This document shows positions 1 to 64,000 of a stretch of 64,000 nucleotides of DNA, in pieces; position 1 is the first letter of the stretch; each line of letters starts with the position of its first letter. Both the position numbers and the translations under genes were made by a program. The stretch is taken from IMG/VR virus record IMGVR_UViG_3300049255_000405, one strand, 5' to 3'. Below the pieces are notes generated by a model, which was given only the letters and a program-made list of their open reading frames with translations, made no database searches and had not been told where the DNA came from. The DNA comes from a virus.

Positions 1-288
1 GTCGTGGACAAGAAGAACGTCAACTCTTGGTTCCGCAAGGCCAAGAAGATCTCGTGCTGCTCGCTCGAGGAAGACGTCATGCACGCCATCTACGGCACCG
101 TGCGGGTCGGCGCTGTCCACACGCTGGCCATCCTCTGCACCAAGAAGGAGCAGAAGCGGGCTCGCGACATCATCCAGCAGTTCCAGGCGGACAACCAGTT
201 GCGCCGTCCGGGTGCAGCGTTGTTGGCCATTCTCGAGGAGTGGGCTGCCATCAAGCACCGCGTGGCCAAGAGAAGGGCGGCCAGTTGA
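1..288 (+). CDS. Hypothetical protein, 3' part of a gene that begins upstream of the window
   Basis: Open frame from the window edge (track ORF 4..288); GC3-rich codons. Confidence 0.4.
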   Translation, partial: VVDKKNVNSWFRKAKKISCCSLEEDVMHAIYGTVRVGAVHTLAILCTKKEQKRARDIIQQFQADNQLRRPGAALLAILEEWAAIKHRVAKRRAAS

Positions 289-509
289 CCGGGCCAATAC
301 GGCTCGTCCTCGGCGGCATCCTTGCCATCATAGTCACCTGGCTGCTTCCAGGCTGGGTGTCCAAAATAGCGGTGACGTCGGTCGCCGCGCTGCTCGTCTA
401 TGTGCAGGGCAGTGAGTGCATTTCAATTGTCCGGCGCCGACGCCGAGACAGGCAACGCGCAAAGGAGATGGAGGATCTGAAGGTCGTCTTGTACGTTCAC
501 GAATCATGA
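285..509 (+). CDS. Small two-TM membrane protein, possible TTG start overlapping the upstream stop
   Basis: C-terminal part of track ORF 27..509 is hydrophobic (LVLGGILAIIVTWLLPGW...VAALLVYV); no in-frame ATG. Confidence 0.25.
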   Translation: MTGPIRLVLGGILAIIVTWLLPGWVSKIAVTSVAALLVYVQGSECISIVRRRRRDRQRAKEMEDLKVVLYVHES

Positions 510-868
510 GCGTCAGGTACAAGACCGTCGTCATCTCCAGCATGCTCGACTCGCGTGTTCATGGCGAGAAGCGTTCGACATTCGTGAGCGCCACCGTGGA
601 ACTCGGCGGAATCACCGATGAGCAGTTCCGGGTAGAGCAGCTCCGAGTCGGGAAAGAGGTCGCTATAGCGGCCATCCAGAATGCTTTGTGTCGCCAGGAG
701 ATGAGCGAGACGGAGGCTCGTACTCGCGTCGCGGAGATCAAAGAGAATTACGACGGCTTCATCCAGCGTCTGGAAGCCAAACAGCAAAAGCAGGTCGAGA
801 ACTTCCTCGAGAAATCGGAGGAAGGTCAGGGCCCACCGCCGCAGGACCCGCCGCAACAAGATCCTTGA
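506..868 (+). CDS. Hypothetical protein
   Basis: ATG at 506 overlaps the upstream stop (ATGA); internal start of track ORF 416..868. Confidence 0.5.
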   Translation: MSVRYKTVVISSMLDSRVHGEKRSTFVSATVELGGITDEQFRVEQLRVGKEVAIAAIQNALCRQEMSETEARTRVAEIKENYDGFIQRLEAKQQKQVENFLEKSEEGQGPPPQDPPQQDP

Positions 869-1077
869 TGTGGACCTGCGATTTTGGCTCGAACTGGAAG
901 ATTGTCCCGTGTCCGGGGCCGGTGACACTTTTCTATTGCGTCACAGGGCTAGATCCCGACAGACCGTGGCTGGTTACTAGGTGCGACCGGCACCCGCTCG
1001 AAGAGCTATACAAGAACACGGGGTTCCAGCAGCTTTCGGCTGATGAATTCCTGATCTTAGAGGTCCACGAAGCCTAG
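868..1077 (+). CDS. Hypothetical small protein (69 aa)
   Basis: TGATG overlap with the preceding stop; part of track ORF 688..1077. Confidence 0.35.
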   Translation: MWTCDFGSNWKIVPCPGPVTLFYCVTGLDPDRPWLVTRCDRHPLEELYKNTGFQQLSADEFLILEVHEA

Positions 1078-1092
1078 GCTGTAAGGTCCGGC

Positions 1093-1797
1093 ATGTGGAT
1101 CGCAGTGCTCTTGGGCGCGCTGCTGCTTTTCATCGTGGCGGCCCACAAATGGGAGCCGCCGGAGCACAAGCCTATTCCAAGGCAGCCGGAGCCCCAACAG
1201 AAGAAGTTCGAGAATCGCGCCGCGGTCCATGAAGCTGGCCACACGGTCGCTGCATGGTGCTGCACTCAAGTGCATGACTTGAGATCCGTAACCATCGAAC
1301 TCAAAGAGGGTGGTCTCACCTCATTCTGGTCGTACGACAACGACACGCCAGAAAGCCGCTGGTGCGACATCGTCATCAATCTCGCCGGGCTCGCCGCTGA
1401 GATTGCCGCTTACGGCAAGTTCCGTGGCGCTGAATGCGAGTCGGATCTGAACAAGGCCAGGCAGCAGGCCAAACACTTGGCCGCCGAAGGCTTGCTCACG
1501 CCTCCGTGGAAAGCTCCAAAACGCCGGCGAAAGTTCTCCTTCGACAAGGTCTTCCACGCGCTCGACCCCAACCAGGCGCGGATCTTGGCCGAAGCATACG
1601 ACATGGCGCATCAGATCCTGGAAGCCTACGGCAATAGCTTCCATCGATTGGTGTCCATGCTCCTTACCAGGAAGACGGCTTCGGCCACGGATCTCGAAGC
1701 TGTTCTCGGTCCGCGTGCTCACGTCAAACTCATCGGGATCCCGGTGGCCGTTGGCTGGGTGAAGCCGAACTTCATACTCCCAATAGTCCAGGCGTGA
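1093..1797 (+). CDS. Membrane-anchored FtsH-like (M41) zinc metallopeptidase domain protein without an AAA module
   Basis: N-terminal TM helix; AAVHEAGHTVAAW (HEXXH) followed by VTI..G..LG and LAGLAAE..AYG...GAE.DL, as in the FtsH protease domain. Confidence 0.7.
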   Translation: MWIAVLLGALLLFIVAAHKWEPPEHKPIPRQPEPQQKKFENRAAVHEAGHTVAAWCCTQVHDLRSVTIELKEGGLTSFWSYDNDTPESRWCDIVINLAGLAAEIAAYGKFRGAECESDLNKARQQAKHLAAEGLLTPPWKAPKRRRKFSFDKVFHALDPNQARILAEAYDMAHQILEAYGNSFHRLVSMLLTRKTASATDLEAVLGPRAHVKLIGIPVAVGWVKPNFILPIVQA

Positions 1798-1804
1798 CTG
1801 TATT

Positions 1805-2689
1805 GTGAGTCCGATGACCGGACTCGGACTCGCAAAAGAGCAGATGGATCAGATGCTCGAGGAAGTGGCCGGATACACGGTCCACCTCGAGGAAGACCCG
1901 ACGCTCCCGGAACTCGGTACGAGATACCTGCAGCGTGTCCTGGCTCAATGCCGCAACTACACGAACAGGGTGCAGCACTACCTGCAGCTCTGCATGCGGG
2001 CCGAGCGGGCACTGCTCACCGAAATCAAGCAGGCGGAACTCGACTTCGAGTTCAAGGTCAAGGAGAAGCTTGCTGACGACGCTATTGTGAGGCAGCAGCG
2101 CGCCCTGGACGACCGCAAGGCCCTAGCCGAGAGTCTCCTCAAGGTCGAGGCCGAGAACCTGATGCTGCTCCGGGTTCAGCTCATCGATGTCCAGGAGACG
2201 GTCAAGCTACTGAAGTTCAAGTATAGCGACCTGGCCAGAACGAGCCAGGACATCAAAATGCAGCGCGCCCTTGTCAAGGACGACAAGATGGCGCAGCTCG
2301 CCGGCGAAGAGGGCTACAACAAGCCCCAAACGAACCCGGACCGGTCGGTGCCGAACGGGATGCCTGCTCCCGTGGCTCCAGAATCGCTGGGCCCCAAAGA
2401 GCTTTTGGACCCGAACAAGCGCCCGGAAGAGCTTCCGGAACCCATCGACGAGGCGCACGCCCAACAGATGGCCGAGTTCCTCCGACGCAACCCGGAGAAG
2501 CGGTCGTCGGAGCCGCCTCCGGCCGAGAAGAAAAAGAACGGACTTCTTTGTTCGGTCTGCAAGAGCCCGCAGTACGACACTCCTTCCGGAACAGTCTGCG
2601 ACAACCATCATGGTGGGGCAGACGGGGTCCCGCCGGAGCCCGAGCCGGCCATCAATTCCGGGGTGGATTACGGGGATCTCCTGACCTGA
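1805..2689 (+). CDS. Hypothetical coiled-coil protein with C-terminal Cys pair
   Basis: 294 aa ORF with GTG start (ATG at 1814 is an alternative); heptad-rich middle; CSVCKSP...CDNHH. Confidence 0.55.
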   Translation: MSPMTGLGLAKEQMDQMLEEVAGYTVHLEEDPTLPELGTRYLQRVLAQCRNYTNRVQHYLQLCMRAERALLTEIKQAELDFEFKVKEKLADDAIVRQQRALDDRKALAESLLKVEAENLMLLRVQLIDVQETVKLLKFKYSDLARTSQDIKMQRALVKDDKMAQLAGEEGYNKPQTNPDRSVPNGMPAPVAPESLGPKELLDPNKRPEELPEPIDEAHAQQMAEFLRRNPEKRSSEPPPAEKKKNGLLCSVCKSPQYDTPSGTVCDNHHGGADGVPPEPEPAINSGVDYGDLLT

Positions 2690-2813
2690 GGCTGTTACAA
2701 CTCTAGCCTTCAAATGTAGAGTCTTTTTGCAAGCCGGGGTAACAGCTGGCTGCGTTCAAGGTTACGGTTAACGTTCAAGATGGCCGCCGGCCAAATTGTC
2801 AGGAGAAAGTCAG

Positions 2814-3707
2814 ATGTCAGAGGCAATGGAGTTTGGGTTCGACGACGCGAAGGTCATCAAGCACCAGGGGATCGACCAGTTCAAGCTGAGCAAGACGGGC
2901 GAGCGCGCCCGCATCAGCGTCATCTCCTTCAAGAAGTTCCAAGACAAGGTCATCGCCATGAAGGCGAAGGAGAAGGGTTCCCCGCTCTCGGACGCCGAGA
3001 AGGCGGACATCATCTCCAAGATCGACAAGAAGCTCGCTGACCAGCTGGGCAAGCCGGTCGAGCAGCTCACCGAGGTCGACAGGCTCGACATCAAGCAGCC
3101 GCGGTTCCTGCTCGCCTACACACACTACGACAAGACCGACATCAAGGACGGCGGCGTCGGCACCATCCGCTGCCTCTCCGGGTACGAGGGCAACACGCTC
3201 GTCAAGCCCGAGCTGTGCTGCAACAAGTTCGGTGACGCCGAGCAGACGGTCGGCACCGTGGTCATGAAGTACCCGGTCGACGACAACATGCAGGTGGAGA
3301 TGGACATCTTCAAGATGAAGAAGATGACCGAGTTCGCCGTCTGGCGCATGTCGGCCAAGAAGTTCAAGAACCTCGAGTCGACCTACATCGAGGCGCACAA
3401 CGAGAAGAAGTTCTGCATCGACCTGCGCGTCCAGCTCGAGGGCGACCCGAAGTTCAAGAACCTCAAGATCGAGGCCGGCGGCGGCGCGACGTGGGCACGT
3501 GAGGACGTCGACCCGGCGATCCGCGCGTGGGTTCTCGACCAGGGGCTGCGCGCGTGGAAGCACGTCGCCAACAACCTCGGGTTCGAGATGAACAAGGAGA
3601 AGCTCGCCGAGCGTCTCGGTGGCGCCAAGGCTTCACCGCAGATCGCGGCCGAGGCTCAGGCCGAACAGCCCAAGCTCGTCGAGAGCTACGAATCACTGCT
3701 GACCTGA
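2814..3707 (+). CDS. Hypothetical Lys-rich protein; strong RBS suggests an abundant product
   Basis: AGGAG 9 nt upstream of ATG 2814; 297 aa; no recognisable motif. Confidence 0.6.
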   Translation: MSEAMEFGFDDAKVIKHQGIDQFKLSKTGERARISVISFKKFQDKVIAMKAKEKGSPLSDAEKADIISKIDKKLADQLGKPVEQLTEVDRLDIKQPRFLLAYTHYDKTDIKDGGVGTIRCLSGYEGNTLVKPELCCNKFGDAEQTVGTVVMKYPVDDNMQVEMDIFKMKKMTEFAVWRMSAKKFKNLESTYIEAHNEKKFCIDLRVQLEGDPKFKNLKIEAGGGATWAREDVDPAIRAWVLDQGLRAWKHVANNLGFEMNKEKLAERLGGAKASPQIAAEAQAEQPKLVESYESLLT

Positions 3708-3717
3708 GGAACCATCA

Positions 3718-4056
3718 GTGCTACTCAGCGGCGAGGCTGTCCACCTCGACAAGGGCAACACCCATGTCAAGCTGGATGAAGAATCGGTACGCAGGCTGGG
3801 CAAGGATCCTACGGAAGTAGACGTCCTTGCCGGCTTCAATACCTCCCAAGCCAGATATGTCGAGGATGGAGACAAAGTCGATCTCCTCTACGAAGGTGTC
3901 TGGAAAATGGAGAAGGGCCTGAAGGGTCCATGCAACGGTGCTCCCCCGTCCTATCGGGGCATTCGTGCTGAGTATTTCTATCTTTTCGGCACTGTCCGAG
4001 AGGTGGTCTTGACTCAGCGGCGAGTGCGAGTCGAGCCGGAACCCTTCGTCATCTAG
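3718..4056 (+). CDS. Hypothetical protein
   Basis: Track ORF with GTG start. Confidence 0.35.
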   Translation: MLLSGEAVHLDKGNTHVKLDEESVRRLGKDPTEVDVLAGFNTSQARYVEDGDKVDLLYEGVWKMEKGLKGPCNGAPPSYRGIRAEYFYLFGTVREVVLTQRRVRVEPEPFVI

Positions 4057-4089
4057 GTCGCGTGTCGGGCGGTAGCGGTTGAGGTAGAG

Positions 4090-4746
4090 ATGCCGAAGCC
4101 CTACCGCCCGAAACGTATTGGAGACCCGCTCCGGAAGTTCAAGCAGCCACGCAAAGAGCAGACGTGGTGGACGGCACAGCGGAAGTTCCTCGAGAAAACG
4201 ATGGAGGAAGACCACCGGGCGGGCCTTCCTCTTCGCGCGTGCATGTACACGTCGCATGTCTCGGGGCTCCCTGACGGTTGGTTCTTCGACAAAGCGCGCG
4301 ACATCGGGTACAAGTTCGACGACCCACGAGAGTTCGCCAAAGAACAACTCGCGAAGTGTTTCAAAACTGCCGATCGTCTCGAGAGTTATGTCGACACCTT
4401 CGTGCACATGCTCCGGCTCCTCTTTTCGCCAAAGGACTTCGAGTCGCTTGGGCCTAACTTCAAGGCGGAAGTGCTCGCAACGATGCGGCGGGAGCAGGCC
4501 AAGGGTAAGCCAATCACATTCGGTATGGGGGATGGTAATACCCGGAATCCTCGGAAATCGGAGTATGTGGCGGGTAGCAAGGGCCGGCTAGTTACCTGGA
4601 ACCCACCGAATGAGCAAGAAAAATCGGCCGAGAGTGATCGGGGACCCGCTTCGGAAGTTCAAGCAGCCGCACAAGAAGAACGAGTGTCCGCCAGCGATGC
4701 GGAAGATGCTCGAGGAGATGATGGAGCTGGACCATCGAGAGGGTAG
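4090..4746 (+). CDS. Hypothetical protein, paralog A of a tandem pair (IGDPLRKFKQP N-terminal motif)
   Basis: Shares N-terminus with the next ORF: R(P/V)IGDPLRKFKQP...(H/D)R(A/E)G(L/R)PLRA...(L/M)PD(G/K)WFF(D/E)KAR(D/A)(I/L)GYKFD. Confidence 0.55.
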   Translation: MPKPYRPKRIGDPLRKFKQPRKEQTWWTAQRKFLEKTMEEDHRAGLPLRACMYTSHVSGLPDGWFFDKARDIGYKFDDPREFAKEQLAKCFKTADRLESYVDTFVHMLRLLFSPKDFESLGPNFKAEVLATMRREQAKGKPITFGMGDGNTRNPRKSEYVAGSKGRLVTWNPPNEQEKSAESDRGPASEVQAAAQEERVSASDAEDARGDDGAGPSRG

Positions 4747-5110
4747 ACCTCTCCGGGCCGCTCTGACGACTTCCTCGAAGTCGGGAATGCCCGACAAGTG
4801 GTTCTTCGAGAAGGCCCGCGCCCTCGGGTACAAGTTCGATAATGAGTTCGAGTTCTGGTCGGATCAGTGCAAGCAGGTTTTTGCTCTGCGCACGGACCAC
4901 GAGTCCGATCTCGACGCGAGCGTGATGCGCACAGAAGAGAAAATGCGCCGGCAATACGGCGACGAAGCCTTCGAGGCCGCGGTCTGTCACAAGTACGGCA
5001 CCGTCATCGCGTGGCGCGAAGAAGTCAAGAAGATCGGCGAGGAAGCCTATCAGCAAGGCATCGCCGGCGCAAAGCTGGCACTTGAAGACAAGAAAGCCCG
5101 CCTGCACTAG
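4610..5110 (+). CDS. Hypothetical protein, paralog B of the tandem pair
   Basis: As above; start lies inside the 3' end of paralog A in another frame. Confidence 0.55.
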   Translation: MSKKNRPRVIGDPLRKFKQPHKKNECPPAMRKMLEEMMELDHREGRPLRAALTTSSKSGMPDKWFFEKARALGYKFDNEFEFWSDQCKQVFALRTDHESDLDASVMRTEEKMRRQYGDEAFEAAVCHKYGTVIAWREEVKKIGEEAYQQGIAGAKLALEDKKARLH

Positions 5111-5132
5111 CCGTTGAGCGTATTGTGGTGGG

Positions 5133-5867
5133 GTGCGAGTCCTCGGTCTCGACCCCAGCCTGACGGCGTACGGCTGGGCTGTACACGACGACGCGGCGAC
5201 GGGGCAGAAGAGGCGCGTGGCGAGCGGCCACGAAGGGACTCTTCCGTCTACCGTGCCGGTCGTGCGGTTCATGCACTTCCGGGCGCTAGTTAGCGACCTG
5301 CTGCGCCGTTACAACGTAGAACTCGTCGGGCTCGAGAGCCCGGCGTATCAGGCGGGTCCTTTCCAGCGGATCCACTTCGGCCTGATGATGTTCTCGCTCG
5401 AGGCGGTCTTCGAGAAGAGGCTCGACCTCGTTCTGTTCGACCCGGCGACGCTCAAGATGCTCGCCAAGGGAGATCCAGCCAAGCACAAGGGAGCCATGTC
5501 CAAGATGGACATGCAGCGCCGAGTGCAGCTGGATACTATGGCCGCGGGCGTCATAGATAACAACGAGGCCGACGCTTACCTGGTCGGCAAGTATGCGGCC
5601 CGGTTCAAGAGCCTGCGTGACGGCACCATCGAACCATCCCAATTGGAACCCTCCGAGAGGTTAGTTTTCATAGAACGGACCCGCCGTGTCAAAACTATGG
5701 CCGGCGTTGTACGTAAACGGGTAGCTCACGCCTTTCGAGAAAATTCTCGGTTCTTCAGCTTCTCTCAGGTCCCGGCGGGCCAAGTGTCCCTTCCCGCCAA
5801 ATCTGTGATAAGGCCGGAGATCTTGGCGTTCCTGGACTCTCTCGAGGCTTCCGAAGACAAGAAATGA
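5133..5867 (+). CDS. ruvC: RuvC-like Holliday junction resolvase
   Basis: N-terminus MRVLGLDPSLTAYGWAV matches the RuvC catalytic start (ILGIDPG..T.GYGV); 244 aa. Confidence 0.7.
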   Translation: MRVLGLDPSLTAYGWAVHDDAATGQKRRVASGHEGTLPSTVPVVRFMHFRALVSDLLRRYNVELVGLESPAYQAGPFQRIHFGLMMFSLEAVFEKRLDLVLFDPATLKMLAKGDPAKHKGAMSKMDMQRRVQLDTMAAGVIDNNEADAYLVGKYAARFKSLRDGTIEPSQLEPSERLVFIERTRRVKTMAGVVRKRVAHAFRENSRFFSFSQVPAGQVSLPAKSVIRPEILAFLDSLEASEDKK

Positions 5868-5877
5868 GGATGGCGAG

Positions 5878-7185
5878 ATGGCGAAGAATGGTATGACCTG
5901 GCATCCGAAGCTCGACAAGTGGCGCAAGGTCATGGACAAGCGCGTCAATCTCAAGGACGTCATCGTCCAGCCGTCTTTTCGAGTCGCGTGCATCAACACG
6001 GGCTCGACCGTTCTGAATCTGCTCATCGGCGGCAGCCGGCTCGAGGACGGCGCGTTCGTTTGCCCCGGGTATCCCAAGGGCAAGATCATCGAAATCTTCG
6101 GTCGCGAGAGTTCGGGCAAATCCACAATCGCCATGATGGCGATGGGCCAAGCCTGCCAGCAGAACGACAACACGGGGTGCGGCCTCTACGTCGACCTCGA
6201 GCACGCCGTCATCGACACGTATGCTCTCAAGCTCGGGTGCGATTTCCGTCCGCCGGAGCTGGGAGGGAGTGGCCAAGCCATCCGAGTCGCACCTCACACG
6301 TTCGAGGAGACCGAGGCGCTCGTCGATGCCGCGGCACTCAACGGCGTGGACCTCATCGTCATCGACTCGGTGGCTGGTTTCGTGAGCAAGCGCGAATTCT
6401 CACGAGACATCACCAACGAGAAAGAGAAGCTCGGCGTCGCCGAGGTTCCGCGCTTGATGAGCGGCTGGATGCCGAAGCTTCAGGACATCATCGCGCGGAC
6501 GGGAACGACGGTCATCTTCCTGAATCAAACGCGCGACAAGATCGGTGGCGGCGCCAACATGGCCAAGACCGAAGAGGGCAAGAAGAGCACGACCGGTGGA
6601 AACGCCCTGAAGTTTTGGGCATCGCTCCGGTGGCTCCTCGTCCCCAAGCAGTCGGCGAAGGCCAGCGTATGGAATCCTCTCACCAAGCAGAAGGAAGACG
6701 TCCCCGTCGCCACCGACGTTCTGGTCAAGAACATCAAGAACAAGATCGATGCACGTCAGGGGCACACGGGCCTGGTCACCATTCGCTACGGAGTCGGCAT
6801 CGACGAGATGCGTACGATGATGAACGTCGCCGAGGCGTACAAGATCGTGCAGGTCAAGAAGGCCAAGGGTCAGCCGACCAAGTACCAGTTCAAGGACCCG
6901 GTTTCGAACAGCATCACGGAGGCCGCGGGCATCGAGCGGTTCCGCCTGGCTCTGCAGAGGGACGAGACCGCTTGGGCGAGTCTCAACAACCTCTGCATCG
7001 AGAAGATCATGGCGGGCTTCAAGGCCATCGACGACGAGCAGCTCGCTCAGCTCGCCGAAGACGCGGTCATCGTCAAGACTGACGACGATGACGAGTACGA
7101 GGACCAGAGCACGACCGAGGAAGTCACGCCCGAAGAGATGGACGTGGAAGTCAATGAGGGGCTCGACGCGGAGAGTCTCGCGTGA
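5878..7185 (+). CDS. RecA/UvsX/RadA-family recombinase
   Basis: GYPKGKIIEIFGRESSGKST Walker A in RecA context; acidic C-terminal tail; RBS before ATG. Confidence 0.85.
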   Translation: MAKNGMTWHPKLDKWRKVMDKRVNLKDVIVQPSFRVACINTGSTVLNLLIGGSRLEDGAFVCPGYPKGKIIEIFGRESSGKSTIAMMAMGQACQQNDNTGCGLYVDLEHAVIDTYALKLGCDFRPPELGGSGQAIRVAPHTFEETEALVDAAALNGVDLIVIDSVAGFVSKREFSRDITNEKEKLGVAEVPRLMSGWMPKLQDIIARTGTTVIFLNQTRDKIGGGANMAKTEEGKKSTTGGNALKFWASLRWLLVPKQSAKASVWNPLTKQKEDVPVATDVLVKNIKNKIDARQGHTGLVTIRYGVGIDEMRTMMNVAEAYKIVQVKKAKGQPTKYQFKDPVSNSITEAAGIERFRLALQRDETAWASLNNLCIEKIMAGFKAIDDEQLAQLAEDAVIVKTDDDDEYEDQSTTEEVTPEEMDVEVNEGLDAESLA

Positions 7186-8510
7186 AGCTTCACCCAGTCA
7201 AAATCCACATCCAGAACTTCCAGAGCATCGACGATCTGGAAATTGAGGTGCATGGGTTCACATGCATCACCGGACCGTCGAACGTCGGCAAGAGCGCCAT
7301 CGTGCGCGCCACGTCTTCGGCCATCCTCAACAACCCGGTCGTCGGCATGGTGCGCAAAGGCGCGCAGTTCTGCACGGTGGAAATCTCGTCCGAGGGCTGG
7401 GGCTTCAAGTGGGAGAAGAACGACAAGGGAGTCAACCGCGTGTGGCTCCCCGGCAAAGACAAGCCGCTGGACAAGATCGGACAAGTCCAGGTCAAAGAGA
7501 TCTCGCAGATGGGCTTCGGCTCCATCGAAGTCGGTGACGACGAAATCCAGCCCTGGTTCGCGCCGCAGTTCCAATCGAAGGGGTGTGGACCTCTCTTCTT
7601 GCTGGACCAGTCGGGGCCGAGAGTAACCGACTTCCTGTCTGAAGTGTCGCGGCTGACTATCCTTCAGGACGCCATCGTTCTTGCCGCTCGAGGCAAACGC
7701 GGAGCGACAGACCAGGCCAAGAACAAGCACGAAGAGGCGGCCAACCTCAGGACGCTTCTGGCCCGCATCGGCGCCCTCGACACCCTGGAGAAGCTCGGGC
7801 GCGACCTCGAGGAACAGGCATCGAGCATCGAGCAGTACGAAGAGCGCATCACTCTTGGGGAATCACTCATCGCCAAGAGGGTGGAGGCCGAGCGGATTAT
7901 TCGGATACTCGAAAAGGTCGATGACGTAAAGATTCCCAAGGACGTAGCGGCCGAGCCCATTCAGAAGTTCCGCGACGTCTACCGCATCTGCGCTCTGCTC
8001 GAGAAGAGCGCGGCAAAAGTCCGCGACGTCCGGGACGTCTCTAAGGTGAAGGTTCCGGACCTTCTGGACGAAGAGATAGGCAAACTCCGCGAGCTGCAAC
8101 GGTTCGCTCAGCTGGAACCGCTACGCCAGTCGGTCAAGCTCCTGGAAGACCTCACGAAGGTCAAGGTTCCAGACTCCAAGAAACTCCGGGCCGAGATGGA
8201 GAAACTCTCGACCATCGCCGGGTACGCCACGAAGATAGAGGCTGCCCGAGCTTCGGTCGCTCTGCTCGATCAGGATGTACCGACCCCGGAGGATATCGAG
8301 GAGGTCAAGAGGCTTCGGCAACTCCTGGAACTCGACCAGCGCCTCCAAGAGGCGGCAGCCGATGTCATGACCCTCGAAGCCCAGGTCAAGCAGAACGACG
8401 CCGACCTGGAGAAAATCGACAAGGCCATCGCCGCCATTCCGGCTTGCCCAACGTGTCACCGACCGTGGAGCCCCGAGCACACCGGACGGCACAAGAAGCT
8501 GTCGGCCTAG
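7182..8510 (+). CDS. SMC/Rad50/SbcC-like ATPase N-terminal half: head N-lobe plus coiled coil ending in a CxxC hook
   Basis: GTGA overlap with recA-like stop; GPSNVGKSA P-loop after beta-rich N-terminus; long coiled coil; C-terminal IPACPTCHRPW. Confidence 0.6.
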   Translation: MKLHPVKIHIQNFQSIDDLEIEVHGFTCITGPSNVGKSAIVRATSSAILNNPVVGMVRKGAQFCTVEISSEGWGFKWEKNDKGVNRVWLPGKDKPLDKIGQVQVKEISQMGFGSIEVGDDEIQPWFAPQFQSKGCGPLFLLDQSGPRVTDFLSEVSRLTILQDAIVLAARGKRGATDQAKNKHEEAANLRTLLARIGALDTLEKLGRDLEEQASSIEQYEERITLGESLIAKRVEAERIIRILEKVDDVKIPKDVAAEPIQKFRDVYRICALLEKSAAKVRDVRDVSKVKVPDLLDEEIGKLRELQRFAQLEPLRQSVKLLEDLTKVKVPDSKKLRAEMEKLSTIAGYATKIEAARASVALLDQDVPTPEDIEEVKRLRQLLELDQRLQEAAADVMTLEAQVKQNDADLEKIDKAIAAIPACPTCHRPWSPEHTGRHKKLSA

Positions 8511-8998
8511 CGCTTCGTCTTCTCCGACCAGCGCCGCAGGTCGTCCAGGTGGTGGGTGTCGAGGACGACCGTGTCCTCGGCAAAGACCCGGAGACCAACG
8601 TTCGCACCCGAGATTTCGGCGAGCTGCCTGCCGACCTCGATAGCTTCCAGCTCCATTGCCATGAGCACTTGCAGGAACCCGTCCAGGTTGGGCGGGCACG
8701 CGGGAATCTGAATATAGGTCTGCATGGGGTCGGCGCCCATGCCGATGACCTTCATGTTCAGCGCGTACGTGTTCTTGCGCTCGTCCTCGGCATGCTCGTA
8801 CCAGTGCTCGGCGAGGCCGTCGCGGTACGGGCCGAGGAGCCGGTCCGCGAAGTTCCGATACGCCATGTCGATGGCGTACTTGGCCGAAAGGAACTTCTGC
8901 AGGTGCGCGATCACCTGGCCTTCCGGGACTGCGAACTCGCCCTCTTTGGACGGCATCGTGGCCACGCGGCTGGCGATTCGTAGGCGTCGAGCGTCCAT
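8507..8998 (-). CDS. Ferritin-like/Dps-like four-helix-bundle protein (tentative)
   Basis: Internal start of track ORF 8507..9415; helical profile with H/E/D spacing loosely resembling Dps; function uncertain. Confidence 0.35.
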   Translation of the reverse strand: MDARRLRIASRVATMPSKEGEFAVPEGQVIAHLQKFLSAKYAIDMAYRNFADRLLGPYRDGLAEHWYEHAEDERKNTYALNMKVIGMGADPMQTYIQIPACPPNLDGFLQVLMAMELEAIEVGRQLAEISGANVGLRVFAEDTVVLDTHHLDDLRRWSEKTKR

Positions 8999-9037
8999 TC
9001 GATCGCGACGAGGGATAAAAAGTGGTACTATTGCTAA

Positions 9038-9331
9038 GTGAGACGCATCGACTGGGCCTTCGTGACCAAGGACAAGGGGCTCGCACTGATGACCGTCCCG
9101 GACCTCGCCGGCAATGGCGAAATGTATCTTGCTGATTTTCGGGATACGCAAGCGTTGGGTTACAGAGCGACCAAGCACTTCGTCGGACTTTCGAAGACTC
9201 GAGGACTCCGACTCGGCGGCCACCCATTGCGGATGATCGATGGGGTCTGGTATATCACCGAGGACACTCAGACGGGCGTCCAGGATCTTCAAGTTTCTGA
9301 TGAAGCGTTCTGCCTGCAACCCATAAGGTGA
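9038..9331 (+). CDS. Hypothetical protein
   Basis: Track ORF; lies antisense to the implausible N-terminal extension of the - strand ORF. Confidence 0.3.
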   Translation: MRRIDWAFVTKDKGLALMTVPDLAGNGEMYLADFRDTQALGYRATKHFVGLSKTRGLRLGGHPLRMIDGVWYITEDTQTGVQDLQVSDEAFCLQPIR

Positions 9332-9360
9332 GTCATTGTTTATGCGGGAGCACGAGAGAG

Positions 9361-9831
9361 ATGGCAAACGAGATTGACGGTCTCCACCTTGTCGTAGACG
9401 GACTGGTGGAGTCACCCAAGAAGGTCTTCAGCGAGAAGAACCTCCGGGCGCTGCTTCTTCAACTGGTCAAAGACCTCAAGATGCAGCTCATCTTCGGTCC
9501 CGTCTTTCACGAGGTCGAGATCGAACCGTCTCGGCTGACCGGCGACGTGTTCCAGGACGAGGGCGGTATCTCGGGATTCTGCATGATCGGGACGAGCCAC
9601 ATCTCGATTCACGTGTGGCCGCTCCGAAAGCACTTCTCGATGGACGTGTTCTCCTGCAAGCAGTTCGACAGGGAGCTTGCCCGAGAGACCATCGAAAAGA
9701 TGCTCGACCCCACCCAGGCTTCCTACGTCGCTGTTCAGAGGCGGCAGGGTGGGTTTGTGACCGAGCAGGAGCCCGAATCGGCTACGTACGCCCGTCCGGT
9801 GCACGAGCAATCCGTCGCTGCGGCCCCGTGA
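9361..9831 (+). CDS. speH: S-adenosylmethionine decarboxylase proenzyme, small pyruvoyl-dependent SpeH/SpeD type
   Basis: GLHLVVDG...GISGFCMIGTSHISIHVWP...MDVFSCKQFD aligns with SpeH (GRHLV...[20 protein letters not shown]...IDLFTCG). Confidence 0.8.
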   Translation: MANEIDGLHLVVDGLVESPKKVFSEKNLRALLLQLVKDLKMQLIFGPVFHEVEIEPSRLTGDVFQDEGGISGFCMIGTSHISIHVWPLRKHFSMDVFSCKQFDRELARETIEKMLDPTQASYVAVQRRQGGFVTEQEPESATYARPVHEQSVAAAP

Positions 9832-9868
9832 GCACGTAAATGTTTACCGGGCGACTGTATAGATTTCT

Positions 9869-10207
9869 ATGAGTAGCGGCATCACAGAAATCGGACGTTG
9901 CATCGGTTGCGACCAAGGGCCAAGACGGCTGGATCGTGGCGTCTGCCACGATTGCCTGTCACATCCCAAGCGGGGTCGGAGGTGGGCCGAGCACGCCAAG
10001 CGATGCCGCACCGAGCCCGAGTTCGCGCTGCGCACATGGAACGAAATCGGCGGCTTGAAGCCCGAGAAGGCGCTCGCCGGCAAGCTTCTGTTCATTCGAA
10101 TGTTCGGAGTCCCCAAGGGTGCCGAGGTTCCGCCCGAGCTGCAACGGTTCGTCGAAGACCGCACGGAAGAGCCGGAAGACCCACGACCTCTTCGTCTGGT
10201 GCGGTAG
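9869..10207 (+). CDS. Small CxxC...CxxC zinc-finger protein, hypothetical
   Basis: CIGCDQG...CHDC motif; ATG start. Confidence 0.5.
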   Translation: MSSGITEIGRCIGCDQGPRRLDRGVCHDCLSHPKRGRRWAEHAKRCRTEPEFALRTWNEIGGLKPEKALAGKLLFIRMFGVPKGAEVPPELQRFVEDRTEEPEDPRPLRLVR

Positions 10208-10216
10208 CGTCGGAGG

Positions 10217-10492
10217 GTGCGACCGGCAACCGGTCTTTGGATGTTGCTCTGGACGAGCGGGTTTGGTCTGCTCGTCCACGTCGCGCACCACGGACCACGG
10301 CCTGAGGCAATCGCGTTCGTCGTGTCCCAGGCCATATGCTTCCTGGCCTTGTGTTTCGAAGCCGGATATCACGAAGCCGGACGAGCGCGGCCAAAATTCG
10401 CTGTCCTGCTGAGGATAGCAGCCGTGATGGCCATCTCCGTGCACGCAATTATCGCAGTCGGCCCAGCTCTGCTGCCACAGCCCGCACCGTGA
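10217..10492 (+). CDS. Small three-TM membrane protein, hypothetical
   Basis: Hydrophobic helices; start uncertain (GTG 10217 or ATG 10240). Confidence 0.3.
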   Translation: MRPATGLWMLLWTSGFGLLVHVAHHGPRPEAIAFVVSQAICFLALCFEAGYHEAGRARPKFAVLLRIAAVMAISVHAIIAVGPALLPQPAP

Positions 10493-10928
10493 CCTCGAGA
10501 GGTTCCTGCGGGGACTTGCGAGCCTTCGTGAGCGCCGACTGCAGGTCCGAGATGCGAATACCGATGAGGTGCGCGCCGGCGTGCATCGCCGACACGAGAC
10601 GCATCGCCGACATTGACGCGGGCCTGTTCGCAAGGCTCTGGATGGCCTTGGTCGCCCTCGTGACCCTCCACTCGGCCTCTTCGCCGCGGGCCAGGACTGT
10701 GCACGACCCGTCCATCTCGATTCCCAGCCAAGACCCGTCCGGGACTTCCACCGGGTCTTTGAGCTGGACCCGGTGGAAGCTCGGCTTGTCCCGATTCTCG
10801 TACTCGGAGAGGAAGACGAGCCCGCCTTCCGTGGCCAAGCCGACCGGAATGCAGGGCGCCCAGTGCTCCGGCATTGGAGAGAATCCGGACGTCGGGGGTG
10901 GAGAGACGCAGTAGCCGACGACCTTCAT
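10449..10928 (-). CDS. Hypothetical protein (160 aa)
   Basis: ATGA overlap with the upstream - strand gene; the rest of the 331 aa track ORF looks like a high-GC artefact. Confidence 0.45.
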   Translation of the reverse strand: MKVVGYCVSPPPTSGFSPMPEHWAPCIPVGLATEGGLVFLSEYENRDKPSFHRVQLKDPVEVPDGSWLGIEMDGSCTVLARGEEAEWRVTRATKAIQSLANRPASMSAMRLVSAMHAGAHLIGIRISDLQSALTKARKSPQEPLEVTVRAVAAELGRLR

Positions 10929-11302
10929 CCGTGCGCCTTCATCACCGCCAACACTACGCACCAAATGATGACGGCGAGGATGGTCACGAAGGTCAGGATC
11001 CCGCACCACATAGCGAGAGAGCACGTCAGCATGAAGAACCGCCACAGCAGCGATTCCTTGCTCGGCTGAGGCTCGGGCTCGTCCGACAGTGCGTCGACCA
11101 GGCCCTCGACGTCGATGTTCAGGACGTTGTTCTGCACCATGCCGCAGTTGTCGCTGAAGATGGGCGACATCACCTTCACCCGGCCGGAATCGACCGTCTG
11201 GCCGCAGTGCAGGCATCTGGGCGACGCCATCGGGCTCGGCAGACCGCACGTGCGGCACCAGCGGCGAAGTCCAGCAGTCGGGGGGAGTTGAATCGCTTGC
11301 AT
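10925..11302 (-). CDS. Zinc-ribbon protein with C-terminal transmembrane anchor
   Basis: CRTCG...CLHCG then LLWRFFMLTCSLAMWCGILTFVTILAVIIWCVVLAV; AGGA upstream of the ATG. Confidence 0.5.
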   Translation of the reverse strand: MQAIQLPPTAGLRRWCRTCGLPSPMASPRCLHCGQTVDSGRVKVMSPIFSDNCGMVQNNVLNIDVEGLVDALSDEPEPQPSKESLLWRFFMLTCSLAMWCGILTFVTILAVIIWCVVLAVMKAHG

Positions 11303-11331
11303 AGCTTGTCCTACCATCCTGACTTATGAAC

Positions 11332-11946
11332 TTACGCCGCCAGTGCGCGCAGGCCCTCACGCAGCAGCGAGTGAAGGTCCTCGGACCGCGTACGGTCGCC
11401 CAGCTCCGCAACGAACTTGCGGACCTCGGTCTTCTTGAAGCCAAGTCCCACGAGGGCTGAGGTCAGCTTGTCGGACTGATCCTCGCCGTCGACCTGCGGC
11501 AGGACCGGGGACTCGACGGCAACCGTGGTCTCCGGCTGCATGCCGGCGAACACGTCGTGCGGGGCCGTCTGCACGGCGCGCAGCTTGAGCAGCGCCACCT
11601 GGCGATCCTCGGGTGACAGTGCGTTCTTGAAGCATTCGGCCGCGACTCCGTGCAGCCGGTCGACGTCGGCGATGTCGATCATGAAGTCCACGAACGGGAC
11701 CTCCTGAGTCCGATCCGAACGGGTCCCGACATTGCGGTAATCGCGGACCACCTGCAGAAGCTCGCAGTTGTCCGAGACTCGGCCCTGCTCCACGAGCAGG
11801 TGCTCGATGCACAGCACCGCCCACGGGTTGGTGGCCTCGACTGACAGGAGCCCCTCGCCGAGCGCGAACAGGAACAGTGCCCTCTGCGTCCCGAACGACG
11901 GGTGGCCCTGCGGGAGAATCTGCTCGAACGCTTCCTGGAGTTCCAT
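11332..11946 (-). CDS. Hypothetical protein with RuvA domain III-like (UBA-like) C-terminus
   Basis: C-terminal LTSALVGLGFKKTEVRKFVAELG...LLREGLRALA resembles RuvA domain III (ALVALGYK..EA...V..I.....LIREAL); N-terminus is not RuvA-like. Confidence 0.5.
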   Translation of the reverse strand: MELQEAFEQILPQGHPSFGTQRALFLFALGEGLLSVEATNPWAVLCIEHLLVEQGRVSDNCELLQVVRDYRNVGTRSDRTQEVPFVDFMIDIADVDRLHGVAAECFKNALSPEDRQVALLKLRAVQTAPHDVFAGMQPETTVAVESPVLPQVDGEDQSDKLTSALVGLGFKKTEVRKFVAELGDRTRSEDLHSLLREGLRALAA

Positions 11947-11954
11947 AACCCCGG

Positions 11955-12281
11955 CTACGCGCCGGGATTACGAACTTTCGGCTTACCCACCCGAGGGTCG
12001 TGGGCATGGATGTCGTCACGCATCTGACGCAGACCGTCGAGCATGGCGATATAGTTCCGGTGTTCGTACTTCTCCTCGTCGCCCATCTCCGACGAGATAC
12101 ATTCCATGTCCCGGACCATGTTCTGGACGGCCTCGAACGGATGGCTCCGAGGGTCCAAACAGAGCTGCTCCATCATCCGTTCGGCCGGCATCCGGGACGC
12201 CGCGACCAAACGTGCACGACCTTCAGGACTGCTCAGGTATTTCGTGAAGAGCTGCTCTTGAAGAGCGGTCCGAACGGGCAT
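11955..12281 (-). CDS. Hypothetical protein
   Basis: Track ORF, co-oriented with neighbouring - strand genes. Confidence 0.45.
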   Translation of the reverse strand: MPVRTALQEQLFTKYLSSPEGRARLVAASRMPAERMMEQLCLDPRSHPFEAVQNMVRDMECISSEMGDEEKYEHRNYIAMLDGLRQMRDDIHAHDPRVGKPKVRNPGA

Positions 12282-12296
12282 ACCCCAACAGTACGC

Positions 12297-12644
12297 TCAG
12301 ATGTCGATGCTGGCCAGTTCCTTGATCTGCTCGGAAAGCCCAGCCTTGAGCTTCTGCAAATTGGCCACGGAATGCTCGAGAGCGGCCTTCGCCTCGCTCT
12401 GCGGATTGAGCGACTTGGCGGCCTTGGTGAGCTTCTCGACGAGAGCGTCCAAGCCGTGCGTCGCTTGAGCGACGTCCGAGTCGACGAACTTCGTGACACG
12501 GCCCGCCTGCATCTCTCGCATCGCCCGCTGCAGCCCCGCTACGATCGCCCGGCGACTGGGGGAGGGGGTTTCCTCGATGTACGCGGCGACCGACTGGAGG
12601 TATTTGGTCAGTTGCTGGGGGCCCATGCTACCTTGGACAGCCAA
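12297..12644 (-). CDS. Hypothetical alpha-helical protein
   Basis: Track ORF. Confidence 0.45.
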   Translation of the reverse strand: MAVQGSMGPQQLTKYLQSVAAYIEETPSPSRRAIVAGLQRAMREMQAGRVTKFVDSDVAQATHGLDALVEKLTKAAKSLNPQSEAKAALEHSVANLQKLKAGLSEQIKELASIDI

Positions 12645-12672
12645 TCAAACTTCTATTCTGTACTGGTAGTAG

Positions 12673-13374
12673 ATGCGCATCCTGATTACTGGGTTCGACC
12701 CGCAGTGGGGCATCAAGAAGACCCCTTCCGGGGAAGTGGCCAAGTTGTGGGCCTCGGGCGATATTCAGGTGCCCGGAATCGAGACGCATGCCATTGTGCT
12801 GCCGCAGATCTTCGGCAAGAGCGCCGAGATCGCCTGCGCCGAGATCCAGACGTTCGACCCGCAGGCGGTACTGATGTTCGGCGCCACAATGCACAACGAC
12901 CCCGTGCGCCTCGAGCGCTTCGCTATCAATTGCGAAGCGTCAGTGATGGGTGACAACACTCGCATTCCAGTCGTGCCCGACCGCAACATCGTCCAGGGCG
13001 GACCTGCCGCCTACGAGTCCACTCTGCCCGTGTACTGGCTGATGGACCACCTCAACGCCCAGGGCATCGACTGCAAGGTCTCGTATCACGCCGGGACGCA
13101 CACGTGCAACTCTCTCATGTACAACGTGCTGCACTTCCTGGCAAGCAAGCCGCACCCGATGCCTGTCATCGCGGGCTTCATTCACGTACCGTTTCCTAAC
13201 GAATTCGGGGTGATTGAAGACTCGCTATGGACGACGGCAACGTTCGAGGGGATAGTGCAAGCCTCAGTTGGCTTGGTGCAGAAGGTACGGGACTGGTACC
13301 AAGACAAGTACGGACCCGTGCCGATCAACACTTCTGCTCCATCGAATACTTCGACCACGAAGGCGAAAAAGTAA
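12673..13374 (+). CDS. pcp: Pyroglutamyl-peptidase I (pyrrolidone-carboxylate peptidase, C15)
   Basis: MRILITGFDP...QGGPAAYEST...VSYHAGTHTCNSLMY...GFIHVPF aligns along the whole Pcp length with the Glu/Cys/His triad. Confidence 0.9.
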   Translation: MRILITGFDPQWGIKKTPSGEVAKLWASGDIQVPGIETHAIVLPQIFGKSAEIACAEIQTFDPQAVLMFGATMHNDPVRLERFAINCEASVMGDNTRIPVVPDRNIVQGGPAAYESTLPVYWLMDHLNAQGIDCKVSYHAGTHTCNSLMYNVLHFLASKPHPMPVIAGFIHVPFPNEFGVIEDSLWTTATFEGIVQASVGLVQKVRDWYQDKYGPVPINTSAPSNTSTTKAKK

Positions 13375-13489
13375 TTCGGCACGCCTTTTTGAGCGTCGAA
13401 GAGCAGAAATTCCTCATCGAGGAGTGCGCCCGCCGCGGCCTCGAGGCCAAGGTCCACGACCTTCATCCTCCGGCTGTAAGCTCGGACCA

Positions 13490-14113
13490 ATGAAGGAGCC
13501 GAGAGACTGGACCAACGTCATCGACGCTATCTCCGGAGACGTGCGTCGGTTGAGCTACGTCGTGCGCTACAGTAGCATTCCGATAAGCGTTCCGGAGAAC
13601 GTCGCCGAGCACTCGTACTGGGTGGCTCTCTTCGCGGCCGTCATACACAAGACGCTGCATCCCGGAGACTACGAAGGCGTTGGGCCTGTAGTCTTGGGCG
13701 CCATTCTGCACGACACGGCCGAATGCGTGACCGGCGATCTGGTGCGCACATTCAAATACTCTTCCGACAAGCTCCGTCAGGCCATCGACGAGGCCGAGCA
13801 GGTGGCGGTGGCCAAGTTCCCGTCGCCCATCTTGAACGTGTACGATTTGCAGCAGCAGATTCAGTTCAAGAAGAAGGACTACGTCAAGCAGGTCGTCAAA
13901 GCGGCCGACTTCATGAGCCTCATGCAGTACATGGTCCGAGAAGTCCGTCGCGGCAATCGCGAGATCATCAATCCGTTCTACCTCCGCATGGAGGAGGACC
14001 TGAGCCAAATGCGCCGCATCTTGGCCGAGCAGCAGGACACGGAGTGGGGACAGCTCGAGAGCTTGTACCGTGACATGAACAATCACGCCAGAGCGGCTAG
14101 GATGGGCGGATGA
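13490..14113 (+). CDS. HD-domain phosphohydrolase, YfbR-like 5'-deoxynucleotidase
   Basis: VAEHSYWVALFA...ILHDTAECVTGDL motif; internal ATG 13490 of track ORF 13268..14113. Confidence 0.8.
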   Translation: MKEPRDWTNVIDAISGDVRRLSYVVRYSSIPISVPENVAEHSYWVALFAAVIHKTLHPGDYEGVGPVVLGAILHDTAECVTGDLVRTFKYSSDKLRQAIDEAEQVAVAKFPSPILNVYDLQQQIQFKKKDYVKQVVKAADFMSLMQYMVREVRRGNREIINPFYLRMEEDLSQMRRILAEQQDTEWGQLESLYRDMNNHARAARMGG

Positions 14114-14643
14114 ACGGGAACATCGAGACCAAGAGCGAGATCCGCGCCAGAATAGACGAGCTGCAAAAGCTCCGCGAGATGTTCTGGAGCAGCAAGACTG
14201 CTATCCTTGTCGAGGACCAGATCGACAAGCGCCTGCAGGAGCTGCACCGTGATCTCTCCTCGGCCGAAGAAGACCTTTCGTCCTCCATCATCCGTTCCCA
14301 CAAGGCCATCTGCAAGGCCAAGCAGATGGACGAGAAAGCGGCGTACGGCAACGATCCCGCGGTCTATTACACCCTCGGCATCTGCGGCGAAGCCGGAGAG
14401 ATGGCCAATGCCATCGTCAAGGCGCAGCGCAACGGCGCAGACCAAGCGAAGGTGCTCGAGGCCATAAAGGGAGAGCTGCCCGATGTGGTCATTTATTCGT
14501 ACGTTCTTGCGTACGTTCTGGACATCGATCTTTCGAAGCTTGTCAACGAGAAGGTCGAAGTCGTCATCGACCGAGCTAACAAGGGTTACTATGGACGCCC
14601 CCTATCGCACCCCAGCGGAAGTTCCGGAACAACCGGCACCTAA
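14110..14643 (+). CDS. mazG: MazG-like nucleoside triphosphate pyrophosphohydrolase
   Basis: ATGA overlap with the HD gene; LGICGEAGEMANAIVK EExxE core typical of MazG family. Confidence 0.75.
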   Translation: MNGNIETKSEIRARIDELQKLREMFWSSKTAILVEDQIDKRLQELHRDLSSAEEDLSSSIIRSHKAICKAKQMDEKAAYGNDPAVYYTLGICGEAGEMANAIVKAQRNGADQAKVLEAIKGELPDVVIYSYVLAYVLDIDLSKLVNEKVEVVIDRANKGYYGRPLSHPSGSSGTTGT

Positions 14644-14914
14644 GCCGGAGCCGTCTCCCAAGACGGGTCACCTTTGGGACAAGGTCGGCGAGTCCGAAGT
14701 GCGGACGCACGACGCGGCCACCGGAATATGGACAAAGAAAACGCAGAGTCTTTGGGTCTGCGAGAAGTGCGGAGCCGAGACCATGATCGACGGTTCTGAT
14801 CACCCGGACTCCAAAGACGTCCTCTATGCGATGGAGCCTCTCGAGCTGGACGGGACGATCATCGCGGATCCAGAAATTCCGCACTGCGACGTCGTCCAGG
14901 CCAAGAAGAGCTAG
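14591..14914 (+). CDS. Hypothetical zinc-ribbon protein (CEKCG...HC)
   Basis: Internal ATG of track ORF 14483..14914; overlaps the MazG 3' end. Confidence 0.4.
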   Translation: MDAPYRTPAEVPEQPAPKPEPSPKTGHLWDKVGESEVRTHDAATGIWTKKTQSLWVCEKCGAETMIDGSDHPDSKDVLYAMEPLELDGTIIADPEIPHCDVVQAKKS

Positions 14915-15162
14915 CTCTCGTGGATGTAGCGGGCGACGACGTCGATACACTGGGCGTCGCGTTCTTCGGGACCGCCAACGCTGCACGAGATCTTGCAGAC
15001 CGTGCAGTAGTACCAGGGACCTCCCCAGCCTCACTCCTTGTGCTGGTAAGCTCCCTTCGGTAGGGCCGCGTTGAACTTCGGGGGCTCAGGCTGCGAATAA
15101 TTTGCGCGTCCAGTGATGACCGCCGGCCGGGAAGGGCACGCGTATCTTGCGCACCCGGGATC

Positions 15163-15669
15163 CTACTGCCCGCGCGGTCTGCCCGTGATGCTCCCGTCGA
15201 GGTTCCCGAAGAACTGCTTGTAGACGGGCAGCGTATTGCCGTTGATGCGACGAGTGGCCACCGCGTCCGAATCGAGCGGGTCCTGGATGAGCGACGACTG
15301 GTTGGCGAGCGCCACGAGATCCACGTCGTTCGTGATGCGCAGAAGGTCTTTCTTGGCGTCCGGGTTGCGGACGAGAACCGTGTAGACCTCTCCGAACGTC
15401 AGCTCGTCGAGGATGCAGCGACCGACTCCCTGCGTGAATCCTGGCGGAGGCGGAGTGAACCAGACGTTGGGTGTCTGGATGTCGCCCGAACACGTCGTGC
15501 AGCAGTTCTTGTCCGGGTTGACCATGTTGTGCATCTGCAGGCGACCCTGGCCACAGATGCACGGACGACGCTGGCAGGCGCAAGGAGGCGCCGGCGGACA
15601 GGGCGGGAGGCGGTTTCCGACGACCGGACCGAAGCACCGACAGGGGTTGCAGTTGCACGAGCAAGTCAT
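15163..15669 (-). CDS. Cys-rich protein with metallothionein-like N-terminus, translationally coupled to the CN-hydrolase
   Basis: ATGA overlap with the nitrilase stop; MTCSCNCNPCRCFGP...PPCPPAPPCACQRRPCICGQG...NCCTTCSG. Confidence 0.55.
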   Translation of the reverse strand: MTCSCNCNPCRCFGPVVGNRLPPCPPAPPCACQRRPCICGQGRLQMHNMVNPDKNCCTTCSGDIQTPNVWFTPPPPGFTQGVGRCILDELTFGEVYTVLVRNPDAKKDLLRITNDVDLVALANQSSLIQDPLDSDAVATRRINGNTLPVYKQFFGNLDGSITGRPRGQ

Positions 15670-16445
15670 TGGGCACCCGTAGTGGCGGTCACGACGCAGT
15701 CTTTGCTGAACTCCACGCCGCCGGTGTGGCACGTCCAGTCAGGTTCGATGATGATGGATCCGCCCTGACCGAATTCACCCTTGAAGCCGTGCGAGCCAAG
15801 CTCTTCCCCCCACCGGTTGGCGATGATGAGGGTGCACTTCTCGTCGGTGGCAAAGTCCATCCACGACGTCGACGGGTAGCCTCCCTTGCCCCAGTTCACG
15901 CTCGCGGCTACGAGGTCGAGCTTCTGGCCGCTGAATAGTGGAATGCTCTTCGCGGCCACGCGAGGAATGTTCTGCGGGATCTTGTTACGCAGATCCCGGC
16001 ACACGACGATAGAAGTCGATCCGAAATCGGTCTCGACCACAGGAGCGCTCGCGATACCCGGCGTGGCCCACAGAAAGTCGTTGCCCCAAAGGTTGACTTT
16101 GCGGTAGCTCGTCAGAAGCTTGCCGTCCGGACCAACCAAGGAGGCCGAGTTGTAGAGGTGGGTTCCATCGGTCTCGACGTAGCCCCAAGAGACGTACGCC
16201 TTCAGCTCGAGAGCGACTCCCCGCATGAATCGGAAGGTCGGTCCGTCCGAAGCCTCACAGACCCGGGATGCCTCGTCCTTGTTCAGGAAAGAGTACCCAG
16301 TGAAGCAAAGCTCCGGGAAGGCGATGAACTGCGACCCGAGCTGGGCCGCTTGATGGATGAGAGACTCCACCCGGCGGTAGTTGTTGCCCACCTCGGCCAT
16401 ACTGGCGGCCAAACGCGGGCGGAACTGCACAGCCGACAGAATCAC
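15666..16445 (-). CDS. Carbon-nitrogen hydrolase (nitrilase superfamily) protein
   Basis: AVQF N-terminus; FPELCFTGY (Glu), YRKVNLWG (Lys), VVCRDLR (Cys) catalytic-triad pattern. Confidence 0.8.
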   Translation of the reverse strand: MILSAVQFRPRLAASMAEVGNNYRRVESLIHQAAQLGSQFIAFPELCFTGYSFLNKDEASRVCEASDGPTFRFMRGVALELKAYVSWGYVETDGTHLYNSASLVGPDGKLLTSYRKVNLWGNDFLWATPGIASAPVVETDFGSTSIVVCRDLRNKIPQNIPRVAAKSIPLFSGQKLDLVAASVNWGKGGYPSTSWMDFATDEKCTLIIANRWGEELGSHGFKGEFGQGGSIIIEPDWTCHTGGVEFSKDCVVTATTGAQ

Positions 16446-16469
16446 AGCTTTCTATTCAGTTCTGAAGAC

Positions 16470-17054
16470 ATGAACTGCTCCTGTGGGAATCCTACTCGAA
16501 GTTATGAGAAAAGTTCGAGATGTGCTGACTGTGAAAATCAAGCACGAAGACAACTCCACTTCAGACAGAGGATGATTTGTCTTTCGCATTACAGTGATGG
16601 AAAGTTTGAATGTGATTGTTGTCAGGAGAACAGAGTGGAATTCCTAGCACTCGATCACATTAACGGGGGAGGCCGTCAAGACAGGAAGAGACAAGGCAAC
16701 GGATATTCCCTTTTCCGCAATCTCATTCGTAGAAGATTCCCATCCGGATTTCGAGTGCTTTGTCACAATTGCAACTTCTCGCATGGAATATTGGGTTATT
16801 GCCCGCATCAGACAGGAACAAAGATCCTTCGAGAAATACCGGCCGCCGCAGCATATCCTCATTACGCTGAGAATGGGCGGAAGTTTCATGGAATTCAGAA
16901 GACCGGTTCCAAACTCACGGATGAAGTTGTTCGAGAGATAAAAGCGAGTTCAGAGACTCATGCCCATCTCTCCAGAAAGTTCGGTGTGAGCGCCATGGCC
17001 ATCCGCAAGATCAGGAATGGCATGTTGTGGGCACACATTACTTCTCGAACTTGA
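16470..17054 (+). CDS. HNH-type endonuclease / zinc-finger protein (possible homing endonuclease)
   Basis: CSCG...CADCEN...CDCC...HINGG...N..LCHNCN; sits in a locally AT-rich island. Confidence 0.55.
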   Translation: MNCSCGNPTRSYEKSSRCADCENQARRQLHFRQRMICLSHYSDGKFECDCCQENRVEFLALDHINGGGRQDRKRQGNGYSLFRNLIRRRFPSGFRVLCHNCNFSHGILGYCPHQTGTKILREIPAAAAYPHYAENGRKFHGIQKTGSKLTDEVVREIKASSETHAHLSRKFGVSAMAIRKIRNGMLWAHITSRT

Positions 17055-17355
17055 TAAAAGGACGCTTTGACGTCTCTTCAGCGGTGTCCATCTCAGCCAT
17101 CTTCTGAGCGAATACCTCGGTCTCGCGCTCAATGGTCTCCAGCGCCTCCTTGACCCGCTTGAATTTCTCAGGGTCCCCACCCCGGTCCGGGTGATGGGCA
17201 GCCAGAAGCCTCTTGGCGGATTTCCTGGCCGCCTCGAGTTCCTGCCGGGCAGCGTCCACCCGCTGGCTCCGAGGCAACCGGGAGAGCTTCGAGACTACTT
17301 CCTGTGCGTCGAACCCGAGGGTCGTCCAGGCGATCCCAACCGACATGGTAGTCAA
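17038..17355 (-). CDS. J-domain-only co-chaperone (DnaJ-like)
   Basis: KRLLAAHHPDRGGDPEKFKRVKEA (HPD motif) in a ~100 aa protein. Confidence 0.65.
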   Translation of the reverse strand: MTTMSVGIAWTTLGFDAQEVVSKLSRLPRSQRVDAARQELEAARKSAKRLLAAHHPDRGGDPEKFKRVKEALETIERETEVFAQKMAEMDTAEETSKRPFIKFEK

Positions 17356-17556
17356 AACAGTCCCCTCACCGACTTGAGACCCTTCGTCCTGGGTTTGATA
17401 ACCCGAGCCTCTGTGAAAGCTATGAGTTCGTCCAAGGTAGGGTCCCTGCCTCGAGCCTTCTTGAATTCGGCCCGAGTTTGGCGCAGCTTGGTGAGGAACT
17501 CGTCGTATTTCATCTAGTTTCAGAATACGCTACAAATTGTCGGAGTAAGGTAAACC

Positions 17557-17808
17557 ATGCGCCCGTATCGGATGCCAGTCAGAGCGCCCAACCGGGTTCT
17601 CCAAGCCGCTCGACCGAATTTCCAGGTACTGTGGAATCTCCTGGTCGGGGTCGCCGAGAAAACCGGCAATGCACGGTTCAAAGCAATTTTGGCCAACCAT
17701 GCCAACCGGCAGGAGTATATCTGCCGGAGACTGGGCGTCATTTGTCAGGCCGACGTCGACCGGTATGCTAAGAAATTTCAGAGGCCAACTGTTGCAACCA
17801 GGGCGTAA
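17557..17808 (+). CDS. Hypothetical small protein
   Basis: Track ORF with weak RBS. Confidence 0.35.
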   Translation: MRPYRMPVRAPNRVLQAARPNFQVLWNLLVGVAEKTGNARFKAILANHANRQEYICRRLGVICQADVDRYAKKFQRPTVATRA

Positions 17809-17873
17809 ATCTCCTTGCCCCTCAGTGTAAGGGGTGTTAGATTGCGCCTATTGGCGTTCCACACGGAGGATTC

Positions 17874-18581
17874 ATGAAGACGCAGACCAAGACCGAAATC
17901 CGCAACAACACGGCCAAGGCCACCAAGTTGCTGCGGGGCATCGACAACGAGGCGGCAGCGATCGCCAAGGACCAGGCGAAGCTCAACCAGCGCGTCGAGA
18001 ACGTGAAGAAGAGCGTGACCGTGGTCGCGTCCCTGCTCGGCGGCATCTCGAATACGGCCCTGGCGGCTCCCGTGGCTCCGGCCAAGCCCGCTCCGGCTGC
18101 CAAGAAGACGGCGGCGAAGCCCGCCAAGCCGGCCAAGCCCGCGAAGAAGGCGGCGGCCAAGCTCGCGAAGGCGGCGGCCAAGAAGGCAGCCAAGACGGCC
18201 AAGAAGGCAGCGGCCAAGGCAGCCCCGGCGAAGAAGGCGGCGAAGCCGGCGGTCGCCGCGAAGCCGGGCGAGCGTCCGCCGCTCAAGTCCCTCATCAACG
18301 GCACGCTCGACGCCGTGTCCAACGAGTGGACCCCCGCGGCCGAGATCTACAAGCAGGTGTGCGCCAAGGCCGGCTACTTCTCGCGCCAGTCGCTCTACAA
18401 CGCGCTCAAGGACGAGAAGTCGTACGAGAAGCAGGGCGAGGGCGCTGCGGCGAAGTTCCGCCGGGTCGCGGGAGCCTCGGCTTCGGCCAAGGCCGCTCCG
18501 GCGACCAAGACAACCGACGAGGAGGCCGACAAGTTCGTCGAGAAGTCGACGACCAACCCGGCCACCGCGGCGGCGACCTGA
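17874..18581 (+). CDS. Histone H1-like / AlgP-like Lys-Ala-Pro repeat DNA-binding protein
   Basis: GGAGGA RBS; central AKPAPAAKKTAAKPAKPAKPAKKAAAKLAKAAAKKAAK... repeats flanked by structured ends. Confidence 0.65.
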   Translation: MKTQTKTEIRNNTAKATKLLRGIDNEAAAIAKDQAKLNQRVENVKKSVTVVASLLGGISNTALAAPVAPAKPAPAAKKTAAKPAKPAKPAKKAAAKLAKAAAKKAAKTAKKAAAKAAPAKKAAKPAVAAKPGERPPLKSLINGTLDAVSNEWTPAAEIYKQVCAKAGYFSRQSLYNALKDEKSYEKQGEGAAAKFRRVAGASASAKAAPATKTTDEEADKFVEKSTTNPATAAAT

Positions 18582-18585
18582 GACT

Positions 18586-18660
18586 CGGGAACTGGAGTTC
18601 CCACCAGGCTAATAACCTGGGGCTTCGCAGCCATCGCAGGTTCGATTCCTGCCGGTTCGC
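18586..18660 (+). other. tRNA-like cloverleaf element (possible tRNA pseudogene, tRNA-like ncRNA or terminator cluster)
   Basis: Canonical T-arm GCAGG-TTCGATT-CCTGC, anticodon-like arm CCAGG-CTAATAA-CCTGG, D-like arm GGGA-ACTGGAGT-TCCC with U8/A14/GG, extra hairpin GGCT-TCGC-AGCC; no base-paired acceptor stem. Confidence 0.3.
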
Positions 18661-18756
18661 CGGAAGGCGAACTGCACGAGATGCTCTTCTGCTCGGCTTC
18701 TAAACACGAGGCCGAGCGAAGGCATACTTCGTAAAGCTCGAACCGCGTTACGTAAC

Positions 18757-19146
18757 ATGGGCGTGCTCGTTAGACCTTGCGTTGTACGCTCGCTCATGAA
18801 CGTGGCGTCTGACTACGCGTACGATTTCGGAGGCATCGACGTTCTGCACACATACGCCTGCCGAGTCGCTCGTCGCCTACTTCTCAAGAGTTCGTGCGAT
18901 GAGGACCACCCGGTCTTGGCCATAGAGGAACACCTCATCGAAATGGCCAAGTCGAGGCTCCAGGAGTTCCTTCTGGCGTCGTTCCCGGAGGACCCCTCCA
19001 TCATGCGTTTGAGTGCGATAGTCGCCGTCAAACGGGTGGCAGCTTCCAAAATCCAGGCCGCCGACATCGACCTTGCAGTCAAGAAGGAGCTGCTGGGTCA
19101 ACTCGACGAAATGCCCATGGACGACCTCATCCCTCAAGTGCACTAA
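18757..19146 (+). CDS. Hypothetical protein
   Basis: Track ORF; start uncertain (ATG 18796 possible). Confidence 0.4.
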   Translation: MGVLVRPCVVRSLMNVASDYAYDFGGIDVLHTYACRVARRLLLKSSCDEDHPVLAIEEHLIEMAKSRLQEFLLASFPEDPSIMRLSAIVAVKRVAASKIQAADIDLAVKKELLGQLDEMPMDDLIPQVH

Positions 19147-19147
19147 G

Positions 19148-19477
19148 ATGGAAGTCGAGTTTTTCAAGTGGGAAGAGTTCAAGATGGAGACGCTGCACCA
19201 GCAGATCGCGGCTGGCTGCGTCAGCATCGGATTCCAGGTCGAGCGGACCGTAGGTAGCGGTCCGGGCGCGCAGCTCGAGACCACGACCGTGCGCATCCAC
19301 GGCAGGCTCGGAGAGGACAAGGACCGCCCGCACCACTGGAAGATCTTTGCCGTCTTCGAGCAGAACGGGAACAAGAGGACCATGTCCCGCATCTGCGGAC
19401 CGAACGACGTCAAGGAAGAACTCGAGCGGAGCGTCAACACGGCTCGTTCGATGATGTCTGCACGGCGGCCCGCCTGA
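19148..19477 (+). CDS. Hypothetical protein
   Basis: ATG 2 nt after the preceding stop; internal start of track ORF 19073..19477. Confidence 0.45.
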   Translation: MEVEFFKWEEFKMETLHQQIAAGCVSIGFQVERTVGSGPGAQLETTTVRIHGRLGEDKDRPHHWKIFAVFEQNGNKRTMSRICGPNDVKEELERSVNTARSMMSARRPA

Positions 19478-19965
19478 TGGGAACCGAGATCGAACGAAGG
19501 TTCCTCGTCCAGGTCAACAAGCTCCCGGATCTGAAAGAGTACGACGCCGACATCATCGAGCAGGCGTACTTCTCCACAGATCCGTGGGTACGGGTCCGCG
19601 TGTACCAGCGCAACCAACCCAAGGCTGTCCTGGCCATCAAAGGCAAGGGCACAGTCAAAAGGCCGGAAGTCAACTGCGAGATTCCGGTCGCCAAGGCGCG
19701 CGAAATGTGGCCGCTCGCCAAGCACGAGATCCACAAGATTCGGCACTACGTCGACAAGTGGGAACTCGACGAATTCACCGGTGCGCACACCGGGCTATGG
19801 CTCGCAGAGCTGGAGCTGGAGCTGGAGTCGGAAGATACCGCATTCGAACATCCGGAATGGCTCGGTGAGGAAGTCACTGAGGACATCCGCTACACGAACG
19901 CCTTCTTGGCAGAGCACGGTCTGCCTAGTAATCTCCGGCTTGGGACTGCGCACTACATCCGATGA
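19477..19965 (+). CDS. CYTH-domain protein (triphosphate tunnel metalloenzyme family)
   Basis: N-terminal EIERRFLV (ExExK-type) motif and size typical of CYTH; TGATG overlap with the upstream gene. Confidence 0.6.
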   Translation: MGTEIERRFLVQVNKLPDLKEYDADIIEQAYFSTDPWVRVRVYQRNQPKAVLAIKGKGTVKRPEVNCEIPVAKAREMWPLAKHEIHKIRHYVDKWELDEFTGAHTGLWLAELELELESEDTAFEHPEWLGEEVTEDIRYTNAFLAEHGLPSNLRLGTAHYIR

Positions 19966-20264
19966 CGAAGCTCAACCCTCCTGTCACCATCTTCACAGGC
20001 GAAGCCGCCCAAGAGGTTGCCGAGGGTAGGGCCAAGCTCCATCATCTCTATCGAGACCAGCTCGCTGAACGACTCGGGGTGGCCCCCAAAGATCGGGTAT
20101 CGCTCGCGGTCGTGCAAGACGGGGAGAAGGTCTTCATTTCTTGTCTGGTCGACGGCGGGGATTTGACGCCAGGACAAGAAGAGATATTCCGCCAATTCCT
20201 GCTCGAGTGCAAGGGGATTGCGGGGATCATCGGGAGCCTTCCCGAGAAGCCCATCACTTCGTAG
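19962..20264 (+). CDS. Hypothetical protein
   Basis: ATGA overlap with the CYTH stop. Confidence 0.5.
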   Translation: MTKLNPPVTIFTGEAAQEVAEGRAKLHHLYRDQLAERLGVAPKDRVSLAVVQDGEKVFISCLVDGGDLTPGQEEIFRQFLLECKGIAGIIGSLPEKPITS

Positions 20265-20273
20265 TGTCCCGAA

Positions 20274-20801
20274 GTGGACTTCAATCTCGCGAATGCCCTC
20301 ACGCAAGTGAAGGTGGCAATGAAGGAGGCTTCGGACCGTGCCGGCGTTCGAAGGCTCCAGCTCTACAGCGAGAAGATCAAGTGCAAGCCCGGGTGCGCAA
20401 GCTGTTGCGCCCGGCAGATCTACATCACCGTCGCCGAAGCTCTCGTCCTGCAAGAGCATCTCGAGAAGAGCGGCCAGTGGCCGTACGTGCAGCAGCGGGC
20501 CTTCGCCAAGCTCTGCACGGCCTACGAAGTTCGGCCCGCACCGTGCTCTACTCACTTCGTCACTTCGGATCCGTCACAGTGCGATCCCTGGGTGACGAAG
20601 TCGACGCTTTACAAGTCAGTCGAATTCAAGGATATGCACGACCACTTCCAGAAGCGTCTTGAGAGGTGTGTCGACGGTCACGGCATCTTGGCGCTCAAGT
20701 TCCCTATGCCGATTGCTTTGATCTTCGCCTCGAGGATCAAAGTGCAGTCCGGACTTGGACCCAATGAGATTATGACTCTCATCTTCAACGAGCTGCAATG
20801 A
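20274..20801 (+). CDS. Hypothetical Cys-containing protein
   Basis: Track ORF; CKPGCASCC motif. Confidence 0.5.
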   Translation: MDFNLANALTQVKVAMKEASDRAGVRRLQLYSEKIKCKPGCASCCARQIYITVAEALVLQEHLEKSGQWPYVQQRAFAKLCTAYEVRPAPCSTHFVTSDPSQCDPWVTKSTLYKSVEFKDMHDHFQKRLERCVDGHGILALKFPMPIALIFASRIKVQSGLGPNEIMTLIFNELQ

Positions 20802-21022
20802 GTTACTGCCAGTTCTGCTCCAAGCCTGCGGAAGCCCTGGAGGAGACTGAGGCAGCAGTGTGCCCCAACTGCTGGGAACTCTTGAAGGAGCCGAGTACGG
20901 CTCTACCTCTCATCCGCGGGCATCTGACGCTCACCTTGCGCGGCACGATGCCGGAAGAGGCACTCAAGCGCAAGATCGATGCGTTTATGCAGATGATAGC
21001 CAGCTGGAAGAGGCCAGGCTAG
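20798..21022 (+). CDS. Small zinc-ribbon protein (CQFC...CPNC)
   Basis: ATGA overlap with the upstream gene. Confidence 0.45.
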   Translation: MSYCQFCSKPAEALEETEAAVCPNCWELLKEPSTALPLIRGHLTLTLRGTMPEEALKRKIDAFMQMIASWKRPG

Positions 21023-21694
21023 TCAGAGCGACGCAGGGACCGCACTGCGCAGAAGATTCTGAACCTGCGCGCGGATGTCGCGAATGGTCTTGCTCGAGAC
21101 CTTGCGACCGCCCCACGAAAGGGCTTCACGAATGACGTCGGGGTTGGCCCCGGAACGAGCGGCGCGGAGATAGCGCGCGATTTCCCACATGCCCTGCTTG
21201 CGCAGCGTGGCCTCGACCTCTTCCATGTGCTCGGTGAGAGAGTCGGTGGCCTGGGGATCGGGCGCGGCGACGTCGATGGTGTCGAGCATCGTGCGACTGT
21301 CGTCCGAGCTGTGCGGGGCGTCGATGGAATCGCGCTCCTTGTCGTAGCGGCGCTTGCGGTGCACGAGGTTAATGCACACGTTGTTGGCCACCATGTAGAC
21401 GTAGTGGCCGAAGCTGGATTTGCGCGGGTCGTGCGCCGACCGCGTGTAGTTCTTGTGGATGATGGCGACGTAGACCTCTTGGATCAACTCCTCCATCGGC
21501 ACGTCTTCCACCTTGAAGAACTTGTGCACGATGCGGATGATGTCCTTCTCCTTCGCGACGACGTCGACCCCGAGAGGAGTCTTGCGATCGTCATCGGCGA
21601 GGCGAGGCCAAGGTAGCCTATCGGGCGTCTTCTTGAGGGACTTTCCAGGAACTTGAATGGTCTTTGACCGTTGGCCACCGCTGACAACGCCCAT
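21023..21694 (-). CDS. Sigma-70 family (ECF-like) RNA polymerase sigma factor
   Basis: Region 2-like ELIQEVYVAIIHKNYTRS...FGHYVYMVANNVCINLVHRKRRYDKE and region 4-like C-terminus; GGAGG 8 nt upstream of ATG 21694; the remaining N-terminal half of the 485 aa track ORF looks non-coding. Confidence 0.7.
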   Translation of the reverse strand: MGVVSGGQRSKTIQVPGKSLKKTPDRLPWPRLADDDRKTPLGVDVVAKEKDIIRIVHKFFKVEDVPMEELIQEVYVAIIHKNYTRSAHDPRKSSFGHYVYMVANNVCINLVHRKRRYDKERDSIDAPHSSDDSRTMLDTIDVAAPDPQATDSLTEHMEEVEATLRKQGMWEIARYLRAARSGANPDVIREALSWGGRKVSSKTIRDIRAQVQNLLRSAVPASL

Positions 21695-21792
21695 GTTCGC
21701 GACCTCCGAAATGCGAAATGCGGAAGGCGTTAACCCCCGCCGATCTATCGCCTGTCCGAGCGCACTTTTCGGACGATCGTTGCAGTTTACCA

Positions 21793-21804
21793 CGCCAATT
21801 GGCG
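21793..21804. promoter_or_regulatory. Perfect 12-bp palindrome CGCCAATTGGCG in the divergent intergenic region, candidate operator
   Basis: Seen directly; about 35 bp upstream of ATG 21839 and about 100 bp upstream of the sigma gene start. Confidence 0.3.
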
Positions 21805-21838
21805 GCGTGCAAGCTGTTTTGTAAGGTCCAAGTATCCT

Positions 21839-22438
21839 ATGGGAACCGACGAGAAAGCCGACTACCTGCGCGAATGCATGTCCGACCCGGCGCTCGTGAA
21901 CCAGCCAATCCCAATCGACCAGTTTAGCCGTGCGTTCTGCGTGGTGTGTGGATACAAGCCCTGCGTTCGAAGCCGGGCCAACACCATGGTTTTTACGGAA
22001 CGAGTGGCTACCTGGCAACCTCGGCTGTTCACGAATGTCCCGAGAGCGGACGACAACGACCCGAACTATGCCCGGATACGGGCGAAGAACTTCCAGAGCG
22101 TGGACGAGCCTCTGGTGGTCAATACTCAAGCGGTCGCAGCTCCCGCGCCCACTCAGGCGCCAGCTCCGCAACCGCCGGACCCGCCGGTACATTCCACACC
22201 CGATCGACCTACGGAATCTCCTGTTCAGCAGGTTCAGACACCGCCGGCGCCCGTCCCCTTGGTCGCACAGCCTGCTCCTATGACGCAGGCCGCTAGCGTT
22301 AGCGCACCGCATCAGGAACCGACGCTCGATAATACTCCATTCGCCGGTGGGATTGTGCTGCCAGGCAAACCAGTCGACAAGAAAGAAGACAAATTCGTGG
22401 AGCCCGGCTCCACCTTCACTTTCGGCGACGATGACTGA
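21839..22438 (+). CDS. Hypothetical protein with Pro/Ala-rich linker
   Basis: Track ORF. Confidence 0.5.
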   Translation: MGTDEKADYLRECMSDPALVNQPIPIDQFSRAFCVVCGYKPCVRSRANTMVFTERVATWQPRLFTNVPRADDNDPNYARIRAKNFQSVDEPLVVNTQAVAAPAPTQAPAPQPPDPPVHSTPDRPTESPVQQVQTPPAPVPLVAQPAPMTQAASVSAPHQEPTLDNTPFAGGIVLPGKPVDKKEDKFVEPGSTFTFGDDD

Positions 22439-23297
22439 CAAGAAAGAAGGACCGCCGACCTGGGGTGAGGACATTTTCACCCTGGTGACCGCCCGCCAGT
22501 TGGGCTCGCAGCAGCTCGTCGAGCATGCCGAAGCTCAAATTGAGCGCCGCTACAGGCTCGAGATGCGCGAGAAGTTCCAGCGCGACCCGCGCGTCCGGCA
22601 GGCGCTGATAGAGTCGGCCGAGTGCTTGCTATCCGAAGGGACGTACGACTCCGTCCGCGGCCTGATGGTCGATGTGCTCCGCGCCGGCACCGAAGAAGTC
22701 TTCAACAGGATTCTGCACGAGCTGCTCGAAGAACTCGACGTGATGCACAAGCGCGAGCCTTCGGCGTATCTCGTAAGCCATCAGGACGGCAAAGTCCTGA
22801 TGCCGATCACGGACAAAGACGTCTACACGCCTCCTCCTTATGTTGGAGAGGACGGCATCACTCGGCCTGCGAAGCCGATCCTGCATCCGGCCATCTCAGC
22901 GCCGCTCACAATGCTGGCATTCGAGCAGGGTCGGAAGAACGAGGCCATCACTCGCGCCGTTGCCGCCGGCGCTCCGGCTGCAGTCGAACACCTCGTCATG
23001 GGGCCGGACGCCATACTCGAGCGCGCGAGGGTGCTCTTGCGAACTCAAGGGGTGACAGTTGAGCCATTAGAGAATGGCACCCCAGCAACTATCGAGGTCG
23101 GCAGGGAGCATGTCGACGACATGCTTCAAGCTCCGAATTACAATTTCCACCGCTCGCAAATGTACGGCTCACTTCTCGCCAAGAAGGTGCTGAATCTCTT
23201 GCGCGGGCAGGGCCGCTGCGACTTGAAGTCCGCGATCCTGAAGAAGGGCTCCAAGGAGCAGTGGTACGAAATCACGCTCGACTGGGCAGCGACTTAG
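22431..23297 (+). CDS. Hypothetical protein (288 aa)
   Basis: ATGACTGA overlap with the preceding gene; internal ATG of track ORF 22347..23297. Confidence 0.55.
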   Translation: MTDKKEGPPTWGEDIFTLVTARQLGSQQLVEHAEAQIERRYRLEMREKFQRDPRVRQALIESAECLLSEGTYDSVRGLMVDVLRAGTEEVFNRILHELLEELDVMHKREPSAYLVSHQDGKVLMPITDKDVYTPPPYVGEDGITRPAKPILHPAISAPLTMLAFEQGRKNEAITRAVAAGAPAAVEHLVMGPDAILERARVLLRTQGVTVEPLENGTPATIEVGREHVDDMLQAPNYNFHRSQMYGSLLAKKVLNLLRGQGRCDLKSAILKKGSKEQWYEITLDWAAT

Positions 23298-23835
23298 CAC
23301 GTTTCGATTCCCAGGCCGCGTAGTCCTCGAGTACGCACTGCAGGACGCACGCGAGCGCCCACTGGAATTCGGGCACGCCTGCGACGTGCACTTGCGCCTG
23401 GACGCCCTCTATGACGTCGAGGATGTCCGCGATGCGGCACCGCCACCGGAAGTCGACATAGACCCCGAGAGGTAGCATCGGGATGATGTCCGAGGGCTCC
23501 TTGATGAACGTCGAGAGCCGCTCGAAGATGTTGAGGAGCTGCTGCGTCCAGGCGCGCACCGCCACATTGACCTGGTCGGCACCGGACTGCGTGCCGCCGA
23601 ACACGTTCATCCGCTCCTGGGTTACTTGCGGTAGCCATACCGCGATCGGTTGATGGATGCGCGGATGATCGATGTAACCCGCTGCGAGTAGTTGCGGGAC
23701 AACCGTCTGAAAAAGGCAGCACGGCATCGTGATACCCAGCGCTGCTGTGCCAGAAGGAAAGTCGCGAGCGGTGAACGTGACTTGGCCATGTTCGAAGAAT
23801 CGTGTCTCGTCCCGAGGTTCAGGCTTTGTGTCCAT
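23272..23835 (-). CDS. Hypothetical protein
   Basis: Internal ATG 23835, 13 nt downstream of the dcd stop. Confidence 0.45.
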   Translation of the reverse strand: MDTKPEPRDETRFFEHGQVTFTARDFPSGTAALGITMPCCLFQTVVPQLLAAGYIDHPRIHQPIAVWLPQVTQERMNVFGGTQSGADQVNVAVRAWTQQLLNIFERLSTFIKEPSDIIPMLPLGVYVDFRWRCRIADILDVIEGVQAQVHVAGVPEFQWALACVLQCVLEDYAAWESKRAKSLPSRA

Positions 23836-24529
23836 CGAACATCTTCCAAGATCGAGACGGAACCGGGCCCTCGGCCAGCTCGCCCTTGTAGTTGCCTTTT
23901 TCTTTGTAGCTGTCGACCTCACCCACGATGGTGTGGAAGCGGATCTGGCAGAACCTCATGCCCGGGTAGACGATGAGGGGCTGCAGCACTGCGACCTCGA
24001 GCGTGTACTGCCCATCGAATCCGGGGTCGCCGTATCCAGCCGTCACGTGCACGAAGCAGAAAAGACGACCGATGGATGACTTGCCGTCGATGATGGGCAC
24101 ATACCGGTCGGTGCTGATGCGCTCCTGCGTGTGCATCAGATAGCCCACGCCCGGCATGAGGACGAATCCTTCATCCTGCATGGTGAACCGGGCGACCTCA
24201 TTCTCCTTGGCAGCATCGAGACATCCGCGCTTGAGTAGCGAGAACTTGGCTGCGGCGTCTTCTTTGGGTCGCACCTTCCAGCCCGGGAGACCCGTGACGA
24301 GATTCTTCAGCTCTGTACCATCGAACTCCTCGTAGTATGGGTCCGGGGAGAAGTTCGGCACGGTCGTGTCGGTATAGACGGCGATCTCGCGCCCGAGCGT
24401 CAGATCGTAGCTCGCGGGATTGAGCCTCTTGAGGCACTCAGGGTCCTTGGCGTCGAAGGGGGTGATTTTGATGTCTCCCTCTTGGAGGGCTCGCAGGATA
24501 GAGCGGCCCGACAGAATTCCTGATTGCAT
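23819..24529 (-). CDS. dcd: dCTP deaminase (dUTPase superfamily)
   Basis: LSGRSILRALQEG.I.I.P...ASYDLTLG...VHVTAGYGDPGFDGQYTLEV...PGMRFCQIRF aligns with Dcd. Confidence 0.85.
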   Translation of the reverse strand: MQSGILSGRSILRALQEGDIKITPFDAKDPECLKRLNPASYDLTLGREIAVYTDTTVPNFSPDPYYEEFDGTELKNLVTGLPGWKVRPKEDAAAKFSLLKRGCLDAAKENEVARFTMQDEGFVLMPGVGYLMHTQERISTDRYVPIIDGKSSIGRLFCFVHVTAGYGDPGFDGQYTLEVAVLQPLIVYPGMRFCQIRFHTIVGEVDSYKEKGNYKGELAEGPVPSRSWKMFDGHKA

Positions 24530-24561
24530 AGCGCACCTTTACGATACTGGTAGTGTGACTG

Positions 24562-24810
24562 GTGATCCTGACAACTGAAGAGATTGCCGGAATCAAAATG
24601 TCTGCATCCCGGCTATCCGTAGATGAGGTAGTCGGTCAGTTGCAGGTTTTCCTATCCCGGGAGCGGGCGCTGTTCGAGCTAATGCCGGAAGACGCCGAAC
24701 AGAAAATGGTGATGTTGCACGGCATGGCCTGTCTGGTCGCGGCAGCAGCGATGCTGATGCCTAACCAAGACCAAACAACTTCGTCAGGGCCTGGAACTCC
24801 ACCGGGTTGA
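24562..24810 (+). CDS. Hypothetical small protein
   Basis: Track ORF convergent with polA; weak. Confidence 0.2.
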   Translation: MILTTEEIAGIKMSASRLSVDEVVGQLQVFLSRERALFELMPEDAEQKMVMLHGMACLVAAAAMLMPNQDQTTSSGPGTPPG

Positions 24811-33735: not shown

Positions 33736-35262
33736 TCATGAGCCAGTCATCAGCATGTCGTCCATCGTGAGCGTCGTCGCCCGAAGGAGTGCCTGGTCCG
33801 TATTCTTGTCCAGAAGACCCGACTCGATGTGGCGCATGCGCTTGGACTGCCAGATGATCTTACCTATCATCCTGTCGAAGATGGCGTTGTCACGGTTCTT
33901 CATGCAGCCGAGGTAGAACTTGCCATCTTTACGGAGCTGCGGGTTCAAGTATGTGTACGTGATGACGTCGGCGTCCTGCTCGATGCGGTTGGCGTACGAA
34001 ATGGCCTCGAACCCGTAGCGACCGTCTTCTTTGTCCGCTTTGACCTTGCCTTGACGGTTGATCTGGTAGAGACCGAAGACCGGCACCGTGCGGCCTCGAG
34101 CGAAGGACAGTGCCATCATGCGGCACTCGGACACGACGTTGTTGACGGCGTCGACCGTGCTCGTGGTCCGCACCTTCGACCTGAGCCAGCCCATGTGGTC
34201 GAGGACGATGCCATCGCAGCCCCACTTGTTGTGGAACATCTCGGCGCGGCGGTAGACATCTTCGACCGGGGTGCCTGTGATGGCTGACGCCGGTCTCCAG
34301 ATGTAGAGCCTGCCGGGACACGTGGCCTTGAAGTCCTGCGCGACTATCTTGAGGCGCTGCTCGCCGAGTTCGTCCAGCTCGTAGTCTCGGACCTTCTGGT
34401 AGTCGAGTCCGACGTAGCATTGATCCGGGGGCAGCCCGCGGCGCCTGTCCTGCTCGTACCAATCGGTGACGAACTTGCCGTGGGACGAGTGCACAACGAA
34501 CAGCTGCCGGCGAAGCTGCTTATACGGCATTTCGAAGATGCCGTAGAAGATGTTGCGGCCGAACAAATACGCGTTGTTGTAGGCGTAGTTGAGCGCGAGA
34601 GTTGTCTTCAGTTCACCCGGGGCGGCGCAGTGGACCCAAAACTCGCCTGACCGGTGACCCTTACACACGGCGTCGACAGGCTCGAGCCCGATGATGTTGC
34701 GTCCCGCGAACTTGCTGGTGAGCTTGCCTTTGTCGTACTCCTCGAGGAATTCCTCGGCGTCCTCCGTGACGATGCCCTCGAGCTTCTCGCCGGACTCGAC
34801 GCGCGAGAAGTCCGACATCTTTTCGTAGATGAAGTTGATGGCGTCGTTGACGCCTTTGAGGACTTTCTTGCCGTTGATCGGCTTCTCGAGATTGCGGCCG
34901 TGCTCGGCAATCGCTGAAGCGTCGCGCGCTGCAAGGATGAACGACTTGACCTGCTGTTGCTCTTGCTCGGAGCGGACGACTGACAGGAAGTTGGTGCGGA
35001 TGTAGGGCTGGGCTTTCTTGAGTTCCTCCAGCCTCGTGCAGACCTCGACCTCATCCTGCTTCTCGAAGTAGTCGCGCACCAGGGTGAAATCTGGCGGCGC
35101 CGACATTTGGTTGAAGAAGGTCTTGAGGTACTGGTAGATCTTGCGGTCTTCCTCGTGCGGGTACTCAAGCTCATACTCTTGCAGGCGCATCCAGTTCTGG
35201 AGCGCTTCATCCACCTCGGGATGACCACCCACCTGCATGAGACTGCGGAGTATTCTATCCAC
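33736..35262 (-). CDS. DnaB-family replicative DNA helicase
   Basis: RecA-like core with P-loop-like AAPGELKTT and Walker B-like GIVLDHMG; size and layout of DnaB/gp41. Confidence 0.75.
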   Translation of the reverse strand: MDRILRSLMQVGGHPEVDEALQNWMRLQEYELEYPHEEDRKIYQYLKTFFNQMSAPPDFTLVRDYFEKQDEVEVCTRLEELKKAQPYIRTNFLSVVRSEQEQQQVKSFILAARDASAIAEHGRNLEKPINGKKVLKGVNDAINFIYEKMSDFSRVESGEKLEGIVTEDAEEFLEEYDKGKLTSKFAGRNIIGLEPVDAVCKGHRSGEFWVHCAAPGELKTTLALNYAYNNAYLFGRNIFYGIFEMPYKQLRRQLFVVHSSHGKFVTDWYEQDRRRGLPPDQCYVGLDYQKVRDYELDELGEQRLKIVAQDFKATCPGRLYIWRPASAITGTPVEDVYRRAEMFHNKWGCDGIVLDHMGWLRSKVRTTSTVDAVNNVVSECRMMALSFARGRTVPVFGLYQINRQGKVKADKEDGRYGFEAISYANRIEQDADVITYTYLNPQLRKDGKFYLGCMKNRDNAIFDRMIGKIIWQSKRMRHIESGLLDKNTDQALLRATTLTMDDMLMTGS

Positions 35263-36110
35263 TAGAACCTCTTGCTCGGCTTGACGCCCTTACCGAAGTT
35301 TTCGAACCCTGACGGCATTTCATCGGGCGCATCGGGCACAGACCGGATTTGCCTGACTGGAGCCTTCGGCTTAGGCGAAGGAGACGCTACCGGTTCCTTT
35401 CTTGGGGTAGGGGCTGGACTCGGACTGGCATGTACAGGCTCTGGAGCGAGCGGGCTGCTCTCGAGCGATGTTGGCGGCGGAGGTACGTAATTGTCCGGCA
35501 GAATCGCTTCGACCCGGACTTGAACGAGGGAGCGCAGGATGGCGCCAATGGTCTCGGACCAAGCGAAACTGCTATCGTGGAAAGGCTCGCGTTTGTCCGA
35601 CACCATCCACAGGGGTTGCTTGCGGTCGAGCCTGTAGCACATCGCCTCTTCGAGAGCACCAGAGGCGGCCCGGTTCTTGGACTTGAGTTCGTTGAGCTTG
35701 ATGAGGAGAAGGTCCGGGGATTTGACCAAGTCCTCGATGTTGTTGTAGACAGGCTCTTTGCTGAACTCACCACGAGCCTTGGACGACGTCGACCCGACGT
35801 AAACGTCGCGGATTTCGCGGTCAGACGTGATGCGGACGAACTTGTTGCTATACTTGATCATGACGAGCTTGATGAAAGCTCGCATGTCAGCCTGGTAGGC
35901 CGTGATGTGCAGCGATCTGTTGATGGCGTCCATCAGGCGCGTCTTGCCGTCCGGAAGAAGCGCCCTGATATGGCCCTCGAGGACCGGGGCCGTGCGGATG
36001 AAGGCGGGCATGGCCGCAGCGATGCGCCGAAGCTCGGCGCACTCGCATTCGTAGAGCTTTCCCTCGCGCTCTACGACGCCTTGTCCTCCGCAAATCGCAC
36101 AGGCAGCCAC
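35262..36110 (-). CDS. Hypothetical zinc-ribbon protein (possible helicase loader or primase accessory)
   Basis: CAICGGQG...CEC N-terminus; Pro/Ser-rich C-terminus; 1-nt stop/start overlap with the helicase gene. Confidence 0.5.
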   Translation of the reverse strand: MAACAICGGQGVVEREGKLYECECAELRRIAAAMPAFIRTAPVLEGHIRALLPDGKTRLMDAINRSLHITAYQADMRAFIKLVMIKYSNKFVRITSDREIRDVYVGSTSSKARGEFSKEPVYNNIEDLVKSPDLLLIKLNELKSKNRAASGALEEAMCYRLDRKQPLWMVSDKREPFHDSSFAWSETIGAILRSLVQVRVEAILPDNYVPPPPTSLESSPLAPEPVHASPSPAPTPRKEPVASPSPKPKAPVRQIRSVPDAPDEMPSGFENFGKGVKPSKRF

Positions 36111-36121
36111 GGGCCGGGACC

Positions 36122-38191
36122 TTACACGTCCGAAAAGTCAATCGCGATGTCGGCGATCTTGTAGTTATCCTCAGCAACAGTTGTAAATGACTGCTTGGCG
36201 GTTGACTTCTTGACTTTCTTGGCTTTGACGGGCGTCTTGGACTTGTCGGTGAGCAGACCCTGGAGAACGTCCTGCAGAGCGTTCTGCTCCACGAACTTGA
36301 GGCCATCCTTGAGATTCTCGCCGGCGACTTTGTCCGCGAGCTTCTTCTTGGTCCGCAGGGCTTTGAGTACCTGGTGGTCGATGGTCTTGCTTTCATCACG
36401 CTTGCGGCCGAGGAAGTGATGGGCGACCACCATCTTGTGCAGCGAGCCGATGCGAAGCGCGCGTCCGATGAGCTGCAAGTAATCGCCCCAGCTCCACGGC
36501 AGGTCGAGCAAGCCGAAGTGCTCGGCTGAGTGCAGGTTGAGGCTTTCCGAGCCGGCGGTCGTGATGAGGATGACGTTCACGCCGGAGTTCATGTCCTGGA
36601 ACATCGCACGGTTCTTGTCGCGAACCTGTGCGTTGTTCTCTTTGCCCGTAATGCGCGTGCAGGCGATGTCCTTGTCCTTCAGGGCCTTCTCGACGAGCGA
36701 AATCATGCGCTCGAACTTCGAGAACACGATGACCTTCTGATCGGCCGCCTCGGTCTGCAGAAGCTCGATGAGTGCATCGATCTTGGACGACGGGCCCTTG
36801 TACGGCTCGCCGTTCTCGTCCATCAGCAGCTCGGGCGAATCGCACGCCTGCTGGCACATCACCATCGCCGACAGAAGCTCGGAGTCGGACGTGTCCGGGT
36901 CGTTGTTCTTGTTGATGAGCCCGTTCTCGGCCAGGTCATACAGCTCTTCCTGCAGCTCGGTCAGCTCGCACTCGATCTCCATCGAGACAAGCTCCGGAAG
37001 CTCCTTGGCCACGTCGTGCTTTTTGCGCGACAGGTAGTAGGGCTCGATTATCTCGACAAACTTCTCGAGGTTCTTGTACCCGACGACCAGCAGGACGTTG
37101 CGCCCTCCGCCGATGGACTGCAATCTCGTGACGCAGAACTGCTCGTGGAAATGCGAGATCTTGGGGAAGAGCGACGGTTGCAGAATCCGGAAGAGGCTCC
37201 AGAATTCCATGAGTCGGTTCTTGACTGGCGTCGCCGTCAGGCCGTAGGCGCGCTGGGCCACCTTCGCCAGCATTGCCGTCTTCTCGTGGAACTGGCTCTT
37301 GTGATTCTTGAGTTTGTGCATCTCATCCATGACGAGAAGGAACTTCAGATGCGGATGAGCCTTTCGCATCTTCTGCACGTAGTCGATGATCCCCGGAACC
37401 TTCTTCGGGGGAGCGAACTCGTCGCGCAGCGCCTTGAGCTTGGCCTCCGCGTCTACGGCTGACTGCCTCCGCTCGAGGTAAGCTGTGAAGACCTGCGCGT
37501 CCGCTTCCGTGAACATGCTGGGCGGCTGCGGCTTCGTCTCGTAATTGACGAAATCCGCCAGGTATTGGTGCACCTGCCACGGGTGCTCACGGAAGTAGGC
37601 GTCGAACTTCTCCTTCTCAGCTTCGAAAAGGGTCGCCGCTTCTTTGCTCGCCGCTCGAGCGGCGTCCAATTCCTTCTGGAAGCCCTTGCGCGGTGACTTG
37701 CCCTTCTCCTTGATCACCGCCTCGTGCATGTCGTACATGATCATGTCGTACGACAAGATCAGCAGGCGTTTCTTGTCCGGGTCGTACGTGGAAAAGAACT
37801 GCTCGTAGATTTCGTGCCGGCGAAAGGGTGAGCCGTGGACTGTGACGGCCTCCATGCCCTGCATGAAGCGCTTCGTCTCGCCTTCCCACTGGAAGAGTGC
37901 CGACTTTGTGGTGATGATGATAGGAACGTATTCCGGCTCCTTCATCCAAATGTAGCCGATGGTCGACAGGACCTCGAGCGTCTTGCCGAGGCCGGTGTCG
38001 TCTCCGAGGAGCATGCGCTCGACTTGGAGCATGTTGAGGACGCCCTGCGCCTGGTAGACGCGCAGCTTGACGTCCCTCTCGTCGCCGTACTCATCCGTGT
38101 ACTTTTCCCTAAGATAGGGAGACGGCTTGAGCGCCAGATCCGGCTTGGTCCGAATCTGTCGGATTTTGGCGAGAAGATCGGGTGAGATCAT
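36122..38191 (-). CDS. SNF2/RAD54-family helicase (DEAH-box ATPase)
   Basis: GLGKT P-loop, LVMDEMHKLKN motif II, helicase-C motifs (TTAGSESLNL, QLIGRALRIGS). Confidence 0.85.
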   Translation of the reverse strand: MISPDLLAKIRQIRTKPDLALKPSPYLREKYTDEYGDERDVKLRVYQAQGVLNMLQVERMLLGDDTGLGKTLEVLSTIGYIWMKEPEYVPIIITTKSALFQWEGETKRFMQGMEAVTVHGSPFRRHEIYEQFFSTYDPDKKRLLILSYDMIMYDMHEAVIKEKGKSPRKGFQKELDAARAASKEAATLFEAEKEKFDAYFREHPWQVHQYLADFVNYETKPQPPSMFTEADAQVFTAYLERRQSAVDAEAKLKALRDEFAPPKKVPGIIDYVQKMRKAHPHLKFLLVMDEMHKLKNHKSQFHEKTAMLAKVAQRAYGLTATPVKNRLMEFWSLFRILQPSLFPKISHFHEQFCVTRLQSIGGGRNVLLVVGYKNLEKFVEIIEPYYLSRKKHDVAKELPELVSMEIECELTELQEELYDLAENGLINKNNDPDTSDSELLSAMVMCQQACDSPELLMDENGEPYKGPSSKIDALIELLQTEAADQKVIVFSKFERMISLVEKALKDKDIACTRITGKENNAQVRDKNRAMFQDMNSGVNVILITTAGSESLNLHSAEHFGLLDLPWSWGDYLQLIGRALRIGSLHKMVVAHHFLGRKRDESKTIDHQVLKALRTKKKLADKVAGENLKDGLKFVEQNALQDVLQGLLTDKSKTPVKAKKVKKSTAKQSFTTVAEDNYKIADIAIDFSDV

Positions 38192-38217
38192 CACCCGATC
38201 TTACAACTATCGAAGCG

Positions 38218-38658
38218 TCAGTGCTTGGAAGCGCCGCCGCAGTTCCAGCCCATTGCCTGCACGTCAGCCGAGGTCTTGGCACCGAGCAGATCGTTGCAGG
38301 TGAGGCCCTGCTGGGTCTTGGGGTTGCGGATGACGCGGTTGGCCTGCGCGAGCGACAGAACCTTGGCGCAATCCGCCTGCTGGGCGCAGCCCATGGCGGC
38401 CATCTGAGCGCATGCCTTGGCGCACGGATCCGTGGGAGCCGGAGGAGCTGCATCCTGCGCCGGAGTCGGAGCGGGAGCTGCATCGACCGCAGGCGTCGGC
38501 GTGGGGGCCGAATCCATGGTCGGGACAGGCGGCGGAGGGCTTCCGTCGGGTCCTCCGTCCGGTGCCGGTGGGTTGGGCGGGGTCGGAGGGCACCCCGCCA
38601 TGCCGAGCGTCGACACGGCCAGGAAGAGCCCGAGAAGGGGGATCGCTGTCTTCTTCAT
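38218..38658 (-). CDS. Proline-rich lipoprotein (possible outer-membrane spanin-like component)
   Basis: MKKTAIPLLGLFLAVSTLGMAGC signal with lipobox; PPNPPAPDGGPDGSPPPPVP; C-terminal Cys pairs. Confidence 0.55.
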   Translation of the reverse strand: MKKTAIPLLGLFLAVSTLGMAGCPPTPPNPPAPDGGPDGSPPPPVPTMDSAPTPTPAVDAAPAPTPAQDAAPPAPTDPCAKACAQMAAMGCAQQADCAKVLSLAQANRVIRNPKTQQGLTCNDLLGAKTSADVQAMGWNCGGASKH

Positions 38659-39527
38659 CACGCAGCCGCCTTCTGGACCTGGACGTCCATCACGTAAAGC
38701 TCCCAGGCCGCCTTGACCCACGCCTCGGAAACGAGGCAGCGACCGTTGTCACACCAGCCGGTACCCCAGCTGTTGGTGAGGATGAAGGTGCGGGTTCCGT
38801 CCGCGTTGGTGGTGTAGCCCGACAGGTAGATGGCGTGGCCACCGCCGTTCGGGTCGTTCGTGTTCGGAGGCTGCGCCACCTGGCCCGGCTGCAGCTGCTC
38901 GAACGCCGTGTCGACGAACGCCGCGACGTAGACCGGGAAACCGGCGGCGAGAGCCGCAGCCACCTGATCCGAAACGTTCGCTGCACTCGGGTCGATGGCG
39001 TACTCGCCCGTGACGATGGTGGTGCCAGCTGCCTGGAGCTGGTTGGCGTCCACCTCGTTGTTGACGTTCGCCGGCTGAGCCGTCGTGTCAGCATCCGACC
39101 AGATGTCGGAGTTGCGGCCGTCCGGAGTCGGGCCCTGCATCGGAGCAACGCCGAACTGCGCGCATGCCGTGAACACGTCCGCGGGCTCGGCGCCCGAGTC
39201 GGTGAGAAGCGGCAGGGGCTGACCCGCCGGCGTCTGCGCCGCGCGCTCGATTCCTCGAGTAGCGGCGTACGTCTCGCGCGGCGAAGGCTCGAACCCGATC
39301 TGGATGCCCGCCTTGCGGCAAGCTGTGGAGGTGCTGCCCGACAGCGAGTGCGCCGTGCAGGAGCCCGTCTGGCCCTGATCGAGCCGCGGGGGCTCCCACT
39401 GGGACAGGTCGACGGACGCCGGAACGGTGGCCGCAAGGAGTGCGGCAATCGCCGGGTGGGTGGCCGCCGCTTTCTTGGAGGCGACCTTCGACGGATGACT
39501 GCGCTTTGCACCCTTTGCGAACGGCAT
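38658..39527 (-). CDS. Papain-like (C1 family) cysteine peptidase, secreted
   Basis: QGQTGSCTAHS (catalytic Cys context), GGHAIYLSGY (His), NSWGTGWCDNG (Asn/Trp); weak N-terminal signal. Confidence 0.7.
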   Translation of the reverse strand: MPFAKGAKRSHPSKVASKKAAATHPAIAALLAATVPASVDLSQWEPPRLDQGQTGSCTAHSLSGSTSTACRKAGIQIGFEPSPRETYAATRGIERAAQTPAGQPLPLLTDSGAEPADVFTACAQFGVAPMQGPTPDGRNSDIWSDADTTAQPANVNNEVDANQLQAAGTTIVTGEYAIDPSAANVSDQVAAALAAGFPVYVAAFVDTAFEQLQPGQVAQPPNTNDPNGGGHAIYLSGYTTNADGTRTFILTNSWGTGWCDNGRCLVSEAWVKAAWELYVMDVQVQKAAA

Positions 39528-39950
39528 TTACTTGGCTCCCGCTGCCTTCTGGGCTCGGACGTTGGACTGCAGCGTCTTGAAGTTCGCGAGGAGAGAGACC
39601 GACACGCAATTGGGCAGGCCGTACGCCGGCTTGCCGGAACCACATTTCATGTCGCTCGCCGCCACGGCCGCGCCAGCTTCCTGCGGCTGGTCGTAGTAAT
39701 TGATGATGCTGGCGATGATCTGCTCGACATCAGCCAGGGTCGAGCCGATGCACGCGCCGGTGATCTTGAGCGGGTCGGTCACGCCTTGGAACATCTCGGC
39801 GATGACGCAGCTGGCGATCTGGCCAACGTCCGTCGTCACCTGGCCGCTATTGCTGGCCCACCAGCCACAGCCAGTCTGCGTTGCTGTGGTGCCGCCGATA
39901 GCGACACCCATACCCACGATGATTGCGATTGGAGCCAGTTTGCGAATCAC
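39528..39950 (-). CDS. N-terminal-TM / secreted Cys-containing protein (possible inner-membrane spanin-like)
   Basis: MIRKLAPIAIIVGMGVAIGG TM; TAA/ATG junction with the peptidase gene. Confidence 0.45.
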   Translation of the reverse strand: MIRKLAPIAIIVGMGVAIGGTTATQTGCGWWASNSGQVTTDVGQIASCVIAEMFQGVTDPLKITGACIGSTLADVEQIIASIINYYDQPQEAGAAVAASDMKCGSGKPAYGLPNCVSVSLLANFKTLQSNVRAQKAAGAK

Positions 39951-40399
39951 TTGCCACCTCCATCAGCCGCCGGCGCAGCAGGTGCCGGGGTGGGCGTTTT
40001 GCCCTGGGAAGACTTGTGCGCGATGAGGTGGGCATGGCACGCAGCGCCCGCGCCAGCTGACGACAGCGCCATGACGCCAGCGATGATGGCGTTCAGAATG
40101 GACGAGCCGTTGACACCGGAAGCGCCCTGCAGCGACAGACCGAAGGCCGTCAGGAATGAACCAGCCAGAGTCAGGTAGGGGATCCACGCCTTAGGCGTGG
40201 TCGCGACCCCGAAGAGACTGCCAGTGTTGACGGCCTGTCCAATGAAGCCCGCGAGCAGAGCGACGATGGTCACGATCGCCGTCTGTGTCGAAATCGTGAC
40301 AGCCGCAGCGGGGGCCGCAGTCTGCGCGAAAGCGAGGCTCGCGAAGGACATGACGACGCCGAAAGTGAGGGCGAACGTCAGGGTAGATCGGAACTTCAT
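39947..40399 (-). CDS. Multi-TM membrane protein with signal peptide (holin-like candidate)
   Basis: MKFRSTLTFALTFGVVMSFASLAFAQ plus 3 hydrophobic helices; ATGA overlap with the downstream gene. Confidence 0.45.
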   Translation of the reverse strand: MKFRSTLTFALTFGVVMSFASLAFAQTAAPAAAVTISTQTAIVTIVALLAGFIGQAVNTGSLFGVATTPKAWIPYLTLAGSFLTAFGLSLQGASGVNGSSILNAIIAGVMALSSAGAGAACHAHLIAHKSSQGKTPTPAPAAPAADGGGK

Positions 40400-40504
40400 G
40401 GGAAATACCTCGCCCCAGGAGGCCCATGAAAGTTCTAGCCGCTTACGGGGTACAGCCGTAAATCCAGAAGGGGATTATGTAGCCAATTGGAGGAGATAGA
40501 ACAA

Positions 40505-41113
40505 ATGAAGTCGCTGAAGGTTGTCTCGGTCAGTCTGGTGTTCGTTGCAGCGCTCGTGGGCTGCACTTCCGACGCGTTCACGTCGGGCGACCTGCCGGAC
40601 TCGGGAACCGACTCCGGAGACCCGACCGAAGGTTCGGTCGGAAACGACTCCGGCGGCGACAGCGCCAAGGTGGGAGATCCCGATACTGGCGTGGATGCGG
40701 GCCCAGGGATCGACACCGGCACGACGGACACCGGGACGCCCGACTCCGGCACCGACACGGGGACGACAGACTCCGGGACAGTGGATTCCGGCACCGACAC
40801 GGGGACGACAGACTCCGGCGCCGACGCCGCCGACGCCGCCGACGCGAGCTGTTTCACGGTCCCCTCTGGCTCCACCGGAGTCACCTGCGACTCCTGCATG
40901 AAGTCGTCGCCGTGCGCCAGTCAGCGAGACATCTGCATCGCTCAGTGCGGTCCCTCGGGATGCGCCGACGCCTGGGAGGGTTTCCTCGCCTGCATCGACC
41001 TGAACCCGGATGCCGGCGGGACTCTCTGCGCCAGCACCTGGCTCTCGGACAGCCCCGTGGAGGCCAACCTAGCCTCCTGCGGCAACACCTTCTGCAGCAG
41101 CCAGTGTCAGTAG
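40505..41113 (+). CDS. Lipoprotein with (D/T)(S/T)GT tandem repeats and Cys-rich C-terminal domain, on the opposite strand to its neighbours (moron-like)
   Basis: GGAGG RBS; MKSLKVVSVSLVFVAALVGC lipobox; 12 Cys in the last 80 aa. Confidence 0.65.
   Translation: MKSLKVVSVSLVFVAALVGCTSDAFTSGDLPDSGTDSGDPTEGSVGNDSGGDSAKVGDPDTGVDAGPGIDTGTTDTGTPDSGTDTGTTDSGTVDSGTDTGTTDSGADAADAADASCFTVPSGSTGVTCDSCMKSSPCASQRDICIAQCGPSGCADAWEGFLACIDLNPDAGGTLCASTWLSDSPVEANLASCGNTFCSSQCQ
40696..40848 (+). repeat. Tandem ~45-nt coding repeat (TCCGGCACCGACACGGGGACGACAGACTCCGG twice) plus GCCGACGCC triplets
   Basis: Near-identical copies at 40744-40776 and 40787-40818. Confidence 0.6.
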
Positions 41114-41114
41114 G

Positions 41115-41741
41115 TCACTTGGGCTTCTGAACGAGGCCCATGCGCTCGGCAAGAGAGCGCATGACAGCATCACGCTCCTGGTCGTCCAGTTCATCCCAAG
41201 TCTTGCCGGCAGCGGAAGCCTTCGGCGAGGCGAGCTTCGCCTCGAGGCGAGCTTTACCGATCTGAGCCGCCGGGTGATGCTGGATAGCCGGAACGATGGT
41301 CACCGTAGGCTGGGCGGGCACCGTATCCGCAGGGGCGACCCCAGGAACGATGGAGCGATTCACCAGCAATTGGTTGCCGGACACGTTTGTCTTGGTGGCG
41401 ACTTCGTACACGTGAGTGACGGTTTCGAAAACGACGGCGACACGCTTGCCGTAGTCGGCATACCAAAGATCACGAGTGGCCTGGTCCATGGCGTGGCTGA
41501 TGTAAGCCGAGGGGAGCGCTGCCATCACCAAGGGCTGAGACGGGTCCTTGGACCAAAGACTACCCTGGATGGCATCTCCGAAATCGGAGAACGACACATC
41601 ATTCGGGAGCGTGTACTTGACGCCCGCCACGTAGAACACGCCGGCGCGAAGTATGTATTGCTGGCCAACAATATCGATGCGGTAGTTCAGATCCAACTGA
41701 CCGGCCGCGCCGACACCGTTATGGTAGTAGATCCCGAACAT
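41115..41741 (-). CDS. Hypothetical structural-module protein
   Basis: Track ORF, contiguous with structural genes. Confidence 0.5.
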   Translation of the reverse strand: MFGIYYHNGVGAAGQLDLNYRIDIVGQQYILRAGVFYVAGVKYTLPNDVSFSDFGDAIQGSLWSKDPSQPLVMAALPSAYISHAMDQATRDLWYADYGKRVAVVFETVTHVYEVATKTNVSGNQLLVNRSIVPGVAPADTVPAQPTVTIVPAIQHHPAAQIGKARLEAKLASPKASAAGKTWDELDDQERDAVMRSLAERMGLVQKPK

Positions 41742-44700
41742 TATTGTCTACCCGTAATGATGAAGGTGAAACCGCCGGACTGATTCGCGTTGTTGAAGTT
41801 AATGGACGTTGAGCTGATACCGCTCGATAGAACTGCCTGAGCCTGACTGAACGAAGACGTGTACATCGAGGCGAGCTGCAGGGACGGCCCCAGACCAGAC
41901 ACGAAGAAGAGCGGAGTGATTGCACAGGCAATCGATCCCTGACCGGCTCCAGTATCTGTGTTCGACGGGTTGGCATAGAAGTTAATAAGGATCTGTCCGC
42001 CAAACCCTCCGCCACCGTTGAAAATGGCATAGCTGTGCACGTTCCAGGAGTCGTACTCCTGGAACGTGGGGTGTCCACCACTGTCAGTAGTGACAAAGAT
42101 CGTGCCCCACGCCTTGATGACGTTTGCGCCGTTGACGGTGTTCTGAAGCGCCGCGGCGTTGTATGTGTCACCCAGGTGGGTGAGAGCGATGCCGTTGTCG
42201 CTGAATCCCTGGATGCAGGTCCAGCTCCCGTCCGACCAGTTTCCCCCGGGCTGGAAAACTGAGAAGTTGTACATGTACCCGGCCCCGTAGTTGCTACTCC
42301 CGAAGAGGAAGTTGCTTCCAGACCAGACGGTCATGAAGGCGTTCTGTCCAGGAACGTCAGGAACCCACACGCTTCCGTTCCAACTGGCGTTAGTTGTGAT
42401 GGCATACCAGTCGTTGTTGCCGGGCCCGTATCCGCCGTTGCCGGAAAAATTCCAGCCTCGGTAGTGGCGAATACAGACTCCTTGGCCTTGACCACCGAGA
42501 GCCCACGTGATGTGACCGTTATTCCCATCCGGAGCGACGGCGGCTGCGTTAGCAATTTGCACCGAAGTCCCAGAGATCACGTTGACGATCTGGAAATGCC
42601 CGTTGTTGTTGCCGTTGGCAGCTCCAGTGAAATACAGGTACATGCCCTGCATGTTGTTCGTCATACTGGCGAGGCCCGTGATCGTGGCGAGCCCGGCAGA
42701 CACAGCCGAAATGGTGCAACCTCCGTTGCGGCCAGCAGCGAACAAATAATCCGAGCCCTGCGGCCCAGTGCCGTACTCCGCTACCAGGATGCGCATTCCG
42801 CTGTCCGGGTGTGCCGGAACTGAGATGCGCGCGGCCAACTCAGAGGCGAGAGTCGCGGGAGCCAGCTCTCCGAGACGGAGATTGTTCGCCGTAACGATCC
42901 CGGCGTTGCCCTGGTTTCCGTTGATGGAGAACGGGAGAATGCTGTTCGGAGCGCTCGCGGGACCGTTTGGGGCCCACGTCGCCCACGGCGTGTTGTCGGC
43001 GGCTCCGCGGTGCCAATGGAGGAATTGGCTGCCGAAACCGCCGCCCGCGAGCATTTGAACAGCGTTGGCAGCCACGCCGTTGACGTCTTTCGCCCACGCA
43101 ACACCATTCCAGGCCGCGTTGATCGTGAACCAATAGTCCGTCTCGTTGGACGGATTCATCTGTGCGTAGATGCGGATGCTGGGGCTCGCGGTGGGGCTCT
43201 GAGCCTCCCAAATCAGAGTGAAGGTACTCGGCGCGGTCTGCGCGAGAAACCGCGGGATGAGATTCTCGTTGCTGGCGGTCGATTGCGTGCCGGCCAGGAT
43301 GAAGGCCAGCGCTCCGTTGAGCGCTCCGGACGGGTCGAAACCAACGGGCGGCGTGCCCGTACCGAGCGGAGAACCAGCAAACGTGAACGGGCTGGCGACC
43401 GCGGGGCCCGCGTAGAGAAACTCCATTTTGGGCTGGCCCGTGACGGTGCTCTGCCCGATGTAAACGGCGGACGCCGATTGCCCGGCCGTATCTTTCCTCC
43501 AGTTGATGGGGAACCCGACAGGACCGTTCCAATACGCGTTGCAGGTGACCCACAGTCCAGCTTGCGAGTCAGCGAAGAGCCGCATGATCTGCTGAGCATT
43601 GGAGCCGGTCAGACCAGCGACCGACACTCCCTCCCACAGGAGGGTCATGCCACTGCCTTGCGAACTCGAGAACGGCGTAACGATGCGCGGCGTCTGGTTC
43701 GCCTGCAGGTACCCGAGGTTACGCGCTCCGAGTGTGAGCGAGTCGATGCTCAGCACGTCGACGATCTTGCGCAGCAAGTCTGGATTGATCTTGCCGTCCG
43801 GACCGAGAAGCGCCGAGATGCCAAGATTTTCCGTGCCCGCCCCAGGCTGTGCCAGCTGCGGGTCGTCGGTGGCAAGGAACTTCTCGGTGGTGGTCTCGAT
43901 GTTCTCCGGCACCTCCCCGAACTCCATCATCTCGGGGATCATCGCGTGCACGACGGGAGGCGTGACCGCCTCGATGCCGATTGCCGTAGTACCCGTGACG
44001 CTGGTGCCTGACAGACCGAGCTTCGCCATCACGGCAGAAGAACCCGAGACCGTGATGCTCGCCGGAGTTCCGTACGGATCGTCGGTGGTGTGGTCGGGGC
44101 AAACGAAGGCGATTTCTTCGACCGTCGTCGCATTGCCGAATGGCTTGGCCACCACGGAGCCCGAATAAACTCCAGGCACAAGGCCGAGTTTGTCGAGGGT
44201 AGTCGTGAAGTTGTTGGTCGGCAGCGGGCTGGCGCCGAAGAGGTCACCCGCCATGATCTGCACGGTGGAACTCGGACCGCTCGTCAGATGGCTGGTGATT
44301 TGGAGAGTCCCGAAATTCGAAACCGCAGCCGATCCCTGGGCAGCCTGTCCGGCCGTGCTGATGGCGGCGTTGATGAAGTTCACTAGGTCGGATGTCGAGT
44401 AGACGCCCGTGGTCGGATAGATCTGAATCGGCGTGTTGCCGTTCAGAACGATGAAGAACATGTCCTGGCCAGTGATGAACTGCCAGGGCCCAGCAACAGC
44501 ACCGATGACGCCGCCACGACCGGCCTCGGTCCCCGCCGGGAATCCAGCTCCAGCGGCTGCCGCGTTCCAGGCCGCATTCACGGCGCTGATGACGTCTTGC
44601 GCACCGGTCGGCGCCACGCCAAACGTGATAGTGAGGACGTAGGTCTGGATGCTGAAGTTGTGGGACGGATTCGGATAGAGCGCCGGATTGACCGTATTGA

Positions 44701-45607
44701 CCGTGACCGTGAAGCTGTCGCTCGTGGTCAGCGAAGAAAAGTTGCCGCCACTCGTGATGACCTTGCCGGGTACGGAGCCCTGACGGACGTACGACACCAC
44801 GAACTTCGGATTGTTCGAGATGCCCGGGATTTGCTGCAGCCGTCCGTAGATGGACTGGCCAGGCGGATAGAGCGGTATGTTTCCGAGGCCGCTGACGTTG
44901 ATCTGAATGGGGGTCTGCGTGATCGCCGGCGACGAGTCCGGGTTGCGGAGCTGGATGAATCCGCCGAAACCATCCGTCGACTGCGTGATGATGCCGCGCA
45001 CCGGCGAAGAAATGCCCGTGACAGTGGCCGTGTTTCCTGGCGCCAATCCGAGCGCAGTGCACACGCCGACCGTGACGTCATTGACCGTCAGGAAGGCAGA
45101 AGAGCCAGTCGTGTAGCCCGAGGGACCCGCAGACTGGAGAACGAGCTGGCCGTTGATGTTTTGCGCGACCGGAGATGACGGGTTGACTCCGGCGACAGTG
45201 AGGGCCGCGTTGATACGCGCTGCCACCTTGGACGTCGTGATGTACGGATTGCCGCCGATGTTGACGACGTCGCTCGGTTGGAACGTGATGAGGACAGGGT
45301 TGCTCGAGTTGACGTTCGGGAGCGTGATGGTGAAAGACGCGCCCGCGACGACGGGCGACACGAACGGACCCTGCGCGCCGATGATGAACGCCGACGCATC
45401 CGACTCCGCGCCGCCGGGCGTCTGCGTGATGGTCTGCTGCAGGAATTCGTTGTAGTAGTTTTCCGAGATCGTGTTCTGGATGGTCTGAACAGTGCCGCCA
45501 GGAACGTCCGGCGTGCCGAACGGAATGGGCGTCGCCACACCGATCGTGTCGATCCGGGTGAAGTACGACCGCTGGTCCTTGATCTGTTCTTTGCGCGGCT
45601 GAGTCAT
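41741..45607 (-). CDS. Large virion structural protein (1288 aa), beta-rich, tail/baseplate-like
   Basis: Long S/T/G/N-rich ORF with 1-nt overlap to the downstream gene. Confidence 0.7.
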   Translation of the reverse strand: MTQPRKEQIKDQRSYFTRIDTIGVATPIPFGTPDVPGGTVQTIQNTISENYYNEFLQQTITQTPGGAESDASAFIIGAQGPFVSPVVAGASFTITLPNVNSSNPVLITFQPSDVVNIGGNPYITTSKVAARINAALTVAGVNPSSPVAQNINGQLVLQSAGPSGYTTGSSAFLTVNDVTVGVCTALGLAPGNTATVTGISSPVRGIITQSTDGFGGFIQLRNPDSSPAITQTPIQINVSGLGNIPLYPPGQSIYGRLQQIPGISNNPKFVVSYVRQGSVPGKVITSGGNFSSLTTSDSFTVTVNTVNPALYPNPSHNFSIQTYVLTITFGVAPTGAQDVISAVNAAWNAAAAGAGFPAGTEAGRGGVIGAVAGPWQFITGQDMFFIVLNGNTPIQIYPTTGVYSTSDLVNFINAAISTAGQAAQGSAAVSNFGTLQITSHLTSGPSSTVQIMAGDLFGASPLPTNNFTTTLDKLGLVPGVYSGSVVAKPFGNATTVEEIAFVCPDHTTDDPYGTPASITVSGSSAVMAKLGLSGTSVTGTTAIGIEAVTPPVVHAMIPEMMEFGEVPENIETTTEKFLATDDPQLAQPGAGTENLGISALLGPDGKINPDLLRKIVDVLSIDSLTLGARNLGYLQANQTPRIVTPFSSSQGSGMTLLWEGVSVAGLTGSNAQQIMRLFADSQAGLWVTCNAYWNGPVGFPINWRKDTAGQSASAVYIGQSTVTGQPKMEFLYAGPAVASPFTFAGSPLGTGTPPVGFDPSGALNGALAFILAGTQSTASNENLIPRFLAQTAPSTFTLIWEAQSPTASPSIRIYAQMNPSNETDYWFTINAAWNGVAWAKDVNGVAANAVQMLAGGGFGSQFLHWHRGAADNTPWATWAPNGPASAPNSILPFSINGNQGNAGIVTANNLRLGELAPATLASELAARISVPAHPDSGMRILVAEYGTGPQGSDYLFAAGRNGGCTISAVSAGLATITGLASMTNNMQGMYLYFTGAANGNNNGHFQIVNVISGTSVQIANAAAVAPDGNNGHITWALGGQGQGVCIRHYRGWNFSGNGGYGPGNNDWYAITTNASWNGSVWVPDVPGQNAFMTVWSGSNFLFGSSNYGAGYMYNFSVFQPGGNWSDGSWTCIQGFSDNGIALTHLGDTYNAAALQNTVNGANVIKAWGTIFVTTDSGGHPTFQEYDSWNVHSYAIFNGGGGFGGQILINFYANPSNTDTGAGQGSIACAITPLFFVSGLGPSLQLASMYTSSFSQAQAVLSSGISSTSINFNNANQSGGFTFIITGRQ

Positions 45608-45619
45608 CGAATGTCCCTA

Positions 45620-48600
45620 TCAGAACAAGAGGTACCAGAATTCGACGATGTCGGTCGTCAGAAGAGCTGGATTGCTCCCGGAGACGATGTATGTGACGGT
45701 TTGGTTGGTGGTGCCGCCAACTGTGTAGTTGAGCCCGTACTGGAGTTTGACGCCGTTGAGGAACATCTGCACGGCGGTCGGATCGAGCGGGCGGTTCGGA
45801 AGGGTGAAGGTGAGCTGCCCGTCCGAGGTGACCGGAAGGGTGATCTGCTCCTGCGAGTTGAGGGACACGTCCGACGACCCGAAGAACAGGGGGTTGTCGA
45901 AGATGTTCGTAACGAAAAGGGCCGGCGGAACCGGGAGAATGCCGGTGTTGACGTAGCCACGGCGCTTCTCCAAGGGCTTACCCAGGAGACGGTACCTGTC
46001 GACAGCGGTGAACCCTTCGTTGGTACCGGCAGCCGAGTGCGACACGTTCGTATCGCGGAAATAGGCCGGCACCGCCTGGGTGACGACGAACATCTGCAGC
46101 TCGTTGCCCATGTGGATCTCGGTGGAGCCCACAGACTCCGGCTGAGAACGCACAAGGAATGCGGAGCCGACGAGAAGCGACCCGGCGTTGATGTTCGGGC
46201 GGACTTTCGGGAACCTCGAGGAGATCGGACCACCGACCCAAGGTGGCGTGACCGACCAGGCCGCACCTCCACGCGTCGTCTTGAACACCGTCGTACTGGC
46301 AGGATTCGCGGTGCCGTCGACTCGAATGACGGCTTCGGAACCAACGCCAGTCGTGCCCGATGTGTTGCCGCAGATGAACTCCGTGCCCTCCCAGGTCGAT
46401 TCGCCAGGCGCGCTCGGGGCGAGCGACGCCTCGTAGTTCTGGAAGGTGAACGTGCCGACTGCGTTGGCGCCGACACCCGTGGAGTTGATCTGCTGGTAGA
46501 GGGTCTTGCCGACGAAGTCCTTGTCTCGGAAGTAGATGCCCATCGGCAGTTGCGAAGTGGCACCTGCGAATTCCGGCGGGACGAAGTTGTCGTAGACCGG
46601 ATCCAAGCCACCGATCTTGGTCGGTGGGCGAGTCGCGACACCTGTGGGCGGAGTCGGTGAGTTAACGACCGGAAAGAGCTGGTCCGACCAGTCCTCGTAA
46701 CCAACACGGTTCGCCGAGAAGCGACGTGCGAGATCGAGCAGGGTCCCGGCGTAATCCGGCGGGTTGTTCGGTGCCTCAAACGTGTCGAGGAGGGGTAGCG
46801 GCTGCGAACCCGAGAGACGACCCGTCCCGAGCGACATCACGAAGCTCGTGGACGCGAGCACCTCGAAACCGGTCTCGTTCGGGAGAGCCAGGCTCGAGAT
46901 GGGACCCAGCGGGCTCGTGAAGATCGACGTGGCTTCTCCGACCGTCAGCGGTCCGAGCCTGTAGAGGTCGTCCGAATAGGCGTTCTGAGTTCCGAATGGA
47001 TCGCCTTGGTACGGCTGGCGGCTGTAGTAGATCGTCAGCTCGTTGTTCGAAGCATTGCTCGAGAGCGGCGCCGGCGCGATGATGCCGATGGTGCCGTCCT
47101 GCGAGGTCGAGAACTGATCCTGCAGGATGACTCCGCCGCCCGTGTTCTTGGCGACGCAAACGCGTCCGTTGGTCTGCAGGAAGCCTCGATCGAATCCGAA
47201 CAGGACGCACTCGACAACGAACTGGGCATTGTTGAAGTTCGTACCCGAAGGTGCCTTCGTGAAGTCCAGGCAATCGGCCGAGAGGATGAAGTATGGGTCT
47301 CCGTTGGCGTCCACGTTGAGCAGGACGGTCGGGCCGTCGTAGCTGTCGTGCAGGAGGTTGACGTCTGCTCCCGGCTGGCCAACGAACTGGCGATTGTTAT
47401 TGAACGGGCTCGAGATGGGCTGCACCGCCGATCCCTGACGGAGATAGACGCCGGTGATGCGCGCCGGCGCGAGGAACGGCGGGAACTGAATGCCCTGGAA
47501 GGGGCCGCCGTTGGCCGACTGGAGAGAGTTGTTCGTGTACTTGGTACCGAAGATGGAGAGAATACCCGCCTGCGTGCCGTAGGTCTCGCCAACATTTGGC
47601 GTGACGATGTAGTAGCCCGGCGCGCTCGGATACGAGACGATATTCTCGTTGTAGCTCGAGTTGTTCAGGTTCGGGCCTTCTTGCGCCACGAACATGAAAT
47701 TCAGGCCGCTGGGAAACACGGCGTTGGTCGTCGCCTGCAGAGGGATGTGATGCAGACCCGGCCGCGGCAGATACTCCCACGGGATCTCGAAGTAGAGGCT
47801 GTTGACACCGTGGTAGAACAGGTTGAGGGCGTCGATGGTCGTCTGAGGCACGACCGGGTGCACGATATTGACGCCGTTCTGGTCCAGGCTCGGCATCGCG
47901 CCCTGGTACTGGATCGTCGGATTGAAGTACCAGTTGAGCTGCTGGCCGTTGCGCGCGAGAAGCTGCGGGACACGGACTTCGCGGTACGGAGCCGCGTAGA
48001 CGGTCTTGCTGCCCGGGTCGACCATCACCTCGGAAGTCCGCGCGAGATTCCGGTTTACACCGGTCTGCACGTACGGCGAGTCGCCAAGATACGTCGGGAT
48101 CATGCGCGAAATGCCGGACAGGCCGCCGCGCAGAAGGGTCTGCGTCGTGTTGGACGCCGACCCGCGGTACCAAACCGTGTGGATGTAGTCCGGCTTGTGA
48201 GACAAGCCGCGACCAGCTCCGTAGACGACGGCGAAGTCGATGTGCATCACGACATTCGTGACGTAAGGAATCGCCGTGTTGCCCTGGAGAGCGTCCTTGA
48301 ACTCCTGCAGTTCGGTGTCGACGCCACCGCTTTGGAAGCGGATGACGAGGTTTCCGTTCACATCGGTGGTGACGCTCAGGCCTTGACCGCTCTTGAGGAC
48401 CTTGTTTCCCTGCGTCGGGAAGAGAAGATCCGGGTTGGAAGTCGTAGGCGCGGTCGTACCGGCCGACGTGACGACCTCGCCAGTCGTCATCGTGCCCGAA
48501 CCGCCTGTGCACCCCGTGAAGCTCGAGCCGGAGATGGAGGTGTAGTTGACCGTCGAGCCGTTGATGTTGATGGTTCCGCCGCTCGAGGAGAAGCCCGAGG

Positions 48601-50470
48601 TCGAAGCCACGAAGATGGTTGCCTGAGGCAACGTCTGGCCGTTCGAACCTGCGGCGATCGTCGTCGATGGCAGCGATCCGTTGGGGTCCGACGTCATTCC
48701 TTCGAATCGGATGACGACGGCGTCCGGGTCCTCGGAAGGCAACACGAACCTGACTTGATCCGAGTCCGAGCCCGGCATACCCGCGGCGAATGGGGAGAGC
48801 TGGATGGTGATGGAGTCGCCGTTCCACCACGATGGGTAGAGGCCGCCCGACAGTCGGTTACCGGGCACGTGGATGGGCGGGGTGCCTGTCCACAGAACCT
48901 CGACGTTGTAAGGGGCGACCGTGAACTGCAGCGGCGTGTCGATGAGCTGCGAGTTCGAAGGAACGACCACCGGGACGTTGAAGCGCTGCGTGGTCACCGC
49001 ATCCGAGAACATGCGGCGGTTTCCATCCGGAGCATCGAGTCTCGTCAGCCCTCCGACGAACACTGAAGAATCGGTGATGCGGTCGCCGTAGAAGGTAACG
49101 GGTCCTGCCGAGTTCGTGCTTCCGAAACGCTTCCAGGTCGAGCGCAGGTTGCCCTTGAGAAGCTCGATGAAGTTCGTCTTGAGGATGCTGTCGTAGTCGA
49201 ACTTGTCCGCCACCGAGTGGCGCATGTCGAGAATGTCAGTCGCCGCGATTTGGTCGGCGAACAGCCCGTCCGGGCGAATCGTGTACTCGATGAGGGGAGT
49301 ACCCGAGTTGTGCGCGCGGATCGTCGTCTGGAGCTGGCCGCGGTCGATGGTGCAGGTGAACGACGTCGGCGAGTTCTGCACGACGTTGTTGATGCGGATG
49401 ATCTCGTCGTTGAGGTAAAAATACGCCTCGCCAAACGAGTTCATCGTCTGCAGCACGGTGCCGGCGATGCTGTTGATGGTGAAAGACGTGTCGGTCAGCC
49501 CCATTGCGGATTGGAGCGCGAGAGAGGCCGTGTACATCGTCGCGTCGGAACGGGAGATGGCGACGCTATTGCGATTGAACGCGCCGGCGAGGTTGCCCGT
49601 GTCGGAAAACCCTGCTCCGTTGCGACGGAAAACGGTGCAGATGGGGATGGCATAAACGTAGCCGTCTGAGGTTCCGAAAGTCGCCGGGTCGCCGGTCCCC
49701 GCACGCCAAAGGCCCGGGTCGCCGAGCGTCTGGCGCATGTTGGTGAAGGGGACGCTCGAGGGCTGCAGCAGGAGGCCCTGCGCGAACACGAGACTCGGGT
49801 CGAACCCTTCTGGATACTGCGCGATGTTGATTCCCTGGACGACGCGGATGCGGTACTGGACCTGCACGCGCTTCGTGGTCGGGAAGTTCATGTCCGGATC
49901 GATGAGGTCGTCCGGGATGTAGCTGAAACCGCCTTCGACGTTGCCGAATCTATAGATGAACCCGCGCTGCGGCTTGCCTGGTGCGACACCCGGAGGGGCG
50001 GGATCCACGTCGATGACTGCCTGCCACACCTCGAGGAACACGAACTCGGCGATGTTGCCGCCCGTCGAGGTCGACGGAGGATTGAGCAGGATTTTGTTCC
50101 AGGTGTCGACGTCGTCGGCTGCCAGCGGGGGCTCGCCGGTCTCCGTCCCTGCCACAGGGATAGGCCACCCGTTGACGACAGCCCACGTGAGGTTACGGAC
50201 CTCGCCCGGAGTGTTGCGACCGAAATAGAACAGGTTCGAGTTGTTGACGTTCGTGAAGAAGTCGGCCTTTGGATTGGCCTCGTTCATCAGCCATCCGGAA
50301 GGCATCTCGGCGCGGAGAGCCTCTGCACGCGATTCCCAGTCGACAAGCGAAACGAGGTTCAGCTCGGAGTCGAGCGGTGGCTTGTTCGCCTGGAATACAA
50401 CGACAGCAAATTGCTTGTCGCGGTCGTCCGTGTACCGGGAGACTCCGGGGCCTAGGGGATTAGTCGGCAT
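45620..50470 (-). CDS. Giant structural protein (1616 aa), paralog of the 913 aa protein at 59782..62523
   Basis: Shared blocks: LEVW..; RVQ(V/I)QYR(I/Y)RV(V/I); (S/V)DGY(V/M)YA(I/V)PIC(T/A)VFRRN. Confidence 0.8.
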   Translation of the reverse strand: MPTNPLGPGVSRYTDDRDKQFAVVVFQANKPPLDSELNLVSLVDWESRAEALRAEMPSGWLMNEANPKADFFTNVNNSNLFYFGRNTPGEVRNLTWAVVNGWPIPVAGTETGEPPLAADDVDTWNKILLNPPSTSTGGNIAEFVFLEVWQAVIDVDPAPPGVAPGKPQRGFIYRFGNVEGGFSYIPDDLIDPDMNFPTTKRVQVQYRIRVVQGINIAQYPEGFDPSLVFAQGLLLQPSSVPFTNMRQTLGDPGLWRAGTGDPATFGTSDGYVYAIPICTVFRRNGAGFSDTGNLAGAFNRNSVAISRSDATMYTASLALQSAMGLTDTSFTINSIAGTVLQTMNSFGEAYFYLNDEIIRINNVVQNSPTSFTCTIDRGQLQTTIRAHNSGTPLIEYTIRPDGLFADQIAATDILDMRHSVADKFDYDSILKTNFIELLKGNLRSTWKRFGSTNSAGPVTFYGDRITDSSVFVGGLTRLDAPDGNRRMFSDAVTTQRFNVPVVVPSNSQLIDTPLQFTVAPYNVEVLWTGTPPIHVPGNRLSGGLYPSWWNGDSITIQLSPFAAGMPGSDSDQVRFVLPSEDPDAVVIRFEGMTSDPNGSLPSTTIAAGSNGQTLPQATIFVASTSGFSSSGGTININGSTVNYTSISGSSFTGCTGGSGTMTTGEVVTSAGTTAPTTSNPDLLFPTQGNKVLKSGQGLSVTTDVNGNLVIRFQSGGVDTELQEFKDALQGNTAIPYVTNVVMHIDFAVVYGAGRGLSHKPDYIHTVWYRGSASNTTQTLLRGGLSGISRMIPTYLGDSPYVQTGVNRNLARTSEVMVDPGSKTVYAAPYREVRVPQLLARNGQQLNWYFNPTIQYQGAMPSLDQNGVNIVHPVVPQTTIDALNLFYHGVNSLYFEIPWEYLPRPGLHHIPLQATTNAVFPSGLNFMFVAQEGPNLNNSSYNENIVSYPSAPGYYIVTPNVGETYGTQAGILSIFGTKYTNNSLQSANGGPFQGIQFPPFLAPARITGVYLRQGSAVQPISSPFNNNRQFVGQPGADVNLLHDSYDGPTVLLNVDANGDPYFILSADCLDFTKAPSGTNFNNAQFVVECVLFGFDRGFLQTNGRVCVAKNTGGGVILQDQFSTSQDGTIGIIAPAPLSSNASNNELTIYYSRQPYQGDPFGTQNAYSDDLYRLGPLTVGEATSIFTSPLGPISSLALPNETGFEVLASTSFVMSLGTGRLSGSQPLPLLDTFEAPNNPPDYAGTLLDLARRFSANRVGYEDWSDQLFPVVNSPTPPTGVATRPPTKIGGLDPVYDNFVPPEFAGATSQLPMGIYFRDKDFVGKTLYQQINSTGVGANAVGTFTFQNYEASLAPSAPGESTWEGTEFICGNTSGTTGVGSEAVIRVDGTANPASTTVFKTTRGGAAWSVTPPWVGGPISSRFPKVRPNINAGSLLVGSAFLVRSQPESVGSTEIHMGNELQMFVVTQAVPAYFRDTNVSHSAAGTNEGFTAVDRYRLLGKPLEKRRGYVNTGILPVPPALFVTNIFDNPLFFGSSDVSLNSQEQITLPVTSDGQLTFTLPNRPLDPTAVQMFLNGVKLQYGLNYTVGGTTNQTVTYIVSGSNPALLTTDIVEFWYLLF

Positions 50471-50545
50471 GTCCTAGCAGATCTCCGCTTCGAACCTTCA
50501 GGGTCTATGACCCCGGCAGCATAAGCGTCCTAGCCACACTACCGC

Positions 50546-51217
50546 CTATCCGTAGATCAGGTACCAGTCCGAGACGTGGTACGGGATGGTGGAGTTGTTG
50601 ATGAACTTGAGCCGGAAAGTCGCGGGATATGTGATGTTTGTCGGCACCGCGGAATCCGGCGTCGGAGTCGCGATGTCTGCGAAAGGCCCGGTCGACTGGC
50701 AAACGCTGACCGAAAACGTCGCGTTGTCGAAGTTCTCGAATGAACTGGTGCTAGGGTTGTACCCATAGAGGAGCTTGCTGATCGGCGTCGGGGACGTCGG
50801 ATTCTGAACATCAACCGGAGAACGGAAGAGGCTGAATCCGCCGTAGTGGAGGCACGTTTGGTGCGCACCTGCCGCAATGGAGATCGGGTTCGTGAGGAGG
50901 GTGCCTCCAGGATAGATAACCGTCCGCTTGTTCGGTCCTAGCTCGATACCTGAAGAATTCACCGAGTCGACGTTGGGACTCGAGATGAGTTCGTCGGAGA
51001 TGACGTTCGGGAAAGGGATGTTCTGCGACGTGAAAAAGACCGCCCACGCGTTCGATTTCTGCGTGATGAGGTCCGAAATGCTGTTGTCCGTGTTCGGAGA
51101 AACGGTCCCTATCTGCGGAGGGATGTCGATGACGTAGTGGCCACTGATGTCGAACAGCAGCGGCTCTTCGTAGACGCCGTGGATCGTATTCGTGGCGGGG
51201 TCGATAAGGACCTTCAT
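50546..51217 (-). CDS. Hypothetical structural protein, S/T/N/P-rich
   Basis: Track ORF. Confidence 0.5.
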   Translation of the reverse strand: MKVLIDPATNTIHGVYEEPLLFDISGHYVIDIPPQIGTVSPNTDNSISDLITQKSNAWAVFFTSQNIPFPNVISDELISSPNVDSVNSSGIELGPNKRTVIYPGGTLLTNPISIAAGAHQTCLHYGGFSLFRSPVDVQNPTSPTPISKLLYGYNPSTSSFENFDNATFSVSVCQSTGPFADIATPTPDSAVPTNITYPATFRLKFINNSTIPYHVSDWYLIYG

Positions 51218-51282
51218 TGAGACCTCAGCAACTGGTGTTCAGACACTACCAGCCCACGAGGTCCGACCGATGAAGCTCCTAA

Positions 51283-51702
51283 CTACCCGCTGGATGCGAC
51301 GTCGTGAACAGTGAAGATTCCCTGATAAAAATAGACCGTGAGCGGGTAGACTGCGCTCAAAGGAGACACCTGCACCGAAATGCTTCCCGTGGAATTTATG
51401 ACCCTGTGAATCCTGATGCTTCCGTGACCTGAAATGGTCTGGACCACTCCTCCGCCAGAGATGGGTTCCCCACCGAGAGCGAACTGGACGAGCAACTGTA
51501 TCGGCTGTTCGACGAACACACTCAGTGCAACATGGGCGAGAAACGTGTTTCCAAGACTAGGCGAAATCCCAATCCCGTTGGTAGTGGCGTTGGAGAAGTC
51601 ACCCTGGTTTTCCCATGCGATATTCTGAGGGGTCCCGTTCGTCCAGATGTACGCGGCGTCCGGATCAGTGAGTCGGAACAGGTTGGAAAGCTCGCCGTAC
51701 AT
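51283..51702 (-). CDS. Small beta-rich protein, member 1 of three tandem ~140 aa paralogs (possible C1q/TNF-like tip domain)
   Basis: N-terminal MYG(E/Q)L and C-terminal YF(Y/F)QG(I/A)F(T/S)V shared by the 3 ORFs. Confidence 0.5.
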   Translation of the reverse strand: MYGELSNLFRLTDPDAAYIWTNGTPQNIAWENQGDFSNATTNGIGISPSLGNTFLAHVALSVFVEQPIQLLVQFALGGEPISGGGVVQTISGHGSIRIHRVINSTGSISVQVSPLSAVYPLTVYFYQGIFTVHDVASSG

Positions 51703-51708
51703 GCTGCC

Positions 51709-52134
51709 TCACGTATCGAGGTCTTGGATGGTGAAGGCGCCTTGATAGAAAGACGCCGTGCACGGAAGCGAGGGCAGAGACACCAAGTTCACCCCGAGTC
51801 TCACGGAATCGCCAGTCCTTAGGGCCACCATCTTTTGCAGGCTCACCACTCGAGACCCGCCGAAAACTGAGCATGTGATCCCAGCGATATTCCCTCCCGC
51901 TGTGGAGAGAAACTGGAAAAAGAGTTGTATCGGCTGGCCCGTGTAAACAGACACGCTGGCCTTGAGCAGAAACTCACCGGCACCGGACACAACGAATCCA
52001 TTGTTCGACACAGTGACACCCGACAGGTCACTGCTTGACGTCCACGGGACTGCTTGTGTCTTGTATCTTGTCCAGGTGAGAGTTACCTCGGCGGGGTACA
52101 TCAAGCTGACGTCGTTGTAGAGCTGGCCGTACAT
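51709..52134 (-). CDS. Small beta-rich protein, paralog 2
   Basis: As above. Confidence 0.5.
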   Translation of the reverse strand: MYGQLYNDVSLMYPAEVTLTWTRYKTQAVPWTSSSDLSGVTVSNNGFVVSGAGEFLLKASVSVYTGQPIQLFFQFLSTAGGNIAGITCSVFGGSRVVSLQKMVALRTGDSVRLGVNLVSLPSLPCTASFYQGAFTIQDLDT

Positions 52135-52571
52135 CAGTTTATTCCTTCGACAGAAAAAGCTCCCTGGAAGAAATAGACTGTAATCGGACTAGGAATCGGA
52201 TTCGCAATGTTCACTTGCACAATGGCGGTGTCTTCCCCCGCAAGATAGCCCAGTTGCTGCAAGGAGACAGTCGTGACGCCCGGAAAAGCGTTTACGGTCA
52301 CACCTGCAACGGGCAGGACCACACCGTCCGTCTGAAATGAGAACACCAGTTCGACGGGCGTCGGCGAGTAGAAACTAATGCTCGCAGTGAGCGAATATTC
52401 GATCGTGGGACCGATTTGGAGACCGTTCCCATTCCGGTTTATCCCGTTGAACGAGCCGGAATTTCGCCACGGCACGATCTGAACCGCCGGAAGCGATACC
52501 CACGCGAGAGCTGCTCCCGGGTCGGTCATCGACCAGTCGCTGTACAACTCACCGAAAGTTCCGGGGTCCAC
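52134..52571 (-). CDS. Small beta-rich protein, paralog 3
   Basis: As above; GELYSDWSM...YFFQGAFSV. Confidence 0.5.
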   Translation of the reverse strand: MDPGTFGELYSDWSMTDPGAALAWVSLPAVQIVPWRNSGSFNGINRNGNGLQIGPTIEYSLTASISFYSPTPVELVFSFQTDGVVLPVAGVTVNAFPGVTTVSLQQLGYLAGEDTAIVQVNIANPIPSPITVYFFQGAFSVEGIN

Positions 52572-52600
52572 GCCCGGATGAGCGATAGGAGCGCTAGAGA

Positions 52601-54166
52601 CTAGAAGCCGGTGATCTGATACTGCAGCGTCTCGGACCCGACCGTGTGCGAGTACACGTTAATGTAGCTCTGGAACGGTGAATTCTGGAACGCAGCCGCC
52701 CAAAGAGTTCCGGCAGCAGTCGATGATTTGACGGCGTTGATTTGTCCGGTGACGCCGGTGTAAATGGTCGAAACTAGCGTGGCCGAGGAGTTGTATCGAG
52801 CCACCCACTGATAGGTCGACAGTCCCGGCCCATTGATCTGCACGAACATCGTGTTGTCGATGGGATCGTAGTCCAACCGGCCCGTGATGAGAGTCGTCGC
52901 ATACGGGGCTGGCGAAGTAGGCAGTGTGATGTATGGAGACCCGTCGGCAAAGATCTGAGCGGTTGATCCTCCGAAAGTCTGGTACGGGGAATTCGGATTT
53001 CCGCCAATAGACCACATGACGTGGCCAAAAATGTAGTCCACCCAATAAGTAGTCGGGTACGTGTTGGCGCTGTTGTATTGAGTGGACGAAACCGTGGCTA
53101 GGGTTGAGGCATTCACCTCGAATAGCACTTCATAGTCACCAAAGAAGAAGCTGATGTTGTCAGCTGTGCCTCCCCAAAGGTGACCAGTGCTGGAGTTGTA
53201 CCCCATATGGCGGAGGTTCCAGTTGAACCCCGTGTACGTGTCGGTATTGGCTGCAACTGGAGTGACTGCAGTCGGAAACGCCGTGATAGCAGCTGCCGTA
53301 TTGAACTGCAGGATGTTCGCGCCGGAAGTGGGGTGGATGTTTATGTCGCTGACGCAAGTATAGAGAGAGCCACCCGTGGCGACTGCTGAGTCCGGAAAAA
53401 TGACAGCATATTGAACGCCACCATAGAGTGGATTCATGTACCCAACGACATTGAGCGTCGACTTGTCGATGACTAGGATGTACACGGTGCTACCCTGGCC
53501 AGATGGTAGCGCATACACATAGTTCGCATCGGCTGCGAAGGCTGCCGCTCCGCGATTCGAACCAGTCCAACCGGCGGATACGGGCACGTTGATCACCGCA
53601 TGGGTGGCGCCCGTCGTCCCATCCAAAACTGGAATGACGGCAGTCGTTTGCTCGACATCAGCGACGTACATCAAGTTGTTGACTGAGTCGTAGTACAAGT
53701 CCTGGATGAATTTGAACGGCGTAAGTGGGAATGGCGTCGGTTGAACAGCCTTTGTGATGAAAACGTCTGCGGTGACGTTCACGACAGCCTGAGTGCTGCC
53801 GGTGTTGAACACCATCTGCAGGCGGTCAGGACTGGATGCTGCAGTCACTGTGAAGGTCCAGGAGGACGCGGAAGAACTTCCGAACTGATCAACAGTATCC
53901 GAGGCACTAACTACCGTGACGCCGGCGATTCGACTTACCGCGAACCTCTGGACGAAGGACTGAGAGGCTGTCGAAGTGAGGATGTAACCGTTTGCGCTCA
54001 CGCGGATTTCAATGGTTCCGCTGTAGCCACTCGGCAGGACAAAGTACGTGTTGATCGGCCCGACAGCACCAGAGGGACCGGCGTTGACCAGTGCAATAGA
54101 CTCTCCGACCGCGTTGCCGGGTGTGGACCCGGTGAGAGTGACGTCGGGGAGAGGCTGGAAAGTCAT
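52601..54166 (-). CDS. Tail fibre / receptor-binding protein paralog 1: shared N-terminal anchor domain, beta-propeller (YVTN-like) C-terminus
   Basis: MTFQPLPDVTLTGSTPG N-terminus shared with the next two ORFs; repeats of the form NYVYALPSGQGSTVYILVID. Confidence 0.7.
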   Translation of the reverse strand: MTFQPLPDVTLTGSTPGNAVGESIALVNAGPSGAVGPINTYFVLPSGYSGTIEIRVSANGYILTSTASQSFVQRFAVSRIAGVTVVSASDTVDQFGSSSASSWTFTVTAASSPDRLQMVFNTGSTQAVVNVTADVFITKAVQPTPFPLTPFKFIQDLYYDSVNNLMYVADVEQTTAVIPVLDGTTGATHAVINVPVSAGWTGSNRGAAAFAADANYVYALPSGQGSTVYILVIDKSTLNVVGYMNPLYGGVQYAVIFPDSAVATGGSLYTCVSDINIHPTSGANILQFNTAAAITAFPTAVTPVAANTDTYTGFNWNLRHMGYNSSTGHLWGGTADNISFFFGDYEVLFEVNASTLATVSSTQYNSANTYPTTYWVDYIFGHVMWSIGGNPNSPYQTFGGSTAQIFADGSPYITLPTSPAPYATTLITGRLDYDPIDNTMFVQINGPGLSTYQWVARYNSSATLVSTIYTGVTGQINAVKSSTAAGTLWAAAFQNSPFQSYINVYSHTVGSETLQYQITGF

Positions 54167-54168
54167 GG

Positions 54169-55626
54169 TCAGTATTGGGTGATGGTTGCCAGGAAGGATT
54201 CTGTCCCTATGCCTGTTGAATAGATATCGATGTGTCCTTTGGCGGGCGAAAAGTCGTACTGCCCGACCCAGAGCCCCAGGGGCTCAGCCGCAGCGACGTA
54301 AGCGCGGCCGTTCACGCCTGCATTACCGAAGATGGAGGCTTGCGTGTTGGAGCTTGCAGCAATGCGCCAGATGTTCTGAGCACCGTAGCTGTTACCATTG
54401 AGCATGGCTGCAAGCACGGTGTCATGGTATGGGTCGTACGAGATCGCCGTTGGTGCGGGAAGACCGGAGGCAGGTGCAGGAGCACTCGCGCTCAAGAAGA
54501 TGAAAGTTGATAGGTCACGAAGCACCGAGCCTGGCGTGCTGTCGAAGTTGTAGTTCGGAGCGTTGAAATTACCGTGACCGATGCAGAACCAAACCGACGA
54601 GTCCGCGAAACAGCCGTGGTAGGTGAACACGCCTTCGGTTGTCGGATTGGTGTCGATCGAGTACGTGGTGACGGAGCTTTCAGACAGAGCACTTGTGAGC
54701 TGCACCAAAACAGCCTGTGACGACGAGACGTAACATCCTGCCCACAGAAGGCTGTCGTTCGGGTCCCAAACAATCCCGCGGAAATCGCGGCTCACAGTCG
54801 TATTGGCATCCGGCGACGCGGGTGTCGGGTATGACGAGATGACCGACGAGATGGTAAACCGGTAGATGATGTTCCCGGACAACGAGATCGCGTACAAGTG
54901 CGTTCCGTCCGAAGCCAGGTCGTAACCACCGAACCCCGTGGAAAGGTTGGCGATGCCGATGATGGAGCAGTGCACAGGGTCGATGATGAGAATGTGCTTC
55001 TGGAACCAATTGCTAGCGTAGATGTACGTGCCGTCACCAATGATCCGTGTGGCACCGGTCGTCCAGCTGGCACTGGTGGCGTTGACAACCGCTTTCGGGC
55101 TGCGAGTCGCGGCCTGGAAAACCGGGATATCTGGATTCGAGAGATTCGGGTCTCCAATCCACATATTGTCGTTGGTGGAATCGTAGAACAGATCCCAAAC
55201 CTGAACGAACGAGCGGACCGGCGGAGCAGTCCCAGGCTTGATGGACCTCGTGACCTGTATGTCGGCTCGCACGGATGTGTAAGCCTGGGTACTGCCGGTC
55301 GTGAATGTGAGGGCGAATCTGTCCGGACTCGAGCCCACTGAAGCGGTCACCGTCCACGACGAGGCACCTGCATCGCCAAGCTGATCCAGCGTATTGGACG
55401 CGACGATTGTCGTCACACCTGAATCTCGGCGGACACAAAACCTACGAATGAAAGACTGGGAAACAAACGCTCCCGAGATGATGCCGCTGGCAGCTACCCG
55501 AACTTGGAGTGTGAAGCTCTCGTTGTCGGTTAGGGTGAAGTGAGGCAGCAACTCCACAGACTCGCCCGTCGCGAATCCAGGTGTGGACCCGGTGAGAGTG
55601 ATGTCGGGAAGCGGTAGAAAGCTCAT
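54169..55626 (-). CDS. Tail fibre / receptor-binding protein paralog 2: shared N-terminal domain, different beta-propeller C-terminus
   Basis: MSFLPLPDITLTGSTPG...SSWTVTASVGSSPDRFALTFTTGSTQ; THLYAISLSGNIIYRF repeats. Confidence 0.7.
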   Translation of the reverse strand: MSFLPLPDITLTGSTPGFATGESVELLPHFTLTDNESFTLQVRVAASGIISGAFVSQSFIRRFCVRRDSGVTTIVASNTLDQLGDAGASSWTVTASVGSSPDRFALTFTTGSTQAYTSVRADIQVTRSIKPGTAPPVRSFVQVWDLFYDSTNDNMWIGDPNLSNPDIPVFQAATRSPKAVVNATSASWTTGATRIIGDGTYIYASNWFQKHILIIDPVHCSIIGIANLSTGFGGYDLASDGTHLYAISLSGNIIYRFTISSVISSYPTPASPDANTTVSRDFRGIVWDPNDSLLWAGCYVSSSQAVLVQLTSALSESSVTTYSIDTNPTTEGVFTYHGCFADSSVWFCIGHGNFNAPNYNFDSTPGSVLRDLSTFIFLSASAPAPASGLPAPTAISYDPYHDTVLAAMLNGNSYGAQNIWRIAASSNTQASIFGNAGVNGRAYVAAAEPLGLWVGQYDFSPAKGHIDIYSTGIGTESFLATITQY

Positions 55627-55628
55627 GA

Positions 55629-56681
55629 TTAGAACAACGCAATCTTGTAACGGGCGCTCGCGTAATTCATGTATTGCGCGATTTCAGCTGCATTGATGAC
55701 ACGAGGCCACAGGATTTGCTCGGCGACATAAGACTGGTTGCTGCCAAGATTTTGATCGAGACTTGATGTGATGGTGGTTGGGGTCGTACCACTCCCCGTC
55801 GCTCGAACAGCTGTCCCGTTCACGTAGAGACTGACCGCACCACCCGAGGTGAATGTGCCAATGATGATACCCGGCACAGCTCCGAGGGTCACTCCAGTAT
55901 ACTCGACGACGCTACCTTCGTAGATGTATGGGTAGCAAGGAGACGACGAAACGCCTGTGCTTGGACCTGTGGTCTGCCAGACGAAGGTCCCTCCCGCCAG
56001 TCCGCCCCTATAAACCGAGGCAATCGTCCAGCCAACGGCTGAATTCAGGGAGAGCGCACCTGAGAACAGCTCTCCGAGAACGGCGGCCGGGGATCCGATT
56101 GAAGCTTGATGGTTGAATGTTGAATCGGACGCGTTCCATAGCGGCTGTTGCGAAGGCGTCGACTGTGACAGGTCTGTGTGGAAACTGGTCTGATCGGCCC
56201 AAAACGACACGTTGCCGGCGTTCAGAGTCACACCAAGATCGGCTCTGTGAGCTTCGATGGGGCCGACCGGGATCGAGAGCAGGAAGTTGTTCGGTTCGAC
56301 GGTGACCCGAATGTCGGCCGTGACGTTGACGATGGACCTCGTGCTTCCAGTCGTAAACGTGAGTTTGAATCTGTCAGGGCTCGTCCCAACAGTCGCAGCC
56401 AACGTCCATGAGGAACCACCGGAATCTCCGAAAGCATCCTGGGAATCGCTGGCGACAATAGTAATCACCCCCAAGCTGCGTCTCACGGAGAACCTCTGCA
56501 CGAAGGATCGGATCGTCCTCGTGGCAGGATAGACATAGCCTGCAGCCACCACGCGCACTTCGAACGTCAAGCTATGATTGTCAGCGGGCGTGAAGTGCGG
56601 CAAAAGTTCGACAGATTCGCCCGTGACAGAACCCGGAGTGCTGCCCTTGAGAGAAATGTCGGGTAGCGGCAGGTAGCTCAT
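55629..56681 (-). CDS. Tail fibre / receptor-binding protein paralog 3: shared N-terminal domain, LamG/ConA-like lectin C-terminus
   Basis: MSYLPLPDISLKGSTPG; C-terminal SLYVNGTAVRATG...QILWPRVINAAEIAQY (LamG-like); ATGA overlap with the upstream gene. Confidence 0.7.
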   Translation of the reverse strand: MSYLPLPDISLKGSTPGSVTGESVELLPHFTPADNHSLTFEVRVVAAGYVYPATRTIRSFVQRFSVRRSLGVITIVASDSQDAFGDSGGSSWTLAATVGTSPDRFKLTFTTGSTRSIVNVTADIRVTVEPNNFLLSIPVGPIEAHRADLGVTLNAGNVSFWADQTSFHTDLSQSTPSQQPLWNASDSTFNHQASIGSPAAVLGELFSGALSLNSAVGWTIASVYRGGLAGGTFVWQTTGPSTGVSSSPCYPYIYEGSVVEYTGVTLGAVPGIIIGTFTSGGAVSLYVNGTAVRATGSGTTPTTITSSLDQNLGSNQSYVAEQILWPRVINAAEIAQYMNYASARYKIALF

Positions 56682-57619
56682 CAGACGATCTTGTAGTGAC
56701 TGCCCGTCCATTGCCAGTCGATAGACTGGCTGTTCACGGAGATTTGGACTGACGTCGCGAAATTCCCTTGATTGTTCGGATCCTCGATGGGACGGCTGGC
56801 TTGACTCTGGACCGTGATCGGATAGGTCGCAGCGAATCCTGTGTCATCAGTCACTCGGAAGAGCTGCTGGGTTGTGGGCAGGGTGAGGTCCGGAGCGTTG
56901 ACTGTCGTGGTAGCCACGCTCGTGTCTACGATGGCCTGCAAGTGAGAGGAGTCGAGAGTGCCGGTCGATGGGTTGGCGTTCCCAACATTGATGAAGCCGA
57001 CCGGAACACCGATAACAGTTCCTCCTCCACCAGAGGCATTGGAAGAGATGACCTTCCACTGGTCATAAGATTCCACGAACTCCCACGTAACGACTTGCGA
57101 ATTCGTGTGGATGGTAACGCTGGACGAATAGGTTCCAGGACTGTTCGGGTCCTCGATCTGGAATCCGTTGCCGTAGACCGTGATGTTGTTGGTTGCAGCG
57201 TTATTGTTTGCGTCAGCAACCGTGCAAACCCAGTCGATGGTCCCGTAAGTCGTCGCATCTATCAGGTTGACTGTCACCGGTCCTGACAGAGTGTCCACCA
57301 TCGCTGTCAGCGACGTTGGCGTCAGCGTGATGGTGCTGGAGCTGAGAGTCTGACCTGCTTGACGGCCTCCATTCGAGAATCCGAGAGGCCGGTTCATATA
57401 GCGAATGCTATTGAAATTCCTGTCTTCCCATGCGCCAGTGTAGAGGGCAATGGTGTTGATACCGAGGCCCGACTGGTAAATCGGGACAACGACAGTTCCG
57501 GAACTGTCAACTGCTATTCCTCGAGGAGATGCACCCAATCCCGGAGACTGTGTAGTAAACAGAATCTCCCCCGTCTCGGGATGTATGCGATAGACTGTCG
57601 AGGGGCTTGCGGCAGGCAT
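56681..57619 (-). CDS. Fibre-associated beta-rich protein with an internal duplication
   Basis: Two ~45 aa repeats (...IEDPNSPGTYSSSVTIHTNSQVVTWEF.. / ..IEDPNNQGNFATSVQISVNSQSIDWQW..). Confidence 0.55.
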   Translation of the reverse strand: MPAASPSTVYRIHPETGEILFTTQSPGLGASPRGIAVDSSGTVVVPIYQSGLGINTIALYTGAWEDRNFNSIRYMNRPLGFSNGGRQAGQTLSSSTITLTPTSLTAMVDTLSGPVTVNLIDATTYGTIDWVCTVADANNNAATNNITVYGNGFQIEDPNSPGTYSSSVTIHTNSQVVTWEFVESYDQWKVISSNASGGGGTVIGVPVGFINVGNANPSTGTLDSSHLQAIVDTSVATTTVNAPDLTLPTTQQLFRVTDDTGFAATYPITVQSQASRPIEDPNNQGNFATSVQISVNSQSIDWQWTGSHYKIV

Positions 57620-57622
57620 GGT

Positions 57623-59782
57623 TTATGGATTCCCGATAGATGCGTAAATGGAAACCCCGTCCCACACCAATCGACCGCCGAACGGTGCAGGAATCGTCAC
57701 TGACGAGATCTCAGATCCGATCTGAGTCTCCGTACCCACTCCTGTCGTGTAGCGGAATAGACCTCGAGTCGGGAAATCAGCGACGGTAACCCAAATGGCT
57801 GTGGGAGTTATGACCGCGGAACTGTTTCCACCAATAGGTGGAACCCACGTCGACACTTCAAGATTAGTCGATGTGCTAACGCGACTGACGCTCTCGCTCT
57901 CATCACCAACCAGAATAGTGCCGAACGTGGCATCGTAGCTCAAGGCGCTTGATGTGCTTGTAGAAGTGACGATGTTCGTGAATGCACCGCCAGCGGGGAA
58001 CGCGGTCGGATCGACTCGGAAAAGATTCCCCGAGTACCCGCTAAAGACGGAGCCCGTGGACGCCCAGATAGACCCGGCCGCCGCAAGAACGAACTGGATG
58101 CACGGGTAGGCACTTCCTGTTCCCGGGAAATCGAAGTGAGAAATTTCGACCAGAGTGCTCGTGTTTAGCTTCACGAGTGACTCGGTGACTCCAGTTTCGT
58201 TTTGAGTACCTGCGAAAACGGTCCCCGTCACTGGGTCATAGGCACAAGCGTGGTATCCACGCTGTACGGGCGAAGTGACCGATGGTCCGATAGCCGACGG
58301 ATATGAGGACAACGCCGTGGCAATGGAATACTTCTGGATGTTGCTGCTTGTGAGGCTCGAGTAGTTACTCGCAACGATGTAGATGTTGCCAGCCCCGTCG
58401 AGGGTTTGGTCCTGCACGGTAAGACCGGCACCGGCATCCAGCATCCCAACGATAGCACCTGTCGTCTTGTTGACGATGATCAGGTACCTATCGAATCCGA
58501 ACCCGTTAGAGATGTAGACGTAGTTGGAGTCACCGATGACTCGACTGGCGCCGTTTCCAATGGCAGTAAGATCAACCGCTAGGTCTCCAGCTTGAGTAGC
58601 TGCCTTTATCGAGACGGCCGTGCCGAGCTTCTGGTCGGCCACCCACACATTGTCGTTGGGAGCGTCGTAGAACAGATCTCTGGGGCTAGAGAAACTGACT
58701 GTATCGCCAGACGCCGGCAGTGGAATCACTGGACCAGCGTTTCCAGACGTCAGGTCCCACGCGTAGATCGTCGGAATACCAGAATTGCTCGCAAGAATAC
58801 GAGCAAACCGTCCATCCGAGATCATATCCAGGGCCGTCACACCGGTCGCGATTGTACTCACTTGAGTAAGCGAGTAGGTAGAGAAATTGATAGAGAATTT
58901 GACTAGACTTTGGCTAGTGTTATATGCGACCCAAAGGAATCCGGCGTCATCGAGAAACATCGCGTTTGGCGCGTCGCCTGTTGTAAACGCATCGTGAATG
59001 GTGCCAACAGAATCCACGATGTAGATGTGCCCGTTGGTCGCGCTGAAAGCGAATTGCGGGGTGGTGCTTAGAACTGGGTCACCACCACCGCCTCCAATGA
59101 AGCACGCACGCACGGGTGCTGACGTCGTCGCAGTGTGGTAACTCTGGACGTAATACATGTTCGGGGGCGTGCCATTGATTGTTCCGCATTCTACGAACAA
59201 CCCGTTGGGAAAAGCCCCGAAAATGTTATCCTGAGGAGACGGGAACACCGTTCCCGTCTGGCCACGAATGCCGATCAAGTCGACCGGCGTGTCCCCATAA
59301 TTGGTCAGCGAGCCACTCATCACTGATTGCGGAACGAACAGGTCGATACCAACGAGAGCACCCGGTGTTTTGGAATATCCAACATAGAAAAACTTGTCAC
59401 CGATGAAACATGTGGCGATTCCAGCCACCTGAGTTAGATAGTCGGTGAGTACGCTGATCCCGAGGTTGGCTGGAAAAATGTAGCCGGGGGATATTGGCGT
59501 ATTGGAAGCGAGCAAATCGTTCCTTCGCAGGAATGGCTGCTTCCTTGTGCGCAGAGTAGTCGCGTTATCCGTGAACCCACCGCCGCCTGTGATGTTGATC
59601 GTAGCCACACCGCTGCCGGCGTCCGCCGCGGTCACACTCCCAGTGAGATTGAGGATGGTATGCGGGTTATTCGGGATGGGAGTGCCAGCCTGCTCGATGC
59701 TGACACCCGGAGTCCCACCACCAGCTCCCGATTCAACGGGAACGACGGGCTCTGGAGTAAGCTGTACGAACGGCCTGGGCAT
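57623..59782 (-). CDS. Tail fibre-like protein with beta-propeller repeats (719 aa)
   Basis: Repeats of the form DSNYVYISNGFGFDRYLIIVNKTTGAIVG and GNIYIVASNYSS; TAATG junction with the upstream gene. Confidence 0.65.
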   Translation of the reverse strand: MPRPFVQLTPEPVVPVESGAGGGTPGVSIEQAGTPIPNNPHTILNLTGSVTAADAGSGVATINITGGGGFTDNATTLRTRKQPFLRRNDLLASNTPISPGYIFPANLGISVLTDYLTQVAGIATCFIGDKFFYVGYSKTPGALVGIDLFVPQSVMSGSLTNYGDTPVDLIGIRGQTGTVFPSPQDNIFGAFPNGLFVECGTINGTPPNMYYVQSYHTATTSAPVRACFIGGGGGDPVLSTTPQFAFSATNGHIYIVDSVGTIHDAFTTGDAPNAMFLDDAGFLWVAYNTSQSLVKFSINFSTYSLTQVSTIATGVTALDMISDGRFARILASNSGIPTIYAWDLTSGNAGPVIPLPASGDTVSFSSPRDLFYDAPNDNVWVADQKLGTAVSIKAATQAGDLAVDLTAIGNGASRVIGDSNYVYISNGFGFDRYLIIVNKTTGAIVGMLDAGAGLTVQDQTLDGAGNIYIVASNYSSLTSSNIQKYSIATALSSYPSAIGPSVTSPVQRGYHACAYDPVTGTVFAGTQNETGVTESLVKLNTSTLVEISHFDFPGTGSAYPCIQFVLAAAGSIWASTGSVFSGYSGNLFRVDPTAFPAGGAFTNIVTSTSTSSALSYDATFGTILVGDESESVSRVSTSTNLEVSTWVPPIGGNSSAVITPTAIWVTVADFPTRGLFRYTTGVGTETQIGSEISSVTIPAPFGGRLVWDGVSIYASIGNP

Positions 59783-62523
59783 TAGTGCGCCACCCTTCTC
59801 GGATTGAGCATGTTCCCGGGAACTCGATAGACCGCAGCAGCGCTGTCACTGAGACCGGGCTGCAATCCGATGTTCACGTTCTGGTCGAACTCACCCCAGC
59901 GACTAAAGACGACCATAACGAGAGTGCCCTTCCTCCCGATGCTTCCTACACCGATGCCTCCATTGAAATCGGCTCGCAGTTCCATGAGAACGGGGAACGC
60001 CACTTTGTGCTGCTGCGCCAAAGACATCGACTGACCCCAAATGACGGGCGAGTAAATCGGAGGACTCCCGGAATCGGATCGCGGCCAGAAGTTCCGGTTG
60101 TCACCATCGATTGTCGTGTCTGGCGCGAGCTTGTAGAGCTGCACCTGGCCGGGATCGGGAGAGTATGGGATCATCGCCTGCAACTGCAGATAGCCGGCGT
60201 TGATGCCGAATCCGACAACCGAAATTGCACTCGGGGAATCGAGCCGTGCCTCCGGGTAATCCGATGGTGGTAGCAAACCGATCGGAATTTGAGCGCTGGG
60301 AGAGACATACGGGAACGAATCGTCCGGGCTACCCGATCCTTGAGTGAGCAGGTGAATGGCTTTGGGGATCGCGCGAGCGTAGAGCGGCAACGTGATCGGA
60401 CCACCCGACGGGACCGGAATGGACTGAATCGCTGCAGTGTTGTACCAGATCTGGTACGAATCGTCCGGCGCGGCACCGACCGTAGGAAGAGGACGAAGCG
60501 CTACGAAGGTCGCCTGCACTGGCGTGTTGGCCGAGACAGCGGGGCTCAAAGTTACCTGCGTGTAGTTCGCGTTCACCACGTACGCAGTCGTCGTATACGG
60601 CGGGTTGATACCGTCGTTGATGGATACGGTTCCGGAGAGCTTCTCCGGGATCCAGATAGCCGCACCGGTGGAATCCGCGTAGTACATGTTCGGCCCCTGC
60701 GCAGTCGTGCGAAGACGCGCCGCGACCTCACGATGCCCTGGATTGGCCCACCAGAGGTTGGTCGTGTCAGTCGGAGACCCGGGATTCGTGAGTGCGAACC
60801 GTCCGCCGTCACTCGTTGGCGAAAGCTGAGTGGCGTCTACCCACACCGGTAGACTGGCTGCCGGTGGAGTCCAGAACGCCACCGAATTGAGCATGTTGCG
60901 TTTGGTGCCGTTGTCATTCAAGTATTCTATCCACAGCTCTGCTTGGATCGTGAAGCTCGAGCCAGGGGCTGTGTTGAGGTTGACTGTAACCGTGTCTATT
61001 GGGCCACCGAGCGTGCTGGCAGTCAGAACGACCGACTGCGCGAAGACCGTGTTGGTCAGATCCGTCAGGTCGAGGTCTGTACTCGAGACGAGCATCCGCA
61101 AGGATCCAACACCAGAGATGTTCGTCCCGGCGGGGGCCAAAGCGGCGAGATTCACAGTGCCGGGCGCCAGGTACACAGGTGACAACGCATTGAGGTGAAA
61201 CACCACGGTAGTCGTGGAACCCGTCTGCGACCCGCTCGTGACAGCAATCGACTCGGTAATCGATCTGTCGCTGAAGTTGATACGAACGCCGTCAGAAGTC
61301 CCAATGTGACCAGGCGGGCTCGTGATGTCGTCCTTGTAAAGGAACGAGGTTCCGCCGATGACGTTCGAGATGCCGAAGTCTTGATTGTACTCGAGTTCGG
61401 TAGCGAGTGTGTTGTCGAGAAGGCGTTGGAACGTCTTGTCGAGGACTTCCGTCAGATCCCACGCCACGCCCTTGCGCAGATCGAGAACATCCGACACGAC
61501 GATCTGATCGGCGTACAGGTTGTCGGGTCGACCGGAAACCGCCGATCCCATGAGCCCGGCACCATTGACGTTGGTCATCCTGTCGAACGGTGCGCTATTA
61601 CGACGGAAGACCGCACAAATCGGAACGGCGTACATGTAGCCGTCGACTGTCCCGAGCAGCGCCGCAGAAGGAGAGTCTCCCGTACCAGCTATCCAGAGCC
61701 CAGCGTCTCCGGGCGAAGGCATGTACTGAAACCCCGTGGGAGATCCATCGGGACCCGGAGAAGGGTAAGCGGGGATAGTGTTGGCGACTGCGACAGGGCA
61801 GTCGAGTCCGTCCGGAAAAGCCTGCAGCCATTTGTCCGGAAGATTCGAGATGACTCGATATCTGTACTGGATCTGGACTCGCCTCGCAGTTTCCTCAGCA
61901 AAGGTCGGATCCACGAGGTCGTCCGACAAATTCTGGTTGGGACTGACGTCGGGACTTTTGACGTTGCCGTAGCGCAAAATCTGCCCGGCCTGGCTTTTGT
62001 TCGTCGAGTCCGGGGCCGGCGACACCAAAGCCCTCCAGACCTCGAGAATGACCAGATCGGTGCGTTCTCCGCCAAGAGGCGGAGCCGGAAGAACAACGTA
62101 GTTCGTTCCTTGCACGCCGTAATTGGGCAGCGTCGTGTTGGCTTCGATGGCCGTGAGGTTGAAGTTCACGAGCCAGCCGTTGACGTTCACCGTCGAGGCG
62201 GATAGAGCGAACGTGTTGGCCGTGGTCGAAGACGTCGTGTCAGGCGCTAGAAACGTGTAGTCTCCCGTGACGTTCGAGCGCTCGAGGAAATCTGCGTTGA
62301 GCCATCCCGAAGGGAGAAACTGCTGACTCAGGAGCCGAATGCCGGCCGCCCCAAGGATCGACTGCAGGAGGTTGATCTCCCAGTCGGCGGACGGCTTGTT
62401 CTGCTGGATGACAAGCTGCTCCCACGAGTGGTCCTGGGACGTGTATGCGCCACTCCCGTTCGCAGGTTCCTGGACCTTCTGCGGGTTCTGACTGACGTTC
62501 GGTCCGAGGTTCTCGAATCCCAT
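59782..62523 (-). CDS. Large structural protein (913 aa), paralog of the 1616 aa protein
   Basis: See 45620..50470. Confidence 0.8.
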   Translation of the reverse strand: MGFENLGPNVSQNPQKVQEPANGSGAYTSQDHSWEQLVIQQNKPSADWEINLLQSILGAAGIRLLSQQFLPSGWLNADFLERSNVTGDYTFLAPDTTSSTTANTFALSASTVNVNGWLVNFNLTAIEANTTLPNYGVQGTNYVVLPAPPLGGERTDLVILEVWRALVSPAPDSTNKSQAGQILRYGNVKSPDVSPNQNLSDDLVDPTFAEETARRVQIQYRYRVISNLPDKWLQAFPDGLDCPVAVANTIPAYPSPGPDGSPTGFQYMPSPGDAGLWIAGTGDSPSAALLGTVDGYMYAVPICAVFRRNSAPFDRMTNVNGAGLMGSAVSGRPDNLYADQIVVSDVLDLRKGVAWDLTEVLDKTFQRLLDNTLATELEYNQDFGISNVIGGTSFLYKDDITSPPGHIGTSDGVRINFSDRSITESIAVTSGSQTGSTTTVVFHLNALSPVYLAPGTVNLAALAPAGTNISGVGSLRMLVSSTDLDLTDLTNTVFAQSVVLTASTLGGPIDTVTVNLNTAPGSSFTIQAELWIEYLNDNGTKRNMLNSVAFWTPPAASLPVWVDATQLSPTSDGGRFALTNPGSPTDTTNLWWANPGHREVAARLRTTAQGPNMYYADSTGAAIWIPEKLSGTVSINDGINPPYTTTAYVVNANYTQVTLSPAVSANTPVQATFVALRPLPTVGAAPDDSYQIWYNTAAIQSIPVPSGGPITLPLYARAIPKAIHLLTQGSGSPDDSFPYVSPSAQIPIGLLPPSDYPEARLDSPSAISVVGFGINAGYLQLQAMIPYSPDPGQVQLYKLAPDTTIDGDNRNFWPRSDSGSPPIYSPVIWGQSMSLAQQHKVAFPVLMELRADFNGGIGVGSIGRKGTLVMVVFSRWGEFDQNVNIGLQPGLSDSAAAVYRVPGNMLNPRRVAH

Positions 62524-62559
62524 TCAGGCGCCTACCGTTCAGAGGGAGTGACAAGGAAC

Positions 62560-63177
62560 CTATCGCCGGTACCCTGTCACCGGCATGTTGATGACATCAC
62601 TTTGCTTGTCAGATGTGGCCATGTCGACGAAGAAGACTTGAGCTTCGGTATCCATCGCTCGGGCGATCATCAGCCGGTCGTCCCCGGACACGAGATGTGG
62701 TGTTCCGTCGCCTAGGATAAGAACAATAGGAGCTGCCACAGTCTGCCCCGTAGCGATGGTGTCGAGAGTCGGCTGCAAGTCCATGTCTCGCAGCGCGGCA
62801 CGCTTTTCGGCCTCTTCCATTGACTCGATAGTCCAGGATTCCGAATTGGCGAGCATCGACCAAATCTGCGGCGACAGCTGGCACATGTGTCCGCGCCCAG
62901 CTTTCGACTGGATGTCGGACACGTCGAGTCCGAGGCTCTCGGCCACTTTCTGGAATTTCTCCTGCTCGGCCTCGAGGTCAGGAGTCTTCCACTTGATAGT
63001 CGTCGCACGCTTCTCTTCCCAAATCTTGGCGTAGACGTCGGAGGGGATGTCCTCACGCCAGTATTTCGGTGCCTCTTCCGGAGGCGGCGGTTCGCGACCC
63101 GGCCACCACTGCAGCTCGCGTTTGATCTGCGTGGCAGCAACTCGAGCCGCAATCCTGAGAAGGCGGCTGAGTTCCAT
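62560..63177 (-). CDS. Hypothetical structural-module protein
   Basis: Track ORF; 1-nt overlap with the upstream gene. Confidence 0.5.
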   Translation of the reverse strand: MELSRLLRIAARVAATQIKRELQWWPGREPPPPEEAPKYWREDIPSDVYAKIWEEKRATTIKWKTPDLEAEQEKFQKVAESLGLDVSDIQSKAGRGHMCQLSPQIWSMLANSESWTIESMEEAEKRAALRDMDLQPTLDTIATGQTVAAPIVLILGDGTPHLVSGDDRLMIARAMDTEAQVFFVDMATSDKQSDVINMPVTGYRR

Positions 63178-63833
63178 CAGAAAGTGAGCCTCCAGGTCCA
63201 GGCAAGAGTGCTGGTCGCGGGCTTGTTGATGACAGGAAAGGTCAGGTAGTTGACCAGCGTGTCGAGACCCACGAGGTCGACGGTCGGATCGTAAAGCCCG
63301 TTCGGCGGGAGCACCGGGTTACGGATCGACATGTTCGTCGAAATGTCGCCGCCGAGGAGGCCCATCTCGACGATGGGGCCTACGGCCTCCGACTCGGCAA
63401 ACGTAGTGGTGAAGTCCACGACGTTTGTCGGGACTCCGGCGATCGTTCCGTCCTGGTTGATGAAGTTCGTGTTCTGAATCGCCTTACGAGCCAGCTCGTT
63501 CCAGAGCGACCGCTGTGTGTTGTTGGCTGGCGGCGGGTTCATCGGATTCCAGGAAAGATCTCCTGTTCCGACAGCGAGCGCGAACACGCCGAACGAAGGT
63601 TCCGACTGATGGGCGATGGGAGTGCCGGTGCCCTTCATCAGGCGCGCGATGAGGACGGAGGCGTCCATCGTCACCACGTTCTTGAAATGACCCTTCGTCA
63701 CTTCCCCGGTCTGGGTGTTGCGAAGCTCCCAAAACACCTCGCCGCGGACGCCGCGATATTGGTCGTGTGCGCGGCCCTGGAGCGCGAACCTGGGCAGCGC
63801 ATCCACGGCCTTTTTGACGATATCTCGAAGCAT
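63177..63833 (-). CDS. Hypothetical structural-module protein (start at internal ATG with AAGGAG RBS)
   Basis: AAGGAG 6 nt upstream of ATG 63833; the N-terminal extension in the track is Arg/Gly-rich artefact. Confidence 0.5.
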   Translation of the reverse strand: MLRDIVKKAVDALPRFALQGRAHDQYRGVRGEVFWELRNTQTGEVTKGHFKNVVTMDASVLIARLMKGTGTPIAHQSEPSFGVFALAVGTGDLSWNPMNPPPANNTQRSLWNELARKAIQNTNFINQDGTIAGVPTNVVDFTTTFAESEAVGPIVEMGLLGGDISTNMSIRNPVLPPNGLYDPTVDLVGLDTLVNYLTFPVINKPATSTLAWTWRLTF

Positions 63834-63865
63834 TCCGGGCTCCTTGAACTTGGTGATCGTACCGG

Positions 63866-64000
63866 TCAGTAAAGGATGATTGTTTGCTTCCCGGTCGGCA
63901 CGTCGGTGAGCACCCCCGTGGCGTCTGCCTGAGTCGTCTTGAGCTGAACGAAAGGTGCCTGCGAAGGGCCGGCGTTCCACGAATTCCAGACAGGGAGGTA
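63866..64000 (-). CDS. 3' end of a gene continuing beyond the window (...VPTGKQTIILY*)
   Basis: Open frame to the window edge ending at TGA 63866; not in the track because under 60 aa. Confidence 0.25.
   Translation of the reverse strand, partial: YLPVWNSWNAGPSQAPFVQLKTTQADATGVLTDVPTGKQTIILY

Follow-up and report, generated by a model that had tools for sequence, protein, structure and literature searches.

The 64-kb stretch of DNA analyzed here (the window), which covers about a quarter of the ~240-kb genome of an uncultured jumbo phage, carries on its minus strand four tightly coupled genes (38218–40399, identified in the ORF list and designated A to D; Table 1), and gene C encodes a genuine papain-family (C1) peptidase, which is of the short xylellain type and retains the full catalytic set. 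The four genes are probably the central part of a lysis cassette that depends on a holin, in which C would be an endolysin-type cysteine peptidase equipped with dedicated envelope partners. Papain-family C1 peptidases in phage genomes are already known, and what is new is a lysis-type module with a dedicated lipoprotein. The arrangement of the four genes is far beyond chance, and each of the 18 lineages examined carries the pair of peptidase and lipoprotein genes.

Table 1. Genes of the candidate lysis cassette and their positions in the window.
Gene	Product	Position	Strand	Basis
A	150-aa membrane protein, holin candidate	39947..40399	-	ORF + hydropathy
B	140-aa TM/signal-anchor protein, Cys domain, GTG start	39528..39950	-	ORF + hydropathy
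C	289-aa papain-family (C1) cysteine peptidase, short xylellain type	38658..39527	-	Pfam, AF2, Foldseek
D	146-aa lipoprotein, counted from ATG	38218..38658	-	ORF + hydropathy

An earlier reading of this DNA from its letters alone (the sequence-only reading) had described four consecutive overlapping genes on the minus strand. The gene order and the overlaps at the A/B junction (4 nt, GTGA) and the C/D junction (1 nt, TGATG) stand, whereas B and C merely abut, TAA being followed directly by ATG with no strict overlap. A purine-rich RBS-like motif lies 5′ of each start (GCGAGG for gene A), and the GC3 values of the called frames range from 0.75, that of gene A, to 0.84. For gene D, the 167-aa ORF of the raw list represents an upstream GTG extension, and the 146-aa form was used. 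Tail-fibre genes, with products of 1288 and 1616 aa, lie on one side of the cassette and the replication genes (SNF2, DnaB, and primase) on the other, with only 23 nt separating it from the SNF2 helicase gene on the same strand. The scan for promoters and terminators gave a signal at background level.

The product of gene C matches Pfam PF00112 (36.1 bits vs. a gathering score of 20.7, E 9e-9) and PHROG 16701 (“peptidase”); precomputed PF00112 annotations are also present on many of its homologues. The catalytic set comprises Gln51, Cys57, His231, Asn252, and Trp254, and in an alignment of 26 sequences with identities down to 27%, Q51, C57, H231, S253, and W254 do not vary, and at least 90% of the sequences have N252. 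The motifs QGQTGSC, GGHAIY, and NSWG, on which the sequence-only reading had based its assignment to the papain family, are the counterparts of the Gln/Cys, His, and Asn-Ser-Trp elements of papain and line up with the active-site motifs of Der p 1 and xylellain. This assignment is confirmed by the Pfam score above the cut-off, by the conservation of the catalytic residues, and by the AF2 model (pLDDT 94.2, pTM 0.92), for which Foldseek against the PDB returned xylellain as the best match (3ois, E 6e-14), together with Der p 1, Lpg2622, and cathepsin B. All of the top 50 PDB fold matches are C1 enzymes; neither CHAP nor NlpC/P60 proteins are found among them, and either identity is thus ruled out. 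The subfamily of C comprises 340 clusters at 50% identity (E ≤ 1e-30).

Residues 1–45 of C constitute a pro-region-like N-terminus, and the AF2 model packs residues 11–50 onto the enzyme body with pLDDT values of 95–98. A hydrophobic N-terminal stretch, of borderline character, occurs in only 11 of 101 homologues. Both observations rule out a signal peptide or a SAR domain on C and leave its earlier description as a secreted peptidase unsupported, and the lack of a signal peptide fits an enzyme that is folded in the cytoplasm and released by a holin. The peptidase of one lineage, L014, may possess an N-terminal TM segment if a long start codon is used. In addition, Pfam detected no I29-type propeptide in C, the equivalent of papain Cys22, which pairs with Cys63 in a conserved disulfide of the secreted type, is a Thr (in QGQTGSC), and the other Cys residues are not conserved. 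With no conserved signal peptide, no I29 domain, and no Cys22 equivalent, C does not belong to the classical secreted C1A cathepsin/papain type, and the notion of a typical secreted cathepsin gives way to that of a short xylellain-type enzyme.

Xylellain (Xylella fastidiosa, PDB 3OIS) is the best match of C in both sequence and fold, and the two enzymes share a short N-terminal extension in place of the I29 propeptide as well as identical catalytic residues; Legionella Lpg2622 is another short bacterial C1A peptidase resembling C. However, xylellain and C are only ~20% identical, their N-terminal motifs differ (YGW..D.PD.RD in xylellain and GxKRSHPxK in C), and xylellain, unlike C, is encoded by a chromosomal bacterial gene outside any lysis context. 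Kordis and Turk (2023; PMC10380794) noted that myoviruses and siphoviruses have acquired C1A genes of the xylellain type. Such genes in jumbo phages also occur without lysis neighbours, for example gp163 of Burkholderia phage FLC9 and the C1 gene of LR756511.1, which sits between the genes for CTP synthase and ribonucleotide reductase.

Conservation of the module is strict at its 3′-end. A lipoprotein gene that is homologous or analogous to D is located directly 3′ of the peptidase gene in 18 of 18 lineages (peptidase identity down to 31%), and the two genes share 1 or 4 nt at their stop/start junction, except in L015, where they are 2 nt apart. A holin-like/TM-Cys-domain protein is usually encoded 5′ of the peptidase gene. 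This module is found in unrelated phage backbones, including that of the GTA/phiJL001-like siphovirus L005. Position, the invariant lipoprotein partner, and C1 membership together rule out a head-maturation or prohead protease.

In eight of the 18 lineages, an Rv2525c-like or GH25 muramidase is encoded within 6 kb of the peptidase gene. Pfam identified Rv2525c_GlyHyd-like proteins in L005, L008, L009, L018, and L021, and a custom HMM built without the L022 protein identified the latter as Rv2525c-like (E 1.5e-22; no Pfam match at E ≤ 0.01); L013 encodes a GH25 protein, and L017 probably does so as well. Visual inspection also suggested SLT-like proteins, which match neither Pfam nor NCBIfam, within the same distance in L005, L008, L012, L013, and L022. 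The earlier suggestion of a protease acting instead of a muramidase holds only within the window and does not extend to these eight lineages, in which degradation of the wall could be left to the separate muramidase rather than to the peptidase. A distant relative, P0098, is a fusion of Phage_r1t_holin with Peptidase_C1, and among the structural neighbours of C in BFVD are C1 proteins from uncultured phages that carry the names “Peptidoglycan binding-like” and “N-acetylmuramidase.” P0050 carries the peptidase and the lipoprotein in a single ORF; it was set aside as a natural fusion, its junction having the appearance of a lost stop codon or a frameshift.

Pfam detected no canonical endolysin domain in the ~58 ORFs of the window, and HMMs built from the Rv2525c-like, SLT-like, GH25, and L014 lysozyme-like proteins of the relatives matched none of its six-frame ORFs. 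A canonical endolysin encoded elsewhere, which the sequence-only reading had named, together with a lack of lytic activity of the cassette, as what would refute its proposal, is absent from the ORFs of these 64 kb by both searches. No canonical spanin pair is recognizable beside the cassette. A prophage/host scan of 185,579 species genomes revealed no relative, and tblastn with the DNA polymerase returned nothing from cultured phages with more than 27% identity. The host could plausibly be a diderm. No experimental tie between Pfam Peptidase_C1 and phage lysis was found in the literature.

For the remaining three proteins, hydropathy agrees with the topologies that were proposed earlier, i.e., a signal/multi-TM protein (A), a protein with an N-terminal TM segment (B), and a proline-rich lipoprotein with a lipobox (D). 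Gene A, which opens the cassette, encodes a protein with a signal-peptide-like N-terminus (SLAFA followed by QTAAP), hydrophobic segments at residues 5–27, ~38–60, and 99–120, and a hydrophilic, Lys/Pro-rich tail. As is typical of holins, it is small, possesses one or more predicted TMDs, ends in a hydrophilic C-terminus, and is encoded beside a lytic-enzyme candidate. It has no match in Pfam, PHROG, or NCBIfam, and hence falls into no described holin family. A homologue was detected in L001 only, and a BLASTP comparison with the L006 and L016 fusion proteins (see below) gave no significant match, the signal-like N-terminus alone being aligned. By its predicted topology and gene position, A is a candidate holin.

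The B protein comprises an N-terminal TM/signal-anchor (LAPIAIIVGMGVAIGG), seen as one hydrophobic segment by hydropathy, followed by TQTG-C28-GWW and, after C28, an apparently helical domain, predicted to be periplasmic, with four more Cys residues and a basic tail. Neither Pfam nor NCBIfam gave a match, and PHROG gave only a weak one to family 3543 of unknown function (E 0.022). Homologues are encoded 5′ of the peptidase gene in L001–L005 and L012 (phmmer), and by alignment a B-like domain is also present in L006, L008, L009, L016, and L017, where it is fused to a multi-TM holin-like module and is preceded by a lipobox-like motif (LTGC, VIGC, or LVGC). It is also conceivable that the holin-like module and the B domain of relatives are made as one precursor that is split at the internal lipobox by lipoprotein processing. 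B has a predicted N-terminal TMD, which a lipobox-like Cys follows, and a Cys-containing, apparently helical domain; it may be either an i-spanin-like anchor or a second lipoprotein.

The D protein has, by hydropathy, a 22-aa signal peptide (MKKTAIPLLGLFLAVSTLGMAG) with the lipobox GMAG directly before the Cys of the mature N-terminus C-P-P, and its mature length is 124 aa. A 55-residue Pro-rich linker leads into a predicted helical C-terminal domain of ~70 aa with six Cys residues and the sequence NRVIRNP; Pro makes up 17% of the whole protein. The loop motif R-(L/V)-I-R-x-P is conserved and is common to the long and short classes of lipoproteins. AF2 models the linker as disordered and the helical domain with low confidence (pLDDT 60), and no significant match was found in Pfam, PHROG, or NCBIfam. 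The lipobox and the proline-rich part, which are kept in all lineages, agree with an o-spanin; the six predicted periplasmic Cys residues and the helical C-terminal domain do not, since o-spanins are short and largely unstructured with 0–4 periplasmic Cys residues. At most four Cys residues were found in a survey of 526 o-spanins (PMC6139136).

One formal parallel to the cassette is that of the lambda S, R, and Rz/Rz1 genes. Both begin with a small multi-TM protein, encode an enzyme that lacks a signal peptide as well as a periplasmic protein with a TM anchor and a lipoprotein rich in Pro whose periplasmic part has Cys, and consist of tightly coupled genes located after the tail genes. By contrast, the enzyme of the cassette is a C1 peptidase, whereas that of the lambda type is a lysozyme, transglycosylase, or amidase. 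The genes of two-component spanins are embedded, overlapped, or directly adjacent (PMC6139136), whereas the candidate i- and o-spanin genes B and D are split by the 870-bp peptidase gene, in the relatives as well. In addition, mature D (124 aa with six Cys and a predicted folded domain) contrasts with the 40 aa of lambda Rz1, and B departs from the lambda spanin in its lipobox-like motif and in its frequent fusion to a holin-like module. The lysis-like character that the sequence-only reading attributed to the cassette is upheld by gene context and relatives, but its i-/o-spanin labels disagree with several spanin features: genes B and D are not adjacent, D carries six predicted periplasmic Cys residues and a predicted folded domain, and a lipobox-like motif is found in B.

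A second parallel, in a modular enzyme, bears on the function of C itself. The annotated endolysin of the cultured Alicyclobacillus phage MMB025 (CDS0095, XXN61434.1) combines Peptidase_C1 with Rv2525c_GlyHyd-like (E 1e-28) and PG_binding_1 (E 2e-18) domains, and its gene, like C, comes after tail-fibre genes. It joins in one 753-aa chain, with an Ig-like spacer, the C1 peptidase and the Rv2525c-like glycosidase that are separate neighbours in L005, L008, L009, L018, L021, and L022; C, by contrast, is a stand-alone protein of 289 aa with a pro-region-like N-terminus, and the MMB025 endolysin has no lipoprotein partner. Such a single chain with an Ig-like spacer and PG_binding_1 is typical of phages of monoderm hosts. 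The family profile of C aligns with the N-terminal domain of CDS0095 at a probability of 98.9% (hhalign, E 1e-17, 215 columns), which indicates that the C subfamily has common ancestry with a domain of a modular endolysin that is itself a predicted one. Its authors describe a peptidase + muramidase endolysin, with the function assigned by prediction (PMC13141910).

The N5 papain-like/C39-like peptidases of actinobacteriophage Lysin A are found in split or modular form, as in Gordonia phage BetterKatz with its gp29 protease and gp30 glycoside hydrolase (PMC3314691, PMC4982276). As with C, a clan-CA cysteine peptidase is thereby combined with a glycoside hydrolase, sometimes in two genes, 3′ of the tail genes, and BFVD indicates a weak structural likeness of C to mycobacteriophage Lysin A models (E 2e-4 to 1e-2). 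However, tblastn against 50,697 phage records detected no sequence similarity between Lysin A and C, the Lysin A peptidase domains are C39-like or NlpC/P60-like rather than Pfam C1, and these phages infect mycolata and employ LysB rather than lipoprotein partners. The CHAP and NlpC/P60 families are likewise papain-fold Cys-His enzymes of phages, from which C is set apart by its C1-specific Gln oxyanion residue and Asn-Ser-Trp motif. These families cut the peptides of peptidoglycan and thereby demonstrate that a clan CA peptidase can be active in the wall compartment. Baculovirus V-CATH is a viral C1A protease, made as a latent proenzyme, which breaks host barriers at the end of infection to release progeny; it differs from C in coming from a eukaryotic virus, in its cathepsin L/F type, I29 propeptide, and secretory route, and in acting on insect tissue, a context unrelated to that of C, and it matches C in BFVD with an E of 1.6e-4 only.

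Among the earlier suggestions for C, an unusual endopeptidase endolysin is the best reading of these comparisons, because the module is encoded near muramidases, C is homologous to the MMB025 endolysin domain, and a fusion of an r1t holin with a C1 peptidase exists. In the mechanism that we infer, including the holin function of A, the release route, substrate, and latency of C, the parts played by B and D, and the diderm nature of the host, C would be made in the cytoplasm without a signal peptide and would probably be latent, its ~45-residue N-terminal segment packing against the enzyme body as the xylellain pro-region does. Late in infection, A would permeabilize the inner membrane and C would reach the cell wall, where it would cleave the wall peptides, unaided or in concert with a glycosidase from another locus. 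The membrane- or lipid-anchored B, with its disulfide-bonded helical domain, and the lipoprotein D, with its long Pro-rich tether and six-Cys domain, would serve as envelope partners, and may form a non-canonical spanin-like pair that handles the outer membrane or act as an anchor or regulator of the peptidase.

The substrate is the point at which the most serious alternative departs from this mechanism. C1 peptidases hydrolyze proteins and peptides at bonds between L-amino acids, and we know of no documented case in which a member of this family cleaves peptidoglycan stems or cross-links. C may instead be an accessory envelope protease rather than a peptidoglycan hydrolase, a possible but unlikely alternative, in which C, docked by the tether of D after holin triggering, would carry out the last step of lysis by proteolysis of outer-membrane-to-wall tethers, abundant lipoproteins, OmpA-like proteins, or an S-layer, while a separate muramidase takes the glycan and B possibly anchors the complex at the inner membrane. 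Such a role is consistent with the fold matches of C, which are protein endopeptidases, with the invariant and, in nearly every lineage, translationally coupled C-D pair, with the muramidases separately encoded nearby in eight lineages, with the lack of a recognizable canonical spanin pair beside the cassette, and with the D linker, which at 55 Pro-rich residues could span much of the periplasm. However, the MMB025 fusion places a C1 domain in one polypeptide with a glycosidase and a peptidoglycan-binding domain, and thereby points to the wall itself as the target. It is also tempting to speculate, although this is rather improbable, that B, C, and D constitute a protease-based envelope-disruption machine, in which holin-released C is captured by the outer-membrane lipoprotein D, and perhaps by B, and cuts the links of the outer membrane or a protein layer to the wall; if so, lysis would end with proteolysis by B-C-D, in place of or in addition to membrane fusion by spanins.

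The tight association of C with D admits a further interpretation, namely that D is not a spanin but a periplasmic inhibitor or immunity partner, which silences C until the right moment or shields infected cells from the peptidase of neighbours or of a superinfecting phage. Parallels in logic are provided by T4 Spackle and the gp5 lysozyme, by staphostatin/staphopain operons, and by the immunity lipoproteins of amidase effectors. The strict one-to-one adjacency of C and D with a start/stop overlap in nearly all lineages, the compact disulfide-rich domain with its conserved R-(L/V)-I-R-x-P loop, and a Cys count above the maximum of 4 in 526 o-spanins (PMC6139136) would all suit such a partner. 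Nevertheless, C has no signal peptide, so the two proteins would reside in separate compartments until the membrane is breached, and blocking C after that breach would oppose lysis; an external enzyme, moreover, normally fails to reach the periplasm of diderm hosts. Furthermore, D resembles no known family of protease inhibitors in Pfam, PHROG, or NCBIfam, and its model is of low confidence (pLDDT 60). Inhibition of C by D is quite improbable. Least probable is the absence of any lysis role, with C as a cytoplasmic processing or host-takeover protease or effector and A, B, and D as unrelated membrane or superinfection-exclusion proteins: the missing signal peptide, the C1 genes of FLC9 and LR756511.1 without lysis neighbours, and the continuation of the cassette into same-strand replication genes (23 nt to the SNF2 helicase) would accord with it, but the order of membrane protein, peptidase, and lipoprotein is kept across unrelated backbones and beside muramidases, and fusions of holin with C1 and of C1 with a glycosidase and a peptidoglycan-binding domain exist.

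Phage lysis enzymes are a main source of enzybiotics and a model for the breakdown of bacterial envelopes. If C cuts peptidoglycan, the C1 family would be a new catalytic family of endolysins; if it cuts envelope proteins, it would represent a new way to breach the outer layers. In either outcome, the cassette offers a concrete, clonable system of four genes.

The cassette comprises four minus-strand genes, A (a multi-TM protein), B (a TM protein with a Cys domain), C (a C1 peptidase) and D (a Pro-rich lipoprotein), and the ORF calls place all four exactly where the sequence-only reading had put them. Their description as overlapping holds for A and B (4 nt, GTGA) and for C and D (1 nt, TGATG), whereas B and C only abut (TAA followed by ATG). 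All four genes have a purine-rich RBS-like motif ahead of the start codon, and the GC3 of the called frames is 0.75-0.84 in a window of ~60% GC. Hydropathy gives A a signal-peptide-like N-terminus (..SLAFA/QT) and more hydrophobic segments, B one hydrophobic segment, at the N-terminus, after which come Cys28 (..TQTG-C-GWW) and four further Cys, and D a 22-aa signal peptide with a lipobox (GMAG/C), a Pro-rich linker of 55 residues and a C-terminal domain that contains six Cys.

Downstream on the same strand lie genes for an SNF2 helicase, DnaB, a primase, a major-vault-protein-like protein and DNA polymerase A; upstream are tail-fibre-like proteins of 1288 and 1616 aa and further structural genes without a Pfam match. 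Identical copies of B and D are encoded on a 240,015-bp contig; a JGI contig of 242 kb carries, in the same gene order, a peptidase 97% identical to C. Because these contigs are large and matches of the DNA polymerase to cultured phages do not exceed 27% identity, the source is taken to be an uncultured jumbo phage. Host-like genes are densely packed at 1093-28815 of the window. The vault-like protein (894 aa; MVP_shoulder, E 1e-25; Vault_3, E 7e-11) is encoded inside the replication module and is conserved in the related phage loci L001 (828 aa) and L002 (879 aa). The SNF2 helicase of L001, a relative with 97% identity, has 1038 aa vs 690 aa in the window and a faint LAGLIDADG_3 match; the extra length, absent from the window, probably reflects an inserted intein or homing endonuclease. 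A Cys-rich lipoprotein without a family match (LVGC lipobox, D/S/G/T low-complexity linker of ~95 residues, 12 further Cys) is encoded on the opposite strand in the gap that separates the cassette from the tail-fibre genes, and has analogues in the same place in L001 and L002.

Coordinates of the cassette genes, related ORFs and other features
Feature	Locus	Position	Strand	Remarks
Gene A	window	39947-40399	minus	ORF, 150 aa
Gene B	window	39528-39950	minus	ORF, 140 aa, GTG start
Gene C	window	38658-39527	minus	ORF, 289 aa
Gene D	window	38218-38658	minus	ORF, 146 aa counted from ATG
Fused holin-like + B-type Cys domain ORF	L002	9228-10001
Fused holin-like + B-type Cys domain ORF	L005	7347-8000
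Fused holin-like + B-type Cys domain ORF	L006	7318-8004
Fused holin-like + B-type Cys domain ORF	L008	5477-5995
Fused holin-like + B-type Cys domain ORF	L009	5378-5998
Fused holin-like + B-type Cys domain ORF	L012	4691-5266
Fused holin-like + B-type Cys domain ORF	L016	2918-3919
Fused holin-like + B-type Cys domain ORF	L017	5240-5992
Peptidase homologue	L014	5791-6813
Cpn10/GroES	L010	5698-5988
Small paired-Cys protein	L005	7054-7350
Small paired-Cys protein	L009	6953-7390
Small paired-Cys protein	L016	6998-7501
Small paired-Cys protein	L020	7112-7522
Coiled-coil protein	L005	6549-7040
Coiled-coil protein	L012	4097-4642
Coiled-coil protein	L027 (MMB025)	2753-3103
Cys-rich lipoprotein	window	40505-41113	plus
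Cys-rich lipoprotein analogue	L001	8495-9046
Cys-rich lipoprotein analogue	L002	8074-9147
Vault-like protein	window	30642-33326	minus
SNF2 helicase	L001	11367-14483
FtsH-like M41 fragment	window	1093-1797
RecA	window	5878-7185
Ferritin-like	window	8507-9415
RuvA_C-domain protein	window	11332-11946
Pyroglutamyl peptidase C15	window	12673-13374
MazG-like	window	14110-14643
CN hydrolase	window	15666-16445
tRNA-Ile	window	18574-18661		anticodon AAT
Sigma-70 region 2 protein	window	21023-22480
dCTP deaminase	window	23819-24529
DnaJ	window	27703-28815		full-length

Membership of C in the C1 family is firm: it scores 36.1 bits against Pfam Peptidase_C1 (gathering score 20.7) and also matches PHROG 16701 "peptidase". 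In an alignment of 26 sequences, down to 27% identity, Q51, C57, H231, S253 and W254 do not vary and at least 90% of the sequences have N252, and the full papain catalytic set is thus retained in the sequence. The AF2 model (pLDDT 94.2, pTM 0.92) finds its best PDB fold matches in xylellain (3OIS, E 6e-14), Der p 1, Legionella Lpg2622 and (pro)cathepsin B, with no CHAP or NlpC/P60 structure among the matches listed; phmmer aligns xylellain over residues 32-262. A family profile collects 340 clusters at 50% identity (E<=1e-30), the best 150 of which are nearly all 260-320 aa long, which indicates a sizeable family of stand-alone enzymes.

The peptidase had been called secreted, a label that did not survive comparison, because a signal peptide is not conserved and the N-terminus is folded in the AF2 model, with residues 11-50 packed on the enzyme body (pLDDT 95-98). 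No segment at the N-terminus of C exceeds the TM threshold in hydropathy; the stretch HPAIAALLAATVPA is moderately hydrophobic in the closest relatives only, and 11 of 101 homologues exceed 1.6 there (19-residue Kyte-Doolittle mean), most family members having an amphipathic sequence instead. The family shares an N-terminal basic motif, G-x-K/R-R-S-x-P-x-K ... H-P, where other short bacterial C1 peptidases have YGW..D.PD.RD. Cys22 of secreted papains is replaced by Thr in C, and the remaining Cys of C are not conserved in the 26-sequence alignment. In the xylellain structure of Leite and colleagues (2013), the N-terminal segment reportedly sits in the active-site cleft; by analogy, we infer that C may have a similar latent form. 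Read from its longest start codon, the L014 homologue has a TM helix at the N-terminus (Kyte-Doolittle mean 2.54) and would then possibly be a membrane-tethered variant.

Conservation of the module is well established across the 18 independent lineages whose gene contexts were compared. The lipoprotein gene directly follows the peptidase gene in all 18, and its start codon shares 1 or 4 nt with the end of the peptidase gene except in L015 (2-nt gap). Every lipoprotein has a signal peptide and lipobox, a mature N-terminus that is usually C-P-P/S, a linker of 10-55 residues rich in Pro, and a domain that contains Cys and bears the motif R-(L/V)-I-R-x-P; those of L013, L014 and L018 form a short class. 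Relatives of B stand upstream of the peptidase in L001-L005 and L012 (phmmer) and, by alignment, also in L006, L008, L009, L016 and L017. In eight lineages a multi-TM holin-like module and the B-type domain share one ORF, with a lipobox-like junction (LTGC, VIGC, LVGC, VVGC, AIAC) after the last TM helix, so that these ORFs could encode a holin-lipoprotein precursor processed internally. Holin-like modules are swapped among close relatives (type A in the window phage and L001, another type in L002 and L007), as is usual for holins. Backbones differ as well, L005 having GTA/phiJL001-like tail genes (DUF2460, Phage_BR0599, Phage-tail_3) vs the jumbo phage of the window, and the module is therefore a mobile one. 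Homologue P0050 (396 aa), encoded on a 75,893-bp ENA contig, joins peptidase and lipoprotein in one ORF, and its post-NSW sequence departs from the family consensus; either the stop codon was lost or the frame shifted, and a natural fusion is not clearly indicated. In L010 the peptidase gene is immediately preceded by one for Cpn10/GroES (E 2e-17), which in turn follows the gene of a two-TM protein of 88 aa.

No canonical endolysin appeared in the window, about one quarter of the phage genome, where no lysozyme, amidase, transglycosylase, CHAP, M15 or M23 domain was detected among ~58 ORFs (Pfam E<=0.01) and HMMs of the relatives' muralytic candidates had no match in six-frame ORFs. Among the relatives, a muramidase is close to the peptidase (within 6 kb) in 8/18 lineages. 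Rv2525c_GlyHyd-like neighbours occur in L005, L008, L009, L018 and L021 (Pfam E 6e-8 to 9e-17); that of L022 has no Pfam match at E<=0.01 and was assigned only via an HMM built without L022 (E 1.5e-22). GH25 is found in L013 and in a second locus, probably L017. SLT-like proteins with a W-x-E-S/T motif, recognised by eye and without a Pfam or NCBIfam match, occur in L005, L008, L012, L013 and L022; L012 has this protein only, L014 has an unclassified lysozyme-like ORF, and the other 8/18 lineages, the window phage included, show no muralytic candidate within the DNA examined. A family of small lipoproteins or secreted proteins with paired-Cys (..CC..) knots recurs in these neighbourhoods, and ahead of the cassette three loci have coiled-coil proteins whose only TM helix is C-terminal; the latter resemble XhlA-type lysis proteins by eye, and in L005 and L012 Pfam returned only weak coiled-coil noise.

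Fusions also link the family to lysis. A tblastn search with a distant member retrieved CDS0095 of Alicyclobacillus phage MMB025, annotated as an endolysin and described by its authors as a predicted peptidase and muramidase endolysin (PMC13141910). It combines Peptidase_C1 (27.9 bits), Rv2525c_GlyHyd-like (E 1e-28) and PG_binding_1 (E 2e-18) domains, and its N-domain matches the window-family profile (probability 98.9%, E 1e-17, 215 columns); the two enzyme types of the neighbouring metagenomic genes are thus joined with a wall-binding domain in one polypeptide. P0098, a relative with 29% identity, fuses Phage_r1t_holin (33.3 bits) to Peptidase_C1 (72.1 bits). Viral structural neighbours of C are, by name only, uncultured-phage C1 proteins called "Peptidoglycan binding-like" and "N-acetylmuramidase" in UniProt and, at weaker E-values, mycobacteriophage Lysin A and a Gordonia endolysin. 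Against an endolysin role, no C1 enzyme is known to cut peptidoglycan, and where a muramidase is present C might cut envelope proteins instead, an accessory function that we regard as unlikely.

The spanin identity proposed for B and D is doubtful. D resembles an o-spanin in its lipobox and Pro-rich region, and B an i-spanin in its N-terminal TMD. However, set against a survey of 528 two-component spanins (PMC6139136), the enzyme gene stands between B and D, mature D (124 aa) has six periplasmic Cys vs a maximum of 4 among 526 o-spanins (PMC6139136), the C-terminal domain of D is predicted to be helical (AF2, low confidence), and B, besides its lipobox-like Cys, often forms one polypeptide with the holin-like module. 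D may alternatively be a peptidase anchor or a periplasmic inhibitor of C, the inhibitor role being distinctly improbable. From only the single-domain enzymes without wall-binding modules, the short lipoprotein signals and the Pro-rich tether, we infer that the host may be diderm.

The reading that we favour as the most likely, with some confidence, is that of a holin-like A, an endolysin-type C and envelope partners B and D. A would make the membrane lesion; C would be synthesised in the cytoplasm as a short C1 peptidase in self-masked form, cross into the wall compartment and serve there as an endopeptidase of the endolysin type, either unaided or with a glycosidase from another locus; B and D would be dedicated envelope partners. 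The xylellain-type C1 genes of Burkholderia phage FLC9 and the 595-kb phage LR756511.1 sit among unrelated genes, so the wider family has non-lysis uses, but that the present cassette is unrelated to lysis seems very improbable.

Xylellain-type C1A genes in tailed phages have already been published (PMC10380794), as have papain-like (C39-like) domains in mycobacteriophage Lysin A and split protease and glycosidase endolysins in Gordonia phages (PMC3314691, PMC4982276). Our literature search found no paper assigning or testing a Pfam C1 peptidase in lysis. A conserved module of a stand-alone C1 peptidase and a lipoprotein, with or without a holin-like or TM-Cys protein, that is linked to modular endolysins appears to be new.

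Follow-up and report, generated by a model that had tools for sequence, protein, structure and literature searches.

A strand-isolated lipoprotein gene with a fast-changing head domain beside a putative tail fibre gene in an uncultured large phage: a candidate superinfection-exclusion protein

Results

A lone plus-strand gene between envelope-type genes and a fibre-like gene

The window analysed here is a 64,000-nucleotide stretch of viral DNA (IMG/VR record IMGVR_UViG_3300049255_000405) that carries replication and nucleotide-metabolism genes and, on the strand opposite to its immediate neighbours, a single short gene encoding a lipoprotein. The features in and around this gene are the following:

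39947-40399, minus strand: gene for a 150-aa protein, divergent from the lipoprotein gene; holin-like, having about three hydrophobic segments in addition to a signal peptide
40456-40504, plus strand: conserved upstream, putatively regulatory region with CGTAAAT...TTATGTAG (40475-40482), CAATT and the ribosome-binding site GGAGGAG (40489-40495)
40505-41113, plus strand: lipoprotein gene, 202 aa including the signal peptide, stop codon TAG at 41111-41113
40505-40564, plus strand: type II signal peptide with lipobox L-V-G-C, a rule-based match in which Cys20 is the predicted lipidated first mature residue
40565-40849, plus strand: acidic low-complexity tether of 95 aa (22 D+E, 1 K+R, 64 G/S/T/P/A)
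40711-40818, plus strand: tandem repeat DTGTTDSGTxDSGT, period 42 nt (14 aa), 2.6 copies
40850-41110, plus strand: head domain of 87 aa with 12 cysteines, an orphan sequence
41115-41741, minus strand: 208-aa gene in the variable cassette, convergent with the lipoprotein gene, stops 1 nt apart
41741-45607, minus strand: fibre-like protein of 1288 aa, N-terminal ~880 aa conserved and C-terminus variable, last 100 aa at 41744-42043
40685-42921, both strands: replacement block without detectable DNA similarity to the closest relative (L001), comprising tether and head along with the 208-aa gene and the last ~390 codons encoding the fibre-like protein

The interval 40505-41113 is a coding ORF that runs from an ATG at 40505 to the TAG, and its frame has the highest codon score among the six (0.24, with zero stops). 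The gene has its own strong ribosome-binding site, as an earlier note made from this sequence had stated, and the site lies 9 nt 5' of the ATG. An antisense ORF at 40435-40899 was considered as a real gene and dismissed, as its coding score is lower, its frame has stops across the interval and it is not what relatives conserve. The closest other plus-strand gene is a dnaJ homologue at 27703-28815, and from 28,855 to 64,000 every other credible gene lies on the minus strand, including three small paralogues that fill a gap at 51.2-52.6 kb. The strand isolation of the gene, which the earlier note had put at 25 kb, is thus real and extends over ~35 kb. Overall GC is 0.677 in the gene versus 0.598 in the window, because the product is rich in D, G, T, A, S and C; GC3 (0.84) is inside the range of the neighbouring genes. 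An identical 202-aa product (P0101) is annotated as 'hypothetical protein' in NCBI, JGI and ENA, where the longest contig measures 240,015 bp. We conclude that this is a genuine gene of an uncultured phage of ~240 kb and that its product is a predicted lipid-anchored protein.

The gene ends where the convergent fibre-side operon ends, the stops adjoining. No intrinsic terminator was found for it, and hairpins 3' of its stop are no better than those of shuffled sequences (z -1.0). On its other side it shares a 105-nt intergenic region with the divergent 150-aa gene. When the upstream regions of the window and three relatives (L001, L005 and L003) are aligned, GTAAAT, TTATGTAG and CAATTGGAGGAG are kept despite the diverged coding sequence, and TTATGTAG occurs a single time in the 64 kb. 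No sigma-70 consensus promoter was found upstream of the gene; the conserved block itself may act as the promoter.

Anchor, tether and head

The N-terminus, MKSLKVVSVSLVFVAALVGC, has lysines at positions 2 and 5, a hydrophobic core free of charged residues and the motif LVGC, whose cysteine is Cys20, and the lipobox claimed for it earlier holds up: under a rule of the PROSITE PS51257 type (K or R in the n-region, an uncharged hydrophobic core, [LVI][ASTVI][GAS]-C, Cys at 15-35), SLVFVAALVGC at residues 10-20 matches in every element, with K2 and K5 in the n-region. Our own lipobox scan of the 64 kb picked out only this ORF and a Pro-rich one on the minus strand (38218-38661). Cleavage before Cys20 would leave a mature lipoprotein of 183 aa.

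Within the tether, the first ~40 aa (CTSDAFTSGD...AKVGDPD) are conserved among relatives and the remainder is variable. Ten D[ST]G[TADN] motifs are spread over residues 32-106, and Tandem Repeats Finder describes 40711-40818 with 86% matches and a score of 153; inside the repeat, an exact 32-nt duplication starts at 40745 and at 40787. The D(S/T)GT repeats described in the earlier note are therefore present, with a unit of 42 nt and not the 45 nt given there.

Besides the lipobox cysteine, twelve cysteines fall in residues 116-201, in agreement with the 12-Cys C-terminal domain reported before, and they presumably form six disulfides. The number of cysteines is even in every head compared (12, 12, 12, 26, 10, 12, 6 and 2), which fits an oxidising, extracytoplasmic location. 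An AF2 model from the single lipoprotein sequence (mean pLDDT 44, pTM 0.20) is unusable and the helices that it places in the head are untrustworthy. A DGR variable protein would call for a reverse transcriptase and for a template repeat elsewhere with adenine-specific differences; in the 64-kb window no stretch of the gene recurs outside it, so that we rejected the idea. That the product is a Sec-exported envelope protein with a predicted lipid anchor, built of three modules (anchor, tether and head), can be taken as nearly established.

Database searches

A phmmer search with the head against 1.84 billion representative proteins recovered nothing beyond its own fragment (P0001) and a repeat protein (P0100) matched by chance. 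The whole lipoprotein matches no family in Pfam, PHROG, NCBIfam or PADLOC, where it drew only insignificant Myxococcus-type lines (E 0.42); we did not accept these weak Myxococcus-family echoes as host evidence. Homology to Llp or Cor was absent in Pfam, PHROG and PADLOC and in tblastn against 50,697 phage records, no Pfam family, the Ltp repeat domain included, was matched at E <= 0.01, and the family libraries and phage records yielded no homology to Ltp, Bor or any defence or exclusion protein. The same 50,697 records of cultured phages contain no DNA or protein match to the region or to the lipoprotein gene, and the phage's DNA polymerase reaches no more than 33% identity with anything in them. 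Target-alignment scans of metagenome, viral and genome contigs gave no matches, and relatives were reached via the neighbouring peptidase and fibre-like genes. A search of 185,579 representative bacterial genomes yielded no match to the lipoprotein gene or to the adjacent peptidase, and there is thus no sign of a prophage. Host clues from two scans of GTDB representative genomes, a single tRNA and Rfam were all uninformative.

A conserved slot with changing contents

In all five related contigs that extend to the slot and are available as DNA (L001, L003, L004, L005 and L066) the same slot holds an opposite-strand lipoprotein gene, and two ENA contigs, known from gene calls, have an opposite-strand gene of 220 or 178 aa there. 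The separate orientation recurs in 5/5 genomes examined, with stops abutting or overlapping. The slot orthologues share the conserved signal peptide, with an L[VI]GC or VGC lipobox in every one, and the upstream region, followed by a variable acidic tether and an even-Cys head. Their tethers range from 48 to 141 aa within the close clade, and in one relative an (SSG)n repeat replaces D(S/T)GT. The length variation that the earlier note expected of the repeats is hence seen between orthologues; it is not seen as copy variation, since the sole second copy of the gene (L054, a 920-bp contig from a JGI sample different from that of L001 and L066) is 100% identical across the repeat. A head motif, C-x2-3-C-x4-C-x-D-x-W-x3-L-x-C, seemed common to the window and L066 and was discarded, as it scores z 0.1 against shuffled sequences.

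More distant relatives (L017/L028, L008, L006 and L035) have lipobox genes opposite to their flanking genes, and L008 bears a SinM-like beta-propeller as the head on the same anchor. Most of the distant phages keep the peptidase module without an opposite-strand lipoprotein. By these comparisons the gene is conserved in position, fast-changing in sequence and non-sporadic. The earlier note had named a universally conserved structural component as the contrary case; conservation of position is indeed found, but the gene is neither structural nor invariant.

The neighbours differ in how they change. The 1288-aa protein has 17 homologues with a conserved N-terminus and with C-termini and lengths that vary, and its identity to the L001 counterpart falls from 0.93 at the N-terminal end to 0.23 at the C-terminal end. 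It has no direct family or PDB match, and the 1616-aa protein adjoining it gives a weak PHROG match to a tail protein. Judged by its size, its position and its conserved-N, variable-C pattern, and not by homology, it is probably a tail fibre. The 208-aa gene matches no family in the Pfam, PHROG and NCBIfam libraries; L001 lacks an equivalent and has a 98-aa gene in its place, and a 208-aa gene of L066 is homologous to it (30% identity, E 9e-20). On the other side, the 150-aa gene is followed over 38218-39950 by genes for a 140-aa anchored protein, a Peptidase_C1 protein and the Pro-rich lipoprotein, and from sequence features and gene order it would open a putative module that serves the envelope or lysis. 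The peptidase with its flanking lipoproteins is a widely conserved module that comes after the tail genes in many phages.

A replacement block that spans the head and the putative fibre tip

L001 is ~94% identical to the window at the DNA level in the replication genes and ~86-94% outside the replacement block, and the flanking proteins are 92-100% identical, with the Pro-rich lipoprotein at 97%. The 150-aa membrane protein is unusually divergent (68%, as against >92% for the flanks). DNA similarity to L001 stops at 40684, inside the lipoprotein gene, which marks a recombination breakpoint within the gene, directly after the conserved N-terminal ~60 residues; residues 1-20 are 90% identical between the two. 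Within the block L001 resembles instead the more distant L005, in the fibre tip (z 31), in the middle gene between fibre and lipoprotein (z 35) and in the head (z 13).

In five genomes, similarity of the heads and similarity of the last 100 fibre residues agree in 10/10 pairs, a co-variation that consists of one positive pair among ten, with a chance coincidence of ~1 in 10: heads are similar in one pair only, and this is also the one pair with similar fibre tips. The co-variation is confounded by physical adjacency, as a local recombination hot spot gives the same pattern. The window and L066 have the middle gene in common and heads that are not similar.

Discussion

What might a phage gain from a lipoprotein that stays in place while its head keeps changing? 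The best available reading, at a probability of roughly 45%, is that of a receptor-masking superinfection-exclusion lipoprotein analogous to T5 Llp, a purely predicted function and one that the earlier note had already brought up. In its favour are the separate orientation and conserved upstream block of the gene, the joint replacement of head and fibre tip, and the precedents of Llp, Cor and Ltp. Against it count the lack of any sequence or family tie to known exclusion proteins, the small size of Llp and Cor, neither of which has a long tether, the single positive pair behind the co-variation, and the window and L066, which have the middle gene in common but not the head. Once infected, the cell would produce the lipoprotein, lipidate it and deliver it to the envelope, where the head would attach to whatever envelope component the fibre tip of the phage recognises. 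With the receptor switched off, the infected cell would not be superinfected and progeny would not be lost on cell debris, which is the logic of the 'lytic conversion' by T5 Llp and by Cor of T1 and phi80. The tether would let the head extend well away from the membrane anchor, and the sequence of the tether would matter little, which would explain its evolution by repeat gain and loss. Likewise, any switch of the fibre tip to another receptor would demand a matching change in the head, and this would account for the joint variation of the two.

A wider proposal, which we consider rather unlikely as a whole, is that the last ~100 fibre residues, the small middle gene and the lipoprotein head form an exchangeable cassette for self-exclusion and host recognition, for which the constant anchor and tether stub would serve as a universal 'socket' that accepts recombined receptor-binding heads, in this uncultured clade of jumbo phages and sporadically in distant phages with the peptidase module. 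In that case the heads would amount to a collection of small disulfide-rich binders that each reveal which receptor their phage uses, and the cassette would be a non-homologous, modular counterpart of Llp and Cor.

It is conceivable, though on balance we doubt it, that the lipoprotein is an envelope-directed factor for host takeover or competition, unrelated to the receptor of the phage itself. It might then, from its tether, bind or inhibit some system in the periplasm or outer membrane of the host, or it might shut out other phages, bacteriocins or predators; its fast variation would reflect an arms race with the host and its adjacency to the fibre tip nothing but a recombination hot spot. 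The orphan, hypervariable head agrees with such a factor, as do the very different heads that distant relatives put on the same anchor, the beta-propeller of L008 among them, and the middle gene that the window and L066 have in common without a common head; the divergence of the 150-aa neighbour (68% versus >92%) also suggests a hot spot of a general kind. However, similar heads occur in a single pair, the very one in which the fibre tips are similar too, and the place beside the putative fibre cluster matches that of known exclusion lipoproteins. The adjacent envelope proteins invite another thought, that of a lysis-module accessory, spanin-like or a lysis-timing lipoprotein, working together with them. 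The gene does diverge from the holin-like gene across a common 105-nt region in a neighbourhood rich in envelope proteins, next to a peptidase and flanking lipoproteins that form a widely conserved module after tail genes. We nevertheless find this improbable, since the putative lysis module lies on the other strand and already owns a conserved Pro-rich lipoprotein (97% identical to L001), a hypervariable head is unexpected in a partner of lysis proteins conserved at 92-97%, and most of the distant phages have the peptidase module without the opposite-strand gene. As for an o-spanin, taken here as a small Pro-rich outer-membrane lipoprotein whose gene lies with or within the i-spanin gene in the lysis cassette on the same strand, we rejected it: the strand is opposite, the linker is acidic and not Pro-rich, and the Pro-rich lipoprotein at 38218-38661 fits better.

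The earlier note offered the gene as a moron candidate, which would be a prophage-expressed gene that converts the lysogen surface, as lambda Bor does. In favour of this, it is an opposite-strand lipoprotein gene with its own RBS beside lysis-like genes, as with lambda bor, and GC is raised (0.68 versus 0.60). Yet this is now a very improbable account: the slot is filled in every clade member checked (L001, L003, L004, L005 and L066), which does not suit a sporadic insert, and the foreign composition is not borne out, as GC3 is in the native range and the high GC follows the amino-acid composition. Nor does a temperate lifestyle with lysogenic conversion agree with the lack of an integrase among the ORFs scanned in the window, with the lack of any relative in the 185,579 representative genomes, or with a contig of ~240 kb that has its own replication machinery. 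Tail fibres assemble in the cytoplasm, and an exported, membrane-anchored lipobox protein would meet them only after lysis; together with its strand, opposite to all structural genes, this makes it most improbable that the lipoprotein is a fibre partner, for example one that caps the tips or binds to them, or that it forms part of the virion, even if it co-varies with the fibre tip and adjoins it.

Were the receptor-masking reading correct, the pairing of a receptor-binding protein with a cognate blocking lipoprotein would extend beyond coliphages (T5, T1 and phi80) to large uncultured environmental phages, built there from unrelated, modular parts, with an anchor that stays constant, a tether that is disposable and a head that can be swapped. 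Co-folding or pull-downs with the small Cys-rich heads could then serve to identify the receptors of phages without a cultured host. If it is wrong, the gene still illustrates well how an envelope protein can be hypervariable and yet keep a fixed position.

Comparison with known systems

Lambda bor is, like the gene here, an opposite-strand lipoprotein gene beside lysis-type genes. Bor is a sporadic, prophage-expressed moron with bacterial homologues (Iss), whereas the gene described here is fixed in its clade slot and has no homologue in representative bacterial genomes. A parallel of physical design only, without homology, is offered by bacterial tethered lipoproteins such as LpoB, which sits in the outer membrane and, by means of a long disordered linker, reaches a target in the inner membrane; lipid anchor, long linker and small globular domain recur here, and with ~95 residues the tether could bridge a large part of a periplasm.

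The same three-part plan of lipid anchor, low-complexity spacer and effector domain appears when our protein is set beside the description of Ltp from the Streptococcus phage TP-J34, which has a lipid anchor, a Ser-rich spacer and a C-terminal effector domain that mediates exclusion (PMC3952083). Unlike the protein here, Ltp is expressed from a prophage in a Gram-positive host; its target is the tape-measure protein of the incoming phage, and its helical repeat domain contains no cysteines. Cor of T1, phi80, N15 and HK022 is, like our protein, a lipoprotein encoded beside fibre genes, putative ones in our case, and in unrelated FhuA-dependent phages the cor cassette lies directly downstream of that cluster and tracks receptor use (PMC13164509). 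Cor differs in that it is small and without a long tether, lacks homology to our protein and is co-oriented with two upstream membrane-protein genes.

The Llp lipoproteins of T5 and BF23 block the receptor in lytic conversion by virulent T5-like phages. As in T5 and BF23, a phage without sign of lysogeny encodes a lipoprotein, and as in T5 its gene lies beside a host-recognition gene, here the putative fibre, on the strand opposite to a long run of late structural genes. In T5, llp (plus strand) adjoins the receptor-binding gene oad (minus strand), opposite to the late genes and with divergent promoters; llp and oad stand head-to-head, whereas our gene stands tail-to-tail with the fibre operon, one small gene between. 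T5 Llp, a 77-aa precursor with a mature form of 62 aa, is small and has no long tether, in contrast to the 183-aa mature protein here with its 95-aa acidic tether and 12 cysteines, and the two have no sequence similarity. Llp of BF23, which differs in specificity, is itself non-homologous to Llp of T5, yet it has the same task and makes up a module together with its own phage's receptor-binding protein (PMC4728585).

A lone opposite-strand lipoprotein gene

The open reading frame at 40505-41113 (+) runs from ATG to TAG over 202 codons, has zero stops and a GC3 of 0.84, and is the best of the six frames (0.24 vs 0.06 for the runner-up) under a codon-usage model trained on the long genes of the window. 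The ribosome-binding site GGAGGAG lies at 40489-40495, 9 nt 5' of the ATG, in keeping with the claim of an earlier note that this is a separately oriented gene with its own RBS. Its isolation extends beyond the ~25 kb claimed there, all other credible genes across 28,855-64,000 residing on the - strand. The closest + strand gene, and the sole other one near this long run, is a dnaJ homologue (27703-28815), full length with J domain, CXXCXGXG and C-terminal domain; L003, a related phage contig, carries a DnaJ gene at the corresponding place. The 202-aa protein is recorded as a "hypothetical protein" on a 240,015-bp contig.

The N-terminus, MKSLKVVSVSLVFVAALVGC, holds two n-region lysines, a hydrophobic core free of charged residues, and the lipobox L-V-G-C, whose cysteine is residue 20. 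It fits a PROSITE-type lipobox pattern, and by sequence definition the product is a predicted bacterial lipoprotein, as had been claimed from the lipobox. A six-frame scan of the 64 kb found only one other lipobox ORF, a Pro-rich lipoprotein (38218-38661, -). Residues 21-115 form an acidic tether (22 D+E, 1 K+R, 64 G/S/T/P/A) with ten D[ST]G[TADN] motifs. The D(S/T)GT tandem units described earlier are present, but the unit is 42 nt rather than 45: Tandem Repeats Finder reports 2.6 copies of period 42 nt with 86% matches at 40711-40818, including a 32-nt exact duplicate spaced by 42 nt. The head (residues 116-202) does contain the 12 cysteines previously counted.

The source phage

The window encodes the following features.

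Features of the window
Family-A DNA polymerase and DnaB-like helicase
DnaG zinc ribbon
SNF2 helicase
RecA; RuvA C-terminal domain
dCTP deaminase
21023-22480, sigma-factor-like protein
27703-28815 (+), DnaJ
38658-39527, papain-family peptidase
1616-aa protein, weak PHROG tail-protein match
41741-45607 (-), 1288-aa fibre-like protein, without family match

Since replication genes are present, contigs reach ~240 kb (the syntenic relative L001 is from a 242,266-bp contig), no close cultured phage was found by DNA and protein comparison, including DNA polymerase, and an integrase is absent among the window ORFs scanned, the source is a large uncultured phage that brings a replication apparatus of its own. 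The window, about a quarter of the genome, shows no sign of lysogeny.

Other genes also merit mention. An 894-aa protein (30642-33326, -) has two domains of the major vault protein, MVP_shoulder (E 1.3e-25) and Vault_3 (E 7e-11), both past Pfam cut-offs; the gene adjoins the DnaB-like helicase and is kept in relatives (L001:1-817, L003:16162-18801, L005:9796-12438). Among the full-text papers searched, a single one names both "major vault protein" and "jumbo phage", and it deals with Borgs. Three tandem paralogues of 139, 141 and 145 aa (51283-52571, -), beginning MYGELSN, MYGQLYN and MDPGTFGELYS, lie amid structural-looking genes, and no family assignment was obtained for them. The sole tRNA gene (18574-18661, +) is called by ARAGORN as tRNA-Ile, anticodon AAT, at 88 nt an unusual length for tRNA-Ile, and overlaps the end of ORF 17874-18581. 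Mobile-element traffic differs among near-identical relatives: the SNF2 helicase has 1038 aa in L001 (L001:4564-7680) vs 690 aa in the window, the extra length probably being an intein, judging from a faint LAGLIDADG match; a separate LAGLIDADG gene follows the SNF2 gene in L063 (L063:4327-5406); and an extra 258-aa gene, GIY-YIG-like by eye, lies between the fibre-like and 1616-aa genes of L001 (L001:14731-15507) and is missing from the window.

A conserved slot with a variable occupant

Searches with the lipoprotein yielded just three matches: a fragment of 100% identity (P0001), its orthologue in L001 (P0002, 47%, covering the N-terminal half) and one repeat-only match. Because the gene itself is almost without detectable homologues, relatives were gathered via the neighbouring peptidase and fibre-like protein. 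The slot is flanked by the fibre-side operon on one side and by the 150-aa membrane-protein gene on the other. Each close-clade contig that reaches it, and for which DNA is available, has exactly one opposite-strand gene there, always encoding a lipobox protein; two ENA contigs with gene calls and no DNA have opposite-strand genes of 220 and 178 aa in this position. Among distant phages with the peptidase module, an opposite-strand lipoprotein lies near the tail genes in some and none does in many.

Lipoproteins of relatives
L001, slot, 177 aa from the ATG
L003 / L004, slot, 357 aa
L005, slot, 127 aa
L066, slot, 195 aa
L017/L028, distant, opposite strand, 166 aa
L035, distant, opposite strand, 109 aa
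L006, distant, opposite strand, 125 aa
L008, distant, opposite strand, 2444-3832 (-), 462 aa, adjoins a Gly_rich_2 fibre gene

All these slot and distant lipoproteins have a common design: a lipobox signal peptide, a brief conserved post-Cys stretch (in most C-x-x-D/A-A/P-F-T), a tether that is acidic, poor in K/R and 25-141 residues long (48-141 within the close clade), and a head whose cysteines are even in number (12, 12, 12, 26, 10, 12, 6, 2). The repeats that make up the tether differ between lineages, with D(S/T)GT units in the window and (SSG)n in L066, which suggests that its length and composition count for more than the sequence does. The L008 protein has the post-Cys motif and DSGT repeats, and its head is a multi-blade propeller-like domain with repeated NVYWTN that weakly matches Myxococcus SinM (E 1e-10, under the family cut-off). 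It can be regarded as established, or nearly so, that the gene is real and positionally conserved, and that its product, predicted to be exported, lipid-anchored and rich in disulfides, combines a disposable tether with a hypervariable head.

Divergence centred on the lipoprotein and the fibre tip

In the replication genes the window and L001 are 94% similar at the DNA level; the figure is 86% for the stretch ending at 40684, similarity is absent across 40685-42921, and past this block it is 74%, then 86%.

Protein identity, window vs L001
DnaB, 100%
SNF2 helicase, 98%
Peptidase, 97%
1616-aa protein, 95.5%
150-aa membrane protein, 68%
Lipoprotein, 47%, N-terminus only
208-aa gene (41115-41741, -), without counterpart in L001
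Fibre-like protein, 70%, last ~92 residues unaligned

Sliding identity declines along both genes, for the fibre-like protein from 0.93 to 0.23 and for the lipoprotein from 0.90 to roughly 0.1, with divergence peaking toward a centre that the two have in common. One breakpoint is intragenic, directly after the conserved first ~60 residues of the lipoprotein. Such a conserved anchor with a swapped head is neat to a specialist, if not astonishing. On the other side, the divergent gene for the 150-aa holin-like protein (39947-40399, -) is only 68% identical to L001:9468-9914, whereas the genes downstream of it are 92-97% identical; the hot spot therefore reaches slightly past the lipoprotein gene.

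L001 has its closest match for three elements not in the window but in the more distant L005: the fibre C-terminus (42%, extending right to the end), the small middle gene, whose place in the window is taken by the 208-aa gene (45% for L001-L005), and the head. In shuffle-controlled local alignments of five genomes (ten pairs), similarity was confined to this pair for the head (z 13.4) and the last 100 fibre residues (z 31), while the middle gene was similar in L001-L005 (z 35) and window-L066 (z 32). Across the ten pairs, then, the head tracks the fibre tip in all, but it does not track the middle gene. Because a single pair is positive, a coincidence with a chance of about 1 in 10, and physical adjacency confounds, this co-variation is suggestive rather than proof. 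The 208-aa middle gene of the window closes with a conserved motif, W-x-E-L-x3-E/Q-x-D/E-x-V/M-M-x3-A-x-R/Q-M-G-L-V, which in L003 stands as a gene of its own with 59 aa (L003:7898-8077), so the window gene may be a fused form of two genes that L003 keeps apart; its L066 homologue is L066:5238-5864.

Expression

The lipoprotein gene and the divergent 150-aa gene are separated by 105 nt, in which a block is conserved in the window, L001, L005 and L003 (GTAAAT...TTATGTAG-C/T-CAATTGGAGGAG), and TTATGTAG occurs once in the window. Neither a sigma-70-type promoter nor an intrinsic terminator was detected, which is uninformative because the phage encodes a sigma-factor-like gene. In 5/5 genomes the stop codons of the lipoprotein gene and the convergent gene abut or overlap (-7 to +1 nt), and two hairpins just past the stop are no better than shuffled sequence. 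We infer that transcription of the gene is independent and probably differs in timing from that of the convergent late operon.

Possible functions and known systems

We favour the view, by analogy, that the lipoprotein may be a receptor-masking, superinfection-exclusion protein: it would mask the phage's own receptor and thereby bar superinfection. The likeliest of four alternatives is an envelope-directed factor, unrelated to that receptor, sitting in a recombination hot spot. Next comes an accessory of the adjacent lysis-like module. This module (38218-39950, -) consists of a papain-family (Peptidase_C1) protein without signal peptide between two envelope proteins, upstream a membrane-anchored or lipobox protein and downstream the Pro-rich, Cys-containing lipoprotein with its conserved C-terminus. 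It recurs after tail genes in many otherwise different contigs (L002, L006, L007, L013-L017, L055-L061), sometimes with an Rv2525c-like glycoside hydrolase, and appears to be a module for lysis or the envelope that has not been described before.

Less likely still is a prophage moron, as the earlier note proposed. A moron should be a sporadic insert, and the slot is filled in all close-clade contigs whose DNA reaches it; the lack of an integrase among the window ORFs scanned also speaks against this reading. A partner of the fibre tip, with which the head may co-vary, is the least likely of the four.

The analogy draws on several other phages. In T5, the receptor-binding gene oad has as its neighbour the lipoprotein gene llp, which is encoded on the strand opposite the late genes; the promoters are divergent. 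The Llp of BF23 is unrelated to that of T5 in sequence (PMC4728585), yet it blocks BtuB in the way that the T5 protein blocks FhuA, and together with its receptor-binding protein makes up a functional module (PMC4728585, PMC9586334). In unrelated phages that depend on FhuA, the cor cassette directly follows the tail-fibre cluster on its downstream side and tracks the receptor used (PMC13164509), and Ltp combines anchor, spacer and effector domain (PMC3952083). Pfam, PHROG, cultured-phage and PADLOC searches found no homology to Llp, Cor or Ltp; by sequence the protein belongs neither to these nor to Bor, spanins or DGR targets, and its structure model was unusable. The resemblance is one of arrangement: the gene would, as in T5, lie beside a host-recognition gene and, as with Cor, adjoin a tail-fibre cluster, provided that its putatively fibre-like neighbour is a fibre gene; with Ltp it has in common an anchor, a spacer and an effector-type domain. 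At best, then, the lipoprotein would work like Llp, Cor or Ltp, and we regard it as a putative non-homologous, modular, tethered version of phage exclusion lipoproteins, carried by a clade of uncultured jumbo phages.

What the first reader, a model, noticed from the sequence alone, without database searches (positions are those of the whole stretch)
45620..50470. Two giant paralogous structural proteins (1616 and 913 aa)
The proteins at 45620..50470 and 59782..62523 share their N-terminal ~450 aa in recognisable blocks (EFVFLEVWQAV / DLVILEVWRAL; RVQVQYRIRVV / RVQIQYRYRVI; SDGYVYAIPICTVFRRN / VDGYMYAVPICAVFRRN). The longer one then carries about 1100 extra residues. Large duplicated baseplate- or fibre-like proteins separated by a fibre cassette are unusual and may form alternative distal tail structures.
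Basis: seen in the sequence. Interest (0 to 1): 0.55.

Follow-up and report, generated by a model that had tools for sequence, protein, structure and literature searches.

The report
Paired giant tail proteins of huge phages
The two big genes really are ancient duplicates that share a roughly 410-residue N-terminal module; almost every relative found lies on a very large phage-type contig, where the pair usually brackets a swappable set of probable host-recognition genes, and they are most likely scaffold proteins at the tip of the phage tail rather than alternative fibres.

Summary
A (45620..50470, minus, 1616 aa) and B (59782..62523, minus, 913 aa) share an N-terminal module: 34% identity, E=1e-34, plus a second block at E=1e-10. 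The module covers about 410 aa of B and about 505 aa of A, because A has a ~90-aa insertion.

The pair is not an oddity of this window. The module defines an uncharacterised family with 1432 clusters at 50% identity, no Pfam model and no solved relative. It splits into a short B-type (~860 aa) and a long A-type (1300-2200 aa). In 51 of 79 IMG/VR loci both lie on one strand within 10 kb. The gap runs from 35 nt to 8 kb and its content varies. The window's eight cassette genes are essentially absent from the other loci.

Best reading: two constitutive baseplate-periphery scaffolds that carry variable receptor-binding proteins. Virion location is inferred, not shown. This is a new family of a known kind; interest is moderate.

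The parts
45620..50470 (-). Gene A, 1616 aa: long (A-type) member of the family
   Evidence: ORF, translation. More than 219 orthologues of about 1545 aa, at least 50% identical over the full length. N-module HMM score 520 bits.
48956..50470 (-). A residues 1-505: shared N-terminal module, including the insertion
   Evidence: BLASTP against B, E=1e-34 and 1e-10. HMM envelope 3-505.
49277..49543 (-). A residues ~310-398: ~90-aa insertion that distinguishes A-type from B-type
   Evidence: Gap in B in alignment A1. Insertion at HMM column 281 in 73 of 143 family members. Hits phrog_1101 'tail protein', E=7e-8. The fold was not modelled here.
48431..48670 (-). A residues 601-680: lineage-specific extra small domain, Gly/Ser/Thr-rich
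   Evidence: 92% and 70% gaps in 166 orthologues over this stretch. Modelled with pLDDT around 80-92. Two other family proteins (P0011, 883 aa; P0098, 1623 aa) carry a precomputed Pfam E1_FCCH hit whose position I did not map, so assigning that domain type to this stretch is only a guess.
45956..46186 (-). A residues 1429-1505: segment weakly similar to the C-terminus of B
   Evidence: hhalign score 43.2, P=4.4e-4, probability 34%; reversed controls 16-18.
45623..45853 (-). A residues 1540-1616: C-terminal beta domain like the N-terminal anchor domain of T7-type tail fibres and tailspikes
59782..62523 (-). Gene B, 913 aa: short (B-type) member of the family
   Evidence: ORF, translation. Orthologues of 820-1000 aa. 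AF2 model pLDDT 77, pTM 0.81, almost all beta.
61210..62523 (-). B residues 1-438: shared N-terminal module
   Evidence: HMM envelope 3-438, 498 bits. It is the better conserved half of B.
59791..60009 (-). B residues 839-911: C-terminal segment weakly similar to A1429-1505
63177..63833 (-). 218-aa conserved partner gene upstream of B (phrog_5417)
   Evidence: The 218-aa start is the gene call on the near-identical contig L008. Present in 79 of 79 IMG/VR loci, immediately upstream of B in the top-scoring loci. Homologue of phage G gp190 (profile E=2e-37), which follows the gpJ/gpI-like baseplate genes gp188/189, and of Tunturi 5 gp222 'virion structural protein'. Weak, sub-threshold Pfam BW3TFN hit.
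62560..63177 (-). 205-aa gene between the 218-aa gene and B; unknown function
   Evidence: ORF. No PHROG or Pfam hit. No BLAST hit in the 79 IMG/VR loci.
51283..59782 (-). Variable cassette of 8 genes (719, 312, 360, 485, 521, 145, 141, 139 aa): probable receptor-binding set
   Evidence: Lower GC, 0.55-0.57 against about 0.61-0.62 in flanking windows. The 360/485/521-aa proteins share a ~130-aa N-terminus. The 485/521/719-aa proteins share a C-terminal region with weak NHL/lactonase beta-propeller hits. The 145/141/139-aa proteins are paralogues. One weak BLAST hit in the 79 related loci and nothing else.
50546..51217 (-). 223-aa conserved gene immediately upstream of A
   Evidence: It is the only conserved family in the B-to-A gap: 46 members including this one. 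Unrelated to the 218-aa family.
41741..45607 (-). 1288-aa fibre-like protein immediately downstream of A
   Evidence: The N-terminal 300-730 aa are conserved in 25 loci and the remainder varies. The counterpart in L002 carries Peptidase_S74 and tail-spike PHROG hits.
41115..41741 (-). 208-aa gene whose start overlaps the 1288-aa gene's stop
   Evidence: ORF. No PHROG hit.

Best explanation
A and B are the two ancient paralogues (long A-type and short B-type) of an uncharacterised family of tail-tip proteins found almost only on very large phage-type contigs. Both are built on the same ~410-residue N-terminal module. I infer that this module docks each protein onto the periphery of the baseplate wedge, next to the conserved 218-aa partner protein, so that every virion carries both. 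B is a compact all-beta protein whose faster-evolving C-terminal half faces outward. A has the same ground plan expanded by inserted domains and a large conserved body, and it ends in a T7-fibre-type anchor domain that can dock to, or be docked by, other fibre proteins. The genes that follow each of them are the variable parts that recognise the host: the 8-gene cassette after B and the 1288-aa fibre after A. A and B would then be the constant scaffold (a 'tail fibre network') onto which interchangeable receptor-binding proteins are hung. Shown here: the paralogy, the age of the duplication, the conserved synteny with a variable gap, the conservation pattern, the anchor-like C-terminal domain, and the tail-fibre gene position of distant members. 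Inferred: presence in the virion, the baseplate docking, and who binds whom.
Confidence: 0.6

Rival explanations
1. A and B are themselves two alternative receptor-binding fibres. They share only an N-terminal attachment domain and use different distal parts to bind different receptors, giving the phage a dual host range.
For: A shared N-terminus with dissimilar C-terminal parts is the classic pattern for paralogous tailspikes. B's C-terminal half evolves faster than its N-terminal half and gives faint jelly-roll / lectin-like fold hits. Tunturi 5 gp247 is annotated 'tail fiber protein'.
Against: A is uniformly about 50% identical over 1600 residues across more than 200 orthologues, with no hypervariable tip. 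The C-terminal regions show weak collinear similarity rather than being unrelated. B models as a compact globular protein with pTM 0.81, with no coiled coil, beta-helix or intramolecular chaperone domain. The variable genes are those lying between and after the pair.
Confidence: 0.2
2. A and B are core wedge proteins: divergent gp6/gpJ/TssF-like or gp7/gpI-like subunits. The two paralogues would occupy the two non-equivalent positions that a homodimer fills in T4 or in type VI secretion systems.
Against: The rmsd of those hits is 12-31 Å over 103-177 residues, so they are not a fold match. There is no Baseplate_J Pfam hit. Fictibacillus, phage G and Tunturi 5 all encode separate recognisable gpJ/gp6-like wedge proteins in addition to the family member (PMC8570332).
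Confidence: 0.08
3. They are not tail parts at all. They could be large head or neck decoration proteins, ejected proteins, or non-virion proteins that interact with the host.
Confidence: 0.1

Closest known systems
Paralogous tailspike or tail-fibre sets with a common attachment region (CBA120 TSP1-4, K64-1/RaK2 multi-depolymerase branches, T4 gp10-gp11-gp12 'tail fibre network')
   Different: The shared ~410-aa module has no detectable relative among these proteins. A and B are conserved scaffolds, not enzymes or beta-helix spikes. The duplication is ancient and fixed across a whole clade.
N-terminal anchor domain of T7-type tail fibres (T7 gp17 residues ~1-150; P-SCSP1u gp28; LME-1 orf22; Carin-1 Dpo31)
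   Different: In A the domain is at the extreme C-terminus of a 1616-aa protein, and the related cultured phages are contractile-tailed. There is no Pfam Phage_T7_tail hit.
P2 gpH / PBSX XkdV-type tail fibres encoded directly after baseplate genes J and I
   Same: Distant family members occupy that gene slot in Fictibacillus and Chengkuizengella. The Chengkuizengella protein starts with a weak tail-collar-fibre N-terminal hit.
   Different: A and B have no tail-collar or gpH Pfam domains. They are 2-4 times larger, and in the window they are not adjacent to recognisable J/I genes.
Bacillus phage G gp211 and gp420; Tunturiibacter phage Tunturi 5 gp247
   Same: These are the only members found in cultured phages. 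Phage G also has a shorter copy (gp211, 1178 aa) and a longer copy (gp420, 2010 aa).
   Different: Only 25-29% identical in the module. In phage G the genes are dispersed, and in gp420 the module starts at residue 277. None has an assigned function.

Membership tests
New N-module family (this work; no Pfam model or PHROG for the module itself) | Full-length match to the ~409-position N-module profile, including the LEVW, RVQxQYRxRV, DGYxYAIPxxxxRRN and RPDGxxxDxIxxxDxxDLR blocks | tested here: met
   A scores 520 bits (residues 3-505) and B 498 bits (residues 3-438). The invariant columns are listed.
New N-module family: A-type versus B-type | A ~90-aa insertion at profile column 281 with length over 1300 aa (A-type); no insertion with length about 820-1000 aa (B-type) | tested here: met
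   A carries the insertion and clusters with the 81 A-type sequences. B lacks it and clusters with the 59 B-type sequences.
T7-type tail-fibre anchor domain (Pfam Phage_T7_tail) | Fold of the ~70-residue beta domain | tested here: met
T7-type tail-fibre anchor domain (Pfam Phage_T7_tail) | Significant sequence match to the family model | tested here: inconclusive
   No Pfam hit at E<0.1. A profile of A1525-1616 hits two PDB fibre or depolymerase chains at E=1.2e-3 and 5.9e-3.
T7-type tail-fibre anchor domain (Pfam Phage_T7_tail) | Located at the N-terminus of the fibre, docking it to the tail | tested here: not met
   In A the domain occupies the last ~77 residues.
Baseplate wedge gp6 / gpJ / TssF | Baseplate_J sequence signature and matching fold | tested here: not met
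Trimeric tailspike or fibre with beta-helix and/or Peptidase_S74 chaperone | Beta-helix or coiled-coil shaft; C-terminal intramolecular chaperone | tested here: not met
   No such Pfam or PHROG hits in A or B. B models as a compact multi-domain beta protein. Peptidase_S74 is found only in the L002 counterpart of the gene after A.
P2 gpH-like tail-collar fibre | N-terminal Phage_tail_fib / collar domain | tested here: not met
   Absent from A and B. Only a sub-threshold hit in the distant relative P0317.
Virion structural protein (any) | Detected in purified particles | not testable with these tools
   The phage G proteomics tables are not held, and the papers that are held do not mention gp211 or gp420.

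The most novel reading that the evidence does not exclude
The ~410-residue N-module is a fold with no solved relative. A and B use it to form an obligate hetero-oligomeric ring or arm around the baseplate, specific to huge phages. This would create a standard 'socket' whose intervening genomic slot works as a hot-swap site for host-recognition cassettes. On this reading the A/B pair is a general architectural innovation that helps explain how giant phages change hosts.
Probability: 0.2. Interest if true: 0.6.

Novelty: new member of a known kind. Interest (0 to 1): 0.38.

Why it matters
Most genes of huge phages have no assigned function. This work defines a large family with two conserved paralogue types and gives it a testable role at the tail tip. 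The family has 1432 clusters at 50% identity and is detected almost only on large phage-type contigs. The work also identifies the interval between the two genes as the place where lineage-specific, probably host-recognition, genes accumulate. That makes the conserved pair a practical landmark for locating receptor-binding genes in uncultured huge-phage genomes. It also names two cultured phages, phage G and Tunturi 5, in which the prediction can be tested.

Tried and rejected
- Pfam and PHROG scans of A, B, their neighbours and 34 relatives found no family for the N-module. The only hits were phrog_1101 on A's insertion and scattered weak hits.
- PDB sequence searches with A, the B profile, the A profile, the 218-aa protein and the 2080-aa protein found nothing usable.
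- I tested whether the small genes that precede B (218 aa) and A (223 aa) are also paralogues, which would imply duplication of a two-gene unit. hhalign found no similarity, so this was rejected.
- I tested whether the upstream 2080-aa protein matches phage G gp184-189 or the Tunturi 5 tail proteins, by tblastn and by profile. There was no hit.
- I looked for virion proteomics of phage G gp211 and gp420. They are not mentioned in the held texts, the supplements are not held, and González et al. 2020 is not held.
- Megablast of the A gene's DNA against the phage collection found no match.
- Promoter and terminator scans of 45-64 kb were not above the shuffled expectation.
I could not model A's N-module or any complex, or search single domains.

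Full report
**1. The observation**

A is 45620..50470 (1616 aa, ATG start) and B is 59782..62523 (913 aa, ATG start). The quoted peptide blocks are all present in the translations.

BLASTP of A against B gives 34% identity over 342 columns (A9-325 / B23-349, E=1e-34). A second collinear block covers A399-499 / B332-428 (36%, E=1e-10). Between the two blocks A has about 90 residues that B lacks.

The start codons are supported by orthologues that begin with the same residues (MPTNPLG... and M..K/NLGP.VSQ...). The similarity is therefore real, long and well beyond chance.

**2. The genomic setting**

The window is a piece of a large phage genome.
- It encodes a DNA polymerase (24761..27676), a DnaB-type helicase (33736..35262) and an SNF2-type helicase (36122..38194).
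- A run of large minus-strand genes follows.
- tblastn of A and B against about 50,700 phage records finds only very large phages: an uncultured 485-kb phage (LR745208, two places), Tunturiibacter phage Tunturi 5 (309 kb, gp247 'tail fiber protein') and Bacillus phage G (498 kb, gp211 and gp420).

The gene order on the minus strand is as follows. The two genes in brackets lie beyond the window end and were read from the near-identical contig L008.
- [2080 aa], [275 aa]
- 218 aa (63177..63833)
- 205 aa
- B
- 719, 312, 360, 485, 521, 145, 141 and 139 aa
- 223 aa
- A
- 1288 aa
- 208 aa

**3. A large family with two old branches**

A profile of the shared module was searched against 1.84 billion representative proteins. 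It finds 1432 clusters at E≤1e-3 and 613 at E≤1e-30. In nearly all of the best 150 the module is at the N-terminus. Lengths fall into two classes: about 840-900 aa with a module span of about 410, and about 1300-2200 aa with a module span of about 500.

When module identities are clustered, the sequences fall into an A-type group (n=81, median 1760 aa) and a B-type group (n=59, median 863 aa).
- A and B from one genome fall in different groups (winA-winB 36%; L002 pair 37%; L004 pair 39%).
- Orthologues from different genomes group together (winA-L002_A 72%; winB-L002_B 48%).
- The ~90-aa insertion at profile column 281 is present in 73 of 143 sequences, about the number of A-type members.

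The duplication is therefore ancient, and both copies have been kept.

Profile-profile comparison of the regions after the module gives weak but collinear matches: B839-911 ~ A1429-1505 (score 43.2, P=4.4e-4), B522-551 ~ A738-767 (31.7) and B675-706 ~ A1130-1161 (23.3). Reversed controls score 16-18. B is probably homologous to A along its whole length. A would then be the same ground plan enlarged by insertions and a C-terminal extension. This point is suggestive, not proven.

**4. The pair and the gap between them**

A scan of IMG/VR found 452 relatives, on contigs of up to 529 kb.
- In 51 of the 79 loci kept, a second module-bearing ORF lies on the same strand within 10 kb. It is A-type and mostly downstream of B.
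- The distance from the end of B to the start of A ranges from 35 nt to 7.9 kb, with a median of 3.1 kb.
- About ten loci have a gap of about 710-790 nt, just enough for one gene of roughly 216-223 aa.
- That 216/223-aa family is the only conserved occupant of the gap (46 members including the window's gene). The remaining gap ORFs form 106 clusters, 69 of them singletons.

The window's eight cassette genes have essentially no homologues in the other 79 loci; there is one weak hit. The cassette has lower GC, 0.55-0.57 against about 0.61-0.62 in flanking windows.

Inside the cassette:
- the 360/485/521-aa proteins share a ~130-aa N-terminus;
- the 485/521/719-aa proteins share a C-terminal region with weak beta-propeller hits;
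- the 145/141/139-aa proteins are paralogues.

By contrast, the 218-aa gene is in 79 of 79 loci (immediately upstream of B in the top-scoring ones), and the 2080-aa gene is in 69 of 79.

However, the constant feature of the clade is the pair, and the cassette is the variable part.

**5. What the proteins look like**

Neither protein has a Pfam domain. Neither the proteins nor their family profiles match any PDB sequence.

*Protein B.* It was modelled with a 34-sequence alignment and gives a confident, compact, almost all-beta model (pLDDT 77, pTM 0.81).
- Foldseek against the PDB finds nothing at E<1e-3.
- The N-module therefore has no recognisable solved relative.

*Protein A.*
- It is about 50% identical to 166 orthologues along its whole length. 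The exception is A601-680, a lineage-specific inserted domain.
- B's N-terminal half is conserved at 40-55%, and its C-terminal half at only 13-34%.
- The C-terminal 1117 residues of A modelled only in part (pLDDT 59; good for A500-1150 and A1540-1616).
- A profile of A1525-1616 independently hits K64-1 depolymerase S2-4 (residues 118-189, E=1.2e-3) and LME-1 orf22 (residues 4-58, E=5.9e-3). This places the domain at the extreme C-terminus of A.
- A's insertion (residues 310-398) hits phrog_1101 'tail protein'.

**6. Evidence for where they act**

A scan of one genome from each of 185,579 species found only 16 relatives. Almost all are on MAG contigs that look like binned phage DNA, and two of those contigs again carry two copies.

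The one isolate genome, Fictibacillus gelatini DSM 15865, is informative. Its gene order is:
- a phage-protein N-terminal domain (PF18352);
- sheath initiator / gp25;
- Baseplate_J (E=5e-33);
- a 234-aa gene (weak DUF2612 hit);
- a 100-aa gene;
- a family member of at least 1282 aa (131.9 bits against the module profile, with the A-type insertion).

In Chengkuizengella axinellae, an 838-aa relative directly follows a Tail_P2_I gene. This relative has the module core at 99 bits and a sub-threshold tail-collar-fibre N-terminus.

From established knowledge of P2-like myoviruses (gene order V-W-J-I-H), this is the slot of the tail fibre gene.

Three further observations agree.
- In Tunturi 5, a contractile-tailed phage (PMC11924767), gp247 lies between the tape-measure gene and the baseplate-wedge genes.
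- The 218-aa neighbour of B is homologous to phage G gp190 (profile E=2e-37). gp190 follows gp188/gp189, which the literature describes as gp6/gpJ- and gpI-like baseplate proteins (PMC8570332, PMC12484599).
- The gene after A (1288 aa) has a conserved N-terminus and a variable remainder, and its L002 counterpart carries Peptidase_S74 and tail-spike PHROG hits.

**7. Interpretation**

The best-supported reading is that A and B are constitutive components of the baseplate periphery (the 'tail fibre network'). They dock through the common N-module and carry the variable receptor-binding proteins encoded after them. I put this at about 0.6.

The rivals are:
- A and B are themselves alternative receptor-binding fibres (0.2). 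A's uniform conservation and B's compact model argue against this.
- They are divergent core wedge subunits (0.08). This is contradicted by separate gpJ homologues in the three genomes where context is readable.
- They are not tail parts at all (0.1).

No member has been shown to be in a virion.

**8. Novelty and score**

The kind of system is well known: large paralogous tail proteins with a shared docking module, and constant adaptors carrying variable receptor binders. Examples are CBA120, K64-1 and T4 gp10-12.

What is new is the family itself. It has no Pfam model, no solved relative, and no PHROG for the module. Also new are the ancient fixed A/B duplication, the anchor-type domain at the C-terminus rather than the N-terminus, and the use of the B-to-A interval as a variable slot.

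A specialist would find this useful rather than surprising. I rate interest at 0.38 and file it as a new member of a known kind.

Noticed in passing
window 51283..59782 (minus strand): The cassette contains three paralogous proteins with a common ~130-aa N-terminus (360, 485 and 521 aa) and three paralogous small proteins (145, 141 and 139 aa). This three-plus-three pattern could mean three receptor-binder/partner pairs. The region has lower GC than its flanks and almost no homologues in 79 related loci.
   Followed up: partly
beyond the window end; L008 70..6312 (upstream of window 64000 on the minus strand): A 2080-aa protein with no Pfam, PHROG or PDB match is conserved upstream of the 218-aa gene and B in 69 of 79 related loci. 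It is another giant conserved protein of the same module, with unknown role.
   Followed up: partly
window 63177..63833 (minus strand): The 218-aa protein (phrog_5417) is in all 79 related loci (immediately upstream of B in the top-scoring ones). It is homologous to phage G gp190 and Tunturi 5 gp222. It has only a sub-threshold hit to Pfam BW3TFN (baseplate wedge 3 tail fiber network component).
   Followed up: partly
window 18574..18661 (plus strand): ARAGORN calls a single tRNA-Ile with the unusual anticodon AAT. It lies inside a listed 289-aa ORF (17834..18703).
   Followed up: no
window 59782, 56681..56711 and 41741: The stop of B overlaps the start of the 719-aa gene. The 312-aa and 360-aa genes overlap by 31 nt. 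The stop of the 1288-aa gene overlaps the start of the 208-aa gene. This suggests tight operon-like coupling through the whole module.
   Followed up: no
L103 2947..3080 (Fictibacillus gelatini) and proteins P0319-P0327: The first ~45 residues of the Fictibacillus family member (MPYTKKLWQDRIKDAQGN..GTPVNAGNMNRIEQGIADA) are 55-80% identical to the N-termini of otherwise unrelated ~850-aa proteins in Peribacillus and Aeribacillus genomes and several unnamed metagenomic contigs. This looks like a short exchangeable baseplate-docking peptide.
   Followed up: partly
L006 10639..16671 (phage G gp420): In phage G gp420 the family module starts at residue ~277 rather than at the N-terminus. A few metagenomic members (for example P0176, P0284, P0306) show a similar offset.
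   Followed up: no

Follow-up and report, generated by a model that had tools for sequence, protein, structure and literature searches.

What are three neighboring genes, whose products begin alike and end differently, doing side by side in the genome of an uncultured jumbo phage? The question matters because receptor-binding proteins determine the host range of phages, and their modularity makes them engineerable and opens the way to host jumps. The window, i.e., the whole stretch of DNA that was analyzed, comprises 64 kb out of a phage contig of at least 240 kb. The preliminary description of it had taken the three genes (A, B, and C) for tandem fiber paralogs with a common N-terminal anchor and swapped C-terminal binding domains, giving the phage multiple or switchable receptors.

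The locus and its genes

The three genes are co-oriented minus-strand ORFs, tightly packed in an operon-like manner. The stop codon of the preceding gene E overlaps the start of C (TGATG), just 2 nt separate C from B and B from A, and the three genes are translationally coupled. The ORF of gene C extends to position 56711; the conserved Met at 56681 was taken as its start, in agreement with two of three gene callers and with the orthologs and paralogs. The features used below are as follows.

52601..54166, minus strand: gene A, 521 aa; domain X followed by a propeller-like domain; third cassette slot
53747..54166, minus strand: domain X of A, aa 1-140, including a 12-aa loop insertion; hmmsearch E 2.6e-55
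52604..53719, minus strand: propeller-like C-terminal module of A, aa 150-521; related by homology to the C-terminal parts of B and D
54169..55626, minus strand: gene B, 485 aa; domain X, then a propeller-like domain; second slot
55243..55626, minus strand: domain X of B, aa 1-128
54172..55215, minus strand: propeller-like C-terminal module of B, aa 138-485; weak propeller matches
55629..56681, minus strand: gene C, 350 aa; domain X, then a possible LamG/ConA-like domain; first slot
56292..56681, minus strand: domain X of C, aa 1-130; 63% identity to that of B
55632..56291, minus strand: C-terminal domain of C, aa 131-350; candidate ConA/LamG-like jelly roll
56681..57619, minus strand: gene E, 312 aa; directly precedes the three X genes
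57623..59782, minus strand: gene D, 719 aa; fiber-like, with a different N-terminus and an A/B-type propeller-like module

A run of giant structural-type genes surrounds A, B, and C, and one of these matches a PHROG "tail protein" family. Full-length orthology (48% identity) connects A to P0025 in fragment L018, and B has an ortholog, P0005, at 65-70% identity. With orthologs in L009 and L018, D is a conserved member of the block on its upstream side. The C-terminal ~110 aa of E are 67-72% identical across genomes, and E may, speculatively, be considered a candidate docking partner.

An old paralogy with a shared N-terminus

The shared N-terminus proved to be real. Pairwise alignment by BLASTP placed the similarity far above chance, with 63% identity over 127 aa between B and C (E 7e-48) and 45% over 150 aa between A and C (E 4e-35), while A and B align over their full length (E 7e-67). 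The similarity of B and C ends at about aa 127 (ADI.VT). The claim of three paralogs that keep their N-terminal domain and diverge C-terminally holds. A profile of the shared domain, hereafter domain X, picked up three copies and no others when run against all six translated frames of the window (E 1e-55 to 1e-62), and about 10 residues precede X in each of the three proteins.

Across the X domains of A, B, and C, identity is 35-37% at third codon positions and 49-57% at the amino-acid level, which points to an old duplication with X kept by purifying selection, the third positions being saturated. Recent gene conversion as the origin of the N-terminal conservation was ruled out by the same third-codon identity and by the longest exact DNA match, which is 22 nt.

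The fold of domain X

The AlphaFold2 (AF2) model of X is all-beta (pLDDT 87.4), and X again adopts a beta fold within the model of full-length C (pLDDT 81-94); the domain is thus predicted to be a jelly-roll beta-barrel of ~130 residues. Foldseek comparison of X with the PDB retrieved phage tail-fiber and tailspike structures together with T4 gp9 (1qex), and the confident model is structurally similar to solved members of the T4 gp9-like and tailspike C-terminal jelly rolls. A BFVD comparison yielded 86 viral matches with E<=1e-3, among them several whose annotation names a collagen- or YadA-like protein. These structural matches bear out the fiber-like nature of the three proteins. At the sequence level, comparison of the profile with PDB sequences gave chance-level matches only (E >= 0.29). 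Two loops of X differ in length among its members.

The fold is shared with T4 gp9 and with the gp9-like baseplate proteins (9f4a), yet detectable sequence similarity to them is lacking, and the C-terminal barrels or sandwiches of Acinetobacter and Klebsiella tailspikes and fibers (7xy1, 5w5p, 8oq0, 6c72, 6e1r) resemble X in fold at an identity of only 8-19%. From published domain descriptions, rather than from the ranges of the search itself, we infer that the match falls in the C-terminal domain of those proteins; in APK09_gp48, for instance, a nine-stranded C-terminal barrel occupies residues 569-760 (PMC10219094). The literature yielded nothing usable as to which domain of Kp9 gp42 matches X.

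Domain X across other phages

The X family is unnamed and is defined here by profile A3 of the ~130-aa domain. A word-indexed homolog search with the X profile returned three proteins only and missed the window's own genes; we used an exhaustive HMM search instead, which recovered A, B, and C at E 1e-49 to 1e-55 and yielded 268 cluster representatives in all. The motifs GSTPG, GES.EL, SSWT, PDR, and FTTG are near-invariant in 103 X-family sequences. None of the models in Pfam, PHROG, or NCBIfam matches X, and tblastn of B and of a central family member against 50,697 deposited phage records gave no match. X is in this sense a widespread and previously undescribed candidate connector.

Among the top 149 of the 268 representatives, X lies at the extreme C-terminus in 108 (~73%), stands alone in 26, and is N-terminal in 12, with three unclassified, in two of which it is internal. 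The window's three proteins are among the N-terminal 12, outside the family's usual C-terminal arrangement. The partner domains found in the family are YadA_head (18), Collagen (7), propellers, TIG, and Kelch. In P0101 the order is shaft, X, TIG, Kelch propeller, which means that X followed by distal modules also occurs within one chain. At the other extreme stand P0001 and P0002, minimal proteins whose sole globular domain is X. Relatives bearing X carry YadA-like or collagen repeats and fiber-type N-termini, and one, P0002, sits in the baseplate module of a myovirus.

Two apparent relationships were discarded. The top match of X, P0017, with 7361 aa and 44 partial matches, proved to be a false positive, a mucin-like repeat protein of eukaryotic origin whose high rank came from the summation of weak repeat scores. 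Kinship of X with three small downstream paralogs was rejected as well (hhalign probability 0.7%), and the profile of these paralogs gave chance-level matches or none against the PDB.

This distribution bears directly on the "anchor" of the preliminary description. The N-terminal position and the conservation stand, and from them we infer that the N-terminal X binds the virion; on the other side, X is C-terminal in 108 of the 149, in proteins that have N-terminal anchors of their own, or internal between shaft and distal modules. Being a C-terminal end or a sole globular domain fits a "head" equally well as a "socket". X could then be an exposed ligand-binding head or end-cap, which in A, B, and C would serve as a second binding domain or as a nucleus of folding and trimerization, the attachment to the particle being achieved otherwise. 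To this end one may point to the extreme C-terminal position in those 108 representatives, to the 26 consisting essentially of X alone behind a short fiber-type N-terminus, to the loops of variable length, and to the best structural matches, tailspikes in which the C-terminal domain provides the single large beta-barrel. However, near-invariant motifs across very divergent metagenomic phages (the 103 sequences above) are atypical of host-specific tips, within the cassette it is X that is conserved and the downstream modules that are replaced, and the ~10 residues ahead of X leave A, B, and C without any other N-terminal anchor. We regard X as a head as rather unlikely.

The C-terminal modules

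The preliminary description had seen two different propellers in A and B. Their propeller-like character is suggested by weak matches that converge on propellers. The notion of unrelated, swapped modules does not hold, since the two C-termini share homology (~30% identity), and both are homologous as well to aa 363-686 of D (BLASTP with B, E 4e-24). Neither A nor B has a Pfam match at E<=0.1; B matches the YVTN propeller S-layer protein 1l0q in the PDB (E 1.9e-4), its propeller-like domain aligns weakly with the propeller part of P0051 (E 4e-5), and D has Pfam matches to Lactonase (0.003) and NHL (0.009). For eight homologs of the A/B module, the sub-threshold matches are mostly to propeller families, including DUF5074 (5e-6), Lactonase, Kelch, SBBP, NHL, and Reg_prop. 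The weak matches of A, B, and D thus lie mostly among propellers of the YVTN/YncE/lactonase type, none at a curated threshold, and a profile of the A/B domain against the PDB found nothing.

The module of C is of another kind. It matches Pfam Laminin_G_3 (PF13385), a family of ConA-like domains, at E 0.007 and 16.8-17 bits, below the curated cut-off of 27.6; scores of this size were obtained in two of eight homologs, and C has the C-terminal motif of the family. The full-length AF2 model has a pLDDT of ~30 over aa 131-350, unusable for a fold search, and a profile of the C-type domain against the PDB gave no match. With 17 bits against 27.6 and a model of this quality, the LamG identity and carbohydrate binding first proposed for C went unconfirmed; the module is a candidate ConA/LamG-like domain. 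Homologs of the C-type domain occur in P0163 and P0164 and, as two tandem copies, in P0149, and a related domain matches genes of the phages S-CBS4 and REQ2 that bear the name "virion structural protein".

A constant number of genes with changing modules

Three consecutive X genes occupy the same syntenic position in the window and in four related fragments, L009, L013, L018, and L015+L016, the last being one locus rebuilt from two contigs. An E-like gene directly precedes them in the window, L009, L013, and L018, the loci that reach far enough upstream. Where comparison is possible, the first slot is always of the C type, and the other slots hold propeller-like, DUF4082, or other modules. The shuffling of C-terminal modules was borne out as real replacement between one genome and its relatives. 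Judged by X, B of the window and the gene in slot 2 of L013 are nearest neighbors (64% identity), yet their C-termini are unrelated, propeller-like in the one and DUF4082 in the other.

The constancy of three invites the thought that A, B, and C form a 1:1:1 heterotrimer through X, with three binding modules per tip, which would explain the copy number. Exactly three consecutive X genes are present in five of five fragments (the window included) despite the changing C-terminal modules, the genes are coupled in translation, and between close genomes the X domains pair by slot, at 72% (slot 1) and 64% (slot 2) for the window and L013 and at 64-72% for L018 and L015-16. Against this, slot-specific clades of X are only partial and disappear across deeper splits, L009 seemingly gained a second C-type gene by duplication and no longer has the A type, and homotrimers are the rule among known fibers; such a heterotrimer seems to us decidedly improbable. 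The somewhat broader idea of a fixed three-slot system, embodied either in that 1:1:1 tip or in three distinct docking sites, whereby a fiber-ending domain would have become an N-terminal joint for exchangeable heads that are encoded separately, is likewise improbable. If this broader idea were true, it would amount to a split-fiber architecture, with the shaft and the unit of X plus head on different polypeptides, and a heterotrimer in particular would be an unusual construction of a multivalent tip.

Possibly several receptors, with no sign of a switch

As to receptors that can be switched, this part of the earlier claim finds no backing: A, B, and C face the same way, and flanking inverted repeats suitable for a switch were not found, only short and imperfect ones being present at 50-60 kb. 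Within the subset of ORFs that was scanned, an invertase was not found. With all genes co-oriented and suitable repeats missing, a DNA-inversion switch was rejected.

We lean slightly towards reading the locus as a cassette with three slots for modular receptor-binding (distal tail-fiber) proteins, X acting as a trimerizing and docking node. In such a scenario, A, B, and C would each begin with the X barrel, from which the chain runs straight into a replaceable module. In other phages X lies at or near the end of trimeric fibers with YadA-like or collagen-like repeats. Here it may trimerize and be the conserved node through which every one of the proteins is attached, without a covalent bond, to a shared partner in the virion, possibly the end of another fiber or a baseplate protein encoded nearby (D, E, or F, the last at 59782-62523). 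The host-surface ligands would differ among the variable C-terminal modules, and one particle may display several specificities simultaneously, with no need for switching. A partner encoded outside the 64-kb window, elsewhere in the genome of at least 240 kb, is also possible.

The cassette reading takes A, B, and C to be virion components, as is indirectly suggested by the modeled fold of X, the partner domains of its family, and the giant tail-like neighbors. Could they instead be secreted or host-surface accessory proteins, e.g., for superinfection exclusion or matrix binding, that merely reuse a fiber domain? A, B, and C have no structural-protein match in PHROG, Pfam, or NCBIfam (sub-threshold Laminin_G_3 for C aside), as such a role would have it, and the stand-alone X protein P0003 has small non-structural genes as its neighbors on a contig of 188 kb. 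Nevertheless, the three genes lie inside the run of giant structural-type genes, one with a tail PHROG match, the X fold and the family's partner domains are of fiber type, and a signal peptide is not evident by eye, MSFLPLPDITL leading directly into strand 1. We consider an accessory role very improbable indeed.

X is found at the ends of fibers, within fibers, on its own, and, in the lineage of this jumbo phage, as the opening domain of three separate putative binding proteins. Should X indeed be a docking node, it would mark a natural point of module exchange in a large group of uncultured phages and offer a handle for the annotation of their fibers.

Comparison with known systems

In the G segment of Mu and the C segment of P1, C-terminal exons in opposite orientation are combined with inverted repeats and an invertase, an arrangement to which the co-oriented genes here do not correspond. 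The likeness to T4 gp9 is one of fold and not of order: a coiled coil and a middle domain reportedly precede the barrel in the gp9 structure of 1999, whereas in A, B, and C the barrel comes first and other domains follow. The same holds for the Acinetobacter and Klebsiella proteins (7xy1, 5w5p, 8oq0, 6c72, 6e1r), whose matching domain is C-terminal while X in the window is N-terminal.

The closest parallel lies in the modular receptor-binding proteins of phages, namely the tailspikes of Friunavirus and KP32-like phages and the multi-tailspike sets of CBA120 and G7C, which are likewise paralogs in operons with a conserved N-terminal region and exchangeable C-terminal modules; here too, the replacement of modules between related genomes begins right after the conserved domain, X. 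Their anchor domains are nonetheless distinct from X, which is without a Pfam or PHROG match and whose fold recalls the barrel at the C-terminus of tailspikes, not the N-terminal domain by which these bind the particle, and their C-terminal modules are beta-helix depolymerases, in contrast to the propeller-like or possibly LamG-like modules of this locus. The "swap the tip" design is therefore known; what sets this locus apart is the N-terminal placement of a domain that usually sits at the far end of other phages' fibers.

Three tandem genes with a common N-terminal domain

The tandem paralogues of the preliminary description were recovered as three co-oriented ORFs:

Gene A: 52601-54166, minus strand, ORF of 521 aa
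Gene B: 54169-55626, minus strand, ORF of 485 aa
Gene C: 55629-56681, minus strand, ORF of 350 aa

The frame of gene C is open to 56711, and the Met at 56681, chosen by two of three gene callers, matches the paralogue and orthologue starts. The stop of the upstream gene E overlaps the start of C (TGATG), and 2 nt lie between C and B, as between B and A, a packing that looks like that of a translationally coupled operon. The common N-terminus claimed earlier was borne out by BLASTP in every pairwise alignment, namely B versus C (E 7e-48, 63% identity over 127 aa, the similarity ending at residue ~127), A versus C (E 4e-35, 45% over 150 aa) and A versus B (E 7e-67, alignable over the whole length). 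Run against all six reading frames of the window, a profile of this ~130-aa domain, here called X, matched exactly three times. Since the X-encoding DNA of the three genes shows a third-codon identity of only 35-37% and a longest exact match of 22 nt, the paralogues are old, and recent gene conversion as the keeper of X is ruled out. X is maintained by selection at the protein level.

C-terminal modules and their exchange

A and B were thought to end in different modules, which proved wrong: their C-termini are ~30% identical to one another and homologous to residues 363-686 of D (E 4e-24), an upstream gene whose N-terminus differs from theirs:

Gene D: 57623-59782, minus strand, 719 aa

This module of A, B and D is likely, albeit unproven, to be beta-propeller-like. 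B matched the YVTN propeller of PDB 1l0q (E 1.9e-4), D gave sub-threshold Lactonase and NHL matches, and the weak matches of eight homologues were mostly propeller families (DUF5074 at 5e-6, Lactonase, Kelch, SBBP, NHL and Reg_prop); no curated family threshold was reached for the propeller label. D has two halves that are both propeller-like, preceded by an N-terminal motif (IEQAGTPIPNNPHTILNLTG...) with which fibres with C-terminal X, e.g., P0035, also begin, and its orthologue in the related fragment L018 (2904-6578) is enlarged to 1224 aa by an extra propeller-like module copy.

For the module of C, the sole direct support for the LamG label is a Laminin_G_3 match of 17 bits (cut-off 27.6). 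By eye, its C-terminal motif AEQILWPRV..AAEI..YMNY resembles the end of the LamG_3 domain; the AF2 pLDDT of this part is about 30, and a profile of eight homologues found no match in PDB. A LamG domain with putative carbohydrate binding is accordingly offered as a set of leads only. P0149 (L017 35-1843), a divergent and separate member, carries an N-terminal X followed by two tandem C-type (LamG-like) domains, one copy of which matches genes of phages S-CBS4 and REQ2 annotated as 'virion structural protein'. It retains the linker motif ADAQAS.IVFRG, which precedes X in fibres of the C-terminal type; this architecture and the kept linker suggest that the pairing of X with a LamG-like domain arose, or split off, more than once.

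Three consecutive X-genes occur in every related fragment, and an E-like gene precedes the trio in all three fragments reaching far enough upstream.

X-genes of related genome fragments, in slot order
L009: C-type, 366 aa; C-type, ~355 aa; B-type, 488 aa
L013: C-type, 356 aa; DUF4082-type, 330 aa; another C-terminus, 579 aa
L018: C-type, 344 aa; another C-terminus, 400 aa; A-type, 513 aa
L015+L016: 344 aa; 398 aa; third gene partial

The X domains of window B (propeller-like) and of the L013 slot 2 protein (DUF4082) are nearest neighbours (64% identity), as are those of window A and the L013 579-aa protein, and in both pairs the C-termini are unrelated, direct evidence that modules have been replaced at the point where X ends. 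The proposed shuffling thus holds between related genomes, whereas within the window the modules of A and B are homologous. X domains pair slot by slot between close genomes, but form no three clean clades overall. The switchable receptors also proposed find no support in a DNA-inversion mechanism, as the genes are co-oriented and no meaningful inverted repeats were found at the locus. The constant number of three X-genes would be accounted for if the A, B and C chains built a heterotrimer through X, an explanation that we consider quite improbable.

Genome context

Proteins of the window recur on contigs as long as 240 kb, annotated there as 'hypothetical protein', and the window also codes PolA, DnaB, a SNF2 helicase, a RecA/UvsX-like protein and a sigma factor; its source is therefore a jumbo phage. 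The trio lies in a structural-looking run of 2080 aa, 275, 218, 205, F (913), D (719), E (312), C, B, A, three small paralogues, 223, 1616 and 1288. That A, B and C are not virion components is considered very unlikely.

1288-aa protein: 41741-45607, minus strand
1616-aa protein: 45620-50470, minus strand
2080-aa protein: L011 70-6312
Three small tandem paralogues (139, 141 and 145 aa, ~30% identical): 51283-51702, 51709-52134 and 52134-52571, minus strand
Gene E: 56681-57619, minus strand, 312 aa, two internal ~100-aa repeats

The three giant proteins had almost no family matches, the only one linking 86 residues of the 1616-aa protein to phrog_1101, a PHROG 'tail protein' family. A repeat of the 1288-aa protein (aa 963-1037) occurs again in the L013 579-aa X-protein. 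The best-conserved pieces of the block are the N-terminus of the 1616-aa protein (84%) and the C-terminal ~110 aa of E (67-72% identity across related genomes). Because an E-like gene stands directly before the trio wherever upstream sequence reaches, E is a possible docking partner of the X-genes. The small paralogues, directly downstream of A, B and C, matched nothing in Pfam, PHROGs or PDB and gave no BLAST match in L009 or L013; their kinship with X was ruled out by hhalign.

Three further genes were noticed in the window, the second and third of them unusual accessory genes for a phage:

Major-vault-protein homologue: 30642-33326, minus strand, 894 aa (Pfam MVP_shoulder 1.3e-25, Vault_3 7e-11)
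Protein with a sigma-70 region 2 match: 21023-22480, minus strand, 485 aa
Papain-family peptidase (Peptidase_C1) match: 38658-39527, minus strand, 289-aa ORF

The first, named 'major vault protein' in one source, sits between DNA polymerase and helicase genes; a literature search brought up no work on MVP in jumbo phages, the sole paper containing both terms being a Borg preprint.

Family and fold of X

X had no match in Pfam, PHROGs or NCBIfam and no relative among 50,697 deposited phage genomes. A word-indexed homologue search with its profile returned 3 proteins, with the three genes of the window itself not among them, while an exhaustive HMM search across 1.84 billion representatives gave 268 members (197 at E<=1e-10); to conclude from the former that homologues are few would therefore mislead. 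The top-ranked entry, P0017, was rejected as a eukaryotic mucin-like repeat artefact. Among the 149 listed best members of the 268, P0017 left out, X forms the extreme C-terminus of a longer protein (the largest of 1603 aa) in 108, is essentially stand-alone in 26 and is N-terminal with sequence downstream in 12, A, B and C included; three stay unclassified (two internal, one fragment). Upstream of X lie YadA-head repeats (18/103), collagen (7/103), propellers, TIG and Kelch, and several members open with short motifs of the kind found at fibre N-termini. P0002 is located within a myovirus baseplate module (Dit-like, sheath-initiator and wedge genes).

For residues 1-135 of B, AF2 gave a confident all-beta model with nine strands (pLDDT 87.4, pTM 0.78), and the model of C repeats the fold (pLDDT 81-94). 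Microvirus and plant-virus capsid jelly rolls matched it, ranked behind other matches; X most likely matches tailspikes in the C-terminal domain, the search output giving no aligned ranges. In Foldseek against PDB, T4 gp9 joined the same set of matches; its entry, 1qex, bears the title 'the long tail fibers connector'. BFVD gave 86 viral matches at E<=1e-3; uncultured tailed phages contributed several collagen- or YadA-like proteins to these, and some of the matches came from giant-virus metagenome bins.

X is a general node or end domain of trimeric fibres. That it forms an exposed head or end-cap in A, B and C is unlikely. In P0101 the order is shaft, YVTN propeller, YadA-like repeats, X, TIG and Kelch propeller, and in P0160 shaft, X and TIG; distal modules can therefore follow X in a single chain, and A, B and C resemble the 'X plus head' portion, placed in genes of their own. 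A split-fibre or heterotrimeric three-headed tip is rather improbable.

Proposed arrangement and comparison with known systems

The reading towards which we lean, if only modestly, is a three-slot cassette of modular receptor-binding proteins. X would be the conserved trimerising and docking node of each, and the C-terminal modules exchangeable ligand-binding heads, all shown simultaneously. We infer the docking role because X is conserved and the heads variable, because another N-terminal anchor is absent (only ~10 residues precede strand 1), because gp9 sets a precedent for the same fold as a fibre connector, and because single-chain shaft-X-head proteins exist.

Three aspects are new, namely the large, unnamed X family confined to uncultured viruses, the placement of X in A, B and C, inverted relative to most members, and the conserved three-copy cassette. 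With classical phage receptor-binding proteins, the system shares a conserved N-terminal part, a swapped C-terminal part and several paralogues in one operon.
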